Assembly (NCBI GenBank): GCA_963708025.1
Contig: CAVPSB010000035.1
Span: forward strand, 1 to 64,000
Direction: 5' to 3'
Source of the DNA: an uncultured Candidatus Rokubacteria bacterium
GTDB lineage: Bacteria > Methylomirabilota > Methylomirabilia > Rokubacteriales > DASRDR01
Length of the DNA stretch: 64,000 bases
The position numbers were made by a program, and so were the translations under genes. A model generated the notes under the pieces. The model made no database searches. It was not told the origin of the DNA and was given only the letters and a program-made list of their open reading frames with translations. Numbering within the stretch: the stretch's first letter is position 1; each line of letters opens with the position of its first letter. Positions 1 to 64,000 of the stretch are shown here, one piece after another.

Positions 1-1
1 G

Positions 2-421
2 GACAAGTCGCACGGGATCGAGGCGCTCCGCGGCACCAGTGTGCCGGCCGTCTTCTCCGACGCCGTGCGGATCGACCTGCCGGGCTGCGCCATGTTGTTC
101 ATCTCCGGGAAGCTGGCGACCGACGCGAGCGGCGGGATCGCCGGGCGGACGATGCGCGAGCAGACGCGGCAGGTCCTCGAGAACATCAAGGCCGTGCTGG
201 CGCGAGAGGGTGGGACGATGGACGACGTCGTCCGCGTCCGCGTGTACGTCACTCAGCTCGACCCCGAGACGCTCCGGGACATCCACGAGGTGCGCGCCGG
301 GTACTTCCGCGAGGGCAACTATCCCGCCAGCACGCTGGTGCGGGTGGTCCAGTTCGTCCGGGACGGGGCGCTGATCGAGATCGACGCCGACGCCGTGATC
401 CGGATGGGGAAGGATTCATGA
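2..421 (+). CDS. RidA/YjgF/YER057c/UK114 family protein (frame open to window edge, 5' end possibly outside)
   Basis: LFISG...EQTRQVLENIKAVLAREGGTMDDVVRVRVY and PASTLVRV...LIEIDADA match the RidA fold; no stop upstream of GTG41. Confidence 0.85.
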   Translation, partial: DKSHGIEALRGTSVPAVFSDAVRIDLPGCAMLFISGKLATDASGGIAGRTMREQTRQVLENIKAVLAREGGTMDDVVRVRVYVTQLDPETLRDIHEVRAGYFREGNYPASTLVRVVQFVRDGALIEIDADAVIRMGKDS

Positions 422-1359
422 TCATCGAGAACGAGCGGGACGTCACCAGGGCCGTCCTGAGCGAGCTGGAGCGCGCGCCGGATGCGCGCTTCCGCGAGGT
501 CATGTCGGCGCTCGTGCGCCATCTCCACGAGTTCGCGCGCGAGGTGAAGCTGACCGAGGAGGAGTTCCGGAAGGCTGTCGCTTACGTGGCCGCGCTCGGC
601 CAGCACACCACCGACACCCACAACGAGACGGTCCTGATGGCCGGCTCGCTCGGCTTCTCGGCGCTGGTCTGCCTCCTCAACAACGGCAACGCGGGACAGA
701 CCGAGACCGACGCCAACCTGCTCGGCCCGTTCTGGCGCATGCACTCGCCCGCAACGCCGAACGGCGGCTCGATCGTGCGCTCGCCGACGCCGGGGCCGGC
801 CTTGTTCGTCAACGCCTGGGTCCGCGACACCGAGGGCAAGCCGGTCGAGGGCGCGGAGGTCGACGTCTGGCACTCCTCGCCGGAGGGCTTCTACGAGAAC
901 CAGGATCCGGCCCAGGCCGACATGAACCTGCGCGGCACGTTCACGACCGACGGGGACGGACACATCAGCTTCCGCACGGTCAAGCCCGCCGGCTATCCGA
1001 TTCCGATCGGCGGCCCGGTCGGCGAGCTCCTGAGCGCCCAGCGGCGCCTGAACCGGCGGCCCGCGCACCTGCACTTTCTCGCCCACAAGGAAGGCTTCAA
1101 GACGCTGATCTCGCAGGTCTACGTCAACGACGATCCCCATCTCGACCGGGACGCCCAGTTCGGCGTCACGCGCCACCTCATCGGCGACTACGTCCGCCAC
1201 GACGGCGAGCGCCCGCCCGCGCCCGACGTCACGGGGTCCTGGTACTCGCTCGACCGGACGCTGGTCATGGAGCCCGGGCCGAGCAGGCTGCCCCGGCCCC
1301 CGATCAGCGGCAAGGCGCGCGGCGAGCGGCCGAAGATCCCGATGCTGACCTATGACTGA
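418..1359 (+). CDS. Intradiol ring-cleavage dioxygenase (catechol/hydroxyquinol 1,2-dioxygenase family)
   Basis: LLGPFW, DVWHSSPEGFYENQ, PAGYPIP, RRPAHLHF (Tyr/Tyr/His/His Fe ligands), N-terminal helical dimerisation region. Confidence 0.9.
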   Translation: MIIENERDVTRAVLSELERAPDARFREVMSALVRHLHEFAREVKLTEEEFRKAVAYVAALGQHTTDTHNETVLMAGSLGFSALVCLLNNGNAGQTETDANLLGPFWRMHSPATPNGGSIVRSPTPGPALFVNAWVRDTEGKPVEGAEVDVWHSSPEGFYENQDPAQADMNLRGTFTTDGDGHISFRTVKPAGYPIPIGGPVGELLSAQRRLNRRPAHLHFLAHKEGFKTLISQVYVNDDPHLDRDAQFGVTRHLIGDYVRHDGERPPAPDVTGSWYSLDRTLVMEPGPSRLPRPPISGKARGERPKIPMLTYD

Positions 1360-1409
1360 TCCGACGCGCTGAGCCGCCGCGCCGGCGAGCGCAGGAGAGG
1401 AGGCAGGTC

Positions 1410-2375
1410 ATGGCCACGCCCTCATCGGCCGGCATGGGCCGGCGCGCATTCCTCCAGGTCGCCGCGGTCACCGCCGCGCTCGCCGCCGGGCGCACCGGGT
1501 GGTCGGAGAACCTCGGCTACGTCGACTCCCACAGCCACCTGTGGAGCCCGGAGCGCTCCCGGTACCCGCTGCGGCCGGGGGCCAACGAGGCCAACGTGCA
1601 GCCCAGGGGGTTCACCCCCGGCGACTTCTTCTCGCACGCGCGTGCCGAGGGCGTGAACCGGGTCGTGCTCATCGGGCACACGGGCCACTTCGGGTTCGAC
1701 GCCACCTACCTGACCGACCTGCTGAAGGCCCGACCGGGCGAGATCGCCGCCCAGGCCTACCTCGACCACGCCGATCCCAACGTGACGGCGCGGATGGCCG
1801 AGCTGAAGCGCCAGGGGGTGACGGCGTTCCGCCTCCGCTTGCTGGACCCCTGGCAGTCCGATTTCCCGGATACCCACCCCATCATGAAGGCATACCAGTT
1901 CGCCGCGATGCAGCGGCTGGCCATCTGCCCCCTGACGAATCCCGACTGGCTGCCCCAGCTGGACCGGCTGTCGGCGGCGTTCCCGGCCACCACGGTGGTC
2001 ATCGACCACTTCGCGCGCATCGGCGTCAACGGCCTGGGGCAGGTCCCGCCGGTACCCGGCACCATCAAGCCGGAGGACGTCGCCAACCTGGTCAAGCTGG
2101 CCCGTCACCCCGCGATGCACGTCAAGCTCTCGGCGTTCTACGCGCTCGGGCGCCGCACCCCGCCGTACGACGACATGCTCCCGCTCATCAAGGAGCTGAT
2201 CCGGGCGTACGGCCCCGAGCGCCTGATGTGGGGGAGCGACTCCCCGTACCAGGTCGCGAGCCCTCACACGTACCGGGCCTCCATCGCCCTCATCCGCGAT
2301 CGCCTGGACGGCGTCTCGGAGGAGGACCGGGAGTGGCTGCTGCGCAAGACGGCCGAGCGGGTGTTCTTCACCTAG
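1410..2375 (+). CDS. Amidohydrolase_2 family (lactonase-like) protein with Tat signal
   Basis: MGRRAFLQVAA twin-arginine leader; VDSHSHLW, VIDHF, HVKLSA, LMWGSDSP; RBS GGAGG upstream. Confidence 0.85.
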   Translation: MATPSSAGMGRRAFLQVAAVTAALAAGRTGWSENLGYVDSHSHLWSPERSRYPLRPGANEANVQPRGFTPGDFFSHARAEGVNRVVLIGHTGHFGFDATYLTDLLKARPGEIAAQAYLDHADPNVTARMAELKRQGVTAFRLRLLDPWQSDFPDTHPIMKAYQFAAMQRLAICPLTNPDWLPQLDRLSAAFPATTVVIDHFARIGVNGLGQVPPVPGTIKPEDVANLVKLARHPAMHVKLSAFYALGRRTPPYDDMLPLIKELIRAYGPERLMWGSDSPYQVASPHTYRASIALIRDRLDGVSEEDREWLLRKTAERVFFT

Positions 2376-2386
2376 AGGTCACCGCC

Positions 2387-3517
2387 GTGAGCTTCTCACC
2401 CGCCGAGTACGCCGGGCGCCTGGCCGCCGTGCGCGATCGCATGGCGGCCCGGGGCGTGGACGTCCTGATCGTCGACGCGATCGAGCACCTCGGCTGGCTG
2501 GCCGGCTGGCACGCGTCGGGGTCGCGCTACCACGCCTGCCTGGTCCCGCTGGCGGGGGAGCCGGTCATGGTCTGCCGCCGGCTCGACGAGCCGGCGTTCC
2601 GGGAGCGGAGCTGGCTCGGCGAGGCGGCCTTCTTCGCCGACGCCGAGGACCCGGTCGAGGCGGTGGCGGCGGTCGTGACCCGGCGGGGCTGGGCGGCGGG
2701 CCGGGTCGGCGTCGAGCTGGACTCCCACTACCTGACCGTGCAGACCTACCAGGCGCTGCGGGCCGCGCTGCCGGGGGCGACCTTCGTCGACTTCGCCGGC
2801 GTCCTGCGCGAGCTGCGGCTCCGGAAGTCGGCGGCGGAGATCGCGTGCATCCGGCAGGCGGCGGCCATCGCCGACCAGGCGATGCGGGAGGCGATCGCGG
2901 CCGCCGGCGAGGGGAAGAGCGAGCGCGAGGCGGCCGCGGCGGCGGCCGCCGCCTTCCTGCGGCTCGGGGCCGACAGCGGGCGGACCGGCCCCATCACGGC
3001 CGGCCGTCGCTCGGGCACGCTCCACGGGACGCTCGGCGACCACCGGCTGGAGGCGGGCGACCTCCTCCACATGGAGCTGGTGCCGTCGGTCCGGGGCTAC
3101 AGCGCCCGGCTCATGCGGCCCACCGTGATCGGCCCGCCCTCGGCGGCGCTGGCGGCGGCGGCGCGCGCGCTGGTCGAGATCCAGGACGAGCAGATCGCGG
3201 CGATGCAGCCGGGGGCCGCCGCCCGCGACGTGGACCGCATCGCCCGCGACGGGCGTGCTCAAGGCCGGGCTGCGCGACGCCTACGACAACTTCACCGGCT
3301 ACACGCTCGGCTACTACGGCACCCCGCTGATGGCGCCGCGGTCGAGCGACTTCACGCGGGCCTTCCTGCCCACCGCGGAGTGGAGCCTCGAGCCCGGCAT
3401 GGTCTTCCACATGTACACCGGCGCGCAGGGGATGGCGTTCAGCGAGACCGTCCTGGTGACGGCGAGCGCGGGCCGGAGCGGCTGACCCGGCTCGAGCGCC
3501 GGCTGTTCGTGCGATGA
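2387..3517 (+). CDS. M24 family creatinase/ectoine hydrolase (DoeA)-like hydrolase; apparent frameshifts near 3255 and 3480
   Basis: FSPAEYAGRLAAVRDRM, LRLRKSAAEIACIRQAA, GYTLG, LEPGMVFHM, FSETVLVT spread over two frames. Confidence 0.8.
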   Translation: MSFSPAEYAGRLAAVRDRMAARGVDVLIVDAIEHLGWLAGWHASGSRYHACLVPLAGEPVMVCRRLDEPAFRERSWLGEAAFFADAEDPVEAVAAVVTRRGWAAGRVGVELDSHYLTVQTYQALRAALPGATFVDFAGVLRELRLRKSAAEIACIRQAAAIADQAMREAIAAAGEGKSEREAAAAAAAAFLRLGADSGRTGPITAGRRSGTLHGTLGDHRLEAGDLLHMELVPSVRGYSARLMRPTVIGPPSAALAAAARALVEIQDEQIAAMQPGAAARDVDRIARDGRAQGRAARRLRQLHRLHARLLRHPADGAAVERLHAGLPAHRGVEPRARHGLPHVHRRAGDGVQRDRPGDGERGPERLTRLERRLFVR

Positions 3518-4842
3518 GCCCCGCGTCCGAGCCCCACGTCCCTTCCTACTGGCTCGACACCGGCGGGCCGGAGGTGGAGGGCGTCGAGCCCCTCGCGGCC
3601 GACCGCACCGTCGAGGTGGCGGTGATCGGCGCCGGCTACACGGGCCTCGCCGCCGCGTACCGCCTGGCCGGCACCCACGGCCTCGACACGGTGGTCCTCG
3701 AGGCCCACCGCGTCGGCTGGGGGGCGAGCGGGCGGAACGGCGGCTTCGCCTCGATGGCGCTGGGGAAGACCGGTCTCGCGGAGCGCATCCGACGCTGGGG
3801 GCTCGAGGCGGCCCGGCGCTCGATCCGCGTCGGCCTGGAGGCGGTGGAGACGGTCCGCGAGCTGATCGCGACCGAGCGCATCGACTGCGCGCCCCAGCCG
3901 CCCGGCTACCTCTACGTCGCCCACACCCCGGCGCGTGTCGCCGAGCTGCGCCAGCGGGCGGCCCTCTACCGCGACCCGCTCGGCTACGACGGCGTCACGG
4001 TCCTCGATCGCGCCGCGCTGGAGGGTGAGGGGTACCTGCGCGGTCCGGAGGCGCACGGCGCGATCCGCCTCCGCGACGGCTTCGGGCTCCACCCGATGCG
4101 CTACGTCCGGGGCCTGGCCGAGGCGGCGCGGCGGCGGGGCGCCCGGCTCTGCGATCGCTCGCCGGTCCTGGGCTGGCGCCGCGAGGGCGGCTGGCATGTC
4201 CTGGCGACGCCGGGCGGCACGGTCCGCGCCCGGCGCGTGGTGCTGGCGACGAATGGCTACACGCCGGAGGGCCTGCACCCCTTCTTCCGCGGGCGCACGC
4301 TGCCGGCGACGAGCAACATCATCGTGACCCGCCCGCTCACCGCCGCGGAGTGGCGCGAGGTGGGCATGCTGACGACCGGGGTCTACTCCGACACGCGGAC
4401 GCTCCTCTTCTACTGGCGCCGGCTCCCCGACGACCGCATGCTCCTCGGCGGCCGGGCCGGCCTCGTGAACAGCGAGGCGAGCCTTGCTCGCCGCCGGCGC
4501 TGGCTCGAGGCGTCCCTGGCCGTGAAGTTCCCGGTGCTGGCCGGCGTCGGCAGCGAGTGGTTCTGGCACGGGAGCGTCTGCCTGGCCTACGACTTCACGC
4601 CGCACGTCGGGACCGCCGACGGCGATCCGAGCGTCGCCTACGCCATGGGCTACATGGGGAGCGGGGTGGCGATGGCCACCTACGGCGGCGGCCTGGCCGC
4701 CGACCTGGTGGCCGGGAAGGACGTGCCGCGCGACACGCCGCTCACCGCCGCCGGCCTGCCGCGCTTCCCGCTGCCGGCGCTCCGGCGGCTCTACCTGGCC
4801 GGCGCCTACGTCGTCTACGGGATCACCGACCGCCGCCACTGA
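3514..4842 (+). CDS. FAD-dependent oxidoreductase, DAO/PuuB-like family
   Basis: VAVIGAGYTGL Rossmann motif, GWGASGRNGGF, LHPMRY, VLATNGYT, GYMGSGVAMA. Confidence 0.88.
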   Translation: MSPASEPHVPSYWLDTGGPEVEGVEPLAADRTVEVAVIGAGYTGLAAAYRLAGTHGLDTVVLEAHRVGWGASGRNGGFASMALGKTGLAERIRRWGLEAARRSIRVGLEAVETVRELIATERIDCAPQPPGYLYVAHTPARVAELRQRAALYRDPLGYDGVTVLDRAALEGEGYLRGPEAHGAIRLRDGFGLHPMRYVRGLAEAARRRGARLCDRSPVLGWRREGGWHVLATPGGTVRARRVVLATNGYTPEGLHPFFRGRTLPATSNIIVTRPLTAAEWREVGMLTTGVYSDTRTLLFYWRRLPDDRMLLGGRAGLVNSEASLARRRRWLEASLAVKFPVLAGVGSEWFWHGSVCLAYDFTPHVGTADGDPSVAYAMGYMGSGVAMATYGGGLAADLVAGKDVPRDTPLTAAGLPRFPLPALRRLYLAGAYVVYGITDRRH

Positions 4843-4856
4843 GCGGGCACAATCGC

Positions 4857-6035
4857 GTGACGGTCCCCGTCTTCGGCACCCAGCCCTCGCCGGCCGAGAT
4901 CGCGGCCCGCGTGGAAGGCTACGGGGCGTGGTTCGAGATCGACCTGGACGCGATCGGCCGGAACCTCGACCAGCTCCGCCGCCGGGTCGGGGTCGAGCTG
5001 ATGCCCTGCGTCAAGAACAACGCCTATGGCCACGGCCTGCTCCCGGTCGTCGCCTATCTGGCCGGGCAGGGGGTGGGCCGGGTGATGGTCGTCCGGCTGC
5101 GCGAGGCGGAGCAGATCCTGGACGCGGGCATCCGCTGCCGGGTCCTCAACATGGGGCCGCTGTTCGCCGCGTCCCAGTACGACTCGGTGGTGCGGCGGGG
5201 CGTCGTCCAGACCGTGTACACGCGGGAGGTCGCGGAGCGCCTCAGCGAGACCGCCGCCCGCCTGGACGCGCCCGTCTCGGTGTTCGTCAAGGTCGACACC
5301 GGGCTCCGGCGGGTCGGGGTGTGGCACGAGGAGGCGCCCGACCTCGTCGAGGCCGTCGCGAAGCTGCCCCACGTGAAGCTGGAGGGGATCTTCTCCACGC
5401 TCACCCAGAGTTCCGAGCTGGACGGCGTCCAGCTCGAGCGACTCCTGGCGGTCGAGCGGGCCGTCCGGCAGCGCGGTGTGGCCCCCGGGCTCCGGAGCCT
5501 GGCCAGCAGCAACGCGGTGCTGCACCAGCCGGCCACCCACCTCGACCTCGTGCGACCGGGGGCGCTCCTCTTCGGGCTCTACCCGGAGCGCAAGGACCTC
5601 GCGACCGGGCTCGACCTCGAGCAGGCGCTCGTTCTCAAGGCGCGCATCGAGCACGTGAAGTCGGTCGAGCGGGGCGCGTCGGTCACCTACTGGGGCCGCT
5701 TCGTCGCCCCCGAGCCCATGCGAATCGGCACGCTCCCGGTGGGGTTCTCGGACGGCATCCCCCGCGAGATGGCGAACAAAGCCCGGGTCCTGGTCGAGGG
5801 CGGCTACCGCCAGAGCCTGGGCTCGGTCTCGCTCAACCACCTGCTGGTCGACCTGACCGGCACCGAAGCGAAGCCCGGCGAGGTCGTGGAAGTCATCGGG
5901 CGCCGCGGGGAGAACACCCTCGGCCGGATCGCCGAGGCGGCCGGGTGGATGGTCTACAGCCTCGTCAACCACTTCTCGCCGTCGACGCCGCGGGTCTACT
6001 ACCGGGGCGGCGCTCCGGTGGCGCTCACCGAGTGA
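4857..6035 (+). CDS. Alanine racemase family PLP enzyme (divergent)
   Basis: EIDLDAI..N, VKNNAYGHG (PLP Lys), VKVDTGLRRVG, DLVRPG, VTYWG, PVGFSDG. Confidence 0.85.
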   Translation: MTVPVFGTQPSPAEIAARVEGYGAWFEIDLDAIGRNLDQLRRRVGVELMPCVKNNAYGHGLLPVVAYLAGQGVGRVMVVRLREAEQILDAGIRCRVLNMGPLFAASQYDSVVRRGVVQTVYTREVAERLSETAARLDAPVSVFVKVDTGLRRVGVWHEEAPDLVEAVAKLPHVKLEGIFSTLTQSSELDGVQLERLLAVERAVRQRGVAPGLRSLASSNAVLHQPATHLDLVRPGALLFGLYPERKDLATGLDLEQALVLKARIEHVKSVERGASVTYWGRFVAPEPMRIGTLPVGFSDGIPREMANKARVLVEGGYRQSLGSVSLNHLLVDLTGTEAKPGEVVEVIGRRGENTLGRIAEAAGWMVYSLVNHFSPSTPRVYYRGGAPVALTE

Positions 6036-6052
6036 GCGGGAAGGAGGACAGC

Positions 6053-7582
6053 ATGGGACGGAGACGATTCCACCGCGCGACGCTGGGGGCTGGCCTCGTC
6101 GTGCTCGTCGCGCTCGCGCTGGCGCCGGCCGGGGCCGGCGCCCAGAGCGGCCAGCTCAACATCGGGCTCGCCGCCGAGCCCTCCACGCTCGACCCCCACC
6201 TGTCGGGGGAGATCCCCGCCCACAACATCGCCCGCAACGTGTACGACACCCTGTTGCTGCGCGACGAGGGCATGCGGCTGGCCCCGAGCCTTGCCGAGTC
6301 CTGGCGCCTGGTCAGCCCGACCACCTACCAGTTCAAGCTCCGCCGCGGCGTGAAGTTCCACAACGGGGAGCCGTTCAACGCGGCGGCCGTCAAGTTCAGC
6401 ATCGAGCGGCAGCTCAACCACCCCAAGTCCCGCGCCAAGGCCGCGCTGGCGCCGGTGGAGCGCGTCGAGGTCGTCGACGAGTACACGGTGAACGTGGTCA
6501 GCAAGAGCGCCTTCCCGGTCTTCCTCGCCCGGAACACCTACGCGGGAAGCGGGAGCGTCGTCATGCTGCCGCCCAAGTACGTCCAGGAGAAGGGCGACGA
6601 CGCCGTCGCCGCCCAGCCGGTGGGCACGGGGCCGTTCAAGTTCGTGGAGTGGGTGAAGGGTGACCGGGTGACCCTCGAGGCCAACCCGGACTACTGGCGG
6701 GCGCGGCCGCGGGTTCAGCGCGTGACCTTCCGCTTCATCCCCGAGACCGCCACCCGCATCGCCTCGCTGCTCAACGGCGAGACGGACATCGTCGAGAACG
6801 TCCCGCCGGACCAGGTTGACCGTGTCGCGAGCAACCCGGGGACCACGATCGGCAAGACCTCGGACGGGATGATCGTCGTCTACTACCAGTTCGACACCCG
6901 CATGGACAGCCCGGTCAAGAACCGGAAGGTCCGCGAGGCCATCAACCACGCGATCGACTGGGAGACCATCGTCCGGGACCTGCTCCGCGGCCACGCCCGG
7001 CGCCGGCCGGTCCCGCTGGATCCCGGCGACGGCGTCAACCCCGGCCTGAAGACCTTCGCCTACGACCCCGAGAAGGCGAAGAAGCTCCTGGCCGAGGCGG
7101 GCCACCCGAACGGCTTCAGCTTCACGATGCCGACCTCCAACGGCCGGTACATGCAGGACCGGGCGGTGTCGGAGGCGATCGCGGGGTACCTCGGGAAGGT
7201 CGGGATCAAGGCGACCGTCCAGCCCGCCGAGTGGGGCGTCTACCTGAAGAGCCTGGCCGAGAAGCGGACCGGCCCGGTCTTCGTCATCGGCTGGGGCAGC
7301 GGCCTGTTCGACTCCGACGTGCTCGTGGACGAGTTCGGCTGCAAGGTCACCTACTCGACCTACTGCAACGAGCAGGTGGAGGACCTCCTCCAGAAGGCGC
7401 GCGCCGAGGCGAGCCCCGAGGCCCGGACCAAGCTCTACCACCGCGCCCAGGAGCTCCTGGTCGAGGACGCCGCCTTCGCCGGTGCCTACCAGCCGGCGGC
7501 GCTGTTCGGCATCGGCAAGCGGGTCGACTGGAAGCCGACCATCGGCGAGCTGATCTTCCTCTGGAACGCCGGTATCCGCTGA
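6053..7582 (+). CDS. Peptide/nickel-type ABC transporter substrate-binding protein (family 5)
   Basis: Signal peptide; EPSTLDP, LAESW, FKLRRGVKFHNG, PVGTGPFKF; RBS AAGGAGG. Confidence 0.92.
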   Translation: MGRRRFHRATLGAGLVVLVALALAPAGAGAQSGQLNIGLAAEPSTLDPHLSGEIPAHNIARNVYDTLLLRDEGMRLAPSLAESWRLVSPTTYQFKLRRGVKFHNGEPFNAAAVKFSIERQLNHPKSRAKAALAPVERVEVVDEYTVNVVSKSAFPVFLARNTYAGSGSVVMLPPKYVQEKGDDAVAAQPVGTGPFKFVEWVKGDRVTLEANPDYWRARPRVQRVTFRFIPETATRIASLLNGETDIVENVPPDQVDRVASNPGTTIGKTSDGMIVVYYQFDTRMDSPVKNRKVREAINHAIDWETIVRDLLRGHARRRPVPLDPGDGVNPGLKTFAYDPEKAKKLLAEAGHPNGFSFTMPTSNGRYMQDRAVSEAIAGYLGKVGIKATVQPAEWGVYLKSLAEKRTGPVFVIGWGSGLFDSDVLVDEFGCKVTYSTYCNEQVEDLLQKARAEASPEARTKLYHRAQELLVEDAAFAGAYQPAALFGIGKRVDWKPTIGELIFLWNAGIR

Positions 7583-7586
7583 GGAA

Positions 7587-7646
7587 GCGCTCGGCCTCAC
7601 GATCCCGCCGTCGCTGCTGGCGCGAGGGGACGCGGTGGTCCAGTAG
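7587..7646 (+). pseudogene. Orphan 3' tail of an ABC_sub_bind-type substrate-binding protein gene
   Basis: Reads ALGLTIPPSLLARGDAVVQ*, nearly identical to the C-termini of the genes at 44533-45525 and 46187-47185 (LGLTIPPSVLARADxVxE*). Confidence 0.85.
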
Positions 7647-7663
7647 GCCATGAGTCCGGACTG

Positions 7664-8581
7664 ATGGCGACGTATCTGGCTCAGCGGGCGCTGGACGCGC
7701 TGCTCGTCGTCGTGGCGGTGACCTTCGTGGTGTTCTTTCTGCTCCACCTGACCGGGGACCCGGTGCGCCTCATGCTGCCGCCCGAGGCGCCGGCCGAGGA
7801 GGTCGAGCGCCTGCGCGGCGTCCTCGGCCTCGACGCGCCGATCCCCCTCCAGTACCTCCGCTTCCTGGTCGGGATCGTCCACGGCGACTTCGGCCGCTCG
7901 CTCCGCTACAACGCCCCCTCGCTGCCGCTGGTCCTCGAGCGCGCCCCCGCCACGCTCCTCCTGGCCACCGTGGCCACCGGACTGGCCGTCCTGGTCTCGG
8001 TGCCGCTGGGCGTGGCGGCGGCGGTCTGGCGGGGCTCGCCGCTCGATCGCCTGTGCACGGTGCTCGGCGCCTTCGGGCAGTCGATGCCGGTCTTCTGGCT
8101 GGCGATCGTCCTGATCCTGGTCTTCTCGGTGCGGTATCGCCTGCTCCCCTCCTTCGGCGGCGGCTCGCTCCGTCACCTGGTGCTGCCGGCCGCCACGCTG
8201 GCGCTCTACTCGCTGGCGCGGATCTCGCGGCTCGCCCGCTCGGCCATGATCGAGGTGCTCGGCACCGACTACGTCCGGGCCGCCCGCGCCAAGGGCCTCC
8301 CGGGAGGCGCCGTCGTCCTCAAGCACGGCCTGCGCAACGCGAGCCTGCCCATCGTCACGGTCGTCGCGGTGGAGTTCGGCGTCCTCCTGGGCGGCGCCGT
8401 GGTGGCCGAGACCGTGTTCGCGTGGCCGGGGGTCGGGCGGCTAGCCGTCCAGGCCATCCTCACCCGAGACTTCCCGCTGGTGCAGGCGATCGTCTTCGTG
8501 ATCGCCTCGACGCTGGTCGCCCTCAACCTGGCCGTCGACCTCCTCTATGGGCTCCTCGACCCCCGCATCCGTCACCGCTGA
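7664..8581 (+). CDS. Peptide ABC transporter permease (DppB/OppB type)
   Basis: GDFGRS, DYVRAARAKGL, KHGLRNA, ETVFAWPGVG, LDPRIR. Confidence 0.92.
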   Translation: MATYLAQRALDALLVVVAVTFVVFFLLHLTGDPVRLMLPPEAPAEEVERLRGVLGLDAPIPLQYLRFLVGIVHGDFGRSLRYNAPSLPLVLERAPATLLLATVATGLAVLVSVPLGVAAAVWRGSPLDRLCTVLGAFGQSMPVFWLAIVLILVFSVRYRLLPSFGGGSLRHLVLPAATLALYSLARISRLARSAMIEVLGTDYVRAARAKGLPGGAVVLKHGLRNASLPIVTVVAVEFGVLLGGAVVAETVFAWPGVGRLAVQAILTRDFPLVQAIVFVIASTLVALNLAVDLLYGLLDPRIRHR

Positions 8582-9437
8582 GCGGCGGCGGGGCGCGCGC
8601 CCGGCGGCCCTCGCCGTCCTGGTCGCGGCCGCGGGCCTCGCCGTCGGGCTGCTCGTCCTGCTGCCCGACCGGCTGGCGCCCCAGGATCCCGCCGAGCAGG
8701 TCATCGGCGCGCGCCTGTTGCCGCCGCTCGCGATCGCGGGGCCGACCCGGTTCCTGCTGGGCAGCGACGACCTGGGGCGGGACGTGCTCAGCCGGCTCGT
8801 CTACGGGGCGCGGATCTCGCTCGCGATGGGGCTGGCGGCAGTCGCGCTCTCGGTGGCCCTCGGCGTGACCTCGGGTCTGCTGGCCGGCTACTTCGGCGGG
8901 GTGCTCGAGCGGGGCATCATGCGGCTGGTGGACATCCAGATGGCCTTCCCCTTCATCCTGCTCGCGATCGTCGTCGTCGGCGTGCTCGGCCCCAGCCCCG
9001 CGAAGGTCGTCCTGGTGATCGGGGTCGGCGGCTGGGTCCACTTCGCCCGCGTGGTGCGGAGCGAGGTGCTCTCGCTCCGGGAGCGCGAGTTCGTCGAGGG
9101 CGCCCGCGCGACCGGCGCCGGCGACGGCCGCATCCTCGCCCGGTACCTCCTGCCCAACGTGGCGCCGACCGTCATCGTGCTCGCCACGACCACGCTGGCC
9201 TACGCCATCGTCGCCGAGTCGAGCCTGAGCTTCCTGGGCGTCGGGATCCCGCCGAGCATCCCGTCCTGGGGCGCGATGCTGGCGGACGGGCGCCAGTACG
9301 TGGACACCGCGTGGTGGCTGGCCACATTCCCCGGGCTGGCCATTCTCCTGACGGCGCTGGCCGCGACCCTCCTCGGCGATCGGCTGCGGGACCGGTGGCA
9401 GCCGGGCGGGGCGCCGGCGCGCCACGAGGGACGATAA
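8547..9437 (+). CDS. Peptide ABC transporter permease (DppC/OppC type); start uncertain
   Basis: LLGSDDLGRDVLSRLVYGAR, EFVEGARATG, LLPNV, SLSFLGVG, PSWGAML. Confidence 0.9.
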   Translation: MGSSTPASVTAERRRGARPAALAVLVAAAGLAVGLLVLLPDRLAPQDPAEQVIGARLLPPLAIAGPTRFLLGSDDLGRDVLSRLVYGARISLAMGLAAVALSVALGVTSGLLAGYFGGVLERGIMRLVDIQMAFPFILLAIVVVGVLGPSPAKVVLVIGVGGWVHFARVVRSEVLSLREREFVEGARATGAGDGRILARYLLPNVAPTVIVLATTTLAYAIVAESSLSFLGVGIPPSIPSWGAMLADGRQYVDTAWWLATFPGLAILLTALAATLLGDRLRDRWQPGGAPARHEGR

Positions 9438-9441
9438 CGCA

Positions 9442-11416
9442 ATGAGCTTCGCGCACCTGTTCACGCCGTTCCGGCTGGGGTCCGTCACGCTGAAGAACCG
9501 CATCGTCAGCACGCCCCACGCGACGCGCTTCGGGAAGGACGGCTACGTCACCGAGCGGTACATCCGGTATCACGCCGAGAAGGCTCGGGGCGGGGTCGGC
9601 CTCGTCCAGTGCTTCGGCAGCATGAGCGTCCACCCCTCGAGCCCGGTCTTCGACTGGGGCGGCATCAAGAACTGGGACGACTCGTCGCTGCCGATGCTCG
9701 ACGGCCTTCGCGCAGGGGATCCACGCCCACGGCGCCCCCGTCATGGCCCAGATCACCCACCGCGGCCGGCGCGGCTGGTCGGGGCCGGGCGAGCAGCCGC
9801 TCGTCGCGCCCTCGGACGTGCCGGAGCACGAGAACCGCGAGATCCCGCACGCGCTGGACCGGGCGGAGATCCGGGAGATCGTCGGCGCCTACGCGGCGGC
9901 GGCCCGGCGGCTCCAGCGCGCCGGGTTCGACGGGGCCGACCTCTCGGCGTTCGCCCGCCACCTGATCGACCAGTTCTGGGTGCCGGCGGTGAATCGCCGG
10001 ACGGACGAGTACGGCGGGAGCCTCGAGAACCGCCTCCGCTTCGCGGTCGAGGTGATCGGCGCCATCCGGGCCGCGGTGGGCCGCGACTTCGTCCTCGGGC
10101 TGCGCGTGAGCGGGGACGAGCTGATCCCCGACGGCCTCCACCTGGAGGACGTGGTCGAGATCGTGCGGGCGCTCGACCGCCTGGGCCAGCTCGACTACTT
10201 CACGGTGTCGGGCTCGACCGGCGAGACCCTCCGCATCCACCAGAAGCTCATGCCGTTCGCCGACGCGCCCGCCGGCGTGTACGCGGACTTCGCGGCGCGC
10301 ATCCGCCGCGAGGTGCGGGCGCCGATCATCTACGCCGGCCGCGTGGTGGATCCCCGCCACGCCGAGCGCCTGCTCGCGGAGGGGGTCTGCGACCTGGTGG
10401 CGATGACCCGGGCACTCATCGCGGACCCCTGGCTGCCCCGGAAGGCGATGGAGGGGCGGCTCGAGGACATCCGGACGTGCCTCGGGATCCAGGAGGGGTG
10501 CCTCGGGCGCGGGAGCCGCGGCCTCTTCCTGAGCTGCGCCCAGAACCCGGTGACGGGCCGGGAGGCCGAGCTGGCCGACCTCGCTCCCGCGCCGGCGCCG
10601 CGCCGGGTCGTCGTGGTGGGCGGGGGCCCGGCCGGGCTCGAGGCGGCGCGCGTCGCGGCGCTGCGCGGGCACGAGGTCATCCTCTACGAGCAGGGCCCGG
10701 CTCTCGGCGGCCAGGTCCTCGTCGCCGGCCGGGCGCCGTTCCGGCCGGGCTACGGCGAGGCGGCCGGCTGGCTCGTACGCCAGCTCGCGAGCACGCCGGT
10801 CACGGTCCGCCTCGGCGTGACGGCCACCGTCGAGCGCGTCCTGGCCGACCGGCCCGACGCGGTGATCGTGGCGACCGGCGCGGTGCCCCGCCGCCCCGAG
10901 CTGCCCGGGGTCGATCTGCCCGGCGTGGCGACCGTGGAGGAGCTGCTGCTGGGCGGGGCGACGCTGGCCGGTCCGCGGTGCCTCGTCGTCGACGGCACCG
11001 GCCGGATCCAGGCCGGCCTCGCCGCCGACCTCCTCGCCCGGGAGGGCCGGGCGGTCACCGTCGTCACGCCGTACCACACGGTCTGCGACAACACCGAGCC
11101 CTCGACCCGGGAGCCCCTCTACGAGCGGCTCTATCGCGCGGGCGTCACCCTGGTGCCCGACACGATGCTGGCCGGGATCGAGGCGGCCGGCGGCGGTCGG
11201 CTCCGTGTCCGCTGCTGGAGCGAGTACTCCGGGCGCGCGTGGACGATCGAGGACCTCGACACCGTCGTCCTCGCCTGGGGCGGGCGGGCCGTGGACGGTC
11301 TCTACCGCGGGCTCGAGGGCCGGGTGGCCGAGCGCCACCTGGTGGGCGACGCCATGGCCCCACGGCTCCTCCACGACGCGCTCCTCGAGGGGACGCGCGC
11401 CGGCCGCCGCGTGTGA
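9442..11416 (+). CDS. NADH:flavin oxidoreductase (OYE TIM barrel + FAD domain; N-methylproline demethylase/DgcA-like); frameshift near 9710
   Basis: LKNRIVSTPH, NRRTDEYGGSLENRLRF, MTRALIADP, C..C..C cluster motif, VVGGGPAGLEAA. Confidence 0.88.
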
Positions 11417-11426
11417 TCGAGGGATC

Positions 11427-13391
11427 GTGAGCGGGACGCCGTTCCCCCGGCTCTTCAGCCCGCTTCCGCTGGGCCCCCGGATCGCGCGGAACCGGATCGT
11501 CAGCACGCCCCACACCACCGGGTTCGCCGTCGACGGCTTCCCCCGGGAGCGCTGGCTCGCCTACGAGCGCGAGAAGGCGCGCGGTGGGTGCGGGACGATC
11601 ATGATGTTCGGCTCGGCCTCGGTCCACCCGAGCTCGCCCGTCGCCGCCGCCGGTGGGGTCGAGCTGTGGGACCCGGCGGTGGTGCCGCACCTGCGCCGTA
11701 TGGCCGAGGCCGTCCACGCCGAGGGCGCCCTCTGCCTGGCCCAGGTCTCGCACTGGGGCCGGGGCGGGGTCGGGCCCTACGCCGACTGGCCGCTGCTGGC
11801 GCCGTCGGACGAGCCCGACGAGACGCACCACGGGATCCCGCGCGCTCTCTCGAAGGCCGAGATCCACGAGCTGGTCGACGCGTTCGGCCGCGCGGCCGCT
11901 CACGTCAAGCGCGGGCGGCTACGACGGCGTGGACCTCTCCTGCTGGGGCGGGCACCTCACCGAGCAGTTCCTCTCGCCGGTCAGCAACCGGCGGACGGAC
12001 GAGTACGGCGGCTCCCTCGACAACCGCATCCGGTTCTGCCTGGAGACGCTGGAGGCGGTGCGCGCCGCCGTCGGGCCCGACCTGATCGTCGGCGCGCGGC
12101 TGACCGGCGACCAGCTCGTGGAGGGCGGCCTGACCCTGGAAGACACCCAGGCCATCGCCGCCCGGCTGGCGGCCACCGGCCGGCTCGACTACGTCACGGT
12201 GAGCGGCGGCTCGACCGAGCAGTACCGCGCGCTCCCCTACGTCACCCCGACCTACTACGCGCCGCTCGGCCTCTACAACCGCTTCGCCGCCGCGGTGAAG
12301 GCGGTCGTGCAGGTCCCGGTCATCGTCGCCGGGCGGATCGTCCATCCCGCCCAGGCCGAGGAGGTGCTGGCCCAGGGCTGGGCGGACGCCGTCGCCATGA
12401 CCCGCTCGCTCATCGCCGACCCCGCGCTGCCCCGGAAGGCGAGGGACGGGCGGGTGGACGAGATCCGGATCTGCACCGGAGCCAGCGAGGCCTGCATCGG
12501 CCGGCGCATCCAGGGCAAGACGATCGCCTGCATCCAGAACCCGGCGATCGGCCGGGAGGCGGAGCTGGCCGACGTCCGCCCGGCCGACCGCGCGCGCCGG
12601 GTCGTGGTGGCCGGCGGCGGCGTCGCGGGGCTGGAGGCCGCCCGCCTGGCGGCGCGGCGCGGTCACCGGGTCGTCCTCTTCGAGGCGGCCCTCGAGCCGG
12701 GCGGCCAGCTCCGCGCGGTCTGGCGCTCGCCGGCGCGCCAGAGCTACCAGGAGGTCGTGCGCTGGCTCGTCGCCGAGGTCGGGCGGGCAGGGGTGGAGGT
12801 CCGGCTGGGGACCGAGGCGACGGCCGCGTCGGTCCTGGCCGAGCGGCCTGACGTCGTCGTGGTCGCCACCGGGGTCCGCCCTCGCGCGCTCGAGGTGCCC
12901 GTCGCGCCGGACGCCCACGTCGTGACCGCGGAGGACGTGCTGCTCGACCGCGTCGCGCCCGGGCCCCGGTGCCTGGTCGTGGACTACCACGGCCACATGC
13001 CGGGGCCGAGCGCCGCCGAATTCCTCGCCGACCGCGGGTGCCGGGTCGAGATCGCGAGCCGCTTCTTCACCGTCGGCGAGGACATCGACCCCCGGCTCAA
13101 GACCAGCGTGTACACGCGGCTCTACCAGAAGGGCGTGGTGCTGACGCCCCTGGCCGTGGTCCGGGAGATCGGCGCGGGCTGGGTCCGGCTGGCCAACACC
13201 CTGACCGGCCAGGAGCGGGTCGTCGAGGTGGACACCGTGGTCACGGCCCTCGGCGGCCGGGCGGACGACGCCCTGGCGCGCGGCGCTCGACGGCCAGGGC
13301 CGTCGAGCTCCACGTGGTGGGCGACGCCCTGGCGCCGCGCACGATCCACGACGCCATCCTCACCGCCACCCGCGCCGCCCGGCGCTTCTGA
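11427..13391 (+). CDS. Second, paralogous NADH:flavin oxidoreductase; frameshifts near 11912 and 13280-13300
   Basis: RNRIVSTPH, NRRTDEYGGSLDNRIRF, ICTGASEAC...CIQNP, GGGVAGLEAA, VGDALAPRTIHDAILTATRAARRF*. Confidence 0.88.
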
Positions 13392-13402
13392 CCCAGCGGG
13401 GC
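13264..13402 (+). repeat. Gene-tail repeat copy 1 (functional 3' end of oxidoreductase 11427-13391)
   Basis: Directly repeated with divergence at 13971-14107 and partially at 22143-22209. Confidence 0.92.
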
Positions 13403-13466
13403 CGGGCATTGATGAGGGGTCGTGGTTCTTCCGCATAAAAGAGTACGACGAATGACGGAGGCGAAT

Positions 13467-13905
13467 ATGGCAACCAACGTCAAGATCACCAGCCGCCCTG
13501 CTGGCGTGATCCGGCATGCCGGTACTGCGATCCGCTCGGTCAGCCCTGGCGTGATCGCGAAAGCGCTCGGGGCCGAGAAGGCTGTATCCAGGGAGAACGT
13601 TCTCGGCGCTCCGATTAGTCTGCACGCATTGCGACGGGCGCTGGAGAGCCGGGTTCGCTCCACGGGCGGGCGGCCGGCTCTGGAAGGGGCAACGAAGATC
13701 CAGAAGATTCCGCTGAGAGCCTGAAGACTGGTCTCGACTCGAAGAGTTGGCCGCCCAACTCTCTCAGGAAGGCGTCTCGGCTACAGCTGGACAGGTCGCG
13801 AGCGTAATGGTCCACAGCCAGTTGCAGCTCGTCGCACCATCAGCCACGCGCCAAGGGAGAACCTCTCGACGCCCGGCGACGCGGCGGGTAACCGGACATC
13901 GATGA
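13467..13905 (+). CDS. Small hypothetical protein, possibly DNA-binding/antitoxin-like; frameshift near 13720
   Basis: RBS GGAGG before ATG13467; STGGRPALEG..QKIPL continues in the shifted frame as EDWSRLEELAAQLSQEGVSATAGQVASVMV; lower GC than flanks. Confidence 0.6.
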
Positions 13906-13970
13906 TCACTCGTAGCCCAGGGGCTGCCGCTAGCCACATTGATCTCACTGCATTCGGATACATCGTTCGC

Positions 13971-14107
13971 GACGACGCCCTGGCCCGCGCGCTCGACGGG
14001 CAGGGCCTCGAGATCGACGTCGTGGGCGACGCCCTGGCGCCGCGCACGATCCACGACGCCATCCTCACCGCCACCCGCGCCGCCCGGCGCATCTGACCCG
14101 GCGGGGC
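13971..14107 (+). repeat. Gene-tail repeat copy 2 (diverged duplicate of oxidoreductase 3' end, stop and following bases)
   Basis: GACGACGCCCTGGC...GCCGCCCGGCGCATCTGACCCGGCGGGGC; encodes DDALARALDGQGLEIDVVGDALAPRTIHDAILTATRAARRI*. Confidence 0.92.
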
Positions 14108-14250
14108 GCGCCACGATCCAGTGGCCGACGGCGAGGGTGCCGATGTGACGCGAGAAGCTCGCGCCCGATCCTCGCGGCAGACCCGGCCGCCAGGCGTGAC
14201 CGAGTGCGCGGCCCGCCAAGGGGTCGCGGGGACGGCAACCGGCGCCGGGC

Positions 14251-15183
14251 TCAGCGGGCCGTGGGGGGCGCCGCCCGGTTGACCACGGTCATGGCGGTCG
14301 CGATCATGGCGCCGATGTCGGCGACGTTGGCGGGCACGATCAGGCTGTTGGTGGTCCGGGCCAGCTCCCCGAACTTGGTGATGTACTGCTCGGCCACCCG
14401 GAGCTGCACCGCCTCGACGCCCCCGGGCACCTGGATCGACTCCGCGACCCGGCGGATGCCCTCCGCGGTGGCGGCGGCGATGGAGAGGATGGCCGAGGCC
14501 GCGCCCTCCGCCTCGTTCATCTCCTGCTGACGCTTCGCCTCGGAGGCCTTGATGACCTGCTGCTTCTGGCCCTCGGCCACGTTGACGGCGGCGTCCCGCT
14601 CGCCCTCGGAGGTCAGGATGACGGCCCGCTTCTCCCGCTCCGCCCGCATCTGCTTCTCCATGGCGGCCAGCACGTCCTTGGGCGGGGTGATGTTCTTGAT
14701 CTCGTAGCGGAGCACCTTGATCCCCCACGGCTCCGATGCCTTGTCCAGCTCGCTGACGACCTGGCTGTTGATTTGGGTGCGCTCCTCGAAGGTGCGGTCC
14801 AGGTCGATCTTGCCGACCTCGCTGCGCAGGGTGGTCTGGGCGAGCTGGCTGATGCCGAACATGTAGTCGGCCACGCCGTAGGAGGCACGCTCCGGGTTCA
14901 TCACCTTGAGGTAGAGGACGCCGTCGACGCCGACCTGGACGTTGTCCCGCGTGATGCAGATCTGCTCGGGGATGTCGACGGCCGTCTCCTTCAGGGAGTG
15001 GCGGTACCGGATGGCGTCGAGGAAGGGGATCAGCAGGTGAAAGCCCGCGTGGAGCGTCGCCCGGTACTTGCCGAGCCGCTCCACGACGTAGGCGCTCTGC
15101 TGCGGTACCACCCTCGCCGTCTTCGCGATGACGATGATGACCAGCACGGCGAGCACCACGAAGACGACCAGCGCTTCCGTCAT
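14251..15183 (-). CDS. SPFH/stomatin-like (band 7, paraslipin) protein
   Basis: N-terminal TM, VVERLGKY, QICITRDNV, QLAQTTLRSEVGK, MEKQMRAEREKRA. Confidence 0.93.
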   Translation of the reverse strand: MTEALVVFVVLAVLVIIVIAKTARVVPQQSAYVVERLGKYRATLHAGFHLLIPFLDAIRYRHSLKETAVDIPEQICITRDNVQVGVDGVLYLKVMNPERASYGVADYMFGISQLAQTTLRSEVGKIDLDRTFEERTQINSQVVSELDKASEPWGIKVLRYEIKNITPPKDVLAAMEKQMRAEREKRAVILTSEGERDAAVNVAEGQKQQVIKASEAKRQQEMNEAEGAASAILSIAAATAEGIRRVAESIQVPGGVEAVQLRVAEQYITKFGELARTTNSLIVPANVADIGAMIATAMTVVNRAAPPTAR

Positions 15184-15199
15184 GCGCCCCTCCTCGGGA

Positions 15200-15631
15200 C
15201 TACTCGGCGACGACGCCGAGGGTGAGCCCGTCCACGCGCGTCACGCGGCAGCGCTGCCCGCGAGCGAGGGTGGTCGAGCCGTCGTTGTGCGCGGTCCACG
15301 TCGTGCCACGCAGCTCCACCTTGCCGACCGCGCCCGGCGCCAGATCCTCGATCGGGACGGCGATTTCCCCGACGACGCCGTCGATCACGGGCGCCGACCC
15401 TGGCCCCCGCGTTCGCGCGAGGAGCGGCCCGCGAAGCACCACGAGGGCCAGCACGGACACGACCGAGAACAGCAGCCACTCCATCCACGCCGGGCCGGCC
15501 AGGCCCAGGCCGGCCAGAATGCCCACGACGAGGGCCCCCGTCCCGAAGAAGAGGAAGAAGAACCCCATCGGCGTGAACAGCTCGAGCCCCACCAGCAGGA
15601 AGCCCAGGAGGATCCAGAGCCACCAGGTCAT
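15200..15631 (-). CDS. NfeD family (short) membrane protein, partner of SPFH
   Basis: WWLWILLG..LELFTPMGFF TM region, GKVELRGTTWTA, CRVTRVDGLTL OB-fold; directly upstream of SPFH. Confidence 0.88.
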   Translation of the reverse strand: MTWWLWILLGFLLVGLELFTPMGFFFLFFGTGALVVGILAGLGLAGPAWMEWLLFSVVSVLALVVLRGPLLARTRGPGSAPVIDGVVGEIAVPIEDLAPGAVGKVELRGTTWTAHNDGSTTLARGQRCRVTRVDGLTLGVVAE

Positions 15632-15815
15632 GCGCGCGCGAGCGTCGGCAGCCGGTCGATGGCGGCGCGAACGGCGCCCGTCACGCCCGGCATTCGAAGA
15701 GGAGTGCGTCGGCCACGGCGCGACGAGTCTAGCGGCCGGGCGTCCGGACGTCAACTGCTCGCATCCGGAGGCGCCTGCTCCGGAGGCGCCACCGGCGAGC
15801 GCCGGGCTCGTGCCG

Positions 15816-15930
15816 TTACCCGCCCCGTCGGCCCGGCGGGAAGATCACGAACGTCGTGCTTTCGCCGGGTCGCGTCTGGTAGCGGATCTGGCCCCCGTGG
15901 GTCTCGATGATCCGCTGGCAGATCGAGAGG
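15816..15930 (-). pseudogene. Orphan C-terminal fragment of a histidine kinase (HATPase_c end)
   Basis: LSICQRIIETHGGQIRYQTRPGESTTFVIF matches the G2-box tail; no upstream kinase sequence. Confidence 0.7.
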
Positions 15931-16252
15931 CAATTGGCCGAACGCCAGTTGACCGGGAGCCTCTTCAGGCAGATCATCCGGCGCGTCGAGCGGCTCGCTG
16001 GCATCCGACGTGATCGAGAGACCCACCCGGGAGCGGAGGCGATGAGGAGCAGGGGTCGAAGCAGCGGAGGTGTCTCTGAACAGGGCCGTCGGATTGACCA
16101 CACTCACAAGCGCGAGGCTGCGGACGGTCCATGCGTCGCGAGCATGACTTTCCTCGACCTACCGGAAAGGATGAACGAGCTGGGCGACTGGGTGATCCGC
16201 CCGTTCAAACGCACGAGGGAGGGGAGACGTGGGTCCATATCGGAAATCCCGG
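15931..16252 (+). mobile_element. Remnant of an IS (probably IS1380 family): transposase C-terminus and right-end region
   Basis: QLAERQLTGSLFRQIIRRVERLA-WHPT* resembles recalled IS1380-type transposase tails; candidate end CATATCGGAAATCCCGG near 16236-16252; family from recall, not a search. Confidence 0.55.
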
Positions 16253-16267
16253 GCTGAGTCGATTCGC

Positions 16268-17033
16268 GTGCGCGTGTGGGGGCTCGGTGTCCTGTTCGCG
16301 GTCGCGCTGACGATCGCGTTGGCGTCGGCCGAGCCCGTCGCCGTCCGCTACGCCGAGACCGTCACCCACGGCTTCCTCGTGCTGCGCGGGGCGAACGGCG
16401 ACGTCCTCGCCTATGGCGAGTTCGTGCAGGCGCCCATCGAGGGGCAGCGCATGGAGAGCCGCCTCGTGTTCCGCTTCAAGAACGGCTCCCTCTGGGACGA
16501 GACGGTGACGTTCACGCAGCAGAAGGTGTTCCGGCTGATGAGCTATCACCACATCGAGCGCGGCCCGTCCTTCCGCGAGTTCGACCGACGTGACCTTCGA
16601 TCGCGACACCGGCCGTTACCGAGCCAAGGTCAACGACAAGACCGACGACGGCAAGATCGAGCTGCCGGAAGACCTCCACAACGGGATCACGGGCACCATT
16701 TTGAAGAACCTGACGCCCGGCACCGCCGCCGCCGGCCACATGTTCGCGTTCACGCCGAAACCGTACCGGCTCGACACCGAGCTGCGCGCGGAGGGCGAAG
16801 ATAGGTTTTCCGTGGGCGACGTCGCGCGCACGGCCACGCGCTACCTCGTGAAGATGGAGCTGCGCGGTCTCACCGGCCTCGTGGCGTCGCTTATCGGCAA
16901 GGACCCCCCCGAGGTGCGCTACTGGATCACGACCGGGCCCGCGCCCGGGTTCGTGAAGTTCGAGGGGCCGATGTACCTGAAGGGCCCGCGCTGGCGCGTC
17001 GAGTTGACGGGGCCGCGCTGGCCCAAGCGCTGA
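16268..17033 (+). CDS. Hypothetical exported protein; frameshift near 16580
   Basis: Signal peptide ending ALASA-EP; ORFs 16229-16804 and 16590-17033 join into one coherent high-GC3 protein. Confidence 0.7.
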
Positions 17034-17175
17034 CTCAGCGCTCCGCCGGGCGCCTCGCGCAGCATCGCGATCAGGACCTCGCGGTTCTGCGCGGTTGTGG
17101 TGACCTCGCGCGGGAACGTGATGCGCGCGATCGACAGCGGTTGACGTCCTCGTTTGCCCGCGCTTTACCGGCTCG

Positions 17176-17286
17176 CGCCGGATCGTGGGCGCGGTGACGG
17201 GGCCCCACGCGGTGGGGCGGCTCCTGACGGCGCTCGGGCTCGCCGCGGAGCCGCCACCGGCCAGCTCCCGCCCGACCCGTTCCTGA
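17176..17286 (+). mobile_element. Remnant of IS91-family-like transposase extreme C-terminus
   Basis: RIVGAVTGPHAVGRLLTALGLAAEPPP resembles the RIIAxIxDPxVIxxILxHLGLxxEPP tail. Confidence 0.5.
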
Positions 17287-17467
17287 CCTTGCGGCCTTCG
17301 CCGCGCTCGCCGTTACCCCGGCGCCGGGACCCGCTCTGCCCGCGGCCCCGCCGGGGCCCCTCCCATCCCCGCGGCCCCGACCGTTGCCGGTCCGGCCCGA
17401 GCACGCTACACTCACGCGCATGAAGGTCGGGAGCCGCCCCGAGAGAAGCTCCCGATAGGAGGATCCG

Positions 17468-18769
17468 ATGGCCGAGGACACCGTCGTTGCTCGCCGAGGC
17501 TTCTTGCGCGTGGCCGCTGGTGCGACTGCTGCCGCCGGCGTCACGGGACTCCTGCCCCGGCGCGCGCGGGCCCAGGGACAGGCCGGGCGCGCGCTGAAGC
17601 TCGGATATGTGAGCCCGCAGACGGGGCCGCTCGCCGGCTTCGGCGAGACCGACAGCTTCGTGGTCGGCGGCGTGCGAAAGGCGGCCGGCAAGGGGCTCGC
17701 GATCCGCGATCGCACGCATCCCATCGAGATCCTCGTGCGCGACAGTCAGTCCGATCCCAACCGGGCGGCCGAGGTGGCGTCGCGCTTGATCCTGACCGAC
17801 AAGATCGACCTCATGCTGGTCGCGAGTACGCCGGAGACGACCAACCCCGTGGCCGATCAGTGTGAGGCCAACGGGATGCCCTGCGTCTCCACCATGTGCC
17901 CATGGCAGCCCTGGTTCTTCGGTCGCGGCGGCAAGCCCGAGACCGGTTTCAAGTGGACGTATCACTACTTCTGGGGGCTCGAGGACATCATCGGGGTGTT
18001 CGTCAACATGTGGAACACGCTGCCCACCAACAAGGTCGTCGGGGCCATCTGGCCCAACGACGGCGACGGCAACGCCTGGAGCGACAAGCAGCGCGGCTTC
18101 CCGCCCGAGCTCGCGAAGGCCGGGTACAAGGTCGTGGACCCCGGGCGCTATCCGAATCTGAGCGACGACTTCTCCGCGCAGATTTCCACGTTCAAGAACG
18201 AGAAGGTCGAGATCGTCACCGGCGTGCCGCTGCCGCCGGACTGGACGACCTTCTGGAAACAGGCCGCCCAGCAGGGCTTCCGCCCCAAGATCGCCACCGT
18301 CGGCAAGGCGCTGCTCTTCCCGCGCTCGGTCGAGGCGCTGGGCGAGCTGGGCGACGGCATGTCCACCGAGGTGTGGTGGTCGCCCCAGCATCCCTTCAAA
18401 TCGTCGCTCACGGGAGCCACGGCGAGTCAGCTCGCCGCCACCTATACGCAAGAGACGAAGAAGCAGTGGACCCAGCCGCTCGGCTTCATCCATTCGCTGT
18501 TCGAGGTCGGATTCGACGTGCTCAAGCGGGCGAGCAGCGTGGACGACAAGAACGCCGTGCTCGCGGCCATCAAGGCGACCAGCCTCGACACGATCGCCGG
18601 GCCCGTCAGCTGGGGCAAGGGGCCGGTGGCGAACGTGACCAAGACGCCGCTGGTCGGCGGCCAGTGGGGGCGCGGCAAGGGCGTTCCCTTCGACATGACG
18701 GTCGTCACCAACCGGAGCGCGCCCAGCATCCCCACCTCCGGCAAGCTACGGCCGCTCAAGCAGGCGTAG
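17468..18769 (+). CDS. Branched-chain amino acid-type ABC substrate-binding protein, Tat signal
   Basis: ARRGFLR leader; LKLGYVSPQTGPLAGFG, RDSQSDPNRAAEVA, DFSAQI. Confidence 0.9.
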   Translation: MAEDTVVARRGFLRVAAGATAAAGVTGLLPRRARAQGQAGRALKLGYVSPQTGPLAGFGETDSFVVGGVRKAAGKGLAIRDRTHPIEILVRDSQSDPNRAAEVASRLILTDKIDLMLVASTPETTNPVADQCEANGMPCVSTMCPWQPWFFGRGGKPETGFKWTYHYFWGLEDIIGVFVNMWNTLPTNKVVGAIWPNDGDGNAWSDKQRGFPPELAKAGYKVVDPGRYPNLSDDFSAQISTFKNEKVEIVTGVPLPPDWTTFWKQAAQQGFRPKIATVGKALLFPRSVEALGELGDGMSTEVWWSPQHPFKSSLTGATASQLAATYTQETKKQWTQPLGFIHSLFEVGFDVLKRASSVDDKNAVLAAIKATSLDTIAGPVSWGKGPVANVTKTPLVGGQWGRGKGVPFDMTVVTNRSAPSIPTSGKLRPLKQA

Positions 18770-18797
18770 TCCGACGGCGCTTCTCGCGCTCGAGGAG

Positions 18798-19496
18798 GTG
18801 TCCCGGGCGTTCGGCTCGCTGCGGGTCCTCGATCGCCTCACGCTGGCCGTCGGCGAGAACGAGGCGGTGGGTGTCATCGGGCCGAATGGCGCCGGCAAGA
18901 CGACGGCACTCCACCTGATGGCCGGACGCCTCCGCCCCGATCGCGGCCGGGTCGTGTTCGACGGGCGCGACATCACGGGGATGCCGGCTCACACCCGCTG
19001 CCGGGCCGGCATTGCGCTGACGCACCAGATCCCGCATCCCTTCGAGGCCCTGACGGTGTTCGAGAACGTCCTGGTCGGCGCCACGCACGGCGGCGGCCGG
19101 ACCGAGCGCGACGCCTATGCCGTCTGCCTCTCGACCCTCGAGCTGGCCGGGCTCACCGACAAGGCGAACGTGCGCGCGGGTGTGCTGACGTTGCTCGAAC
19201 GGAAGCGCCTGGAGCTGGCGCGGGCGCTCGCGACCGGACCGCGCGTCCTCCTGCTCGACGAGATCGCGGGCGGGCTGACCGAGCACGAGGTGCAGGAGGT
19301 GGTCGGCGTCGTCCGGCACGTCCGTGCGCAAGGTGTCGCGATCCTCTGGATCGAGCACATCGTTCACGCGCTCCGCTCGGCCGTGGATCGGCTCGTCGCC
19401 ATCCACCTCGGGAGGAGTCTGATGGACGGGCCGCCGGACGCCGTCATGGCGAGTCCCGAAGTGCAGCGGGTCTACCTCGGAATCGACGTGGCGTGA
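18798..19496 (+). CDS. Branched-chain ABC ATPase (LivG-like); true start probably about 9 codons upstream
   Basis: GPNGAGKTT, LELARALATGPRVLLLDE, WIEH, VQRVYLG. Confidence 0.9.
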   Translation: MSRAFGSLRVLDRLTLAVGENEAVGVIGPNGAGKTTALHLMAGRLRPDRGRVVFDGRDITGMPAHTRCRAGIALTHQIPHPFEALTVFENVLVGATHGGGRTERDAYAVCLSTLELAGLTDKANVRAGVLTLLERKRLELARALATGPRVLLLDEIAGGLTEHEVQEVVGVVRHVRAQGVAILWIEHIVHALRSAVDRLVAIHLGRSLMDGPPDAVMASPEVQRVYLGIDVA

Positions 19497-20191
19497 CACT
19501 GCTCGCCGTCCGCGACCTGTCGGCGTTCTACGGCGACTTCCAGGCCCTCTTCGGCGTCGCGCTCGACGTGGCCGAGGGCGAGACGGTGGCGGTGATCGGC
19601 GCCAACGGCGCCGGCAAGACGACGTTTCTCAGAGCGCTGGCCGGTGCCCTGCCGGTGGCTCGCGGCGCCGTCGTGTTCGCGGGCCGGCCGGTCGGCGGCC
19701 AGCCGCCGCACGTGCTCGTCGACCTCGGCATCGTCCTCGTGCCCGAGGGGCGGCGAATCTTTCCGAGCCTGTCCGTGCAGGAAAACCTTCAGATCGGCGC
19801 CTTCCGGCGGCGCGCCGGGCCGTGGACGCTCGAGCGCGTCTACCGGCTGTTCCCCGTCCTCGGCGAGCGACGCGATCAGCCCGGCACGAACCTCTCGGGG
19901 GGCGAGCAGCAGATGCTCGCGATCGGCCGCGGCCTGATGGCCAACCCGCGCCTCCTGCTCGTCAACGAGATGTCGCTCGGCCTGGCGCCGCTCGCCGTCA
20001 AGCAGCTCTACGAGGTGCTGGCCAGCGTCCAGCGCGAAGGGACCACGCTCCTGGTGGTCGAGGAGGACGTGAGTCAGGTTCTGGCGGTCGCGCAGCGTGT
20101 CTACTGTTTCCGCAAGGGGACTGTCTCGCTCGAGGGCGCACCCGCCGGGCTCAGCCGCGCCCAGATCTCGGCCGCGTACTTCGGAGCCTGA
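19493..20191 (+). CDS. Branched-chain ABC ATPase (LivF-like)
   Basis: GANGAGKTT, VPEGRRIF, LSGGEQQMLAIGR; Walker B reads LLVNE. Confidence 0.9.
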   Translation: MTLLAVRDLSAFYGDFQALFGVALDVAEGETVAVIGANGAGKTTFLRALAGALPVARGAVVFAGRPVGGQPPHVLVDLGIVLVPEGRRIFPSLSVQENLQIGAFRRRAGPWTLERVYRLFPVLGERRDQPGTNLSGGEQQMLAIGRGLMANPRLLLVNEMSLGLAPLAVKQLYEVLASVQREGTTLLVVEEDVSQVLAVAQRVYCFRKGTVSLEGAPAGLSRAQISAAYFGA

Positions 20192-20194
20192 TCG

Positions 20195-21067
20195 ATGGCC
20201 TGGCTCGACACCGTCGTGCAGGGCGTCCTGCTCGGCGGCCTCTACGCGCTCTTCGCGACCGGGCTCTCGCTGATCTTCGGCGTCATGCGCCTGGTGAACC
20301 TCGCCCACGGCGACTTCAGCATCCTGGCGGCCTTTCTCGCCGTCGTCGTCGTGGGGGCCCTCGGGCTCAACCCGCTGGTCGCGCTGGTCGTGGTGGTGCC
20401 CGTCATGGCGATGCTCGGCTACGTGCTGCAGCGGCTGGTGCTCAACCGGCTGCTGGGGCGCGGCATCCTGCCGGCCGTGCTCGTGACGTTCGGCTTCTCC
20501 ATCGTCATCCAGAACGGCCTGCTCGAGACGTTCTCCGCGGACTCCCAGCGGCTCAACCCCGGCGGCATCGAGACGGCGAGTCTCGCCCTCGGCGGGGGGC
20601 TGGCCGTCGGCTGGTTTTCGTTGCTGACGTTCGCGGTGGCCGTCGGGCTCCTGGTCGGGCTCCAGCTCCTCATCGGCCGCACGGCGATCGGCCGCGCCTT
20701 TCGGGCGACCTCGGACGACGGCGAGACGGCGGCGCTGATGGGGATCGACACCCGGCGACTCTACGGACTCGCGATGGCGCTGTCGCTGGCCATCGTCGCG
20801 GTCGCCGGGGTCTTCCTCGGCATCCGCACGACCTTCACGTTCGCGAGCGGCCCCGACCGGCTCCTCTTCGCCTTCGAGGCGGTGATCATCGGGGGGCTTG
20901 GCTCCTTGTGGGGCACGCTGGTCGGCGGCGTGATCCTCGGCGTGGCGCAGACGATCGGCGCGAAGCTCTCGCCGGGCTGGGGCGTGCTGACCGGACATCT
21001 GGTGTTCCTCGGTGTCCTGCTGTTGCGCCCGTCCGGTCTGTTCGCGAAGTCCCGGCGCGTGGACTGA
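20195..21067 (+). CDS. Branched-chain ABC permease (LivH-like)
   Basis: YALFATGLSLIFGVMRLVNLAHG, GRAFRA, IIGGLGS. Confidence 0.92.
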   Translation: MAWLDTVVQGVLLGGLYALFATGLSLIFGVMRLVNLAHGDFSILAAFLAVVVVGALGLNPLVALVVVVPVMAMLGYVLQRLVLNRLLGRGILPAVLVTFGFSIVIQNGLLETFSADSQRLNPGGIETASLALGGGLAVGWFSLLTFAVAVGLLVGLQLLIGRTAIGRAFRATSDDGETAALMGIDTRRLYGLAMALSLAIVAVAGVFLGIRTTFTFASGPDRLLFAFEAVIIGGLGSLWGTLVGGVILGVAQTIGAKLSPGWGVLTGHLVFLGVLLLRPSGLFAKSRRVD

Positions 21068-22077
21068 TGGCGCCCGCCACCCTGGCGGTCGAGCGCACCA
21101 CCCGGGCCAGCCGCGCCGGCGCGGTCGGCGCCGCTGTCCTGCTCGCCGGGCTGATCGCCCTGCCGTTGACGCGCGACGCTGGACTCATGCGTATGGTCGT
21201 CGAGCTCATCGCGTTCCTGGTGCTGGCGCAGATGTGGAATCTGCTTGCCGGCTATGCGGGCCTCGTCTCGATCGGGCAGCAGGCGTACGTCGGCCTCGGC
21301 GGCTACGCGCTCATCGTGCTGGCCGACGATCTCGGGGTGAATCCGTTCCTCGCGGTGCCTCTCGCCGGCGTGGCGGCGGCCGGATTCGCCCTCCCCACCG
21401 CCGCGCTCGTGTTCCGCTTCCGCGGCGGCTACTTCGCGGTCGGCACTTGGGCGGTCGCCGAGGTCTATCGGCTGCTCATCGCCAACACGACGGCGCTCGG
21501 GCGGGGCACCGGGCGCACGTTGAAGGCGGTGTTCCCGCTCGTCCGGGAGACGCGCGAGCTGGTGACGTATGGCCTCGCCGTGGCGGTTGGCGTCGGCGCG
21601 ATGGTCGCCGTGTACTTCTACGTGCGCTCGCGCCTGGGTGTCGGTCTGATGGCCGTTCGTGACAGCGAGCCGGCGTCGGAGAGCCTCGGCGTCAACGTGT
21701 TTCGCACCAGGCTCACGGTCTATCTGATCGCGGCCTTCGGAACGGGAGTGACGGGCGCGCTCATCTACCTGAACCTGCTCCGTATCTCGCCCGACGCGGC
21801 GTTTTCGATCAACTGGACCGCCTACACGATCTTCATCGTCGTGATCGGCGGTCTCGGCACGCTGGAGGGACCGATCGTGGGCGCGGTCGTCTTCTTCCTG
21901 CTCCGCGAGCTGCTGGCCGACTACGGCGCCTGGTACATGATCCTGCTCGGCTCGCTCGCCGTGCTGACGATGATGTGCTATCCGCAGGGCCTGTGGGGTC
22001 TGGTCGCCGAGCGGTGGGATCTGCATCTCTTCCCGGTGCAGCGACGCGTCAGGATGGGCGCAGCCGCGAGGCGATGA
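21067..22077 (+). CDS. Branched-chain ABC permease (LivM-like)
   Basis: WNLLAGYAGLVSIGQ, GGYFAVGT, AVRDSE, VIGGLGTLEGP. Confidence 0.9.
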   Translation: MAPATLAVERTTRASRAGAVGAAVLLAGLIALPLTRDAGLMRMVVELIAFLVLAQMWNLLAGYAGLVSIGQQAYVGLGGYALIVLADDLGVNPFLAVPLAGVAAAGFALPTAALVFRFRGGYFAVGTWAVAEVYRLLIANTTALGRGTGRTLKAVFPLVRETRELVTYGLAVAVGVGAMVAVYFYVRSRLGVGLMAVRDSEPASESLGVNVFRTRLTVYLIAAFGTGVTGALIYLNLLRISPDAAFSINWTAYTIFIVVIGGLGTLEGPIVGAVVFFLLRELLADYGAWYMILLGSLAVLTMMCYPQGLWGLVAERWDLHLFPVQRRVRMGAAARR

Positions 22078-22142
22078 CGAGCGCCGCGACGGAGGTGAGC
22101 TCCGTCGGATACACTTGGGTCCCCATCCCCCCGCCGCGCCCG

Positions 22143-22209
22143 CCCCTGGCGCCGCGCACGATCCACGACGCCATCCTGACCGCCACCTGCGCCGCCCGGC
22201 GCATCTGAC
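22143..22209 (+). repeat. Gene-tail repeat copy 3 (last ~65 nt of oxidoreductase 11427-13391)
   Basis: CCCTGGCGCCGCGCACGATCCACGACGCCATCCTGACCGCCACCTGCGCCGCCCGGCGCATCTGA. Confidence 0.9.
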
Positions 22210-22231
22210 GAGGCCGGGGCGCCCTGTTGTC

Positions 22232-22260
22232 TTGCACAAGTGCCATCGTCGTATTACACT
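22232..22260 (+). promoter_or_regulatory. sigma70-type promoter of TA operon (probably leaderless)
   Basis: TTGCAC-N17-TACACT, 7 nt before GTG22268. Confidence 0.65.
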
Positions 22261-22267
22261 GGTCGGC

Positions 22268-22519
22268 GTGAAGACCCTCACCGTGCGATTGCCCGAGGCC
22301 CTGGTCGCGGAGATCGAAGCCGAGTCTCGCGAACGTCGGCGCTCGAAGTCCGACGTTGTTCGGGAACGCTTGAGCCGCGTCGCCGGGCCGCGCGCGAGGC
22401 CCGCGTCCCCGGCCATTGCCGATCTCGTGGGCTCGGTCGGTGGGTTGCCGGCCGATCTGAGTGGGCAGAAGAAGGCCTACTTGAAGACCACGGGTTATGG
22501 CCGGAAGCGCGCTCGTTGA
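22268..22519 (+). CDS. Ribbon-helix-helix (CopG-like) antitoxin
   Basis: KTLTVRLPEALVAEIEAESRERRRSKSDVVRERL; overlaps PIN gene. Confidence 0.82.
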   Translation: MKTLTVRLPEALVAEIEAESRERRRSKSDVVRERLSRVAGPRARPASPAIADLVGSVGGLPADLSGQKKAYLKTTGYGRKRAR

Positions 22520-22907
22520 CGCCGGTTTTCTGATCGCCCTTCTGAGCCGCCGGGACCGCCATCACGCATGGGCGGCGGCCCAATCCCCGGGTCTTGCCCC
22601 GCCTTGGAAAACCTGCGAAGCGGCCCTCTCGGAGGCCTTCCATCTTCTCGGGGCTCGGGGCCGACCTAGCCTCGCCACGCTTCTTCGCCGCAGCGCTGTG
22701 GTCTCCGCCTTCGACCTCACGGACGAACTGGACCGAGTCTTGAATCTCATGCAGAAGTACGCCGACGTCCCGATGAGTCTTGCGGATGCCTGCCTCGTGA
22801 GGATGAGCGAAACCCTGGCCGATCCTGTCATCCTGACCACCGATGCTGATTTCCGCATCTATCGCCGCCACGGTCGTCACGTTGTTCCCTGCGTGACCCC
22901 GTACTGA
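22497..22907 (+). CDS. PIN-domain (VapC-like) toxin
   Basis: LVDAGFLIA..D..H, LSEA, MSLADACL, ILTTDADF..YR acidic PIN residues. Confidence 0.88.
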   Translation: MAGSALVDAGFLIALLSRRDRHHAWAAAQSPGLAPPWKTCEAALSEAFHLLGARGRPSLATLLRRSAVVSAFDLTDELDRVLNLMQKYADVPMSLADACLVRMSETLADPVILTTDADFRIYRRHGRHVVPCVTPY

Positions 22908-22967
22908 CGGAATTCGAACCCGCGTGTGGGTCTGCCACGCTGCGACGTCGGGAGCCGGACGACCCGG

Positions 22968-23152
22968 CCTACTCCGGTGGCGGAATGAGATTCAGCAGGG
23001 GGCTCGTCCCGGGTGGCCATCTCCGCCCGCGCCACGTTGACGAGGACGGCGGTCGGCTTCATGGCCCGAAGCTCGCGGTCCCGACGAGGCCGCGGGTCCG
23101 GGGCGTGAGCGGCAGCGCGAGCGCCGGGTAGTCGGCGCGCCTCAGCACGCTG
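22968..23152 (-). repeat. Degenerate, internally deleted duplicate of the 3' end of the dehydrogenase at 24013-24994
   Basis: 23019-23152 matches 24281-24415; 22968-23018 matches 24012-24062 including the stop (CCTACTCCGGTG). Confidence 0.85.
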
Positions 23153-23353
23153 TAGCGCACGGCTGAGGTCAACCCCCAACAAATCTCTCGCGTCGTCGTC
23201 GCGCGAGCTGATGAACGCGGCGGGGAGCGTCAACGGTCGGAGGTAGCTCCGGGTGGGCAGTTGGACGGGCCGCGCTCGAGGTCACGGGCCGGTGAAACGC
23301 CCTGCCACTCTACGCTATCATCGGGTGGCCGCCAGGCCGAGGGGGATGCCGCC

Positions 23354-23848
23354 ATGACGATGTACTGGAAGGAGATCACGGTCAACTGGGGTGAGTCCGA
23401 CCCGTTCGGGCTCGTCTACTACCCCCGGATCGTCGCCTGGTTCAACGACACCGAGCACGAGCTGTTCCGGACCATCGGCTACCCGATCGAACAGATGATC
23501 AAGAACGATCGCACGACCTTCGTGATGGGCGAGATCCACTTCCGCTTCATCGGCCCCGCCGCCTACGGCGACCGGATCATCACGACCATCACGCTGGCCG
23601 AGATCGGCGAGCACACGCTGCACTGGAACTGCAAGGCCAAGAACGCGCTCACCGGCGCGGAGGTCAGCGAGGGCCGGGCCACCCGTGTGTACGCGCGCAT
23701 CAACGAGGACGGCACGCTGAAGGCACACCCCATCCCGGAAGAGATGCGGAGCGCGCTCCGCGAGCTGGGCGATCTCAAGCATCTCCGGCCGAACAGCGGG
23801 CCGTCCAAGCTGCCGGCCGCGAGCCACCTGCGGCAGCAGCCGCCCTAG
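23354..23848 (+). CDS. Acyl-CoA thioesterase (4HBT/hotdog family)
   Basis: VNWGESDPFGLVYYPR, FRFIGPAAYGD, PIPEEMR. Confidence 0.85.
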   Translation: MTMYWKEITVNWGESDPFGLVYYPRIVAWFNDTEHELFRTIGYPIEQMIKNDRTTFVMGEIHFRFIGPAAYGDRIITTITLAEIGEHTLHWNCKAKNALTGAEVSEGRATRVYARINEDGTLKAHPIPEEMRSALRELGDLKHLRPNSGPSKLPAASHLRQQPP

Positions 23849-23851
23849 ATG

Positions 23852-23922
23852 CTTCGGGGGGGTGTCGGAACACCCCCCCGATGCCCCCCCGCCGTTGCGC
23901 CGGCGAAGCCGGCGCTCGGAGC
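23852..23922 (+). repeat. REP-like palindromic element, family A
   Basis: Hairpins TCGGGGGGGTGT-CGGA-ACACCCCCCCGA and GCGCCGGC-GAA-GCCGGCGC; relatives at 28890, 55916, 57814. Confidence 0.8.
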
Positions 23923-24012
23923 GCTGTTCGATGCACGCCTCGCGGATCGACTTTCGCGAGGCTACGCCGACACGCCCTAGGCCATTTCGGGAGGCTCGGA
24001 AAGCCCTTGGTC

Positions 24013-24994
24013 CTACTCCGGTGACGAGATCTGATTCAGGGGGGGCTCGCCCCGCGCGGCCCGGTGGATGTTCTCCGCGATGAGGGTCGCGCGCGCCTCC
24101 ACCATGCCTTCGGTCCAGCCGGACACGTGCGGCGTCATGAGGACGTTCGGCAGCTCGTGGAACGGCCGTTGCGCGGGCAGCGTCGGGTGGGGATCGGACG
24201 GGTACCGGTACCAGACGTCGAGGGCGGCGCCCGCGATCCGCCGCTCGGCCAGCGCCTCGTAGAGCGCGTCCTCGTCGACGATCTCCGCCCGCGCCACGTT
24301 GACGAGGAGGGCGGTCGGCTTCATGGCCCGAAGCTCCGGGTCCCCGAGGAGGCCGCGGGTCTCGGGGGTGAGCGGCAGGGTGATCGCCAGGTAGTCGGCG
24401 CGCGTCAGCACGCTGCTCGAGGGCGTCGGGCCCCCGGAGGACGACGAGGCCCTGGCGGTCGGGCTGCGTGGCGTCGCGGCGGATCGCCAGGACCGTCATG
24501 TCGAACGCCCGGGCGCGCCGGGCCAGGGCCTGGCCGATCCGGCCGTAGCCGAGGATGCCGAGCGTCTTGCCGGCCAGCTCCGGCCAGGGCGCCGGGGGCG
24601 GCGCCGACACCGCCCACTGGCTCTCCCAGTCTCCGCGCCGGAGGCGGGCGTCGAGGCGGCAAAAGCCGCGGCTCAGTGCCAGCATGGCCCCGATCACGTA
24701 CTCCGCGATGCCGCGCTCGTGGCCATAGGCATTCGCCAGCCACGTGCCGGGCGAAAGCGCGGCTCGGTCGATCCGGTCGAGGCTGGCGCCGGGCACCTGG
24801 ACGAGCCTGAGGCGTTGGGCCGACGCCCCCATCTCGCGGGTGAACGCCATGCTGACGAGGACGTCCACATCGGGAAGCGGGGAGCCGATCCCGGCCTCCT
24901 CGTCCACGACGACGTCGCACGGGATCGCCAGGTGGGACCGGATTGGCTCCGCGAGGCGGGCCGCGAAGACACCGGCGAAGGCGACGCGAAGCAT
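24013..24994 (-). CDS. D-isomer-specific 2-hydroxyacid dehydrogenase; frameshift near 24415
   Basis: IAEYV, ELAGKTLGILGYGRIG, LPLTPETRG, LVNVARA, AALDVW, TPHVSG. Confidence 0.88.
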
Positions 24995-25030
24995 GCTTGG
25001 CCATCTTGTTCGGCAACGACCAGGGATGCA

Positions 25031-25047
25031 ATTACCTGGCAGGTAAT
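25031..25047. promoter_or_regulatory. Palindromic operator between divergent genes
   Basis: Perfect inverted repeat ATTACCTG-G-CAGGTAAT; TATACT -10 at 25069-25074 nearby. Confidence 0.75.
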
Positions 25048-25080
25048 GTCCGCCAAAGGCTGCCGGCATATACTGGCGGG

Positions 25081-25926
25081 GTGAAGACGCGGCGGGGCGC
25101 GACGAGACAGCTCGACGAGGCGACGGCGAGTCGCGTGGGCCGGCTGCTCAAGCAGTGGCGCGAGCGGCGCCGGATGAGCCAGCTCGGGCTGGCCGCGGAG
25201 GCCGAGATCTCGACGCGCCATCTGAGCTTCCTCGAGACGGGTCGCGCCCAGCCGAGCCGCGAGATGCTCCAGCTCCTCTCCAGGGCGCTGGAGGTGCCGC
25301 TGCGCGCCCGCAACGAGCTGCTGACCGCCGCGGGGTATGCACCGATCTACCGAGAGACGGGGCTGGATGCGCCGGAGATGGCGCAGGTGCGCCGCGCGAT
25401 CGACTTCATGCTGCGCCAGCAGGAGCCCTATCCCGCGGTCGTCCTCGACCGGCACTGGAACATCGTCCGGGCCAACGAGGCGATCGGCCGGGTCATGGGC
25501 CTGTTCCTGAGCGCGGACGAGGCGGCGGCGGCCGGGGCGCCGAACGTCATGCGGCTCACTTACCACCCGCGGGGCCTGCGCTCCTGGATCGCCAACTGGG
25601 AGCAGACCGCCTCGGCCTACGTCCAGTGGCTGCACCGCGACCTGCTGCGCACCGGCGACGCGAGGACGGGCGCCCTGCTCGACGAGCTGCTGTCCTACCC
25701 CGGCATCCCGCGCACGTGGCTCTCGCTCGACCTCGATGCCTCGACCGCGCCGTTCCTGGCGATGGAGTTCCGCAAGGACGACGTGCGCCTGAACTTCTTC
25801 ACGACCATCGCCAGCCTGGGCACGCCCTACGACATCACGCTCCACGAGCTCAGGATCGAGTGTTTCTTTCCCGCCGACGAGGCGACCGAGGGGGCGCTTC
25901 GCCGCCTCGCCGCCGCGGCACCCTAG
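25081..25926 (+). CDS. XRE-family HTH regulator with MmyB-like ligand-binding domain
   Basis: LLKQWRERRRMSQLGLA..STRHLSFLETGRAQPSREM, QEPYPAVVLDRHWN, ELRIECFFPAD. Confidence 0.92.
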   Translation: MKTRRGATRQLDEATASRVGRLLKQWRERRRMSQLGLAAEAEISTRHLSFLETGRAQPSREMLQLLSRALEVPLRARNELLTAAGYAPIYRETGLDAPEMAQVRRAIDFMLRQQEPYPAVVLDRHWNIVRANEAIGRVMGLFLSADEAAAAGAPNVMRLTYHPRGLRSWIANWEQTASAYVQWLHRDLLRTGDARTGALLDELLSYPGIPRTWLSLDLDASTAPFLAMEFRKDDVRLNFFTTIASLGTPYDITLHELRIECFFPADEATEGALRRLAAAAP

Positions 25927-26180
25927 TGACCACCCTGTCGTCCATGGCGGGTCCATGACCGCCGGCCGCGCATCAGTCCTCCCGCACGTGCCCATCCGCC
26001 AGTCGCCCGTGTGAAAGCGTCGAACCCCGACTGCTCGACTGCCCAGGCGTGACACTCGAACCGATCACGAGATTGCTGGTCGGGACTCTGCCCCTTGGCC
26101 GGGTAGACGTACGGCTGGGCGCTCGCGCTCGCGAGCCAGGCAGTCCCCAGGATCGCCGACAGTGCGACGATCCGCCGCAC
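25923..26180 (-). pseudogene. Truncated/internally deleted exported glycine-zipper-type protein
   Basis: Signal peptide plus YVYPAKGQSPDQQSRDRFECHAWAVEQSGFD typical N-terminus, then the sequence degenerates. Confidence 0.55.
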
Positions 26181-26216
26181 CGCTCCGCGGTGTCTCGTCC
26201 GGCTCCGCCTCGCGAC

Positions 26217-26711
26217 TCAGGCCTTGACGCCGACCGCTGCGGCCAGATCCTTCAGTGCCGCGGTTTCCTGTTCGCTCACCTGCGTGCCGCCGAAGCCGAG
26301 GAAGCCGCCCTCCTTCGCTGCCTCGGCCACACGCTGACCGATCGCCACCAGCCAGCGCCTGAATCCCTCGCTTTCCTCTGGGCTGGTCTTCCGCCCGACC
26401 GTCTCGGTGACGCTGCGGATGCCCGCGAGCGCCTCGCTCCTGAGGGCGTCGGGCGTTTTCCCCGACAGCTCGGACGCGCTCGCCTGCCCGCGTCCTTCGG
26501 GAGCGCCCAGGTCGGCGACCACAGCCTTGACCAGCGCGTTCGCCGGCCCCTGGCTCTTCGCCTCGGCCAGGACCTTGCCGACCGCGAACATCTCCTTCAG
26601 GACGCCGAGCGGGCCGCTGGGGCTCGCGGCCACGACGACCAGACCGGCCATGAAGGGTGCCCGCAGGATCTTCTGCCACTCGTCCGGGGTGAAGTCAGCT
26701 TTCGTCGCCAC
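26217..26711 (-). CDS. Conserved hypothetical protein
   Basis: RBS GGAGG; FTPDEW..., [22 protein letters not shown]; coding-like codon use. Confidence 0.75.
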
Positions 26712-26745
26712 CGTGCACCTCCGTTGGGGAAATGGTCACACACGC

Positions 26746-27525
26746 TCAGTGCTCTCGCAGCTCGATTCGCCGCAGGAACGCCCGGAGCCGGTCGTTGGTG
26801 GGCGCGGCCAGGACCTCGCGCGGCGTGCCTTCGACCTGGATGCGGCCGCCGTCCATGAAGACGATCCGGGAGCCGACGTCGCGGGCGAAGACCATCTCGT
26901 GGGTGACCACGACCATCGTCATCCCGTCGCGGGCCAGCTCCTGGACCACGGTCAGCACCTCGCCCACCAGCTCGGGGTCGAGGGCGGAGGTGATCTCGTC
27001 GAGTAGCAGCACCTTCGGGTCCATCGCGACGGCGCGCGCGATGGCGACCCGCTGCTGCTGGCCGCCGGAGAGCTGGGCCGGGAGGCTGTCGAGCTTGTCG
27101 CCGAGGCCGACCCGGCCGAGCCACTGGGTGGCGACCCGGGCCGCCTCGGCCCGCGACAGGCCGCGGACCTTGCGGAGTCCCAGCACGACGTTCCCCAGGG
27201 CGGTCAGGTGCGGGAACAGGTTGAAGAGCTGGAAGACCATGCCGATGTCGGCGCGGATCCGGGCCAGCTCCCGCTCGCTCCGTCGCCGCCGCCGTCCGCC
27301 GGCGCCGTCGTGGAAGCCGACCTCCACGCCATCGACGCGGACCGAGCCCTCGTCGTAGGGCTCGAGCAGGTTGATGCACCGCAGGAGGGTGGTCTTGCCG
27401 CTGCCCGACGGGCCGATCACCACCACCACCTTCCCCTTCGGCACGTCGAGGTCGATGCCGTCGAGGACGCGATTCGCGCCGAACGTCTTCCGGAGCCCCC
27501 GGATCTCGACGACCGGCACGGCCAT
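26746..27525 (-). CDS. Polar amino acid ABC ATPase
   Basis: [49 protein letters not shown]. Confidence 0.93.
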
Positions 27526-27552
27526 CAGAGGGCGCCTCCGGTCGTCCCGCGC

Positions 27553-28200
27553 CTATTCCCGGACATAGACGAAGCGCGCTTCGAGCCGCCGGCTGGTCAG
27601 CGAGAGGCTGTAGTTGATGACGAAGTACATGAGGGCCCCCAGGACGTAGAGCGGCATCGGCTCGTAGGTCCGGCCGATCACCTGCTGGATCGCCAGCATC
27701 AGGTCGACGATCCCGACCAGGGACACGAGCGCGCTGCCCTTCACCGTGTCCACGACCGCGTTGATCCACGGCGGGAGGAACCGCCGCGCGGCTTGCGGGG
27801 CGATCACCCAGAGAAGGCGCTGGCCGAGGGTCAGCCCGATGGCCTTGCCGGCGTCGGTCTGACCTCGCGGGATGGACTGCACGGCACCCCGCACCAGCTC
27901 GATGACGTGGGCCGTCTTGAAGGCCGAGAGCGCGAGGATGGCGGCCGCGAAGCTGGTCAGGTTGATCTTGAATGCCGGCAGCCCGTAGTAGACGAAGAAG
28001 ATGAGGACCAGTAGCGGGATGCCGCGGAAGAAGTCGCTGTAGAGTCGGATGGGCCAGTACAGCCAGCGCGGTCCGAATGCGAGAGCGACGCCGAGGACGA
28101 TCCCGGCCGCCAGCGAGCAGATCACCACCAGCGCCGAGACGTGCAGCGTCACCAGGAGCCCGTCCCAGAGGAAGGGCAGGCTTCTGAGGGCGAGGCTCAT
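27553..28200 (-). CDS. Polar amino acid ABC permease
   Basis: [29 protein letters not shown]. Confidence 0.9.
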
Positions 28201-28862
28201 CAGCCGATCGCGAAGCGCCGCTCGAGCCGGCGAAGCCCGAACAGCAGCAGGTAGCCCGTCACCAGGTACATCGGGGTGACCACCGCCCACACCTCGATGA
28301 CCCGGAACGAGTTGGTCTTGATCCACTGGGCGCCGTAGGTCAATTCGGGGACGGCGATGACGGACGCCAGCGCGGTGTCCTTGAAGAGCGAGATGTACGC
28401 GTTCGACAGCGATGGCAGCACTACCCGGAACATCGTGGGCAGCCGGACGTGGACGAGGCGCTGCCAGGGGGTCAGGCCGATCGCCTTCCCGGCGTCGAGG
28501 AGTCCACCCGGCACCGCGTCGAGGCCGGCCCGGAAGACTTCCACCAGGTAGGCGCCGGCGTAGGCCGAGAGCGTGATGACGAAGCTCGTCGTGGCGTCGT
28601 AGGCGAAGCCGCCCACGCTCGGGATGCCGTAGAAGACGAGGTAGACGAGCAGGAGCAGGGGAACGTTACGGATGAACTCCACGTAGGCCGCCACCGCGCC
28701 GCGGACGATCCGGCCGCCGCCGGTGTAGGCGAGGGCCAGGCCCAGTCCGATGACCATGCCGATCAGGATCGAGGCCAGGGCGAGCTGGAGGGAGAGCGCG
28801 AGCCCGTCGGTCAGCTTGTCGAGGTGCCGCCAGACGTAGGTGAAGTTGAAATGATACGTCAT
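28200..28862 (-). CDS. Polar amino acid ABC permease
   Basis: [29 protein letters not shown]. Confidence 0.9.
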
Positions 28863-28889
28863 AGCTCGCGACCCCTGATCCGCCGCCCG

Positions 28890-29007
28890 TCGGCTTCTCG
28901 CAACGCTCCAACTCCGGCCTCACGGCCTAGGCGTTCCACTCCGAGCCGCGGCTTCGCCGCGGCCTCCGGGGGGGGCATCGGGGGGGGTCTTCCCAGACCC
29001 CCCGAAG
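28890..29007 (-). repeat. REP-like palindromic element, family A (long form)
   Basis: GCCGCGGC-GAA-GCCGCGGC and G-run/C-run hairpin; shares TCGGCTTCTCGCAA flank with the 57814 copy. Confidence 0.82.
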
Positions 29008-29009
29008 AA

Positions 29010-29888
29010 CTAGATCGGGGGGAAGCCGGGCTTTCGGTCGGGCGGCTTCACGCCGAAGAACTCGTCGAGGGCGGCGTCGTATATGTCGTTCTGGTGTCCG
29101 AACATGGCCACGGTGAACGTCGTGTTGACCCACTGCTGCCAGTCGGGGTCGCCCTGCCGCATGGCGGCACCGTAGAGCATCGAGTTGTAGCTGTGCCCGG
29201 CGTCGACGTACCTGGTCGCGTCCCGCTTGACCAGCCAGCGGACGGTGGACAGATCCACCACCCCCACGTCGGCTCGCCCGGAATCGAGCGCCTGGATGAC
29301 GTTGGCCTGGGTGTCGAGCTGCATCACCTGGGCCTGGGGCAGCGCCTTGTGCACCAGCTTGTCGGCGTCAACGTTCTGGAGCACGGAGGCCCGGACGCTC
29401 TTGCCGGCGGCCGTGAGCGCCTTGAAGGTCTTGTGCTTGCCCTTGGGCGAGGTGAGGAGGGCGGCGCCCTCGACGTAGTAGGGCCGGGAGAACGCCACCA
29501 GCTGGGCCCGGGCTGGCGAGATGGTCATGAACTGGATCACGATGTCCACCTTGCCGGTGGTGATGTTGGGAATGCGCGCGGCCGGGTCCTGCTTGACGAA
29601 CTCGACCTTCCCGGCGTCGTCGAAGAGGCCCTTGGCCAGGATCCGGGCCATGGTGATGTCCATGCCGGTGAGCTGCCCCTTGTCGTCCTCGAAATGCCAG
29701 GGGGCGTTCGTGCTCCCGGTTCCGACCATCAGCTTGCCCCGATCGAGCACGGTCCGGAGCAGGCTGTCGGTGCGCGCCTGCGCGTAGGCCCGCCGCGGTG
29801 AGAAGGCGGCGCCGGCCGACGCGACGCCGGCCGCGAGCCCCAGCCCGCCCAGCTTGAGGAGATCACGACGCTCTGTGGATCGATCCAT
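29010..29888 (-). CDS. Polar amino acid ABC substrate-binding protein (family 3), Tat-like leader
   Basis: ERRDLLKLG leader; RGKLMVGT..NAPWHF, GMDI, RIPNITTGKVD, FSRPYY; RBS GGAGG. Confidence 0.9.
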   Translation of the reverse strand: MDRSTERRDLLKLGGLGLAAGVASAGAAFSPRRAYAQARTDSLLRTVLDRGKLMVGTGSTNAPWHFEDDKGQLTGMDITMARILAKGLFDDAGKVEFVKQDPAARIPNITTGKVDIVIQFMTISPARAQLVAFSRPYYVEGAALLTSPKGKHKTFKALTAAGKSVRASVLQNVDADKLVHKALPQAQVMQLDTQANVIQALDSGRADVGVVDLSTVRWLVKRDATRYVDAGHSYNSMLYGAAMRQGDPDWQQWVNTTFTVAMFGHQNDIYDAALDEFFGVKPPDRKPGFPPI

Positions 29889-30125
29889 CTGAACCTCCCT
29901 CCGTCGGAGCACTGGCCAGCGCCGGATGCCACCGATCGACGCCGGGCGGCGCTCGTCGCGGTCAGCCCACGAGCTCACGGTCGCCCCTCCCGGGGCAACT
30001 CGCCCGCCAGGATAGGCCATCTCGAACGGGGTTACCAGGGGCCGTATCAAGCCATCCGGGGCCAGCGCGCGATCGTGGATTTTCGGATATCATCCCCACC
30101 AGACTCCGCTTGCCGGGAGGTCGCC

Positions 30126-31586
30126 ATGTCCACCGACGGTCAGACCGAGGCTCGGAAGCTCCGCTCCCGCCTCAGCCACCCGATCATCGACGCCGACGGG
30201 CACTGGCTCGAGTACGCGCCGCTCATGCGGGAGGAGTTCCGGCGCATCGGCGGCGACGCGGCCGCCGAGGCCCTGGCGCTTGCCAGCCGGCGCATTCCCG
30301 GCTCGCTCGAGATGTCGCTGGCCGAGCGGCGCCGGCGGCGGATCGGCCAGGAGGCGTTCTGGTCGTCGCCGTGCGAGAACGTGCTCGACCGGGCGACGGC
30401 GATGCTGCCCCGCCTCATGTACGAGCGCCTCGATGACCTCGGCATCGACTTCTGCGTCGTCTACCCGACGGCCGGGCTCGGCTACCATCGCATGCCGGAC
30501 ACCCGGCTTCGCCGGGCCATCTGTCGCGCCTACAACGTGTTCGCCGCCGACCAGTTCCGCGGCCTCTCCGACCGCCTCATCCCCGCCGCGATCATTCCGA
30601 TGTACACGCCGGAGGAGGGCATCGAGGAGCTGGAGTTCGCCGTGAAGCAGCTCGGCTACAAGGTCGCGATGGTCGGCGGCCTCATGCGCCGCCCGGTCCC
30701 CGCCCTCGTCGAGGAGCACCCGGACGCCGCCCGCTTCGTCGAGTGGTACGACGTCATCGGCATCGACAGCGACCACGACTACGATCCGGTGTGGGCCAGG
30801 TGCCGGGAGCTCCGCGTGGCCCCGAGCTTCCACAACGGCGCGCGCTCCATCCTCCTCCGCAACTCGCCGTCCAACTTCTGCTACAACCACATCGGCCACT
30901 TCGCCTCCGCCGGCCACGCGGTCGCCAAGGCGCTCTTCTTCGGCGGCGTGACGCGCCGCTTCCCCGATCTGAACTTCGCCTTCCTGGAAGGCGGCGTCGG
31001 CTGGGCCTGCATGCTCTACGCGGACCTGATCGGGCACTGGGAGAAGCGGAACCGCCAGGCGATCGAGCGCACGAATCCGAACAAGCTGGACCGCGCGGCT
31101 CTGTTGCAGCTCGTGCAGAAGTACGGCAGCCGCGCGGTGGCCGAGGCCGTGAGCCGTGGCGAGGGCCTGGAGGGCGACTCGCACTCGAAGCTGACCGGCG
31201 GCATCGAGGACCTCGACGACTACTTCCGCTGCCAGATCGGGCGCAAGGAAGACATCCGCGAGCTCTTCGTCCCGCGCTTCTACTTCGGCTGTGAGGCGGA
31301 CGATCCCATCAACGCGTGGGCCTTCGACCACCGCGCCAATCCGCTGAGCGCCCGCCTCAATGCGCTCTTCAGCTCCGACATCGGACACTTCGACGTCCCC
31401 GACATGACAGACGTCGTGCCGGAGGCGCACGAACTGGTCGAGCACGGGCTCATCACCGCCGGCGACTTCCGCGACTTCATGTTCGCCAACGCCGTCCGCT
31501 TCTGGGGCGAGGTGAATCCCGACTTCTTCCAGGGCACGGTGGTCGAGAGGCAGGCCGCGGACGTGCTGGCTCGCGCGCGCCGGTGA
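30126..31586 (+). CDS. Amidohydrolase_2 family protein
   Basis: IIDADGH, VVYPT, YDPVW, GGVTRRFPDLNFAFLEGGVGW, FSSDIGHFD. Confidence 0.85.
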   Translation: MSTDGQTEARKLRSRLSHPIIDADGHWLEYAPLMREEFRRIGGDAAAEALALASRRIPGSLEMSLAERRRRRIGQEAFWSSPCENVLDRATAMLPRLMYERLDDLGIDFCVVYPTAGLGYHRMPDTRLRRAICRAYNVFAADQFRGLSDRLIPAAIIPMYTPEEGIEELEFAVKQLGYKVAMVGGLMRRPVPALVEEHPDAARFVEWYDVIGIDSDHDYDPVWARCRELRVAPSFHNGARSILLRNSPSNFCYNHIGHFASAGHAVAKALFFGGVTRRFPDLNFAFLEGGVGWACMLYADLIGHWEKRNRQAIERTNPNKLDRAALLQLVQKYGSRAVAEAVSRGEGLEGDSHSKLTGGIEDLDDYFRCQIGRKEDIRELFVPRFYFGCEADDPINAWAFDHRANPLSARLNALFSSDIGHFDVPDMTDVVPEAHELVEHGLITAGDFRDFMFANAVRFWGEVNPDFFQGTVVERQAADVLARARR

Positions 31587-31626
31587 GCGTTCCCCGGTGA
31601 CCCTCGGGAGAGGCCTCCCCCGGTAG

Positions 31627-32652
31627 CTACGTCGTTCCGGCGGCTCCCTGCGCGCGGCGGCGGAGCTGCTCCTCGTAGGCGTGCAGCACCTCGCCGGCGG
31701 CGAATCGCTGCGCCCTCAACGCCTGCAGGATCGAGACCAGACAGTCGTCACGCTTCCGCTCGAGCTCGACGATGGACCGTCCGCCGGCCTGGGCGTCGGA
31801 CTGCGCGGCGATCTTGTCCAGGAAGGGATCCGTCAGCTCCGGCACGTCGGTCAGCTTGGTCCACGGCCACTGCAAGGCGGGGCCGAATTGCGCCAGGAAG
31901 TGGCGCATGCCGCCCTCGCCGCCGGCGATGCGGTAGACCATGAATGTACCCATGAGGGCCCACCGGAGGCCGGCGCCGAACCGGATCGCGTCGTCCACGT
32001 CCTCCACCGTGGCGACGTCGTCGTGGACGAGCCACAGCGCTTCCCGCCAGAGCGCCTCCAGCAGCCGGTCGGCGACGAACCCGTCGATCTCCTTGCGGAT
32101 GCGGAGTGGGCGCATGCCGATCGAGTGATAGAAGGCGACCGCCCGCTCGACGTGGGCCGGGGCGGTCTTCTCGCCGCCGCACACCTCCACCAGGGGCAGC
32201 AGATAGACCGGGTTGAAGGGGTGCCCGACCATGAACCGGTCCGGCCGGGCCATGTCCGCCTGGAGGCGGGAGGGCCGGAGGCCCGACGTGGACGAGCAGA
32301 CGAGCGCATCGGGCCGGGCGTGGGCGTCGATCTCGGCGAGGAGCCGGCGCTTCAGGCTTTCCTGCTCGGGCGCGCTTTCCTGGACGAAGCCGGCGTCGCG
32401 GACGGCGTCGGCGAGGCTGGGCGCGAAGGCCAGGCGCCCCTTCGGGGGCGGCGGCGCCGACGTCAGCGCGCCGAGCGCCCGCTCCGCGCTCTCCAGCACC
32501 TCGCCCAGCCGCCGGGCCACCGCCGGGTCCGGATCGTAGACAGCCACGTCGATGCCGTTCCACAGGAGGCGCGCCGCCCAGCCCGCGCCGATGACGCCGC
32601 CGCCGATGCAGGCGGCCCGACCGGCGTCGGTCGTCGGCACGCCCTCAGCCAC
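31627..32652 (-). CDS. lcdH: L-carnitine 3-dehydrogenase (3-hydroxyacyl-CoA dehydrogenase family)
   Basis: GGGVIGAGWAAR, HPFNPVYLLPLVE, DRLLEALWREALWLV, GLRWA.MG, MRHFLAQFGPALQWPWTKL; adjacent to BKACE. Confidence 0.85.
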   Translation of the reverse strand: MAEGVPTTDAGRAACIGGGVIGAGWAARLLWNGIDVAVYDPDPAVARRLGEVLESAERALGALTSAPPPPKGRLAFAPSLADAVRDAGFVQESAPEQESLKRRLLAEIDAHARPDALVCSSTSGLRPSRLQADMARPDRFMVGHPFNPVYLLPLVEVCGGEKTAPAHVERAVAFYHSIGMRPLRIRKEIDGFVADRLLEALWREALWLVHDDVATVEDVDDAIRFGAGLRWALMGTFMVYRIAGGEGGMRHFLAQFGPALQWPWTKLTDVPELTDPFLDKIAAQSDAQAGGRSIVELERKRDDCLVSILQALRAQRFAAGEVLHAYEEQLRRRAQGAAGTT

Positions 32653-33547
32653 GCTTCTTGAGCTTGAGCTTGCGGCGCACGTCCTCGGGCCCGAGCACCT
32701 TGACGTTCATGGAATGCAGGATGGTGACGGCTCGCTCCACCAGTTGCGCGTTCGTCGCCTTGACGCCTCGCGACAGGTAGAGGTTGTCCTCGAGGCCCAC
32801 GCGCACGTTGCCGCCCGCCAGGACGGCCATGGCGATGTACGGGATCTGCATCCGGCCGATGGAGAAGGCGGAGAAGACGGCGCCCGGGGGCAGGTGGTCC
32901 ACCATGGCCAGCAGGGTGAGCGGGTCGTCCGGCGCGCCCCACGGGATCCCCATGCAGAGCTGGACCATGACCGGGTCGTCGATGAGCCCCTCCTTGACGA
33001 GCTGTTTCACGAAGACGAGGTGGCCGGTGTCGAAGACCTCGAGCTCGGGGCGGACGCCGAGCTGCTGGACGCGCCGGGCCATGGCCCGCAGGACGCCGGG
33101 GGTGTTCGTCATGACGTAGTCGCCCTCGGCGAAGTTCATGGTGCCGCAGTCCAGGGTGGTGATCTCCGGGAGCAGCTGCTCGACGTGCGCGAGCCGCTCG
33201 GTGGCGCCGGCCATGTCGGTCCCCCGGGGATCGAGCGGCAGCGGCGTCTCGGCGCCGCCGAAGACGAGGTCGCCCCCCATGCCCGCCGTGAGGTTCAGCA
33301 CGACGTCGACGCTGGACGACCGGACGCGGTCGACGACCTCGGCGAAGTGCTTCGGGCTCCGTCCCCCCTTTCCGGTCTCGGGATCGCGGACGTGGACGTG
33401 AACGATGGCCGCGCCCGCCCTGGCCGCTTCGATCGCGCTCTCGGCGATGGCCTGGGGGGCGACCGGCACGTGCTCGCTCTTGCCGACCGTGTCGCCGGCT
33501 CCGGTCAGGGCGCACGTGATGAAGGCTTCCCAGTTCATGGCCGCCAT
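32645..33547 (-). CDS. Beta-keto acid cleavage enzyme (BKACE; dehydrocarnitine cleavage CdhC-like)
   Basis: FITCALTG, HVHVRD Zn motif, LDCGTMNF, PELEVFD, VRVGLEDN. Confidence 0.88.
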   Translation of the reverse strand: MAAMNWEAFITCALTGAGDTVGKSEHVPVAPQAIAESAIEAARAGAAIVHVHVRDPETGKGGRSPKHFAEVVDRVRSSSVDVVLNLTAGMGGDLVFGGAETPLPLDPRGTDMAGATERLAHVEQLLPEITTLDCGTMNFAEGDYVMTNTPGVLRAMARRVQQLGVRPELEVFDTGHLVFVKQLVKEGLIDDPVMVQLCMGIPWGAPDDPLTLLAMVDHLPPGAVFSAFSIGRMQIPYIAMAVLAGGNVRVGLEDNLYLSRGVKATNAQLVERAVTILHSMNVKVLGPEDVRRKLKLKKRG

Positions 33548-33553
33548 ATCGGA

Positions 33554-33654
33554 ACCTCCCGCCTACCCCGATCCGTCGACGGCCTTCGGCCTTTGGCCCC
33601 CTTCCCCACTGTTCGACGGCCTTCGGCCTTTGGCTGGGGGGAGGGGAGGTCGGA
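33554..33654. repeat. Palindromic element family C carrying two 19-nt units (33578-33596, 33615-33633)
   Basis: Starts ACCTCCCGCCTACCCC and ends TTTGGCTGGGGGGAGGGGAGGTCGGA like 57651-57757; two exact GACGGCCTTCGGCCTTTGG. Confidence 0.78.
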
Positions 33655-33676
33655 CGACCGCCGCCTTCGCGCGCTC

Positions 33677-35242
33677 TCATCCCACCCACCACCGCTCGAT
33701 GCACTTCCAGCCGTCGAGGTCGTAGTTCGAGCCGAGCGCGGGCCCGCGGGCGGTCTTCTTCGACCGGGCGTCGACGAAGTTGGCGTACATCGGCACGATG
33801 ACCCCGCCCTCGTCGCGCACGATCTGCTGCATCTCCCGGTACATGGTCCGCCGCCTGCCGTCGTCGAGCTCGGCCCGCGCCTCGACGAGCAGCGTGTTGA
33901 AGCGCTCGTGGTTCCAGTGCGTGTCGTTCCAGCGCGCGTCCTTCGCGTAGGCCTGGCTGAACATCCAGTCCTCGGTCGGCCGGCCGGCCCAGAAGCACAT
34001 GACGAAGGGCTTCTTCGTCCACACCCGCGTCCAGTACCCGTCGTTCGGCTCGCGCACCACGTTGATGTCGATGCCGGCCTTGGCGGCGTGCTCCTTGAAG
34101 AGGACCGCGGTGTCCACCGCCCCGTTGAAGGCCGCGTCGGCCGCCGAGAGGTCGACCTTCAGGGTGGCGTGCCCGGCCTTCTTGAGGTGGAACTTCGCCT
34201 TCTCCGGATCGTACTCGCGGATCGGGATGTCCCGGGCGTAGTAGCGGTTGGCCGGCGTGATCGGGCTGTCGTTGCCGGGCTGGCCATGGCCGCGCAGGAT
34301 CGACTGCACGAGGGCCTTGCGGTCGATGGCGTACTTGAGAGCCAGCCGCACGTCGTTGCTGGTGAAGGGCTCGGTGTCGGTGAACATGGGGATGGTGAAG
34401 TGCTGCGTCCCCGTCACTTCCTCCACGACGACGTCCGGGCTGCGCTGCAGTAGCGTGAGCGCCTTGATGTCAACCCGGCCGATGGCGTCAACCTCGCCGG
34501 TGACGACGGCGTTCATCCGGGCCGCGGCGTCCGGGATGCCGATCAGCTCGACGTCGTCGAAATGGGCGCGGCCGGCTTTCCAGTAGCCGGTGCTGCGCTT
34601 GAGGACCATGCGGACGCCGCGCTGGTGAGAGACGAGCGTGTAACCCCCGGTCCCCTGCGCCGCTTCCCAGTCGATCTTGCCGTCCTTCACCGGGCCGATC
34701 ACCAGGTGGTAGCCGGTCGTCAGGTAGGGGAAATCGGCGTTCCCGGAGGCGAGCTCGAAGATCACCGTCCCTTTGCCGTCCGCGCGGATGCTCACGATGG
34801 GGTCAACGACGCCCTTGGCGCCCGATTTCGACTCCGGCCCGCGGTGGTGGTTGAACGACGCCACGACGTCGTCGGCGTCGAGGGCCTTGCCGTTGTGGAA
34901 GGTCACCCCCTTCCGCAGCTTGAACACCCAGGTCTTGGCGTCCTTCGACGGCTCGACGCTCTCGGCCAGCTCGGGCACGAGCTTCCCGTCCGGGGCCACC
35001 TCCATCAGGTTGTTGTACACCGCTCCCCACAGGCCGATGTTCGTGAAGCTCGACGTCCCCCAGGTCGCCGGATTGTGCGAATCGGTCGTGTTCGCCCCGC
35101 TCAGCCCGAGGCGGAACCGGCCGCCCTTCTTCGGCCCGGCCTGGGCCAGGGCCATCGCGGGGAGCGCCGGGATGAGCAGCGCGGCGGCTCCGGTCTGCAG
35201 AAAGCGCCGGCGGTCAACGTGGGGGCCAGCGATGTCCGTCAT
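33677..35242 (-). CDS. Peptide-type ABC substrate-binding protein (family 5), Tat signal
   Basis: DRRRFLQ leader; PELAES, FKLRKGVTFHNG, VRLALKYAIDR. Confidence 0.92.
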   Translation of the reverse strand: MTDIAGPHVDRRRFLQTGAAALLIPALPAMALAQAGPKKGGRFRLGLSGANTTDSHNPATWGTSSFTNIGLWGAVYNNLMEVAPDGKLVPELAESVEPSKDAKTWVFKLRKGVTFHNGKALDADDVVASFNHHRGPESKSGAKGVVDPIVSIRADGKGTVIFELASGNADFPYLTTGYHLVIGPVKDGKIDWEAAQGTGGYTLVSHQRGVRMVLKRSTGYWKAGRAHFDDVELIGIPDAAARMNAVVTGEVDAIGRVDIKALTLLQRSPDVVVEEVTGTQHFTIPMFTDTEPFTSNDVRLALKYAIDRKALVQSILRGHGQPGNDSPITPANRYYARDIPIREYDPEKAKFHLKKAGHATLKVDLSAADAAFNGAVDTAVLFKEHAAKAGIDINVVREPNDGYWTRVWTKKPFVMCFWAGRPTEDWMFSQAYAKDARWNDTHWNHERFNTLLVEARAELDDGRRRTMYREMQQIVRDEGGVIVPMYANFVDARSKKTARGPALGSNYDLDGWKCIERWWVG

Positions 35243-35286
35243 GGCGTCCTCCTCGGTGAGAGAGTGGCCACCAGTATACGGCTAGT

Positions 35287-35453
35287 GGGCGGGGCCGATG
35301 AGTGTCGCAACGCGTCGTCGTTCGGACGGCCTTCGGCCTTTGGGGTCGTCGCCGATCCTCGGCGTACTCGGAGTACGCCTGCGGTCGGCGACTCCCTGCG
35401 TCTCTTGGACGGCCTTCGGCCTGGGGGCGCTGCTCGCTCCTCGGCCCCGCCCC
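35287..35453 (-). repeat. Structured palindromic element family B with two 19-nt-type units (35325-35343, 35408-35425)
   Basis: Terminal stem GGGCGGGGCCGA/TCGGCCCCGCCC, inner GGCGTACT-CCG-AGTACGCC; colinear with 54837-54958 apart from the two extra units. Confidence 0.8.
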
Positions 35454-35470
35454 CGAGAACCTTGACTCAT

Positions 35471-37145
35471 CTACCATGACTTTGGCGCGTCAAGGACGCT
35501 AAGGGCCATCGCCGCGCGGCGGGTCGCCAGCAGGCGATCGAGCCAGTCGGGATCCATCTCGGGAACGGAGGACAGCAGGAGCTCGGTGTAGGGGTCGTGC
35601 GGCGGCGCGAAGATCCGCTCCTTGGGCCCCGCCTCGATCACGCGTCCGTCCTTCATCACCACGACCTCGTCCGCGATCGCGCGGACGGTGGCCAGATCGT
35701 GGGTGATGAAGATGATCGTCAGGCCGAGGTCGTGCTGCAGCCGGGACAGGAGCCTCAGCATCTCCTCGGCGACGAGCTGGTCGAGCGATGACGTCACCTC
35801 GTCGCAGATGAGGAGCGACGGCCCCGCGGCCAGCGCCCGGGCGATGGCGATCCGCTGCTTCTGCCCGCCGGACAGCTCGCCCGGGTAGCGATCGCGGTAG
35901 GTCACGGGGTCCAGCTCGATCGCCTCCAGGAGGGCCGCCACCTGCCGGTCGTTTTCGCGACCACGCACGCCCGCTTGCAAGGCGAGCGGCCGCCCGATCG
36001 CGTCCCGCACGCGCTGGCGTGGATTCAGCGCCGTGTCCGGCATCTGCGCGATCATCTGGATCCGGCCGAGCGTCTGTCGGGATCGCCCCCGATAGCCGGG
36101 CGCCAGCGGCTCCCCGTCGAGGAGAACCCGTCCGGCCCGGGGCGGCAGGAGGCCGGTGATCACCCGGGCCAGCGTCGACTTGCCCGACCCGGACTCGCCG
36201 ACGATCGCCGCGGTGCGACCCCGTGCCACGGCGACCGAGACGTCGTGCAGCACGGCGACCGCGCCGTAGGCCGCCGTCACGCTCTCGACGGCCAGGAGCG
36301 GGCGACTCCCGGCCGGCGGCGCCGGCTTGGGCGCGGCCCGGAAGGACCGCACGGCCCAGAGCGACCTCGTGTAGTCCGTCCGCGGGGCCGCGAGCATGGT
36401 GCGGGTCTCGGCTTCCTCGACCATCTGGCCGTGGCGCAGGACGATGATCCGGTCCGCCATCTGCGCGACCAGCGCCAGATCGTGGCTGATGTAGAGGGCG
36501 GCGGTGCCGAGGGCGGCCACGGCCTCCCGGATGGCCGCCAGCACCTCGATCTGCGTGGTCACGTCGAGGGCGGTCGTCGGCTCGTCGAAGACGATGAGGG
36601 CCGGCCGGGTCACCATCGCCATCGCGGTCATCGCGCGCTGGAGCTGCCCACCCGAGACCTGGTGCGGATAGCGGAAGCCGATCTCGGCGGGGTCGGGGAG
36701 CTGCAGCCGGCGATAGAGCGCGACCGCCTCGGCGACCGCCGCCTCCCGGTCGAGGAGGCGGTGCTGGACCGCGGCCTCGACGCACTGGTCGATCAGTCGA
36801 TGGGCCGGGTTGAAGCAGGCGGCCGCCGACTGCGCGACGTAGGCGATGCGCGAGCCGCGCAGGGCCCGGCGGGTGGCCTCGGGAGCGGTGGCCAGCTCGA
36901 TGCCGTCGAAGCGGATCGAGCCGGCGGCGATCCGGCAGCCGTCCCGGGCGTAGCCCATGGCCGCGAGGCCGACCGTGGACTTGCCGGCGCCCGACTCGCC
37001 GATGAGGCCGAGGATCTCGCCGGCCCGCACGGTGAAGCTGACCGCGTCGAACGATGCGGGTGACGGCGTCATCGGTCCGCGCCTCGACGACCAGGCCGTC
37101 GACGGCGAGGAGGGGCTCTCCCGGCGCGCCGCCCGCCCCCGTCAC
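35471..37145 (-). CDS. Peptide ABC ATPase, two fused domains; frameshift near 37050
   Basis: GESGAGKST...SGGQLQR...DEPTTALD and GESGSGKST...LSGGQKQR...CDEVTSSLD. Confidence 0.9.
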
Positions 37146-37146
37146 G

Positions 37147-37974
37147 TCAGTCCTTCAACCCGCTCGCGCGGTGCAGGATCCAGTCGACCACGAAGTTCAC
37201 GGCCACCGTCAGGAGCGCGATGGCGGCGGCCGGCAAGAGCGGCGTGACGTCGCCGAAGGTGATGAGGGACGCGTTGTCCCGCACCATGCTGCCCCATTCG
37301 GCGGTGGGCGGCTTGATGCCGAGTCCGAGGAAGCTCAGCGCCGCGATGAACAGGAAGACGAAGCAGAATCGCAGCCCGAACTCCGCGACCAGCGGCGGGG
37401 CGGCGTTCGGCAGCACCTCCCGGAGGATGAGCCAGGCCAGACCCTCGCCGCGAAGCCGGGCCGCATCGACGTAGTCCATCACGGCGATCCCCAGGGACAC
37501 GGCGCGGGCGAGGCGGAAGACCCGCGTCGCTTCCAGGACGGCGATGACCAGGATCATCACCGGGATCGACGTGCCGAAGATCGTGAGCAGCAGCAGCGCC
37601 AGGATCAGCGACGGCATCGCCATCAGGATGTCGACGGCCCAGGCCAGGATCCGGTCAACGAGACCCCCGAGCGTGCCCGCGACCAGCCCCAGGGCGCCGC
37701 CGAGCCCGAAGGCCAGCAGTGTCGTCGCCGACGCGATGGCCACCATGTTGCGCGCGCCGTAGATGAGGCGGGTGAGCATGTCGCGGCCGAGGTTGTCGGT
37801 GCCGAGCAGGTGTGGGCCCGACCACGGCGCGAAGACGGGTCCGACGACCTCGCGCTCGCCGAATGGCGCGATGATCGGCGCCAGGGTGGCGACCGCGACA
37901 TAGACCCCGATGACGACGAGCCCGAAGTGCGCCGCCGGGGGCGCCGTCCGCAGGGCCCGGGCGAGTCCCGCCAT
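37147..37974 (-). CDS. Peptide ABC permease (DppC type)
   Basis: LLGTDNLGRDM, DYVDAARLRGE, LSFLGLG, WGSM. Confidence 0.92.
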   Translation of the reverse strand: MAGLARALRTAPPAAHFGLVVIGVYVAVATLAPIIAPFGEREVVGPVFAPWSGPHLLGTDNLGRDMLTRLIYGARNMVAIASATTLLAFGLGGALGLVAGTLGGLVDRILAWAVDILMAMPSLILALLLLTIFGTSIPVMILVIAVLEATRVFRLARAVSLGIAVMDYVDAARLRGEGLAWLILREVLPNAAPPLVAEFGLRFCFVFLFIAALSFLGLGIKPPTAEWGSMVRDNASLITFGDVTPLLPAAAIALLTVAVNFVVDWILHRASGLKD

Positions 37975-37977
37975 CGC

Positions 37978-38924
37978 CTACCAGCCGTGCCGGAGCCGTG
38001 GCGTGGTGGCGATCGACAGGATGTCCGCGGCGAGGTTGAGGACGACGTAGGTCGCGGCGAAGATGAGGCTGGCGGCCTGCACGACGGTCACGTCGCGCTT
38101 CGAGACGGAATCGACGAGGAGCTGGCCGAGGCCCGGGTAGGCGAAGACCACCTCGACGACCACGACGCCCACCACCAGATAGGCGAGGTTGAGGGCCACC
38201 ACGTTGATGATCGGGGCGAGCGCGTTGGGCAGGGCATGGCGGACGATGACGCGCGACGGCGACAGCCCCTTGAGGCGCGCCATCTCGATGTAGGGGCTCG
38301 CCAGCAGGTTGACGATCGCCGCGCGCGTCATCCGCATCATGTGGGCGGTGACGCCGAGCGTGAGCGTGAGCGCCGGGAGGATCAGCCGGTAGAGCCGCTC
38401 GACGAGCGACGAATCCGGGCTGACCGTGGCCAGGGAGGGGAACACCCGCCACTGCACGGCGAGCAGGAAGATCAGGATGTAGGCGATGAAGAACTCGGGC
38501 AGCGAGATCGCCGTGAGGGAGCCGGCGGTGATGGCCCGATCGACGGCCCGGCCCCGATAGAGCGCGGCGACCATCCCCAGCCCGAGCGACAGGGGCACGG
38601 CGACGAGCGCGGCGTACGCGGCGAGGAAGAGCGTGTTGCCGAGGCGCACGCCGATCAGCTCGGACACCGGCCGCCCCGAGGCGAGCGAGCTTCCGAAATC
38701 CCCGGTGAGGACGCCGCGACCCACGCCAGATAGCGCTCGAGGACCGGCCGGTCGAGGCCGAGCTCGCGGCGGAGCGCCGCCACGGTCTCCGGCGTCCGGT
38801 TCTGACCGAGGATCTCCTCGGCCAGATCGCCGGGGAGCAGGTTGACGGCGCCGAAGACGATGATCGAGATGGCCCCGAGCGTGAGGAGCCCGAGTCCCAG
38901 CCGCACCAGGATCAGCCGCGTCAC
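37978..38924 (-). CDS. Peptide ABC permease (DppB type); frameshift near 38720
   Basis: LLPGD, LGLDRP, GDFGSS, PYIEMARLKGL, HALPNA; GTGA overlap with upstream gene. Confidence 0.88.
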
Positions 38925-40951
38925 CGGATGCGTCCCTCCGGACGCGGCACCGCGTCGGTCCACCGGCGGGCGAAGACGGGCGCATCGCCCTCGAACGCCT
39001 CGAGCGCGATGTCGATGCGGAGCTCGGCGGCGGTGCAGGTCACCGTGCTCCGCGTCGTCGCGGCCGCCGACCAGGCGCCCCGGGCGAAGCGCCAGCGCGT
39101 CTCCATCTCCAGGACGGCCGAGGTGGGATCTCCGGGGTGGATCCGGAAGCGTCGCTCGGTGACGTCTTCGAGCTCGAGCCCGATGGCATCGAGGCGGAAG
39201 ACCCCGGTGTCGTCCGCGATCGCCAGCGTGCGGGCGCCGGTCGCCGGATCGGTCTCGACCCGGCGACGGTAGGCCGCCGGCTTCATCACCGTCCAGGGCA
39301 GCGACGGAGCCGCCTCCGGGGGCGGAAACGGCGCCGGGGGCTCCGCGTCCAGGTCCCGAGGCCGGACCGGCAGCGCGAGACGGCTGCCTCCCGTGAAGAC
39401 CGTCAGCGTGACGGCACCCGGAGCCGGCCAGAGCGTCGGCCAGTACGCGCTGGACAGCGCCAGGCGGGCGCGGTGACCGGCGGCGAAGCCGTCGGCGACG
39501 GGGTACAGCGGCACGCGCACCCGGACGCGCCGCCCGGGCTCGAGCGGCCGCGGCGGATCGTGTCCGTCCCGGTGAGCGAGGTTCAGGGCGCCGTAGGTGA
39601 CCCGCCGCGAGCTGCCGTCCGGCGCCACCTCGCACAGCCGCGCCGCGATCAGCCCGAAGGACCGATCGCTCGACAGCTCCAGGGTGACCTCCGGTGTCCC
39701 GAGGATCTCGACCCGGTCCGGGAGGGGCGCGCTGTCGAAGCAGAGGGCGCCGGCGTCGTCCGGGCGCTGGTCGCCGGCCAGCTCCGGGTTCGGCCCTGTC
39801 GTGAAGATCGGCATCGCCTCGCCCGCCGCCTCGCCGATGTCCTGCCTCGACGCCAGGCGCAGCGGGACGTCGGGCCCGGCCTCCTCGCCCAGCTGGCCGG
39901 GATTCATCGCGAGATGCCGCGCTGTGATCCGCGGAGACGGCCATACCGGCTCCGACACCCATCGGCCGGGGACGTCCTCGGGCGTCTGGCGCACCGCCGA
40001 CCTCGCCGGCATGAAGACCCGGAGCATCGGCTCGGCCATGATCCCGGTCTCGGCACCCTTCATCCAGCAATCGAGCCACCGCAGGACCTCTTGTAGGAAC
40101 CCGATCGCTGGCCCGGGCAGCCCGAAGTGGGGATAGCGATGCGCCCAGGGGCCGATCACGCCTTTCCGGGGCACCTCCAGCCCGGCGAGCAGCCGCAGGA
40201 GCGCGCTGGCGAAATCCGGATCGGCCCAGCCCGCGGCGGCGAGAACCGGACACGCGATGCGGCGATACTCGTCCAGCACCGCCCCGTCCCGCCAGTATTC
40301 GTCGCGGCCCGGGTGCCGCAGCCAGCGTCCGACCAGGGGCTCGACCCGCTCGAGGCGCGCGCGCCAGGCGGCCCGCCAGCCGGGACCCACGACCTCCGGA
40401 TCCGGCGGCCGGGTCGCGTACGTGATCCGGGCCACGCTCGCCACCAGCGCCGAGGTCGCGAGGCAGCCGCCGGGCAGCCGCAGCGCGTACTGGTCGTCCG
40501 TGCCGGCCACGCAGACGATCGTCTTGAGGGCAGGGGGCCGGCGGGCCGCCACCTGCAGGGCGCTGGCGCCGCCCCAGGAGAGCCCGAACATGGCCACCCC
40601 GCCCCCGCACCAGGGCTGCGCCGCCAGCCAGGCGATCACCTCCACGGCGTCGTCGGTGTGGCGGCGCGACAGCTGGTCGGCGTACAGCCCGTCGGAGTCG
40701 CCGGTGCCGCGCACGTCGACCCGCAGGCAGGCGTAGCCGTGCCCGGCCAGATAACCGTGCGTCGCCGAATCGCGGAGCGCGGTCATGTCGCGCTTGCGGT
40801 AGGGAATGTACTCGAGGATCGCGGGGACCGGTCCCCGCTCGGCGTCGGCCGGCAGCCACAGCTTGCCGGCCAGCCGGCAGCCGTCCGCCAGCGGGATCCA
40901 CACGTTCTCGACGATCCGGACGGGGTGCGGCAGATCCGTGACGCGTCGCAT
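38921..40951 (-). CDS. CocE/NonD (peptidase S15) family hydrolase
   Basis: WIPLADG, ILEYIPYRK, VDVRGTGDSDG, GLSWGG nucleophile, GPWAH. Confidence 0.9.
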   Translation of the reverse strand: MRRVTDLPHPVRIVENVWIPLADGCRLAGKLWLPADAERGPVPAILEYIPYRKRDMTALRDSATHGYLAGHGYACLRVDVRGTGDSDGLYADQLSRRHTDDAVEVIAWLAAQPWCGGGVAMFGLSWGGASALQVAARRPPALKTIVCVAGTDDQYALRLPGGCLATSALVASVARITYATRPPDPEVVGPGWRAAWRARLERVEPLVGRWLRHPGRDEYWRDGAVLDEYRRIACPVLAAAGWADPDFASALLRLLAGLEVPRKGVIGPWAHRYPHFGLPGPAIGFLQEVLRWLDCWMKGAETGIMAEPMLRVFMPARSAVRQTPEDVPGRWVSEPVWPSPRITARHLAMNPGQLGEEAGPDVPLRLASRQDIGEAAGEAMPIFTTGPNPELAGDQRPDDAGALCFDSAPLPDRVEILGTPEVTLELSSDRSFGLIAARLCEVAPDGSSRRVTYGALNLAHRDGHDPPRPLEPGRRVRVRVPLYPVADGFAAGHRARLALSSAYWPTLWPAPGAVTLTVFTGGSRLALPVRPRDLDAEPPAPFPPPEAAPSLPWTVMKPAAYRRRVETDPATGARTLAIADDTGVFRLDAIGLELEDVTERRFRIHPGDPTSAVLEMETRWRFARGAWSAAATTRSTVTCTAAELRIDIALEAFEGDAPVFARRWTDAVPRPEGRIR

Positions 40952-41043
40952 GCGCCGGGTGATATCAAGCACGCTTTCCGGCGCGGCGTCAAGCCGCGGA
41001 CGCCCCGAAGGTCGGTGATTCGCGCTCGGGCTGGCCTACGACC

Positions 41044-42496
41044 TCATCGCGGTCGGCCGGATGATCGTCCCCTTCGCGGTCTTCCAGCGGCACGGCCCGG
41101 CCGGCCGGGGGCGGCGGAGGACGGCTCTCCGCTCGCCGCGTGCTGGGTCCAGTAGTGGTGCGTCTTGGCGACGGCGGTCACCACGTTCCGGATCTCGCCG
41201 TCCAGGGCGAACCGGGGCCCCGCCGGGAGGTAGAGGACTGCGCCCTCGCGCCGCGCCATCACGTTCTCGACGACGATCGCGCGCAGCAGCCAGACAGCCA
41301 TCGTCTCACTCGCGCACGCGATGCCGATCCAGCCGGGTGGCCCGTCGTCGACGATGTCGAGCCCGGTGATCATCCGGATCCCTCGCGCGAGCTCCTCCAG
41401 CACCGCGTGGTAGCCCTCGGGGTCCGCCAGAACCTCCTCCCGCGAGACGGGCTCGAGCAGTGTCCCCCGGTGCGGCGGTCCCCCGGCCAGCGCCAGCTCG
41501 CAGAAGCCCTGCCACATCACGTCCCACGCCACGCGCCCGTCGGGATCGCGCTGCACGGCCGCCGCGCCCATCGGCGCGCTGCTCACGGAGACGCCGGGGT
41601 CCCGGTAGCGCGGGGGGAGCAGGGCTGCCATCCGGGCCTCGACGTCGGCGAGGGAGGCGCCGTCGTGGGCATGGGCCTGCCGGAGCTCCTGGACGACCCG
41701 GGCATCCAGGAGCGCCTCGACGTAGCGCCGCACGATCGCCGGGAGGAGCGCCGGGTGAGGGTCGAGCGGCCGGGCGAGCACGACCGCGACGCCCGAGGCC
41801 TTCGCGCCGGCACGAGCCTGCTCGGCCAGCCGGCGATACGTCCGTCCCGCGAAGAGGAGGTGGGGCACGACGACGATCCGGCGCGCGCCCAGCCGCGCCC
41901 ATCGACGGATCGCGTCGGCGCACGGTGGGGGCGGTCAGGTCGACGAAGGCGTAGCCGACGTCGGCGAAGCGATGCGCCTCGTAGACGAGCCGCGCCAGCC
42001 GGGCCAGCTCGGCGTTGCCGACGGGATTGGCCCCGCCGCCCCCGGCGATCACGACCACCACCTCGCCGGAGGCGGAGGACCGGCGAGAGCGCCCGCCCGC
42101 CGCCGCGCGCGCGCGGTCGCCGAGGATGCGGGCGACGTCGTCGGTGTCCGGTGGCTCGCCGCGGTGGACGCGCAGGCTGCGGCCAGCGCTGGGCGATCCG
42201 GGCCAGCAGCGTCCCGAGGCGCCCCGCCGGCTCGCCGGCCAGGCCCAGCACGAGCGGCAGCGCGACGAGCCGGGCGGCGCCGCGGGCGACGGCCCGCTCG
42301 ACGGCGCCGGCCAGCGGGTCGTCGGGGGCCGTCCAGGCAGGCACGGCTCGACCGCGTGCCCGAGCCGCGCCGCGAGCCGGCCGGCCAGGCGCCGGAGGGC
42401 GTCGCCCGAGCCGGGGTCGCGCAGCGCGAGCAGCAGGGTGACGGGGCGGTCGGCTCCCGGGCCGGAAGCGAGGCGGTGAGGGGGTGTCCGTGGCAT
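41044..42496 (-). CDS. CbiX/SirB-like chelatase-fold protein with extra C-terminal domain; several frameshifts
   Basis: VEPC, LVALPL, NAELARLAR...VGYAFVDLTAP, VVVPHLLFAG, LDPHPAL; C-domain VAWD.MW..FC.LALAGGPPHRG...VAKTHHYW. Confidence 0.55.
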
Positions 42497-42577
42497 CGCC
42501 CGACGCGTCGATGATACGATACACGCGCGACGGACGGACGATCCACCCACGCCCGGACTCTCACAGGAGCGACGACC

Positions 42578-43687
42578 ATGGCGGAAGCGCGGCTGAACCT
42601 GCCCTTCACCGGGCTCGTGTCCTTCATGCGCGTCCCGGCCTGCACGGATCTCACGGCCATCGACGCGGACATCGCGATCCTGGGCACGCCGACCGACGAG
42701 GGCTCGCCGTGGAAGCCGGGCGCCCGCTTCGCGCCGCGGAAGATCCGGGAGCTGTCGGTCAAGTACGCGGGGTACGGGCCGACGCAGAACCAGCTCGGCT
42801 ACTACGACATCGAGGAGGACCGGCGCTACCTGGAGTACGAGCGGCAGCACCGCCGCATCGTCGACTGCGGGGACTCCGACATCATCTACACCAACGTCCG
42901 GCGCACCTTCGACAACATCACGCGCGACGTCAAGGCGATCCTGAAGGCGGGGGCCTTCCCGGTGGTCATCGGCGGCGACCACGCCGTCACCTACCCGGTC
43001 GTCCGGGCCTACCAGGAGCGGCTCAACGTCGTCCACTTCGACGCCCACCTGGACTACCGGCCGTTCATCCACGGGGTGCAGTGGGCCAACGGGAATCCCA
43101 TCCGGAACGTCTCGCAGCTCAAGAACTGCCACCACATCATCCAGGTCGGCATCCGGAGCCTCCGCACGAGCCAGGCCGACGTGGCGGACTCGCGGGCGCG
43201 CGGGAACGACGTCGTGACCATCCCCGAGTTCCGGCGGCGGGGTCACCAGGCCATCGTCGACCGGCTGCCCAAGGGCGAGCCGGTCTACGTCTCGATCGAC
43301 ATCGACGTCCTGGACCTGCCGCTGGTTCCGGGGTGCGCGTCGTCGGAGGTGAACGGGCTCACCTACGACGAGCTGCGCCAGACGCTCTTCGCCATCGCGC
43401 GGAGCCGGGAAGTCATCGGCTTCGACCTGGTCGAGGTGAACCCGATGCTCGACGTGGCCTCGGACAACACCTCGCTGATCGCCGCCCAGCTCATCATCGA
43501 GTTCCTCGGGCGGATCGTCGAGCACCCGGGCTACCGCAAGCGCCACCCCATGCGCGAGGCCGCCCCCACCAACGGCCGCGGCCGCCCGGCGCCGGGCCGG
43601 CCGGCGCCGGCGACCTCCTCGGACGGCGGCCGTCTGCGGACCGGCAGCGCCCGGGTGGGAGCCGCCCGCTCAGCTCGAAGGCGGTGA
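42578..43687 (+). CDS. Ureohydrolase (agmatinase/arginase family)
   Basis: GARFAP, GGDHAV, HFDAHLD, SIDIDVLD, FDLVEVNP. Confidence 0.9.
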   Translation: MAEARLNLPFTGLVSFMRVPACTDLTAIDADIAILGTPTDEGSPWKPGARFAPRKIRELSVKYAGYGPTQNQLGYYDIEEDRRYLEYERQHRRIVDCGDSDIIYTNVRRTFDNITRDVKAILKAGAFPVVIGGDHAVTYPVVRAYQERLNVVHFDAHLDYRPFIHGVQWANGNPIRNVSQLKNCHHIIQVGIRSLRTSQADVADSRARGNDVVTIPEFRRRGHQAIVDRLPKGEPVYVSIDIDVLDLPLVPGCASSEVNGLTYDELRQTLFAIARSREVIGFDLVEVNPMLDVASDNTSLIAAQLIIEFLGRIVEHPGYRKRHPMREAAPTNGRGRPAPGRPAPATSSDGGRLRTGSARVGAARSARRR

Positions 43688-43751
43688 GCGCCTCCTCTGG
43701 CTGCTTCATGCTGACTACCCCCCGGGGTATACTCCGAAGCAGAGTGTGCTG

Positions 43752-44345
43752 ATGGCGACCGCCTTGGCCTCACGACACTTCACCGCACTGGAGTTCGAGC
43801 GGATGGCTGCGATGGCCATCTTCGGCGACGACGAGCGTGTCGAGCTGCTGGATGGAGTGGTTGTCCCCATGACGCCGATCGGTGACCGCCACATCGGTTG
43901 TGTCAACTACCTCACGGACTGTCTGGGCGACCGCCTCCGGGGCCGCGCCCTCATCCAGGCTCAGAGCGCGATCCAGCTCGCGCCCGACTGGGTTCCCCAG
44001 CCGGATGTCGCCATCCTGCGACGCCGCCAGGACTACTATCGGAAGGGCAAGGCTCGGCCTGAGGAGGTCTTCCTGCTCATCGAGGTGGCGGACACTTCGG
44101 CCAGCCTCGATCGCGACGTCAAGCTGCCAGGCTACGCCCGCGGGGGAATCCCGGAGGTGTGGCTGGTCGATCTCGACGCCGATCTCATCCTGGTGGCACG
44201 CGACCCGAAACCGGCGGGGTACGCGGTCATCGCCTCCCATGCTCGCGGCTCGGCTCTCCGACTCCCCGGCTTCCCGGACGTCACGCTGACCGTCGATGAG
44301 ATACTCGGTCCGCTGGCATCCGACGCGCGTGGCGACAGCCGGTAG
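43752..44345 (+). CDS. Uma2 family (PD-(D/E)XK) putative endonuclease
   Basis: RVELLDG, PIGDRH, PQPDVAI, LIEVADTS..DR.VK..YARGGIPEVWLVD; TATACT box at 43728-43733. Confidence 0.9.
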   Translation: MATALASRHFTALEFERMAAMAIFGDDERVELLDGVVVPMTPIGDRHIGCVNYLTDCLGDRLRGRALIQAQSAIQLAPDWVPQPDVAILRRRQDYYRKGKARPEEVFLLIEVADTSASLDRDVKLPGYARGGIPEVWLVDLDADLILVARDPKPAGYAVIASHARGSALRLPGFPDVTLTVDEILGPLASDARGDSR

Positions 44346-44347
44346 AC

Positions 44348-44515
44348 GACAACACGTCGCTGATCGCCGCCCAGGTCATCATCGAGTTCCTCGGGCGGAT
44401 CGTCGAGCACCCGGGCTACCGCAAGCGCCACCCCAGGCGGGAGGCCGCCCCCACCAACGGCCGCGGCCGCCCGGCCCGGAGACCGGTCGGCTCGAAGGCG
44501 GTGAGCGCCTCTCTA
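44348..44515 (+). repeat. Diverged, internally deleted duplicate of ureohydrolase 3' end (43463-43700)
   Basis: GACAACACGTCGCTGATCGCCGCCCAG...CCCACCAACGGCCGCGGCCGCCCGGC...GCTCGAAGGCGGTGAGCGCCTC; starts 2 nt after the Uma2 stop. Confidence 0.93.
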
Positions 44516-44532
44516 GCCGCTCGCCGATAGCC

Positions 44533-45525
44533 ATGCCGGAGCATTCACGGCGCGTCCTGCTGGCCGCGCTCGCGCTCGGTCTCCTCGCGGCATCGCTCGC
44601 CGTCGAGGCGCAGCCCGCGGGACGCGTGTATCGTGTCGGGATCCTCCTCGAGGTCGCGCCACCCGCCCCGTCGGACCGTGCCACGCAGTCGGTCCTGGTC
44701 CCGGACGCCCTGCGTGAGCTGGGGTACGCCGAAGGCCAGAACCTCCTCGTCGAGCGGCGATTCGCCGGGGGCAAGCGGGACCGCCTGTCCGGGCTGGCCC
44801 GGGAGCTGGTCCAGCTGCGGGTGGACGTCATCGTCGCGGTCAGCAACGAGGCCACCCAGGCGGCCAAAGACGCGACGAAGACAATCCCCATCGTCATGCT
44901 CGGCGGCTCGGTGGTGGAGCGGGGGTTCGTCGCGAGCCTTGCTCAGCCCGGCGGGAACATCACCGGGGTTGCCATATCGGAGACCACCCTGGCCGCCAAG
45001 CGCCTGGAGCTTCTCAAGGCAGCGGTCCCTCGCGCCACGCGGATCGCGGTCCTCGCCAGCGGCGCGGAATACCAGGCGACCCAGCTGCGAGAGGCGCAGG
45101 AGGCGGCGGCATCCCTCGGCATCACGCTGGTTGTCGTCGAGGCCCGGGACGCGGACTACGGCCGCGCATTCGTCCGGATGGTCTCCGAGCGGGCCCAGGC
45201 CCTCTCCGTGTTCTCCAGCCCGCTTCTCCATCGCGATCGGAGGCGGATCATCGAGCTGGCCGCGAAGCACCGGCTCCCCGCGATCTACCAGTGGCGCGAG
45301 CACGTGATGGAGGGAGGCCTGATGGCGTATGGCAGCAGCCTCTCCGGGCTCGCCCGGCGCATCGCGGCCTACGTCGATCGGATCCTCAAGGGGGCGAGGC
45401 CGGCCGACCTGCCGGTGGAGCAGCCGATCGTCTACGAGCTGGCCGTCAACCTGAAGACCGCCAGAACTCTCGGCCTCACGATCCCGCCGTCGGTGCTGGC
45501 GCGAGCGGACGAGGTCGTCGAATGA
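44533..45525 (+). CDS. Solitary ABC_sub_bind-type substrate-binding protein
   Basis: AQPAGRVYRVG, LRELGYAEGQN, VASLAQPGGNITG, GGLMAYG, DLPVEQP, LGLTIPPSVLARAD. Confidence 0.9.
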   Translation: MPEHSRRVLLAALALGLLAASLAVEAQPAGRVYRVGILLEVAPPAPSDRATQSVLVPDALRELGYAEGQNLLVERRFAGGKRDRLSGLARELVQLRVDVIVAVSNEATQAAKDATKTIPIVMLGGSVVERGFVASLAQPGGNITGVAISETTLAAKRLELLKAAVPRATRIAVLASGAEYQATQLREAQEAAASLGITLVVVEARDADYGRAFVRMVSERAQALSVFSSPLLHRDRRRIIELAAKHRLPAIYQWREHVMEGGLMAYGSSLSGLARRIAAYVDRILKGARPADLPVEQPIVYELAVNLKTARTLGLTIPPSVLARADEVVE

Positions 45526-45553
45526 CGCGGCAGCGAGCCCGCGTCGTCGCCGG

Positions 45554-46153
45554 TCACATGAGCCGGACCCGGAGGTCGGCCGGGCGGCCGGCGTTGGTCG
45601 GCGCCAGGTCCTGGGGGCACGCCGAGCAGGCCGCGATCAGGTCGAGGCGCGCCAGCAGCGTGACGTAGTCGTCCGGCCTCGCGGTGGACGCCGCGCTCAG
45701 GAACCGGCCGTCCGGCAGCACCGGGGAGTTCTGGAACAGGTTGACCGGGTCCGGCACCCGCCAGTCCGGGATCCCGTGGGGCGCCAGCACCTCCACGAAG
45801 TTCATCCGGCAGCTCCGGTGGTCCTCGACCCCGAAGTCGCGGCGGTAGCGATAGGGGTCGCAGGCGGCGGCCAGGATGTCGTGGACGCCGACGGTGTCCT
45901 CGACCAGGTCCACGATCTCCCGGCGGTGGTTCGTGAAGAGGCTCTGGCCCTTCCCGATCCGCCACGCGGCCAGGCAGCGCCGGGTGTGGCTCGGGCTCAG
46001 GAACTCGGTGAGGTCGGCGGCGTTGAAGGCGATGAAGTCGCCGACCTGCTGGCCCCGGGTCTGGGCGATGGTCACCCGATCGCCGGCCCGCATCGACCAG
46101 AGGCGGGCGTGGCCGGCGGGAATGACGAACTCTCGCGGACTACTGTCGCTCAT
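45554..46153 (-). CDS. DUF1989 / urea carboxylase-associated family protein
   Basis: GQQVGD, DTVGVHDILAAAC, HRSCRMN, VNLFQN, ACSACPQD. Confidence 0.88.
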   Translation of the reverse strand: MSDSSPREFVIPAGHARLWSMRAGDRVTIAQTRGQQVGDFIAFNAADLTEFLSPSHTRRCLAAWRIGKGQSLFTNHRREIVDLVEDTVGVHDILAAACDPYRYRRDFGVEDHRSCRMNFVEVLAPHGIPDWRVPDPVNLFQNSPVLPDGRFLSAASTARPDDYVTLLARLDLIAACSACPQDLAPTNAGRPADLRVRLM

Positions 46154-46186
46154 CCACCACTCTCCATTCGACCAGGCGGTGGTCCG

Positions 46187-47185
46187 CTACTCGATGACCT
46201 GATCCGCCCGCGCCAGCACCGAGGGCGGGATCGTGAGCCCGAGGGCCTTCGCGGTCTTCAGGTTGATCACCAGCTCGAACGTGGTGGGCTGCTCGATGGG
46301 CAGGTCGGCAGGCTTGCCCCCTCGGAGGATCCGGTCCACGTAACCGGCCGCGCGCCGATACATGTTGACCGTATTGGCTCCGTAGGCCATGAGGCCTCCC
46401 GCCGTCGCAAAGTCCCTCTGCCCGGCAATCGCGGGCAACCGGTGCCTGGCTGCGAGCCCGGTGACCTCGGTTGTGTGAGCGTTCAGCGGCGCAACATTCG
46501 CCACGAGGAGCGCTTGCGTGCCGTCCTTGACCATGGTCGAGAACGCACCCGCGAGATCGCTCGGGCCGCGCACCCCGTGGCGCTGGAGCTGCATTCCCAA
46601 CGCCCGGCCTGCCGCGCCCATGTCCTTCCAGTTGGCCTCGGCGACGGGTCCCGGCTGAATCCCCGGAACCCAGAGATACCCCACGCGGAGAGCATTCGGC
46701 AGGGCCTCCTTCAGTAGCTCCAGCCGCTTCAGGGTGAGCTCGAAGTCCTGCATGGAAAGCCCGGTCACGTTGCCACCGGGCCGGGCGAGGCTCGCCACGA
46801 GCCCGCTCTCGTCTGGCTGGCCGACCGACGCCATGACGATGGGAATCGTGGTCGTCGCTTGCTTGGCGGCCCGCGAGCCGGGCGTGCCGTGGGTCACGAT
46901 GAGGTCGACCTTGAGGCCCACCAGCTCGGCCGCCAGGCCCGGCAAGCGGTCGTACTTCCCCTCGGCCCAGCGATATGCGATGACGAGGTTCTTGCCTTCG
47001 TCGTACCCGGCGTCCCGGAGCCCCTGTCGCAGCGCGGCGATCTGGCGCGCGTGTTCCGAAGCGGACGTCTCGCCGAGGAAGCCGATCCGATACATCCTTC
47101 CAGCCGGCTGCGCCTCGGCGGCGAGCGGCGAGACGAGGAGGCCGAGCGTCAGAATGACTCCGAGGGCGAGCCGTGAAGCGGTCAT
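46187..47185 (-). CDS. Solitary ABC_sub_bind-type substrate-binding protein
   Basis: AEAQPAGRMYRIGFL, GLVASLARPGGNVTG, DLPIEQPTTFELVINLKTAKALGLTIPPSVLARADQVIE. Confidence 0.9.
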   Translation of the reverse strand: MTASRLALGVILTLGLLVSPLAAEAQPAGRMYRIGFLGETSASEHARQIAALRQGLRDAGYDEGKNLVIAYRWAEGKYDRLPGLAAELVGLKVDLIVTHGTPGSRAAKQATTTIPIVMASVGQPDESGLVASLARPGGNVTGLSMQDFELTLKRLELLKEALPNALRVGYLWVPGIQPGPVAEANWKDMGAAGRALGMQLQRHGVRGPSDLAGAFSTMVKDGTQALLVANVAPLNAHTTEVTGLAARHRLPAIAGQRDFATAGGLMAYGANTVNMYRRAAGYVDRILRGGKPADLPIEQPTTFELVINLKTAKALGLTIPPSVLARADQVIE

Positions 47186-47247
47186 GCTCTCTCCTGCGGC
47201 CCGAGATCGTGACGCTTCATCGGAGGTCTGCCGATACCCCGGACGGT

Positions 47248-48829
47248 CTACGGGACGGCCTGGCCGGCCAGGATGCCGGTGCAGCGCTCGCCGTCCACCG
47301 CGACCTGGCCGTTGACGACGACGTACGGGATCCCGCTCGGGAACCGGCAGGGGTCGTCGTAGGTGGAGTTGTCGATCACGCGCTCGGCGTCGAACACCAC
47401 GACGTCGGCGAAGTGGCCGGCCACCAGGCGCCCCCGGCCCGTCAGCCCGAACCGCCGGGCCGGGGCCTCGGTCATCCGCTGGACCATCGTCTCCAGGGGC
47501 GGGCCGTCCAGCTCCCGGCGGAGCCGGCCGAGGAAGCGGGGGAACGCCCCGTAGCTCCGCGGGTGGGGGAAGCTCCCGGCGGGGGTGATGTCGCTGCACG
47601 CCATGTAGTCCGGCCGGGCCAGCAGGGTCAGGCAGTCGCGGCTGACCTGGCGCCAGAGCGCCGCGCTCCGGGGCGGGGCGGTGACGTGGCCGACGGCGAG
47701 CTCCCCCTCGAGCAAGAGCTCACAGAGCGCCTCGCCCGGCGAGCAGCCGCGCCGGGCGGCCAGGTCCGGCATGCTCATCCCCTCGAGGTCGGGCTGGCGC
47801 GGGGCGTACGACACGACGAGGTCGGCGAGGGGGATCGTCTCGTCGCGCTCGAGCGCGTCGGCGATCTTCCGCCGCTCGCCCGGATCGGCGAGGCGGGCCA
47901 GGATGGCGTCGGGCCCGCCGTCGTGGACCGCGCTCGGCAGGAGGCTGATCGCGATGGAGCTGCCCGACGGGTAGGGGTAGACGTCGAAGGTGACGTCGAG
48001 GCCCTCGGCCTTCGCGGGGTCGATGCGGGCCATGATCCGGTCGATCCGCCCGGCCGTCTCCGGCGCCGTGCGATAGTGGGCGAAGTGGAGCCGCACGCCG
48101 GAGCGGCGCGCCACCTCCAGCGCCTCCGCCACGCCGTCGCCGCCGGCGGCCCGGTCGAGGTTGGCCCGGCGCGGCTCGCACATGTAGACGCCGCCGGCCT
48201 CTTGCACCGGTCCGCGCGAGCGCGATCAGCTCCGCCGTGTCGCCCCAGGGACCGGGGTAGTACTTGGAGCCCGTCGAGAAGCCGACGGCGCCCTGCTCGA
48301 GCCCCTCGCGGACGAGCCGGCGGGCGGCCTCCAGCGCCTCGCCCACGAGCGGAGCGTCCCGGAAGCCGAGCACCTCGAGCCGCACCGTGCCGTGCGGCAC
48401 CAGGTACGCGGTGTTGACCGCGACCTTCCGGTGGTAGTGGGCGCGGAAGGCGGCGACGCTCCGCATGTCGAGGTCCTCGGGCGGCTCGCCGAGGAGCCCG
48501 CCGAGCCAGCGGCGATAGGCGCGATAGTTCGCCGGCGACAGCGGGGCGTAGGACATCCCATCGATCCCCAGGAACTCGGTCGTGATCCCCTGGCGGAGAC
48601 CCATCGCGTGCTGGGGGTCCGTGAGGAGGGCACCCTCGGCGTGGGTGTGGGGGTCGATGAAGCCGGGCGCGACGGTGAGGCCGGTCGCGTCGATCACCCG
48701 CCCGGCGTCGGCGCGGGCGAGGTCGTCGACGGCGGCGATGGTCTCGCCCTGCACGCCGACGTCGGCCCGGCGGCCCGGACCGCCGGAGCCGTCCACGACC
48801 GTGCCACCGCGGATCACCAGGTCGAACAC
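47248..48829 (-). CDS. N-acyl-D-amino-acid deacylase (D-aminoacylase) family; frameshift near 48210
   Basis: IRGGTVVDGSG, APGFIDPHTH, FDVYPY, HPRSYGAFPR, ADVVVFD, VVVNG. Confidence 0.88.
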
Positions 48830-48849
48830 GAGGGTCTCCTCCCGCCCAC

Positions 48850-50008
48850 CTACCGGACCGTCAGGTCGCGGTCGAGGGCCGTCAGTCGCTCCACGCCGGT
48901 GTCGGTGACCAGGACCGGGTCGCCGAGCGCCACGTAGACGCTCGAGTCCGGGGCCAGCAGCCCCGAGTGGAAGAGGAACGTCATCCCGGGCTGGAGGACG
49001 TGGGTGTCGGTCTCCTTGATCCGGAGGTTGTCGATCCAGGTCGGCGGGTAGCCGAGGCCGATGCCGTAGCCGACGTGCTGGCCGCGGCGCGAGTAGCCGT
49101 GCGTGGCCATCGTCTCGTGGACCCGCCGGGCGACGTCGGCCGTCGGGACCCCGGGCTTGATCAGCGGCGAGGCCGGCGTCGGTCGCCTCGCGGATGGCGT
49201 CGTGCATCGACTGCATGCGCGGGCTCGGACGACCGAGCGAGGCCGTGCGCATGTTCACCGCGTGGTAGCGGCGGAAGCAGCCGCCGACCTCGAGCAGGAA
49301 CGGATCGCCGGCCCGCACCTCGCGGGTGGTCGCCGCCCCGTGGGTCTGGGTGAGGGTGCGCGGCCCGGTCCCCATCGGCGGCGCCACCGACGGGTGCTCG
49401 CCGCCCGCCGTGTACATGGCGTGGACGACGGCGGCGTGGACGTCGCACTCGCGGATCCCCGGCCGCAGGACGTCGAAGGCCGCCCGCGCGCCGGCGTCCA
49501 TGATCTGCCCGGCCCGCCGCATGCAGGCGATCTCGGCCGGCGACTTGATCAGGCGCAGCTCGGTGACGAGATCGGAGGCGTCCACCAGCTCGGCCTCGCG
49601 AGCGCCTCCCGCAGGAGGTCGTAGTAGTAGGGCAGGAGGGCGTGGCTCTTTCGCTCGATGCCCGATGCGGCGGCCGCCCGAGCAGGCCCACGCTCGCGCA
49701 GCACGTCGGCGGTCTGCTGGGCCGGGTCGCGGGTGGCGTCGTCGAGCCAGACCCGCACGTCGTCCACGATGCCGCCCTCCCGCACCAGCAGCTCGTCGAC
49801 CTTGCGCACGATCGCGGTCATCGGCTGGTCGGCGGCCGGCACCACCAGGACCTGGTAGACCCAGTAGCCGATCTGGTCGTAGCCGGCCAGGTAGAACATG
49901 TGCTCCTGGTGGAAGACCAGGAGGACGTCGAGGCCGGCCTCGCGCATCGCGGCGCGGGTCCGGCGCAGCCGCGTCGTCGTACTCGGACCGGGCGAAGGGC
50001 AGGCTCAT
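48850..50008 (-). CDS. M24 family creatinase/DoeA-like hydrolase; several frameshifts
   Basis: FARSEY, MFYLAGYD, LRLIKSPAEIACMR, LEVGGCFRRYHAVNMRT, GYGIG, LQPGMTF. Confidence 0.8.
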
Positions 50009-51397
50009 GGTGTTGGCTCCGGTGTCAGCGCGGCAGTCAGGTCGGCCACGGTCTCGAGCGTTTCCAGCTTCTCCACCAGCGCGCGCACGGCGGCCGCCCG
50101 CTCCGGTCCCAGGACCGGCTCCGCCAGCTCGCGGTACTTCTGCTCGACCTCGGCTCCGGACAGCGGGTCGTCGGGGCCGCCCCGGGCGCCGGCCCGCGTC
50201 CGCTCGACGCGGCCGCGCGCCGTGTCGATCACGACGGTGGCCGGGATCCGCGCCGAGTCGCGCCGGGTCGCGTACGCGGTCTGAGCGACCTCGCTCGTCT
50301 CCAGCTCGATGCGGTCCATCAGCGCGTGGACCGCCGGGTCGCTGCGGTTCGTGGCCTGCCACCATTCCGACCGGGGCCGGTCGAGCAGGACCATGGCCAC
50401 CGCGTGGGGCACGCTGAACTCGGCGTCCACCAGCGTGGCCGGCCGGCGGGAGTGGAACCAGTCCCGGAACGACTCGATGCCGTGCACGGTGACGCGCTCC
50501 ACCTCGTCCGGCCGGATCCCGTGCTCGATCACCAGCTCGCGCACGGCGTCCAGCGTCGAGTGGATCCAGCGGCAGCAGGGGTACGGCTTGAGCGACACGC
50601 GCAGCAGCTCGTAGTCCCCGCCCAGGCCGCGCGTCATGCGGTCGGGATCGCAGCGGTCCGAGCCGGCCATCAGCCAGAGCCCCTTGCTCGCCGTCGAGGA
50701 TCGTGCGGGTGGCCGGGAAGCCCTCGGCCGCCAGGAGGGCGGCCCGCACGCCCGCCCTCGGCGGGCCACGCCATGTTGTCCTTCACCCAGGAGAGCCGCC
50801 CTTCCTCCCAGCCGATCTTGCCCTCGTGGGGGAGCGGCGCGAAGGCGCCGGCCAGGCCGAAGGCGGCGAGCATCTGCTCGGCGTCCAGCTCCACGAGCCG
50901 GGCGACCGCGACGGCGGCGCCGAAGGTCTGGGTCACGCCGTTCCCGTAGACCCGGGTCCGTCGCTCCCAGCGTCGGCTGGATCGCGCCCGCGATGCGGGA
51001 CCAGACCTCGTAGCCGGCGAGGACCGCCTCGAGCAGCGCGGCGCCGGATCGGCCCCGGGTCTCGGCGACGGCCAGCGCGGCCGGGATGATCGTGCACCCG
51101 GGATGCCCGGTGGCGCCGGTGTCGTCGTAGTCGAGCGCATTGGCCGCGGTGGCGTTGGCGAAGGCGGCCGGCCCCGGCGCCGCCCGACGGCCGGTGCCGA
51201 CCACGGTGGCCGCGCCGGCGGTCGGCCGTCGCGACCGCCGCCGCCGCGCGGCCGAGCGGCGTGCGACTCCCGCCGAGCGCGCAGCCGAGGTGGTCGAGGA
51301 CCAGTGTCTTGAGCCGGTCGATCACGGCGGCCGGCGCGTCGTCGAGCGCCAGCGTGCGGGCGTGGCGGGCGAGGGTCTCGGTCGGTCCGGCGGTCAT
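50005..51397 (-). CDS. MmgE/PrpD family protein; several frameshifts
   Basis: VLDHLGCALGG, AAFANATAANALDYDD..GHP, LKPYPCCRWIH, AEFSVP, GGPDDPLS. Confidence 0.88.
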
Positions 51398-51410
51398 GCG
51401 GGCCTCCTGG

Positions 51411-51821
51411 TCAGTCCGGGTCATCGATGAAGCCCCAGGCGTCGATCTCGATCAGCAGCTCCTCGGTCGCCAGGCCCTTGACGACGACCCCCGTCTGGCA
51501 CGGCCGCGGCTCGCCGAAGTAGCTCCGGATGACCGGGTAGGCTGCCGCCCGGTAGGCCCGGTCGGTGATGTAGACGGTCATCTTCACGACGTCCGCCATC
51601 GTCCCGCCCGCCATCTCCATCAGGGCCTTGATGTTCTCGCACGCCTGCCGGGCCTGCGCGGCCGGGTCCCCGGCCCCGACCAGCTTCCCCTCGAACGTGA
51701 ACGCCGTCTGACCGGTCAGGTAGACGAAGTTCCCCAGCCGGTAGCACTCGGTCCGCCGGCCGGCGCTGCCGGGCATCCCCATCGGGCCCACGTCGACCTG
51801 GTAGATCACTTTCTTCTTCAT
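51411..51821 (-). CDS. RidA family protein
   Basis: VYLTGQT, AQARQACENI, DVVKMTVY, PCQTGVVVKGLA, LIEIDA. Confidence 0.88.
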   Translation of the reverse strand: MKKKVIYQVDVGPMGMPGSAGRRTECYRLGNFVYLTGQTAFTFEGKLVGAGDPAAQARQACENIKALMEMAGGTMADVVKMTVYITDRAYRAAAYPVIRSYFGEPRPCQTGVVVKGLATEELLIEIDAWGFIDDPD

Positions 51822-51870
51822 CGCTCCTCCATGTGGATCCTTCGACTCCCAGCGTGGGTCGGATCGGCCG

Positions 51871-52909
51871 TCACCCTCCGGCGGCCGCGGGCGCGCCGGG
51901 CGCCTGAAGCCGGCGGAGCTCCTCCGGCGGGATGTGGCACGCGATGGCGTGGCCCCACGCGGTCGGCGCCAGCCGCGGCGCCTCGGTCTCGCAGATCGGC
52001 CCCACCTTGCGGGGGCACCGCGGGTGGAACGGGCAGCCCGCGAGCGGGGCGGTCAGGTCGGGCGGCGGCCCCTCGAGGCGGATGGCCGCTCCGGCCCGCG
52101 TCGCCGAGAGGGACGGCACGGCGAGCAGGAGCGCCTCGGTGTACGGGTGCCAGGGCGGCGCGAAGACGTCCTCGGTCCGCCCGGTCTCGCACACCCGGCC
52201 CAGGTAGAGGACGGCGACCCGATCGGCGATGTGCCGCACCACCGAGAGGTCGTGCGAGATGAAGAGGTACGAGGCAGCCCTCGCCGGCCTGGAGCTCGGC
52301 CAGCAGGTTCAGGACCGTCGCCTGGACGGAGACGTCGAGGGCAGAGGTCGGCTCGTCGCAGACGACGAGGTCGGGCCGGCACGCGAACGCGCGCGCGATG
52401 GCGACGCGCTGGCGCTGGCCGCCGCTGATCTGGGCGGGGAAGGCGTCCAGGTGGCGCTCGCCCAGCCCCACCGCCTCCAGCAGGCGGCCCGCGCGGGCGC
52501 GCCGGGTCCGCCGGTCGGCGAGGCCGAACAGCTCGAGCGGGCGCGCCACCGCGTCGAGGATCGTCCGCCGCGGGTTCAGCGTGAGGTCCGGGTTCTGGAA
52601 CACGATCTGGAGCCGCCGGCGGAGCGCCCGGGGCCAGGCGAGGAGCCGCCGGGGCAGGGCCGTCCCCTCCAGCCGGATCCGGCCCCCGGTGGGACGCAGC
52701 AGGCCGACCACGCAGCGCGCGACCGTGGTCTTGCCCGAGCCGCTCTCGCCCACGACCGCCAGGGTCTCGCCGACCGCGACATCGAGCGAGACGCCGTCGA
52801 GCGCCCGCACGACGCGCCGCCCCCACCCGGCGGGTCCCGCCGCCGTGCGGTACTGGTGGACGAGGTCCTCCGCCGCCAGGAGCGGCCGCTCGGGGCGGGC
52901 GCCGGTCAT
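51871..52909 (-). CDS. Peptide ABC ATPase (OppF type); frameshift near 52275; may be fused to upstream ATPase
   Basis: GESGSGKTT, ISGGQRQR, CDEPTSALDVS, HPYTEALL, GCPFHPRC. Confidence 0.85.
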
Positions 52910-53924
52910 GCTTGCCGGCCGCGCCTCCCGGCCGCGCTCGCCCGGCGCGGGCACCCGGTCCGCGAAGAAGCAGCGCGAGCCGTGGCCGGGCTCCGTCTCG
53001 ACCCAGGGCGGCGGCTCCTGGCGGCAGCGGTCCGCCACGAGCCCGCAGCGCGGGGCGAACTGGCAGCCGTGGAGCTCGCCGGCGGGGTCGGGCAGCGAGC
53101 CCTCGATGGCGGCCAGGGTCCGGCTGGCCGGCGGGGCGTTCGACCCGCGGCAGGCAGTCGAGCAGGGCCACCGTGTACGGATGGCGCGGTCGCGCGAAGA
53201 CCTGCTGGGCCGGCCCCTGCTCGACGACCTCCCCCGCGTACATCACGGCGACCTCGTCGCAGAGCCGGTGGATCACGCCGAGGTTGTGGGTGATGTACAG
53301 GATGGCGGCGGGGGACCGGTGCCGGAGCGAGTCCACCAGGTCCAGGATGCGCGCCTCCGTGGTGACGTCGAGACCGGTGGTCGGCTCGTCCAGCACCAGG
53401 AGGTCGGGGTCGCAGGCGAGCGCGATCGCGATCGACACCCGCTGCTGCTGGCCGCCGGAGAGCTGATGGGGATAGCGCCGGGCCAGCTCGACCGGGCTCG
53501 GGAGCCGGACGGCGTCGAACAGCTCGAGCATCCGGCGCCGGGCGTCGCCGCCGGTGAGCCGCTCGTGCTCGCGCAGGACCTCGACGACCTGCTCACCCAC
53601 GGTCAGCACCGGGTTCAGCGTGCTGGCGGGATCCTGGAAGACCATGGCCAGCCGGCGGCCCCACAGCCGCCGCAGCTCGCGCTCGGGCCGCGCCAGGAGA
53701 TCGTCCCCCCGGTAGCGGACCTCGCCCGCGACGCGCGCGCGGCCCGCCAGCGCCCCCATGACCGCCTGGGCCACCGTGCTCTTGCCGGACCCGGACTCGC
53801 CCACCAGGCCGAAGATGCGCGCGGGGGGGATCGCGAGGGAGACGCCGCGCACCGCGTGGACCGGGCCGCGGCGGGTCCCGTACGTCACGTGGAGGTCGCG
53901 GACGGTCAGGACGGGCTCGCTCAC
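52906..53924 (-). CDS. Peptide ABC ATPase (OppD type); frameshift near 53135; 3' boundary uncertain
   Basis: [38 protein letters not shown]. Confidence 0.85.
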
Positions 53925-54823
53925 GGGAGCTCCCCGGATCGGCGCAACGCGAGCGCCTCCTGCAAGCCGTCCCCGAGGAGGTTGGCTCCCACCACCGCGG
54001 ACGAGATCGCCGCCGCCGGGAGGATGGCCAGCCACGGGGCCTGGCTGAGGAAGGGGAGGGCCTCGTTGATCATGAGGCCCCAGTCGGGCGCCGGCGGCTG
54101 GGCGCCGAGGCCGAGGAAGCCGAGCGAGGTCGCCAGGAGGATCGCGTAGGCGAACCGGATCGTCACCTCGACGGTGATCGGGGCCCACGCGTTCGGCAGC
54201 ATCTCGCGGAAGAGGATGTACGCCCCGCGCTCCCCCCGGACGCGGGCCGCGTCGATGAACTCGGAGGCGGCCAGGCTCAGCGCCACGCCGCGCACGACGC
54301 GCGCCGAGCGCGGCATGAACACGACCGCGATCCCGAGGACGACGTAGACGGGCTTCGCCCCGACGGTGGTGAGGAGCAGCATGGCCAGGAGCAGCGCCGG
54401 CAGCGCCATCAGCGCGTCCATGAGCCGCATCAGGATCTCGTCGAGGAGCCCGCGATAGAAGCCGCCGACCATCCCGATCACCACCCCGAGCCCGACCCCC
54501 AGGATCGTGCTGACCGACGCCAGCGCCAGGGTGCCCCGGGCCCCCCACATGACCCGGCTCCACTGGTCGCGCCCGAACTGGTCGGTGCCGCCCCAGAACG
54601 CGCGGGAGGGCGGCTCCAGCGGGTGGGCCATGTGGAACTCGGCGTACGGGTACCGGGCGAGGGTGGGGCCGCCGAGCGCCAGGCCGAGGTGGAGGGCGAG
54701 CAGCGCGGCCCCCACCGCGACGGCCGGGGACCGCACGAGGAGGCGCCGGGCGGCGCTGGCGCCGGGCCGCGCACTCGCCCACGGCGGTGGGACCGAGACT
54801 GTCGTGCTTTCTGGCTCCGTCAT
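53921..54823 (-). CDS. Peptide ABC permease (OppC type)
   Basis: GTDQFGRD, EFIDAARVRGE, LGFLGLG, PDWGLM. Confidence 0.9.
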   Translation of the reverse strand: MTEPESTTVSVPPPWASARPGASAARRLLVRSPAVAVGAALLALHLGLALGGPTLARYPYAEFHMAHPLEPPSRAFWGGTDQFGRDQWSRVMWGARGTLALASVSTILGVGLGVVIGMVGGFYRGLLDEILMRLMDALMALPALLLAMLLLTTVGAKPVYVVLGIAVVFMPRSARVVRGVALSLAASEFIDAARVRGERGAYILFREMLPNAWAPITVEVTIRFAYAILLATSLGFLGLGAQPPAPDWGLMINEALPFLSQAPWLAILPAAAISSAVVGANLLGDGLQEALALRRSGELP

Positions 54824-54836
54824 CGAATGTCCAACC

Positions 54837-54958
54837 GCCCGGGCCGAGACCCGAGCAGCCCTAGGACGCAGGGAGGAGGCGGGCCGAGGCGTATGCCGCA
54901 TACGTCGAGGCCCGCCGACGACCGAGGACGACGGGATGCGACGGGTATCGGCCCGGGC
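54837..54958 (+). repeat. Structured palindromic element family B (form without the 19-nt units)
   Basis: 16/17 terminal inverted repeat GCCCGGGCCGAGACCCG/CGGGTATCGGCCCGGGC; inner GCGTATG-CCG-CATACGT. Confidence 0.8.
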
Positions 54959-54961
54959 ATC

Positions 54962-55909
54962 TCAGTATCGGATGCGGGGATCGAGGTAGGCATAGACCAC
55001 GTCGGCGGCCAGGTTGGCCAGCGCGTAGCTCAGCGCGATCACGAGCGCCGCCATCTGGATCACCGGGACGTCGCGGTGGTTGACCGCGTCCACCATGAGC
55101 CGGCCCAGGCCCGGGTAGGCGAACACCGTCTCGACCACGACGATGCCGCCCAGGAGGAAGCCGACGTTGATGGCCACGATGCCCACCGTGGGGAGCAGCG
55201 CGTTGCGGAGCGCGTGGCGCAGGATGACCTTTCGCGGGCGCAGGCCCCGGAGCCGGGCCGATCGGACGTACGGCTGATCGAGTACCTCGATCATGCTGGC
55301 CCGGGTCATCCGCGTCATGTGGGCCAGGAGCGCGAGCACGAGCGTCAGCGCGGGCAGGACCAGGCTCGGCGCGATGGCCGCGAGGCCGGCGCGGGGATCG
55401 ATGAGGCTCGAGGGGGGGAAGATCGGGAGCCAGAACGCGAGCAGGAGGATGAGGACGGTTCCCGAGATGAACTCGGGGAGCGACACCGAGACCAGCGTGA
55501 CGAGGCCCACCACCTGGTCGAGGAGGCGATGGCGGCGGAGGGCCGAGAGGACGCCGAGCCCGATCGACAGCGGCACGGCGACCCCGAGCGCGAGGACGGC
55601 GAGCAGGGCCGACTGGCGGAGGCGCTCGAGCACCAGGGGGCGGACCGGGACCTGGTAGAGGAGGGAGGTCCCCCACTCGCCCCGGATCGCTCCCGTGATC
55701 CAGTCGGCGTAGCGGAGGACGGCGGGCCGGTCGAGGCCGAGCTTCACCCGGAGGGCGGCGAGATCCTGGGGGGTGGCCGACGTCCCCAGGATCATCACCG
55801 CCACGTCGCCGGGCAGGAGCTGGACGATCCCGAAGATCAGGACCGACACGACCAGCATCACCAGCGCCACCAGCAGGAGGCGCCGAGCCACGAACGTTAG
55901 AGTCCTCAC
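54962..55909 (-). CDS. Peptide ABC permease (OppB type)
   Basis: LLPGD, LGLDRP, PYVRSARLRGL, ETVFAYPGLG, LDPRIRY. Confidence 0.92.
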   Translation of the reverse strand: MRTLTFVARRLLLVALVMLVVSVLIFGIVQLLPGDVAVMILGTSATPQDLAALRVKLGLDRPAVLRYADWITGAIRGEWGTSLLYQVPVRPLVLERLRQSALLAVLALGVAVPLSIGLGVLSALRRHRLLDQVVGLVTLVSVSLPEFISGTVLILLLAFWLPIFPPSSLIDPRAGLAAIAPSLVLPALTLVLALLAHMTRMTRASMIEVLDQPYVRSARLRGLRPRKVILRHALRNALLPTVGIVAINVGFLLGGIVVVETVFAYPGLGRLMVDAVNHRDVPVIQMAALVIALSYALANLAADVVYAYLDPRIRY

Positions 55910-55915
55910 GGTCTA

Positions 55916-56019
55916 TTCGGGGGGGACTCGGAAGACCCCCCGAGGCCTCCCCGTCGTGGCATCGGGCCCACCCTCACCCCAGCCCTCTCCCTCCCGAGGG
56001 AGGGAGGGAGGAGAGGGAG
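55916..56019 (+). repeat. Composite palindromic element: partial family A plus CCCTCACCCC..CCCTCTCCC/GGAGAGGG hairpin
   Basis: TTCGGGGGGGACTCGGAAGACCCCCCGAGGCC then CCCTCACCCCAGCCCTCTCCCTCCCGAGGGAGGGAGGGAGGAGAGGG. Confidence 0.72.
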
Positions 56020-56046
56020 CCGACGGGAGACCACGGCTTCCGCTGC

Positions 56047-57624
56047 TCAGGCCTCGAGCCAGGTGTTGCGGAAGTCGCACCACCGCAGGGGGTGGAGCGT
56101 GTAGCCCTTGACGGCGGTGCGCATGGCGCTCACGTACTGGGTGTGGTAGGCCACGGCGTAGTGGCCCTCGTCCGAGATGACCTTCTGCACCTCGGCGTAG
56201 AGCTCCTTGCGCTTGCCCGGGTCGGTGGACGAGCGCCCGTCGTCGAGCAGCTTGTCGAGCTTCGGGTTCGAGTACTCGCCCTCGTTCCAGCTCCCGCCCG
56301 TCCGGAAAAAGGGGTAGAGCGTCTCGTCGATGGTGGCCCGACCGAACCAGTTGTTGACGTAGAGCGCCTTCTTCTTGTAGATGGTGGCATTGAAGACGGA
56401 CCACGGCACGGTCTTCACCTCGAGCTTGATGCCCGCCGACGCCACCATCTGCTGGACGGCGACCGCCAGCTCCTGCAGGCCGACGCGCTCGTTGGACGTC
56501 CAGATCTCCTCGCTGAAGCCCTGGGCCAGCCCGGCCTCGGCCAGGAGCGCCTTGGCCCGCCCGACGTCCTGCGTGCGCTGGGGGAGGGAGGTCCAGAAGG
56601 GGTTGATCTCGGGGACGGGGTGGTCGTTGGCCACCGAGCCGCGCCCCTGCCAGAGCGCCTTGACGATGCCGTCGCGGTCCAGGAGGTACTTCAGCGCCAG
56701 GCGGACCTTGTTGTCGCTGAACGGCTTCTGGGCCGTGTTCATGACGACCGGCTGGAACGACGTGCTCTTCACGCTGACCAGCGACACCCCGGGCGCCCGC
56801 TCCAGCGCCCCGATGAACGGCACCGGCACCTCGAACATCATCTGGACGTCGCCGCCGGAGAGCGAGGCGACCTGGCTCGGCTGCTGCGGGATGTTCACCT
56901 GCCACAGCTCGCTCAGGTGCGGGCGCGGCTTGTCCCAGTAGTCGGCGAAGCGGACCAGGCGCGTGCGCTCGCCCGGCTTGAATTCCGCGACCCGGAAGGG
57001 GCCGGTGCCGGACGGCTCGCTCACGATCTTGTCGGCGCGGTCGGCGGGCAGGATGCGGCCGAAGCTGGAGCCCAGGCTCACCGGGAGATCGGCGTAGGAC
57101 GCGGACATCCGGAAGCGCACCGTGTAGTCGTCGGCGGCCTCGACCTTCTCGATCGGCCCCAGGGCCGTGCGGCCGGGGGAGGCCGTCTTCGGATCCAGGA
57201 TCCGCTCGAAGGTGAACACGACGTCGCTGGCCTTGAGCTCCCGCCCGTGGTGGAACTTCACGCCCTGGCGCAGGGTGAAGGTCCAGACCCGCGCCTGGGG
57301 GTCGGCCGTCCACCGGGTGGCCAGCAGCGGCTGGGGCTGGAGCTTCTCGTCGACCCGCGTCAGGTTGTCGTAGACGTTCTGGGTGATCATGTACTCGTCG
57401 CCCTGGATGGCGAGCGCGGGGTCGATCGTCCGGGGCGAGCTGGCCCAGGCCATCTTGAGGATGCCGCCTTGCCGCGGGGCCTGGGCCCAGGCCTGGCCCG
57501 CCTCGCGCCGCCCGACCGGCGGCGCGACGCCGACCGCGCCCGCCGCCGCCGCGAGCTGGAGGAGCCGCCGCCGCGTGATCGCTGCCGACCCACCCGTTCC
57601 GCCCACACCCTGTCTCATCGCCAT
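56047..57624 (-). CDS. Peptide-type ABC substrate-binding protein (family 5), Tat signal
   Basis: TRRRLLQ leader; FTLRQGVKFHHG, GTGPF, PFSDNKVRLAL; RBS AAGGAGG. Confidence 0.92.
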   Translation of the reverse strand: MAMRQGVGGTGGSAAITRRRLLQLAAAAGAVGVAPPVGRREAGQAWAQAPRQGGILKMAWASSPRTIDPALAIQGDEYMITQNVYDNLTRVDEKLQPQPLLATRWTADPQARVWTFTLRQGVKFHHGRELKASDVVFTFERILDPKTASPGRTALGPIEKVEAADDYTVRFRMSASYADLPVSLGSSFGRILPADRADKIVSEPSGTGPFRVAEFKPGERTRLVRFADYWDKPRPHLSELWQVNIPQQPSQVASLSGGDVQMMFEVPVPFIGALERAPGVSLVSVKSTSFQPVVMNTAQKPFSDNKVRLALKYLLDRDGIVKALWQGRGSVANDHPVPEINPFWTSLPQRTQDVGRAKALLAEAGLAQGFSEEIWTSNERVGLQELAVAVQQMVASAGIKLEVKTVPWSVFNATIYKKKALYVNNWFGRATIDETLYPFFRTGGSWNEGEYSNPKLDKLLDDGRSSTDPGKRKELYAEVQKVISDEGHYAVAYHTQYVSAMRTAVKGYTLHPLRWCDFRNTWLEA

Positions 57625-57650
57625 GCCTCCTTGTCTGGTGAATGCTCGGG

Positions 57651-57757
57651 ACCTCCCGCCTACCCCCCCAACCCCCCCGTTTGACGGGATCGCCGACGGC
57701 TCGGTCCGACGGCCTTCGGACGTCCCGCCCTTTGGCTCGGGGGGAGGGGGGGCCGGA
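57651..57757. repeat. Palindromic element family C with interrupted 19-nt unit (57708-57735)
   Basis: Same ends as 33554-33654; GACGGCCTTCGG-ACGTCCCGC-CCTTTGG. Confidence 0.7.
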
Positions 57758-57813
57758 GGCCCATACGCTCTCGGCGCGTCGTTAGCCAGGCGGTTCCGAT
57801 TCCTTCCCTTCCA

Positions 57814-57932
57814 TCGGCTTCTCGCAATCCTCTGACGTTGGCCACGCGGCCGTGGCGTTCCGCTTCGAGCCGCGGCTTCGCCGCGGCCTCCGAAGGGGGG
57901 GCCTCGGGGGGTCTTCCGAGACCCCCCCGAGG
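57814..57932 (-). repeat. REP-like palindromic element, family A (long form)
   Basis: Colinear with 28890-29007; begins 3 nt after the RidA stop. Confidence 0.82.
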
Positions 57933-57935
57933 TTC

Positions 57936-58341
57936 TCAACGGTCGATCACCGCGAAGGCGTCGATCTCGACGAACAGCTCCGGGCAGCGCCAGGCCGGAG
58001 ACCACGACACCGGTGCTGCAGTGGTGGACACCCTCGAAGTACTTGTCGATCTGGGCGTAGACCGACGGGCGATAGGCCACGTCGGTCACGTAGACCGTGA
58101 GCTTGCAGACGTCCTTGATGGTGCCGCCCGCCTCGGTCATGAGCTGCACGATGTTCTTGCACGCCTGCTCGGCTTGCGCCCCGGCGTCGCCCCGGCCGAC
58201 GAACTTGCCGTCGAGATCGAAGCCGGTCTGCCCCCGGAGGAAGACGTAGTCGCCCCGGGTGCGGATCGCCATGGAGTAGGTGCCGTGGGCGTGGTACTTG
58301 TAGGCCGACGCGTCGAACTTCCGGATGAACTGCTTGGCCAT
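57936..58341 (-). CDS. RidA family protein; frameshift near 57985
   Basis: VFLRGQTG, AQAEQACKNI, HCSTGVVVSGLA, then LFVEIDAFAVID in the shifted frame. Confidence 0.85.
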
Positions 58342-58369
58342 AAGCGGTCTCCTCGGGTTCGGGTGACGG

Positions 58370-59884
58370 TCAGGCCGGCGCCCCGGACGCCAGTACCCGG
58401 GCGCGGTCGAGGAGCGCCGCGATCGCCCGCTCGACGTAGGCGCTCTTCTCGGCGTGCCAGCGGGCATGGACCGCCAGGGCCGTCTCGGCCTGCGCGACGT
58501 GCGCCAGCACCTCGCGCGGATTGACACTCCCCTCGGTGACGCGTGTCTCGACGAAGTGACGGGGGTCCAGCAGCCGGCGGATCTCGGCCACGGTGACCTC
58601 GACCTCCAGGCCGGCGACCTCCCGGAGGGCCCGGGTCAGCAGCTCGGGCGCGGCGTCGGCCGGTCCCTGCCGCCGCTCGAGGGCGTCCCGGACGAAGCGG
58701 GCGACGACGTGGTGCGCCGTGCGGAACGGGAGGTCGTGGCGCCGCACCAGCTCGTCGGCGAGGTGGCTCGCCGTGCTCCAGAAGGCGCCGGCCTTGGCGG
58801 CCATCGCGTCCTCGTGGACGACCAGGGTCCGGATCACCTCGGTCATGAGCCGGAGGGCGCCGAGGACGGCGTCCCCGTACGGCGTCACGACGTCGTCGCC
58901 GAACGCCAGGTCGAGGTCGGTCGAGAGCACGGTACGCTGGCAGCCCATCACCGTCGGCAGCCAGCCGATGGCCTGGCCGGCCACCGCCTTGACGTGCTCG
59001 AGGGCGTGCGGGTTCTTCTTCTGGGGCATGATGCTGCTCGTCCCCGCCAGCCCGTCCGCCACCTCCACGAAGCCGAACTCCCACGCGTGCCAGACGTAGA
59101 GGTCGGTGGCGAGCCGCCCGAGGTTCGCCATCAGGAGCGCCAGGACCGCGACGACCTCCTCGATGTAGTCGCGGGCGAAGACGCCCGCGTCCGACGAGTT
59201 CAGGACCAGCCCCTCGTGTCCGAGCAGCTCGGCGGTCCGGCGCCGGCTCACCGGCCAGGACGTGCCGGCGTTGGCGGCGCCGCCGAGGCCGCTCCGGTTC
59301 GTCCGGGCGAACGCGCCGGCGAGCCGCTCCAGGTCGCGCTCGAGCCCGCTGGCCTGCCGCATGAGGTAGTGGCCGAAGGTCCAGGGCTGGGCGTGCTGGA
59401 AATGGGTGTAGCCCGGCATCACGGTGGCGGCGTGCTCGCGCGCCCGGCCGAGGAGCGCGCCCTGGAGGGCGAGGAGGTCCGCGACGACCCCGAGGAGCAG
59501 GTCGCGCAGGAACAGGCGGTCGGCCGCGGCGTCCTGGTCGTTGCGGCTCCGCCCGGTCTGGAGCCGGCCGGCGACGTCCTCGCCCAGCCGGCCGCCGAGG
59601 AAGTGCTCGATCTGGACCAGGTACGAGCCCGACCGGGGATCCCACGGGAAGCGCTCGGGCCCGAGGTCGAAGACCTCGAGCAGCCCCTGGAGGAGCCGCG
59701 GGCCCCGATGCCCGCCGACGATGCCCGTCTCGGCCAGCATCACCGCGTGGGCGAGGTCGACCAGCGCGTACTCGCGGAACCGGCGCCGCAGGTAGCCGAG
59801 CTTCGGCGCCTCGTCGTAGGTCACCAGCACCGGGTTCCGGGGACCGAGGCGCGCTTCCTCCAGGAACAGGTCCTGCTTCGTCAT
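58370..59884 (-). CDS. Argininosuccinate lyase-like C-N lyase (fumarase/aspartase superfamily), probably not housekeeping ArgH
   Basis: LQTGRSRNDQ, MPGYTHFQHAQP, GTSSIMPQKKNP, LPFRTAHHVVA; heads a catabolic/uptake operon. Confidence 0.85.
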   Translation of the reverse strand: MTKQDLFLEEARLGPRNPVLVTYDEAPKLGYLRRRFREYALVDLAHAVMLAETGIVGGHRGPRLLQGLLEVFDLGPERFPWDPRSGSYLVQIEHFLGGRLGEDVAGRLQTGRSRNDQDAAADRLFLRDLLLGVVADLLALQGALLGRAREHAATVMPGYTHFQHAQPWTFGHYLMRQASGLERDLERLAGAFARTNRSGLGGAANAGTSWPVSRRRTAELLGHEGLVLNSSDAGVFARDYIEEVVAVLALLMANLGRLATDLYVWHAWEFGFVEVADGLAGTSSIMPQKKNPHALEHVKAVAGQAIGWLPTVMGCQRTVLSTDLDLAFGDDVVTPYGDAVLGALRLMTEVIRTLVVHEDAMAAKAGAFWSTASHLADELVRRHDLPFRTAHHVVARFVRDALERRQGPADAAPELLTRALREVAGLEVEVTVAEIRRLLDPRHFVETRVTEGSVNPREVLAHVAQAETALAVHARWHAEKSAYVERAIAALLDRARVLASGAPA

Positions 59885-60025
59885 GCGCGACGTCCTCCTG
59901 GCCGGCCCCGACGCGCGGCGAAAGGGCAAGGCGAGAGCGAGGGTCGAAGATCCACGCCGTTGTGGCCTTCTTTGTACACCGCCGCGACCCGGGGTCGCAA
60001 GGCGCCCCTCGGAAAGCGGGACGGC

Positions 60026-60091
60026 TCAGGCCTCGGCGCCGGCACGCATCGCGCCGGCGGCGATCAGCGCGTCGATCTCCCGGGGCGAGGG
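60026..60091 (-). pseudogene. Possible orphan 3' tail of a CaiB/BaiF CoA-transferase
   Basis: SPREIDALIAAGAMRAGAEA* resembles the family's terminal helix; short, recalled similarity only. Confidence 0.4.
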
Positions 60092-60450
60092 TTCGGGCGC
60101 TGCGCCGCGCAGCGCGCGCCACCTCTGCCGCTCGGCCCCGCCTCGGTTAGCCTACACCGGAGGGGACATCCAAACCTTCGCATCGGCTCACGAATGGAGT
60201 CCCGGTGCGATGACACCTTCTCGGGTTCATCGTCGCCAGGCTTCGCCCCCAAGCATCGAAGTGGGTTCCCAGGGGCACCCCGTCAGAGGACGTCTTGCTT
60301 GGCCGAGCTCCTGGGACCAAGGTCCAATAGCGGCCCTCCCGAGCGGTTGCTAGTGTGGCCGTGTACCGGCCGGTCCTGCGATCAAACGCCACCTGCATCG
60401 TGGGGAAACTCGCGCCGGCCCCGAAACTCCGAGCCCGACAGGAGACCGCC

Positions 60451-60549
60451 ATGGCCGAGAAGAATCGCCGGAAGACCGCCCGGATGCGCGCCGCCCTCAA
60501 GAAGAAGCAGAAGAACCGCAAGGCTCGCGTCGCCGGCCGATCCCGCTGA
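60451..60549 (+). CDS. 32-aa highly basic small protein
   Basis: AGGAG RBS before ATG; MAEKNRRKTARMRAALKKKQKNRKARVAGRSR; strong GC3 codon bias. Confidence 0.65.
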   Translation: MAEKNRRKTARMRAALKKKQKNRKARVAGRSR

Positions 60550-60601
60550 GCGAGCCGCTGGTATCGACGATCAGACCTTTACGGGGATGTAAGAACCTCT
60601 A

Positions 60602-60690
60602 CCGCGCAACTGGACCTGGGCGGCCCTCAGCGGCGGGCGTTCGCGATCGACGTGTTGGCATGCCCCCGCTGTGGCGGCCCGCTGCGCGTG
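60602..60690 (+). mobile_element. IS91-family-like transposase C-terminal remnant
   Basis: RNWTWAAL-x-RRAFAIDVLACPRCGGPLRV (one indel) fits the WAxLxxRxFxxDxLxCPxCGG tail; sits at the edge of the lower-GC island. Confidence 0.65.
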
Positions 60691-60757
60691 CCCCGTCCGA
60701 CATCCCGATGACAATGTCTCGGATCTTCTCCGACGCGGTGAAGTGCGTCTCGACGTC

Positions 60758-60946
60758 CTACCGAATGCGGAGGTCGCGCAACGAGCCCAGGACACCGAAT
60801 GTCTGCAACAGCCAGATGACGACCACGATGACGACCACGACATTGAGGATCGTCTTGATCTTCGGATCCATCGGCACGTAGTTGTTGATCAGCCAGAGCA
60901 GAACCCCGACAACCACCAGCGTGATGATGAGTCCGATCAGGCTCAT
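60758..60946 (-). CDS. Small membrane protein (Thivi_2564-like)
   Basis: LVVVGVLLWLINNYVPMDPKIKTILNVVVVIVVVIWLL; RBS GAGGAG. Confidence 0.8.
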   Translation of the reverse strand: MSLIGLIITLVVVGVLLWLINNYVPMDPKIKTILNVVVVIVVVIWLLQTFGVLGSLRDLRIR

Positions 60947-61024
60947 GTCGGCTCCTCTCTCATTACTGCACGACGAAGCTCGTGGTTCCGCGTGACAGCC
61001 GGTCGCCCACGGAGACGGTCACTC

Positions 61025-61246
61025 TTACGACGTTCGAGCTCCGACGATGACCAACACCACGCCGCCGGCAAGTGCCAAGACGCCGACGATCGGAGGCAGG
61101 GGGATGCTCTTTTCCTTGTCGACCGAGGCCTTGAACGGTCCAAGGTCGATGACCTTCTCGCGAGTCGTGTACGTGATGCCCTGGTAGGCCAGGGCGAGCA
61201 CGCCGAGAACGATCAGGGCGACACCGACGAGAGTCACGGGTTTCAC
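61025..61246 (-). CDS. Small two-TM membrane protein (DUF3185-like)
   Basis: LAYQGITYTTREKVIDLGP...SIPLPPIVG; RBS GGAGG. Confidence 0.8.
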   Translation of the reverse strand: MKPVTLVGVALIVLGVLALAYQGITYTTREKVIDLGPFKASVDKEKSIPLPPIVGVLALAGGVVLVIVGARTS

Positions 61247-61268
61247 GGCGCTCTCCTCCCTCTCGTGG

Positions 61269-61560
61269 TCATGCTTTTCTAGGTGCTGGTGCGGGGCGAA
61301 TCGCTTCCTGCCCTGCCCGGAGCGCCTCGCTCGACATGCTCCTTCGTGTCCTGCAAGAATTCGTCAGCCCGACGCAGGGCATCTCCGCCGCGGTCCAGCA
61401 CCTTCCCAGCCGTCTCCTCTACCGCCCGGACGCTCTCCGCTGCCCTCGTGCGCACCCCGCGCGTCTTCTCCTCCACGTACTCCTCCATCTCCCGTCCCCA
61501 CAGCCACACGACGGCTGCCCCCATGATCGCTCCCAGGACAAAGGCCCCACTGGTTCGCAT
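61269..61560 (-). CDS. YtxH-like small protein (TM + coiled coil); probable frameshift near 61333
   Basis: RBS GAGGAGG; GAFVLGAIMGAAVVWLWG followed by a charged helix. Confidence 0.6.
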
Positions 61561-61615
61561 CGCAGTCCTCCTCGTTTGCGATTTCAAGTTATCCCGTCGC
61601 GAACTCGGTCTGGCG

Positions 61616-61660
61616 TCACTTGATCCGCATGTCATTCTTGACGGACCTCACGCCCGCGAC
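61616..61660 (-). pseudogene. Orphan 3' tail of a BON/OsmY-domain gene
   Basis: VAGVRSVKNDMRIK* is a typical BON-domain ending; nothing homologous upstream. Confidence 0.55.
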
Positions 61661-61744
61661 CCGCGTGCGACACGTTCTCGTCGTAAGAGCGCGACCTCGT
61701 GGGGCACCGACGTGAGCCCCACCGCACGCCTCACCGCGGCGCCG

Positions 61745-61894
61745 TCAGACGGATCGGCGGCCGGCAATGAACTGGAACAGGACGACAATAACCGCGATGA
61801 CCAGCAGTAGATGGACCAACCCGCCGGCCGTGTACGAAGTGACCAAGCCGAGCGCCCACAGCACCAGAAGAATCACAGCAATCGTCCACAGCAT
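61745..61894 (-). CDS. lmo0937 family small membrane protein
   Basis: MLWTIAVILLVLWALGLVTSYTAGGLVHLLLVIAVIVVLFQFIAGRRSV; RBS AAGGAGG. Confidence 0.88.
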   Translation of the reverse strand: MLWTIAVILLVLWALGLVTSYTAGGLVHLLLVIAVIVVLFQFIAGRRSV

Positions 61895-61966
61895 GGCCCC
61901 CTCCTTCTCTGTCCTCGGGTCTGTTGCAGGGCCCCCGACCGCCTGCGGAGTCAAAGTTCTCCTCTG

Positions 61967-61982
61967 AGCAACAGAGGTGCCA
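61967..61982 (-). promoter_or_regulatory. sigma54 -24/-12 promoter
   Basis: TGGCAC-CTCTG-TTGCT on the minus strand, about 70 nt before the lmo0937-like gene. Confidence 0.78.
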
Positions 61983-62326
61983 GGAAACAACATGCTAAGG
62001 ATTCTGGAATCTTGGCCGAGGAACTCTGTCCTCGAGTGGGGCAGTCTCGCCTCTCTGGGGCATGGGTGCCCCACCACCCCGCGAAGCACGATGCTGGGCA
62101 CACGGACAGTGGGCTGTGCCGCCGTGCGATCCGGGTGAGCGAAATGCGACCTCCCTCTGCGGACCCCCCAGCCTGGGACCGCACTCGTTGAATGCCAGGC
62201 CATCCTCGTCGAGTACGGCCGGAATACGGCAACGGGCACGGATGTCCCACTCCGGAAGAGTCCTCCTTCGACGGGGCAGTGGACGGCTTCGAGCGGAAGC
62301 TCCCGCCTCACATTGAAAGTTCGGTT

Positions 62327-62342
62327 TGGCACCGCGCTTGCG
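62327..62342 (+). promoter_or_regulatory. sigma54 -24/-12 promoter
   Basis: TGGCAC-CGCGC-TTGCG about 100 nt before the cupin gene. Confidence 0.72.
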
Positions 62343-62442
62343 ATCCGATCGCTATCGACTGAACGGCGGGTCCGATGGCAACTCTTCACCCCTGGGCACG
62401 TCGAGGTTGGCTTCCGAGCCGAAAGACGATGAGGGGACGACA

Positions 62443-62835
62443 ATGACAGGCTACGTTGGACCGATCGAAAGCCAGACCCTGAACAACACCTACTTCCGCC
62501 GGGTATTGTTCACCGGCAAGCACGCCCAGCTCGTGGTCATGTGCCTGCAGCCGGGCGAAGAGATCGGTAGGGAGGTGCACACGAACGTCGATCAATTCTT
62601 TCGCATCGAGCAGGGTGAGGCGAAGCTTGTCTTCAACGTGAAGGAGGAACATGTCGTGCGCGATGGGGACGCAATTCTGGTCCCCGCGGGCACCTACCAT
62701 AACGTCATCAATGTGTCGAAGACGAAGCCCTTGATGCTATACACGATCTATTCTCCGCCGAACCACCCCGATGGAGCGGTGCACAAGACCAAGAATGAGG
62801 CAGCGGCGGCCGAAGCGGCGGAGCATCATTCCTAG
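62443..62835 (+). CDS. Cupin domain protein
   Basis: NTYFRRVLFTG, QPGEEIG.EVH..DQFFRIEQG, VPAGTYHNVIN, YSPPNH. Confidence 0.88.
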   Translation: MTGYVGPIESQTLNNTYFRRVLFTGKHAQLVVMCLQPGEEIGREVHTNVDQFFRIEQGEAKLVFNVKEEHVVRDGDAILVPAGTYHNVINVSKTKPLMLYTIYSPPNHPDGAVHKTKNEAAAAEAAEHHS

Positions 62836-62858
62836 TCACAAGATGAAAGGGGACTTCG

Positions 62859-63011
62859 ATGCTACTACTGATTATTGTTCTGCTCCTGCTGTTCGGCGGA
62901 GGCGGCGGCTATTACGGGTATTCCAGATGGGGGAGCCGCGGGGGCCTGGGGGTAGTCGGGACGGTCCTGCTCATCTTGGTGGTCTTGTACTTGGTCGGCG
63001 CGTTGCGTTGA
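62859..63011 (+). CDS. 50-aa membrane protein (DUF3309-like)
   Basis: MLLLIIVLLLLFGGGGGYYGYSRWGSRGGLGVVGTVLLILVVLYLVGALR, translated by hand (below ORF-track cutoff). Confidence 0.78.
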   Translation: MLLLIIVLLLLFGGGGGYYGYSRWGSRGGLGVVGTVLLILVVLYLVGALR

Positions 63012-63319
63012 CCTCGGAAAATAGCGGGTGCGGCTCCTCCGGGATTCCCGGGACAGCCGTCACCCCGGGCGCCAGAGTGCTCGAGCGCCCGCGCGATGGA
63101 CCTCGCGCACGACCGGGTGACGCGTTGAACTCGCCCAGGGCCGAAACCCGGCCGACGTGCGTCAGATCCTGCCGGAGTCTTGCCTCGGAGTTCCCCTGCC
63201 TCCAGGACAATAGCGATTCCGATCCGGCTAGTCCCGCCGAACACGGACGTCCTCGTTCCGTTGCCACGACCCCTCCGACCGCTGGGCGCCGCTTGACGCC
63301 GTCGGCTCCATGAACTCAG

Positions 63320-63457
63320 CTACCGGTGAAGCAGGCCGAGCGCCCCGACCACGATCAAATACGCTGCCACGATGTAGCTCAGCAACCTGGGGATAACCAA
63401 GATCAAAATGCCAGCGATTAGGGAAATCAACGGCTGGAGCGGGAGGCCCACCACCAT
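63320..63457 (-). CDS. 45-aa membrane protein (DUF3096-like)
   Basis: LQPLISLIAGILILVIPRLLSYIVAAYLIVVG; RBS GGAGG. Confidence 0.82.
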   Translation of the reverse strand: MVVGLPLQPLISLIAGILILVIPRLLSYIVAAYLIVVGALGLLHR

Positions 63458-63520
63458 GTCAACCTCCGTTCGGTGATCCGTCGTTCATAGCTCTCCGGAG
63501 CAAGCCGGCCCGCGCCGCCC

Positions 63521-63712
63521 CTACTTCTTGAGTTCGTCTACGGCCTTGTCGATCCGCTCGCCAGCCTTCTCGATTGGTCCCTTCCCGCTCAACTTGTCCA
63601 GAGCCTTGTCGAGCTTCTCACCCACCTTCTCGGCTGGCCCTTTCTCGCACCCGAGCAAGACACCACTCCCCAGCAACCCGAGGAGGACCATGCCCACGAC
63701 GAACTGGTTCAT
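63521..63712 (-). CDS. Small lipoprotein with repeated GPAEKxGExxDKA motif
   Basis: Lipobox LLGC; EKGPAEKVGEKLDKA / KGPIEKAGERIDKA. Confidence 0.78.
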   Translation of the reverse strand: MNQFVVGMVLLGLLGSGVLLGCEKGPAEKVGEKLDKALDKLSGKGPIEKAGERIDKAVDELKK

Positions 63713-63850
63713 CACGTTTCTCCTGTTTCTCACAGCCGCAAGCGTTTGAGGACCTCGCTGGGATGTCTCCTGGTCCAGCGACGAGCTCGACCGGCGAGTC
63801 TCTCAGGGAAACCGATCGCCGGCCGCTCAGTAGCGGGTAGGCTCCCGATC

Positions 63851-63925
63851 CTAACGGAACCCGAGGTATCCCAGGACGACGAGCACGACGACCACAACTC
63901 CGATGATGTAGAAGATGTTGTTCAT
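63851..63925 (-). CDS. 24-aa single-TM micropeptide
   Basis: MNNIFYIIGVVVVVLVVLGYLGFR*, purine-rich RBS GAGGAAG. Confidence 0.6.
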   Translation of the reverse strand: MNNIFYIIGVVVVVLVVLGYLGFR

Positions 63926-64000
63926 GTTCTTCCTCGTCTCGTTCTGCTGTTCTGTTGATGACGAGTCGGAGCCAGAGATGGCACCGGCCCATGGCAGCAT

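Follow-up and report, generated by a model that had tools for sequence, protein, structure and literature searches.

The 64,000-nucleotide stretch analysed here (the window), from an uncultured Rokubacteria-like bacterium of soil, carries, between a conserved oxidoreductase gene (ox2) and a convergent dehydrogenase gene, diverged second copies of the 3′ ends of both genes with unrelated genes lodged between them, and the question is how such a region was built. The original prediction held that the repeated ends are real and that they punctuate an array of imported cassettes. The oxidoreductase side comprises the following features:

11427..13391 (start approximate), plus strand: ox2 oxidoreductase (Oxidored_FMN and Pyr_redox_2 by Pfam), live parent of the repeated end
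13264..13402, plus strand: repeat copy 1, comprising the 42 C-terminal codons of ox2, its stop codon and the next 11 nt (BLASTN)
13971..14109, plus strand: repeat copy 2, an orphaned end of ox2 with its stop codon intact (BLASTN)
22144..22222, plus strand: repeat copy 3, the older of the two orphaned ox2 ends, with the last 21 codons, the stop and about 13-18 nt further (BLASTN)

A BLASTN search against the entire 8.17-Mb assembly confirmed the repeats. Copy 1 (13264-13402) matched copy 2 (13971-14107) at 93.5% over 139 nt (E = 8.6e-53), 13327-13392 matched copy 3 (22144-22209) at 95.5% over 66 nt (E = 1.8e-23), and the two orphans (14032-14109 and 22144-22222) matched each other at 93.7% over 79 nt. 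Other paralogues in the genome reach only 70-75% of identity to the ox2 and dehydrogenase ends, including the end (11258-11416) of the tandem full-length oxidoreductase paralogue at 9442-11416, directly upstream of ox2 (~11427-13391). As predicted, the stop codon is present in each of the three ox2 copies, with RRF* as the end of copy 1 and RRI* as that of copies 2 and 3, and the left boundaries of the orphans differ; their right boundaries lie where likeness between relatives ceases anyway, since ox2 orthologues (79-89% nt) all lose likeness at 13381-13407. In the 66 nt common to the three copies there is 1 mismatch between copies 1 and 2, 2 between copies 2 and 3 and 3 between copies 1 and 3, in agreement with the claim that the newest cargo adjoins the gene. 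A 34-nt stretch is identical across all three, and the mismatches of copy 2 are uneven, with 6 in its left 63 nt compared to 1 in its right 66 nt. Single extra bases near 11912, 13281 and 13297 interrupt the ox2 reading frame; they are probably long-read consensus errors, as they are absent from the short-read contigs of close relatives.

The DNA between these copies and up to the dehydrogenase is a series of blocks:

13403..13970, plus strand: cargo 1, 568 nt, about 63-65% GC, a truncated remnant of a unit of two genes with unassigned function
13413-13455, plus strand: remnant of gene A in cargo 1, its last 14 codons
13467-~13896, plus strand: gene B in cargo 1, with a 1-nt error near 13717
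14110..22143: cargo 2, a mosaic of 8.0 kb
14251-15183, minus strand: SPFH gene in cargo 2 (Band_7, Pfam)
15200-15754, minus strand: NfeD in cargo 2 (Pfam)
15816-~15990, minus strand: C-terminal scrap of a histidine kinase in cargo 2 (HATPase_c)
16229-17033, plus strand: gene of unassigned family in cargo 2, with a 1-nt error near 16580
~17170-17287, plus strand: end scrap, about 40 codons, of an IS91-family (Y2_Tnp) transposase in cargo 2
17468-22077, plus strand: liv-type ABC operon in cargo 2 (Pfam)
22223..22909, plus strand: toxin-antitoxin cassette (RHH-like/PIN) that includes a promoter region of its own (PIN by Pfam)
23153..24011: cargo 3, between the dehydrogenase orphan and the live gene
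23354-23848, plus strand: 4HBT-type thioesterase gene in cargo 3 (Pfam)
~23852-23926: dispersed short repeat in cargo 3

The region is rich in gene scraps. Of the pieces earlier read as IS scraps, one is indeed the IS91-family end and the other is the histidine-kinase fragment; likewise, the PIN half of the proposed RHH-PIN pair is borne out by Pfam, while its partner has no match in Pfam or NCBIfam and is RHH-like by eye only. Of 182 other genomes in the order, 7 have units homologous to cargo 1, and all of these belong to another family; in 6 other genomes the unit occupies differing contexts. Likeness to these units extends from 13410-13414 to 13965; the right joint of cargo 1 has at most 'CG' in common with the target, and one sharp joint shows no more than 3 nt of shared letters. 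The RHH-like/PIN cassette is a discrete unit found in other genomes too, with likeness over 22222/22250-22907/22909 in G020 (two copies, 88-89%), G034 (82%) and G010 (80%), and the closest relatives of the thioesterase (83-90% nt) belong to another family of the order. Contigs from independent samples terminate at the block boundaries 13391, 13965 and 14238, and within cargo 2 those of other samples do so at 14238, 15825, 16229/17041 and 17344. Close strains (95-99%) are present in many soils and carry other DNA at these junctions.

A second gene end is repeated on the dehydrogenase side, and further along the window a third locus shows the same arrangement:

24012..24995, minus strand: D-2-hydroxyacid dehydrogenase gene (Pfam), one frame break near 24416
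24012-24415, minus strand: dehydrogenase end, parent of the orphan
22968..23152, minus strand: orphan dehydrogenase end with a 218-nt internal deletion
42578..44491, plus strand: third locus
43463-43605, plus strand: repeated part of the arginase-family gene at the third locus
43746-44345, plus strand: Uma2 nuclease-family gene, the cargo of the third locus
44348-44491, plus strand: orphan copy of the arginase-family segment, 93.8%

The dehydrogenase orphan consists of matches to 24281-24415 (at 23019-23152, 90.4% over 135 nt, E = 6.9e-46) and to 24012-24061 (at 22968-23018, 80% over 51 nt), which adjoin in the orphan, so that 218 nt are missing internally.

The check for such copies across the genome revealed that the pattern recurs. 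We considered 72 low-copy local direct-repeat pairs (71 from the scan plus the ox2 pair, which the copy-number filter had dropped); gene maps were made for 19 regions outside the ox2/dehydrogenase finding, and about 40 of the 72 pairs were judged by automatic table alone, not gene by gene. The order gene end, cargo, orphan end was seen in 12 pairs in 11 mapped regions, and 3 further pairs show a mirror-image build with a duplicated gene head. The build occurs on about 8-9 contigs and amounts to at least 16 scars in one genome, affecting at least 15 different target genes with repeats of 58 to 386 nt. The mapped repeat pairs are 81-97% alike and none is identical, meaning either that the process is old or that the copies were unlike from the start.

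Relatives supply empty sites at some of these sister loci. At L029, where the insert is a complete toxin-antitoxin pair of 606 nt, 20 of 40 other genomes have the two flanks joined directly, with an overlap of 78-98 nt; by alignment, the 98-nt duplication runs across the stop of livG and the start of livF that overlaps it. Both neighbours remain whole, and since the duplicated segment spans two overlapping genes, the duplication had to arise at insertion itself to keep them so. At L036, where the cargo is 167 nt, only 61 nt separate the flanking genes in genome G005, which has the gene end once, and at L034 the flanking genes are about 105 nt apart in G006. Two other sister-locus searches found no empty site. 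At ox2, 4 genome relatives and 6 metagenome contigs (76-89%) have no empty site either: likeness ends at the stop codon, and what follows it is different DNA in each. Relatives of the dehydrogenase and arginase-family loci gave the same picture, with no empty site, likeness stopping at the stop codon and variable DNA downstream.

The original prediction interpreted the copies as alleles imported by recombination in the conserved gene. In 16 live-end/orphan pairs the differences at codon positions 1/2/3 number 40/31/49, compared to 16/17/67% in functional orthologues over the whole gene and 21/13/66% over gene ends alone; the two ox2 pairs gave 4/1/1 and 2/0/1. Because this spectrum is near even and unlike that of functional orthologues, we read the orphans as decaying duplicates and not as imported alleles; it fits duplicates identical at birth of which the orphan decayed later. 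This result and the overlap duplication at L029 speak against the allelic interpretation as the main process. One pair, C14:199256, is allele-like (1/0/10 over the codon positions), so homology-driven events are possible at single loci, such as this one.

Searches for an enzyme or site gave little. Tyrosine recombinases (PF00589) have no match on contig C35 compared to 23 matches genome-wide, which supports the prediction of successive integrase-free insertions behind a conserved gene. None of 62 window proteins scanned matched recombinase or transposase families, and no integrase was found among 72 proteins of sister-locus cargo, where a transposase domain occurs only at L033, a locus left out of the count. 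No tRNA or Rfam match was obtained across 13-25 kb, and no common core or end motif was found across loci; no k-mer at cargo starts or ends exceeded the random control (best 7-mer in 4 of 16, reached by 15 of 200 control sets). The genome holds 2 Ku genes, 3 LigD primase-polymerase genes and ComEC.

Together, these results suggest that the region probably consists of insertions with long target duplication, stacked twice behind ox2, as read from the junctions in the assembly. We base this on the repeats and their order, the absence of a recombinase, the recurrence across the genome, the empty sites at sister loci, the neutral decay of the orphans and the one sharp joint. Cargo DNA without a recombinase of its own would have been joined in by illegitimate joints; two of the inserted pieces are cassettes that other Rokubacteria genomes carry too. 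One joint would lie a few bases past the stop codon and the other 60-400 nt upstream within the gene, so that the segment in between would flank the cargo left and right. With one copy still joined to it the gene would stay whole, while the displaced copy would retain the old downstream context and then decay. At ox2 there would have been at least two events, the older duplicating about 79 nt (copy 3) and the younger duplicating 139 nt (copy 2) and bringing cargo 1; a single event at the dehydrogenase would have duplicated about 404 nt, later partly deleted. The duplication would arise at the moment of insertion, either by Ku/LigD end joining between staggered or sister-chromosome ends or by template switching, with a broken replication fork returning upstream of its departure point; we favour these two options. 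Selection may be the reason that only insertions straddling a gene boundary survive. Counting against this explanation, crossover or gene conversion would also yield the uneven differences of copy 2, no empty site turned up for ox2 itself, C14:199256 is allele-like and no mapped pair is identical.

The rival that deserves most weight, although we consider it rather unlikely, is that DNA of a diverged strain paired by homology, supplied its own 3′ end plus cargo and was closed by an illegitimate joint in the old end, leaving donor and recipient alleles; it could operate by homology-facilitated illegitimate recombination or by single-crossover entry of a circularised fragment. It accommodates the variable left boundaries and the right ones at the end of likeness, the 34 identical nt, the uneven divergence along copy 2, pair C14:199256, ComEC, and the many soil strains with other DNA at the junctions. 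Against it stand the near-uniform codon spectrum of the 16 pairs and L029, where a donor would itself need the duplication since the genes overlap. Moreover, the left joint of cargo 1 is already illegitimate, into a cut gene, and the model therefore merely shifts the primary event into an unseen donor; homology-facilitated illegitimate recombination is also known for deletions of recipient DNA and not for duplications. Site-specific elements are classically recognised by direct repeats of a 3′ end that preserve the gene. Together with the 34-nt identity, the PF00589 matches elsewhere in the genome and the IS91-family scrap in cargo 2, such repeats could point to elements that used an integrase to enter an attachment site in the gene's 3′ end, brought a replacement end and later lost the integrase or were mobilised in trans. 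We regard this as improbable: the contig lacks an integrase, cargoes of 568, 606 (L029) and 167 nt (L036) are too small ever to have held one, the numerous targets and variable repeats have no common motif, head duplications exist too, and 13-25 kb is free of tRNA and Rfam matches.

Gene loss offers another route, whereby a second nearby full-length gene lost its 5′ part and left its end behind. Tandem oxidoreductase paralogues and plentiful scraps lend it some colour, but the orphans are 90-96% like the adjoining gene compared to 70-75% for true paralogues, relatives at L029 and L036 have one gene, one end and contiguous flanks, and nothing in it makes the orphan always abut the old downstream neighbour; it is very improbable. 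Even less credible is a mixed-strain long-read assembly that stitched variants into false second gene ends. Marker genes put the contamination of the bin at 8.2%, 1-nt consensus errors are many, and the junctions are known from the assembly, the public datasets searched for the source reads reaching at most 0.34 of sampled words. However, the copies differ by 3-19% with sharp and specific boundaries, the build recurs on several contigs, long reads are not confused by repeats of 60-400 nt, a chimera would not leave both neighbours of the L029 insert whole, and the independent-sample contigs end at the same boundaries.

Phage 21 and e14 in the E. coli icd gene and the cis-mobilisable elements of streptococci are site-specific elements of gene 3′ ends that bring a replacement end. 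Like the present loci they leave a whole gene and a partial 3′-end copy past the cargo, and in tandem accretion the newest element lies beside the gene. They need an integrase and one fixed core, whereas the contig studied here lacks an integrase and the loci have no motif in common; the inserts go down to 167-606 nt, in many unrelated targets and with variable repeat lengths. Integron arrays and integrase-less attC clusters also hold unrelated small cargoes with a recurring short spacer and the newest at the entry point, and in this loose sense of serial cargo the predicted integron-like array is apt. Here, however, there is no intI and no common recombination site: what recurs is the coding end of a gene and not a folded attC, there is no RNA or DNA family match, and the repeat differs from one target gene to the next. 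Kindred displaced-end systems are the orphan arrays of Rhs and CDI. The orphan modules of polymorphic toxins and T6SS effectors, in the available part of PMC5361080, likewise form arrays behind a conserved gene, with older modules pushed downstream and keeping a fragment of the conserved part; there the gene's own variable end and immunity gene are exchanged, driven by homology of the conserved core. Here the end of the gene does not change, and the cargo has no relation to it. Homology-facilitated illegitimate recombination uses a homologous anchor and usually deletes recipient DNA, whereas here the recipient segment is duplicated, and the alleles of different origin that go with it are disfavoured by the codon-position test. 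As far as the accessible portion of PMC3240628 goes, it shares with our loci a recombinase-free entry of foreign DNA, by one or more illegitimate joints at which the partners have little or no sequence in common.

This kind of insertion scar has been described already and is unusually common in this genome. Insertion with long target duplication was reportedly described by Nobusato, Uchiyama, Ohashi and Kobayashi in 2000 (Gene 259:99). In the sections available of Furuta, Abe & Kobayashi 2010 (PMC2853133), its mechanism is likewise unexplained, and the cases resemble ours in cargo below 20 kb without a mobility gene, in direct repeats of 46-423 bp with 90-100% likeness and no further copy in the genome, in a repeat that aligns once with the empty site of a related genome (here at sister loci) and in some repeats that overlap the 3′ end of the adjoining gene. 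Those cases were gathered for restriction-modification genes, whereas here the cargo includes toxin-antitoxin, Uma2, thioesterase, transport operon and ordinary metabolic genes. Compared to the same sections of that paper, ox2 itself differs in that no empty site is at hand, and the present genome differs in its scars, at least 16 in this one genome with two stacked behind one gene, and in its older repeats (81-97%).

The window is formed by the initial 64 kb of contig C35, in an assembly of 8.17 Mb in 49 contigs at 71% G+C, and searches of the whole genome with the repeated gene ends returned matches with E-values of 1e-23 to 1e-53, confirming that the repeats described in the original prediction are real. 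These sequences are otherwise unique in the genome, the sole further matches being paralogues at 70-75%. The stop codon is retained in all three oxidoreductase copies; copy 1 ends RRF* and copies 2 and 3 end RRI*, an ending also present in two of four orthologues. The orphan end of the convergent dehydrogenase consists of two matching parts, between which 218 nt are absent. The elements of the region are the following.

13264-13402 (+): copy 1, the live end of the second gene (11427-13391) in the tandem oxidoreductase pair
13403-13970: cargo 1
13971-14107: copy 2, an orphan end, 93.5% over 139 nt relative to copy 1
14110-22143: cargo 2, with SPFH and NfeD genes preceded by a histidine kinase end scrap, a gene without a family (16229-17033), an IS91-family transposase end scrap and a liv-type ABC operon
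22144-22222: copy 3, a shorter orphan end, 95.5% over 66 nt relative to the gene and 93.7% over 79 nt relative to copy 2
22223-22909: RHH-like/PIN cassette
22968-23152: orphan end of the dehydrogenase gene, in parts of 135 nt (90.4%) and 51 nt (80%)
23153-24011: cargo 3, with a thioesterase gene
24012-24415 (-): live end of the D-2-hydroxyacid dehydrogenase gene (24012-24995)
43746-44345: Uma2 gene carried as cargo elsewhere in the window

Single-base frame breaks interrupt the oxidoreductase, cargo 1, the gene at 16.2-17.0 kb and the dehydrogenase. At positions 11912/13, 13281, 13297, 13717 and 16580, contigs assembled from short reads of other samples, and belonging to close relatives, have exactly one base fewer, which suggests that the breaks at these positions are probably long-read consensus errors and that the genes concerned can be taken as intact; apparent pseudogenes in this assembly consequently need careful reading. 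Compared with two orthologues, the dehydrogenase has one base too many at its break near 24416, and further single-base differences of the same kind were seen at 14481, 17366 and 20195. The closest named relatives of the window are long-read MAGs of Candidatus Rokubacteria. Among the 24 public runs listed, 20 (the list covering 14 studies) held at most 0.34 of the sampled words; the four runs that were examined yielded just short contigs from related strains, and none of their listed contigs bridged a junction.

Recurrence of the arrangement was assessed by comparing the genome with itself, in which 306 local pairs of direct repeats measuring 55-450 nt were found, 71 of them low-copy; the oxidoreductase pair, removed by the copy-number filter, was added to these. 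We drew gene maps for 19 regions, with genes beyond the window called by our own GC3-based method, and scanned 72 of their proteins, while about 40 pairs were judged by the automatic table only. In twelve pairs, from 11 regions on 8 contigs, a gene end is followed by 0.17-11 kb of cargo and then by an orphan duplicate of the gene end (58-339 nt, 81-97%), and three more pairs show the mirror image, with the head of a gene duplicated. Genome-wide recurrence of gene-end copies, which the original prediction had proposed as a check, was observed. Of the 19 mapped regions, 4 are of other kinds (insertion sequences, fragments of a transposase or integrase, or paralogues in tandem), and a few pairs are unclassed. 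The cargo includes a HicA-like toxin pair, a DUF433/DUF5615 pair, regulators, enzymes and an 11-kb block, and several insertions are located between genes of a single ABC operon. No integrase was detected in the cargo of the gene-end scars among the 72 proteins scanned.

Empty sites in relatives were clearest at the livG/livF locus (L029), where a 606-nt toxin-antitoxin insert separates the two genes. The flanks are contiguous in 20 of the 40 further genomes compared, with matches overlapping by 78-98 nt, and alignment shows that a 98-nt segment covering the livG stop and the overlapping livF start is single in these relatives; both genes are whole here only because this segment has been duplicated. 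At the amino-acid-kinase/racemase locus (L036), the flanking genes lie 61 nt apart with a single gene end in genome G005, and at a further locus (L034) they lie about 105 nt apart in G006, an empty site by adjacency. The amino-acid-kinase/racemase junction, which in our genome holds a 167-nt insert and an orphan end in place of the 61 nt of G005, measures about 970 nt in G029 (L075, contig C222) and 10.3 kb in G006 (L076, contig C399), and it appears to be a shared insertion hotspot. Searches at two more loci (L035 and L047), at the arginase-family locus (42578-44491, +) and at the dehydrogenase returned no empty site. Behind the oxidoreductase, likeness ends at the stop codon in all ten relatives, comprising four genomes (about 81% at the nucleotide level) and six metagenome contigs (76-89% over the whole set of ten), with different DNA following in each; likeness to four named Rokubacteria MAG contigs stops at the same codon, and no empty or alternative-cargo allele was readable in the genome relatives, MAG contigs or metagenome contigs. 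The unpublished genome G038 was among those searched for relatives, for the L029 empty site and for the PIN, thioesterase and dehydrogenase sequences, and no claim depends on it.

The cargo blocks differ in composition and in the relatives they point to. Cargo 1 is a cut-off piece of a two-gene unit, its left end being the last 14 codons of the first gene of that unit (gene A). Gene B has homologues in 7 of the 182 other genomes of the order; all seven genomes belong to another family, and none of the 20 genomes from the family of our bacterium has one; the context of the unit differs in every genome that carries it. Cargo 2 is a mosaic whose inner seams are the places where contigs from other samples end. 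The RHH-like/PIN pair is a discrete cassette, for which likeness to other genomes runs from 22222/22250 to 22907/22909, starting exactly at the end of copy 3, with two copies in G020 (88-89%) and one each in G034 and G010. The nearest relatives of the thioesterase in cargo 3 (83-90%) come from another family of the order. Pfam and NCBIfam gave no family for either gene of the cargo 1 unit, for the RHH-like protein or for the gene at 16229-17033. Three cargo blocks open with the 3' scrap of a former upstream gene, at 13413-13455 (gene A), 15816-15990 (-, histidine kinase) and 17170-17287 (transposase). Transferred pieces seem to start inside the end of the preceding gene, perhaps since only pieces that retain the promoter persist.

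The IS91-family (Y2_Tnp) scrap that precedes the liv operon resembles, at 87%, a repeat present three times on contig C18 of the same genome (52304-52739, 55512-55718 and 58942-59377). Tyrosine-recombinase fragments surround this repeat, and the sole Y2_Tnp match above cut-off in the vicinity falls within it. Between the thioesterase and the dehydrogenase stop, a short dispersed repeat (23852-23926; about 75-115 nt) has 124 BLAST matches genome-wide, one of 100% at C18:432963-433037, and is matched in G002 and G006 as well; in appearance it is a REP- or MITE-type element. The end of the PIN toxin gene has an orphan copy of 110 nt (92%) at C13:190837-190946 (L085:2338-2447) of our genome, between groEL and a LigD gene and distant from any PIN gene, which probably derives from an RHH-like/PIN cassette that has otherwise been lost. 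In G020 the cassette occurs twice (L081 on contig C59 and L082 on C87) as a 1139-nt unit whose copies are 98.4% identical. One of them is flanked by two copies, one full and one partial, of an insertion sequence with an rve_3 transposase, and the cassette could have spread by a composite-transposon route; the 400-nt direct repeat around it was rejected as a scar of the same kind, being these two insertion sequence copies.

A site-specific element integrating into gene 3' ends would require a cognate integrase and one constant core at all junctions. The genome has 23 matches to PF00589, none of them on the contig of the window (C35), and none of the 62 window proteins scanned belongs to an integrase, resolvase or transposase family, so the original statement that the window lacks an integrase holds. 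Pfam likewise found no intact mobility gene in the inserts, the transposase scrap within the 8-kb block amounting to about 40 codons. A stretch of 34 nt is identical within the oxidoreductase copy set, and across 16 junction pairs of different loci nothing was shared above a random control when the k-mers of cargo starts and of cargo ends were compared. The 9-mer TCGGATACA, present in the left flanks of copies 2 and 3, was dropped as a possible element end because its distance to the copies varies and nothing comparable is common to other loci. No tRNA was found in 13-25 kb, nor any Rfam match at E <= 1 in 13000-25000; a T-arm-like 16-mer just after the PIN stop (22907-22922), considered as a tRNA attachment site, has its best tRNA match in the T-arm of a tRNA-Glu gene (15 of 16 nt), drew no call from ARAGORN or Rfam, and probably reflects chance. 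An integron, or an integrase-less attC array, would show intI and/or attC sites between cassettes; the PF00589 search of the contig and the Rfam search of 13000-25000 found neither, and the separators are coding gene ends. For cargo 1 the source form is known. Likeness to the source units starts at 13410-13414 in six genomes and stops at 13965 in the best one; the right joint is sharp, with at most 'CG' common to the target, and at the left joint about 10 bases are unassigned, with a 9-of-11 match of target to source next to them. These joints and the lack of a common k-mer across the 16 loci identify the joining as illegitimate and not site-specific.

Whether the copies are imported diverged alleles, as originally predicted, can be judged from codon positions. 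Homology-facilitated illegitimate recombination or single-crossover import from a donor should leave mostly third-position differences, as in functional orthologues of the oxidoreductase (about 16/17/67% at positions 1/2/3; nine comparisons) or in gene ends only (21/13/66%; sixteen comparisons over three genes), comparisons that are not mutually independent. In contrast, the 120 differences over 16 live-end/orphan pairs fall 40/31/49, with 4/1/1 and 2/0/1 in the oxidoreductase pairs alone. One neutral and one constrained lineage would give such a near-uniform spectrum, and from it and the 218 nt lost from the dehydrogenase orphan we take most of the orphans to be duplicates in decay; the allele reading is not supported as a general account. 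A single pair of the 16, at C14:199256, is allele-like (1/0/10), and the divergence of copy 2 is uneven, with 6 differences in its left half and 1 in its right, so homology-driven exchange or conversion is possible at single loci. A diversity-generating retroelement was rejected, since mismatches are not confined to A (A takes part in 39 of the 120 differences, and C and G are exchanged in 48), and no reverse-transcriptase family was found among the window proteins. Over the 66 nt common to the three copies, copy 1 and copy 2 differ once, copies 2 and 3 twice, and copies 1 and 3 three times. These counts fit an older event that produced copy 3 and a younger one that produced copy 2, with the newest cargo adjoining the gene, an order that the original prediction had anticipated.

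Ku is encoded twice in the genome, the LigD primase-polymerase three times and ComEC once; end joining is possible on this basis and is not proved by it. End joining by Ku/LigD, acting on staggered ends or on those of sister chromosomes, might produce the duplications, as might template switching at forks, and selection would let only those insertions survive that duplicate a gene boundary. That such a general pathway, free of recombinase and homology and filtered by selection, is a main route of gene gain in Rokubacteria, building stacked arrays and spreading cassettes, is a tentative proposal that we consider rather doubtful. If true, stacked, integron-like arrays would be built behind conserved genes, even within operons, promoter-bearing cassettes such as toxin-antitoxin pairs would spread by it, and the roughly 20 dated scars in one genome would make the origin of long target duplications answerable from junction sequences.

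Gene gain without a mobile-element enzyme can, as this case shows, be frequent in a large soil-bacterial genome, and such insertions can enter operons, keep them intact and leave a scar that is datable. For annotation, orphan gene ends of this type should not be labelled genes or att sites, and variable regions behind conserved genes are not necessarily a sign of integrases. As assembled, the window pattern matches the "insertion with long target duplication", its junctions being known from the assembly alone. In the passages of PMC2853133 that define it, this class is based on restriction-modification genes, with inserts below 20 kb that lack mobility genes and flanking unique direct repeats above 30 bp that align once with the empty site. 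How such duplications arise has been an open question ever since the class received its name in 2000, and many scars of different ages, together with cargo of known source form (cargo 1 and the PIN cassette), provide material for junction analysis. No empty site was found at the oxidoreductase, dehydrogenase or arginase-family loci, and one was seen at L029, L036 and L034. The repeats measure 139, 79 and about 404 nt (135 and 51 nt of the last remaining after the deletion), all above 30 bp, and the inserts between them 568 nt, 8.0 kb and 859 nt, all below 20 kb, so that in repeat length, insert size, absence of mobility genes and uniqueness of the repeats the window agrees with the known class.
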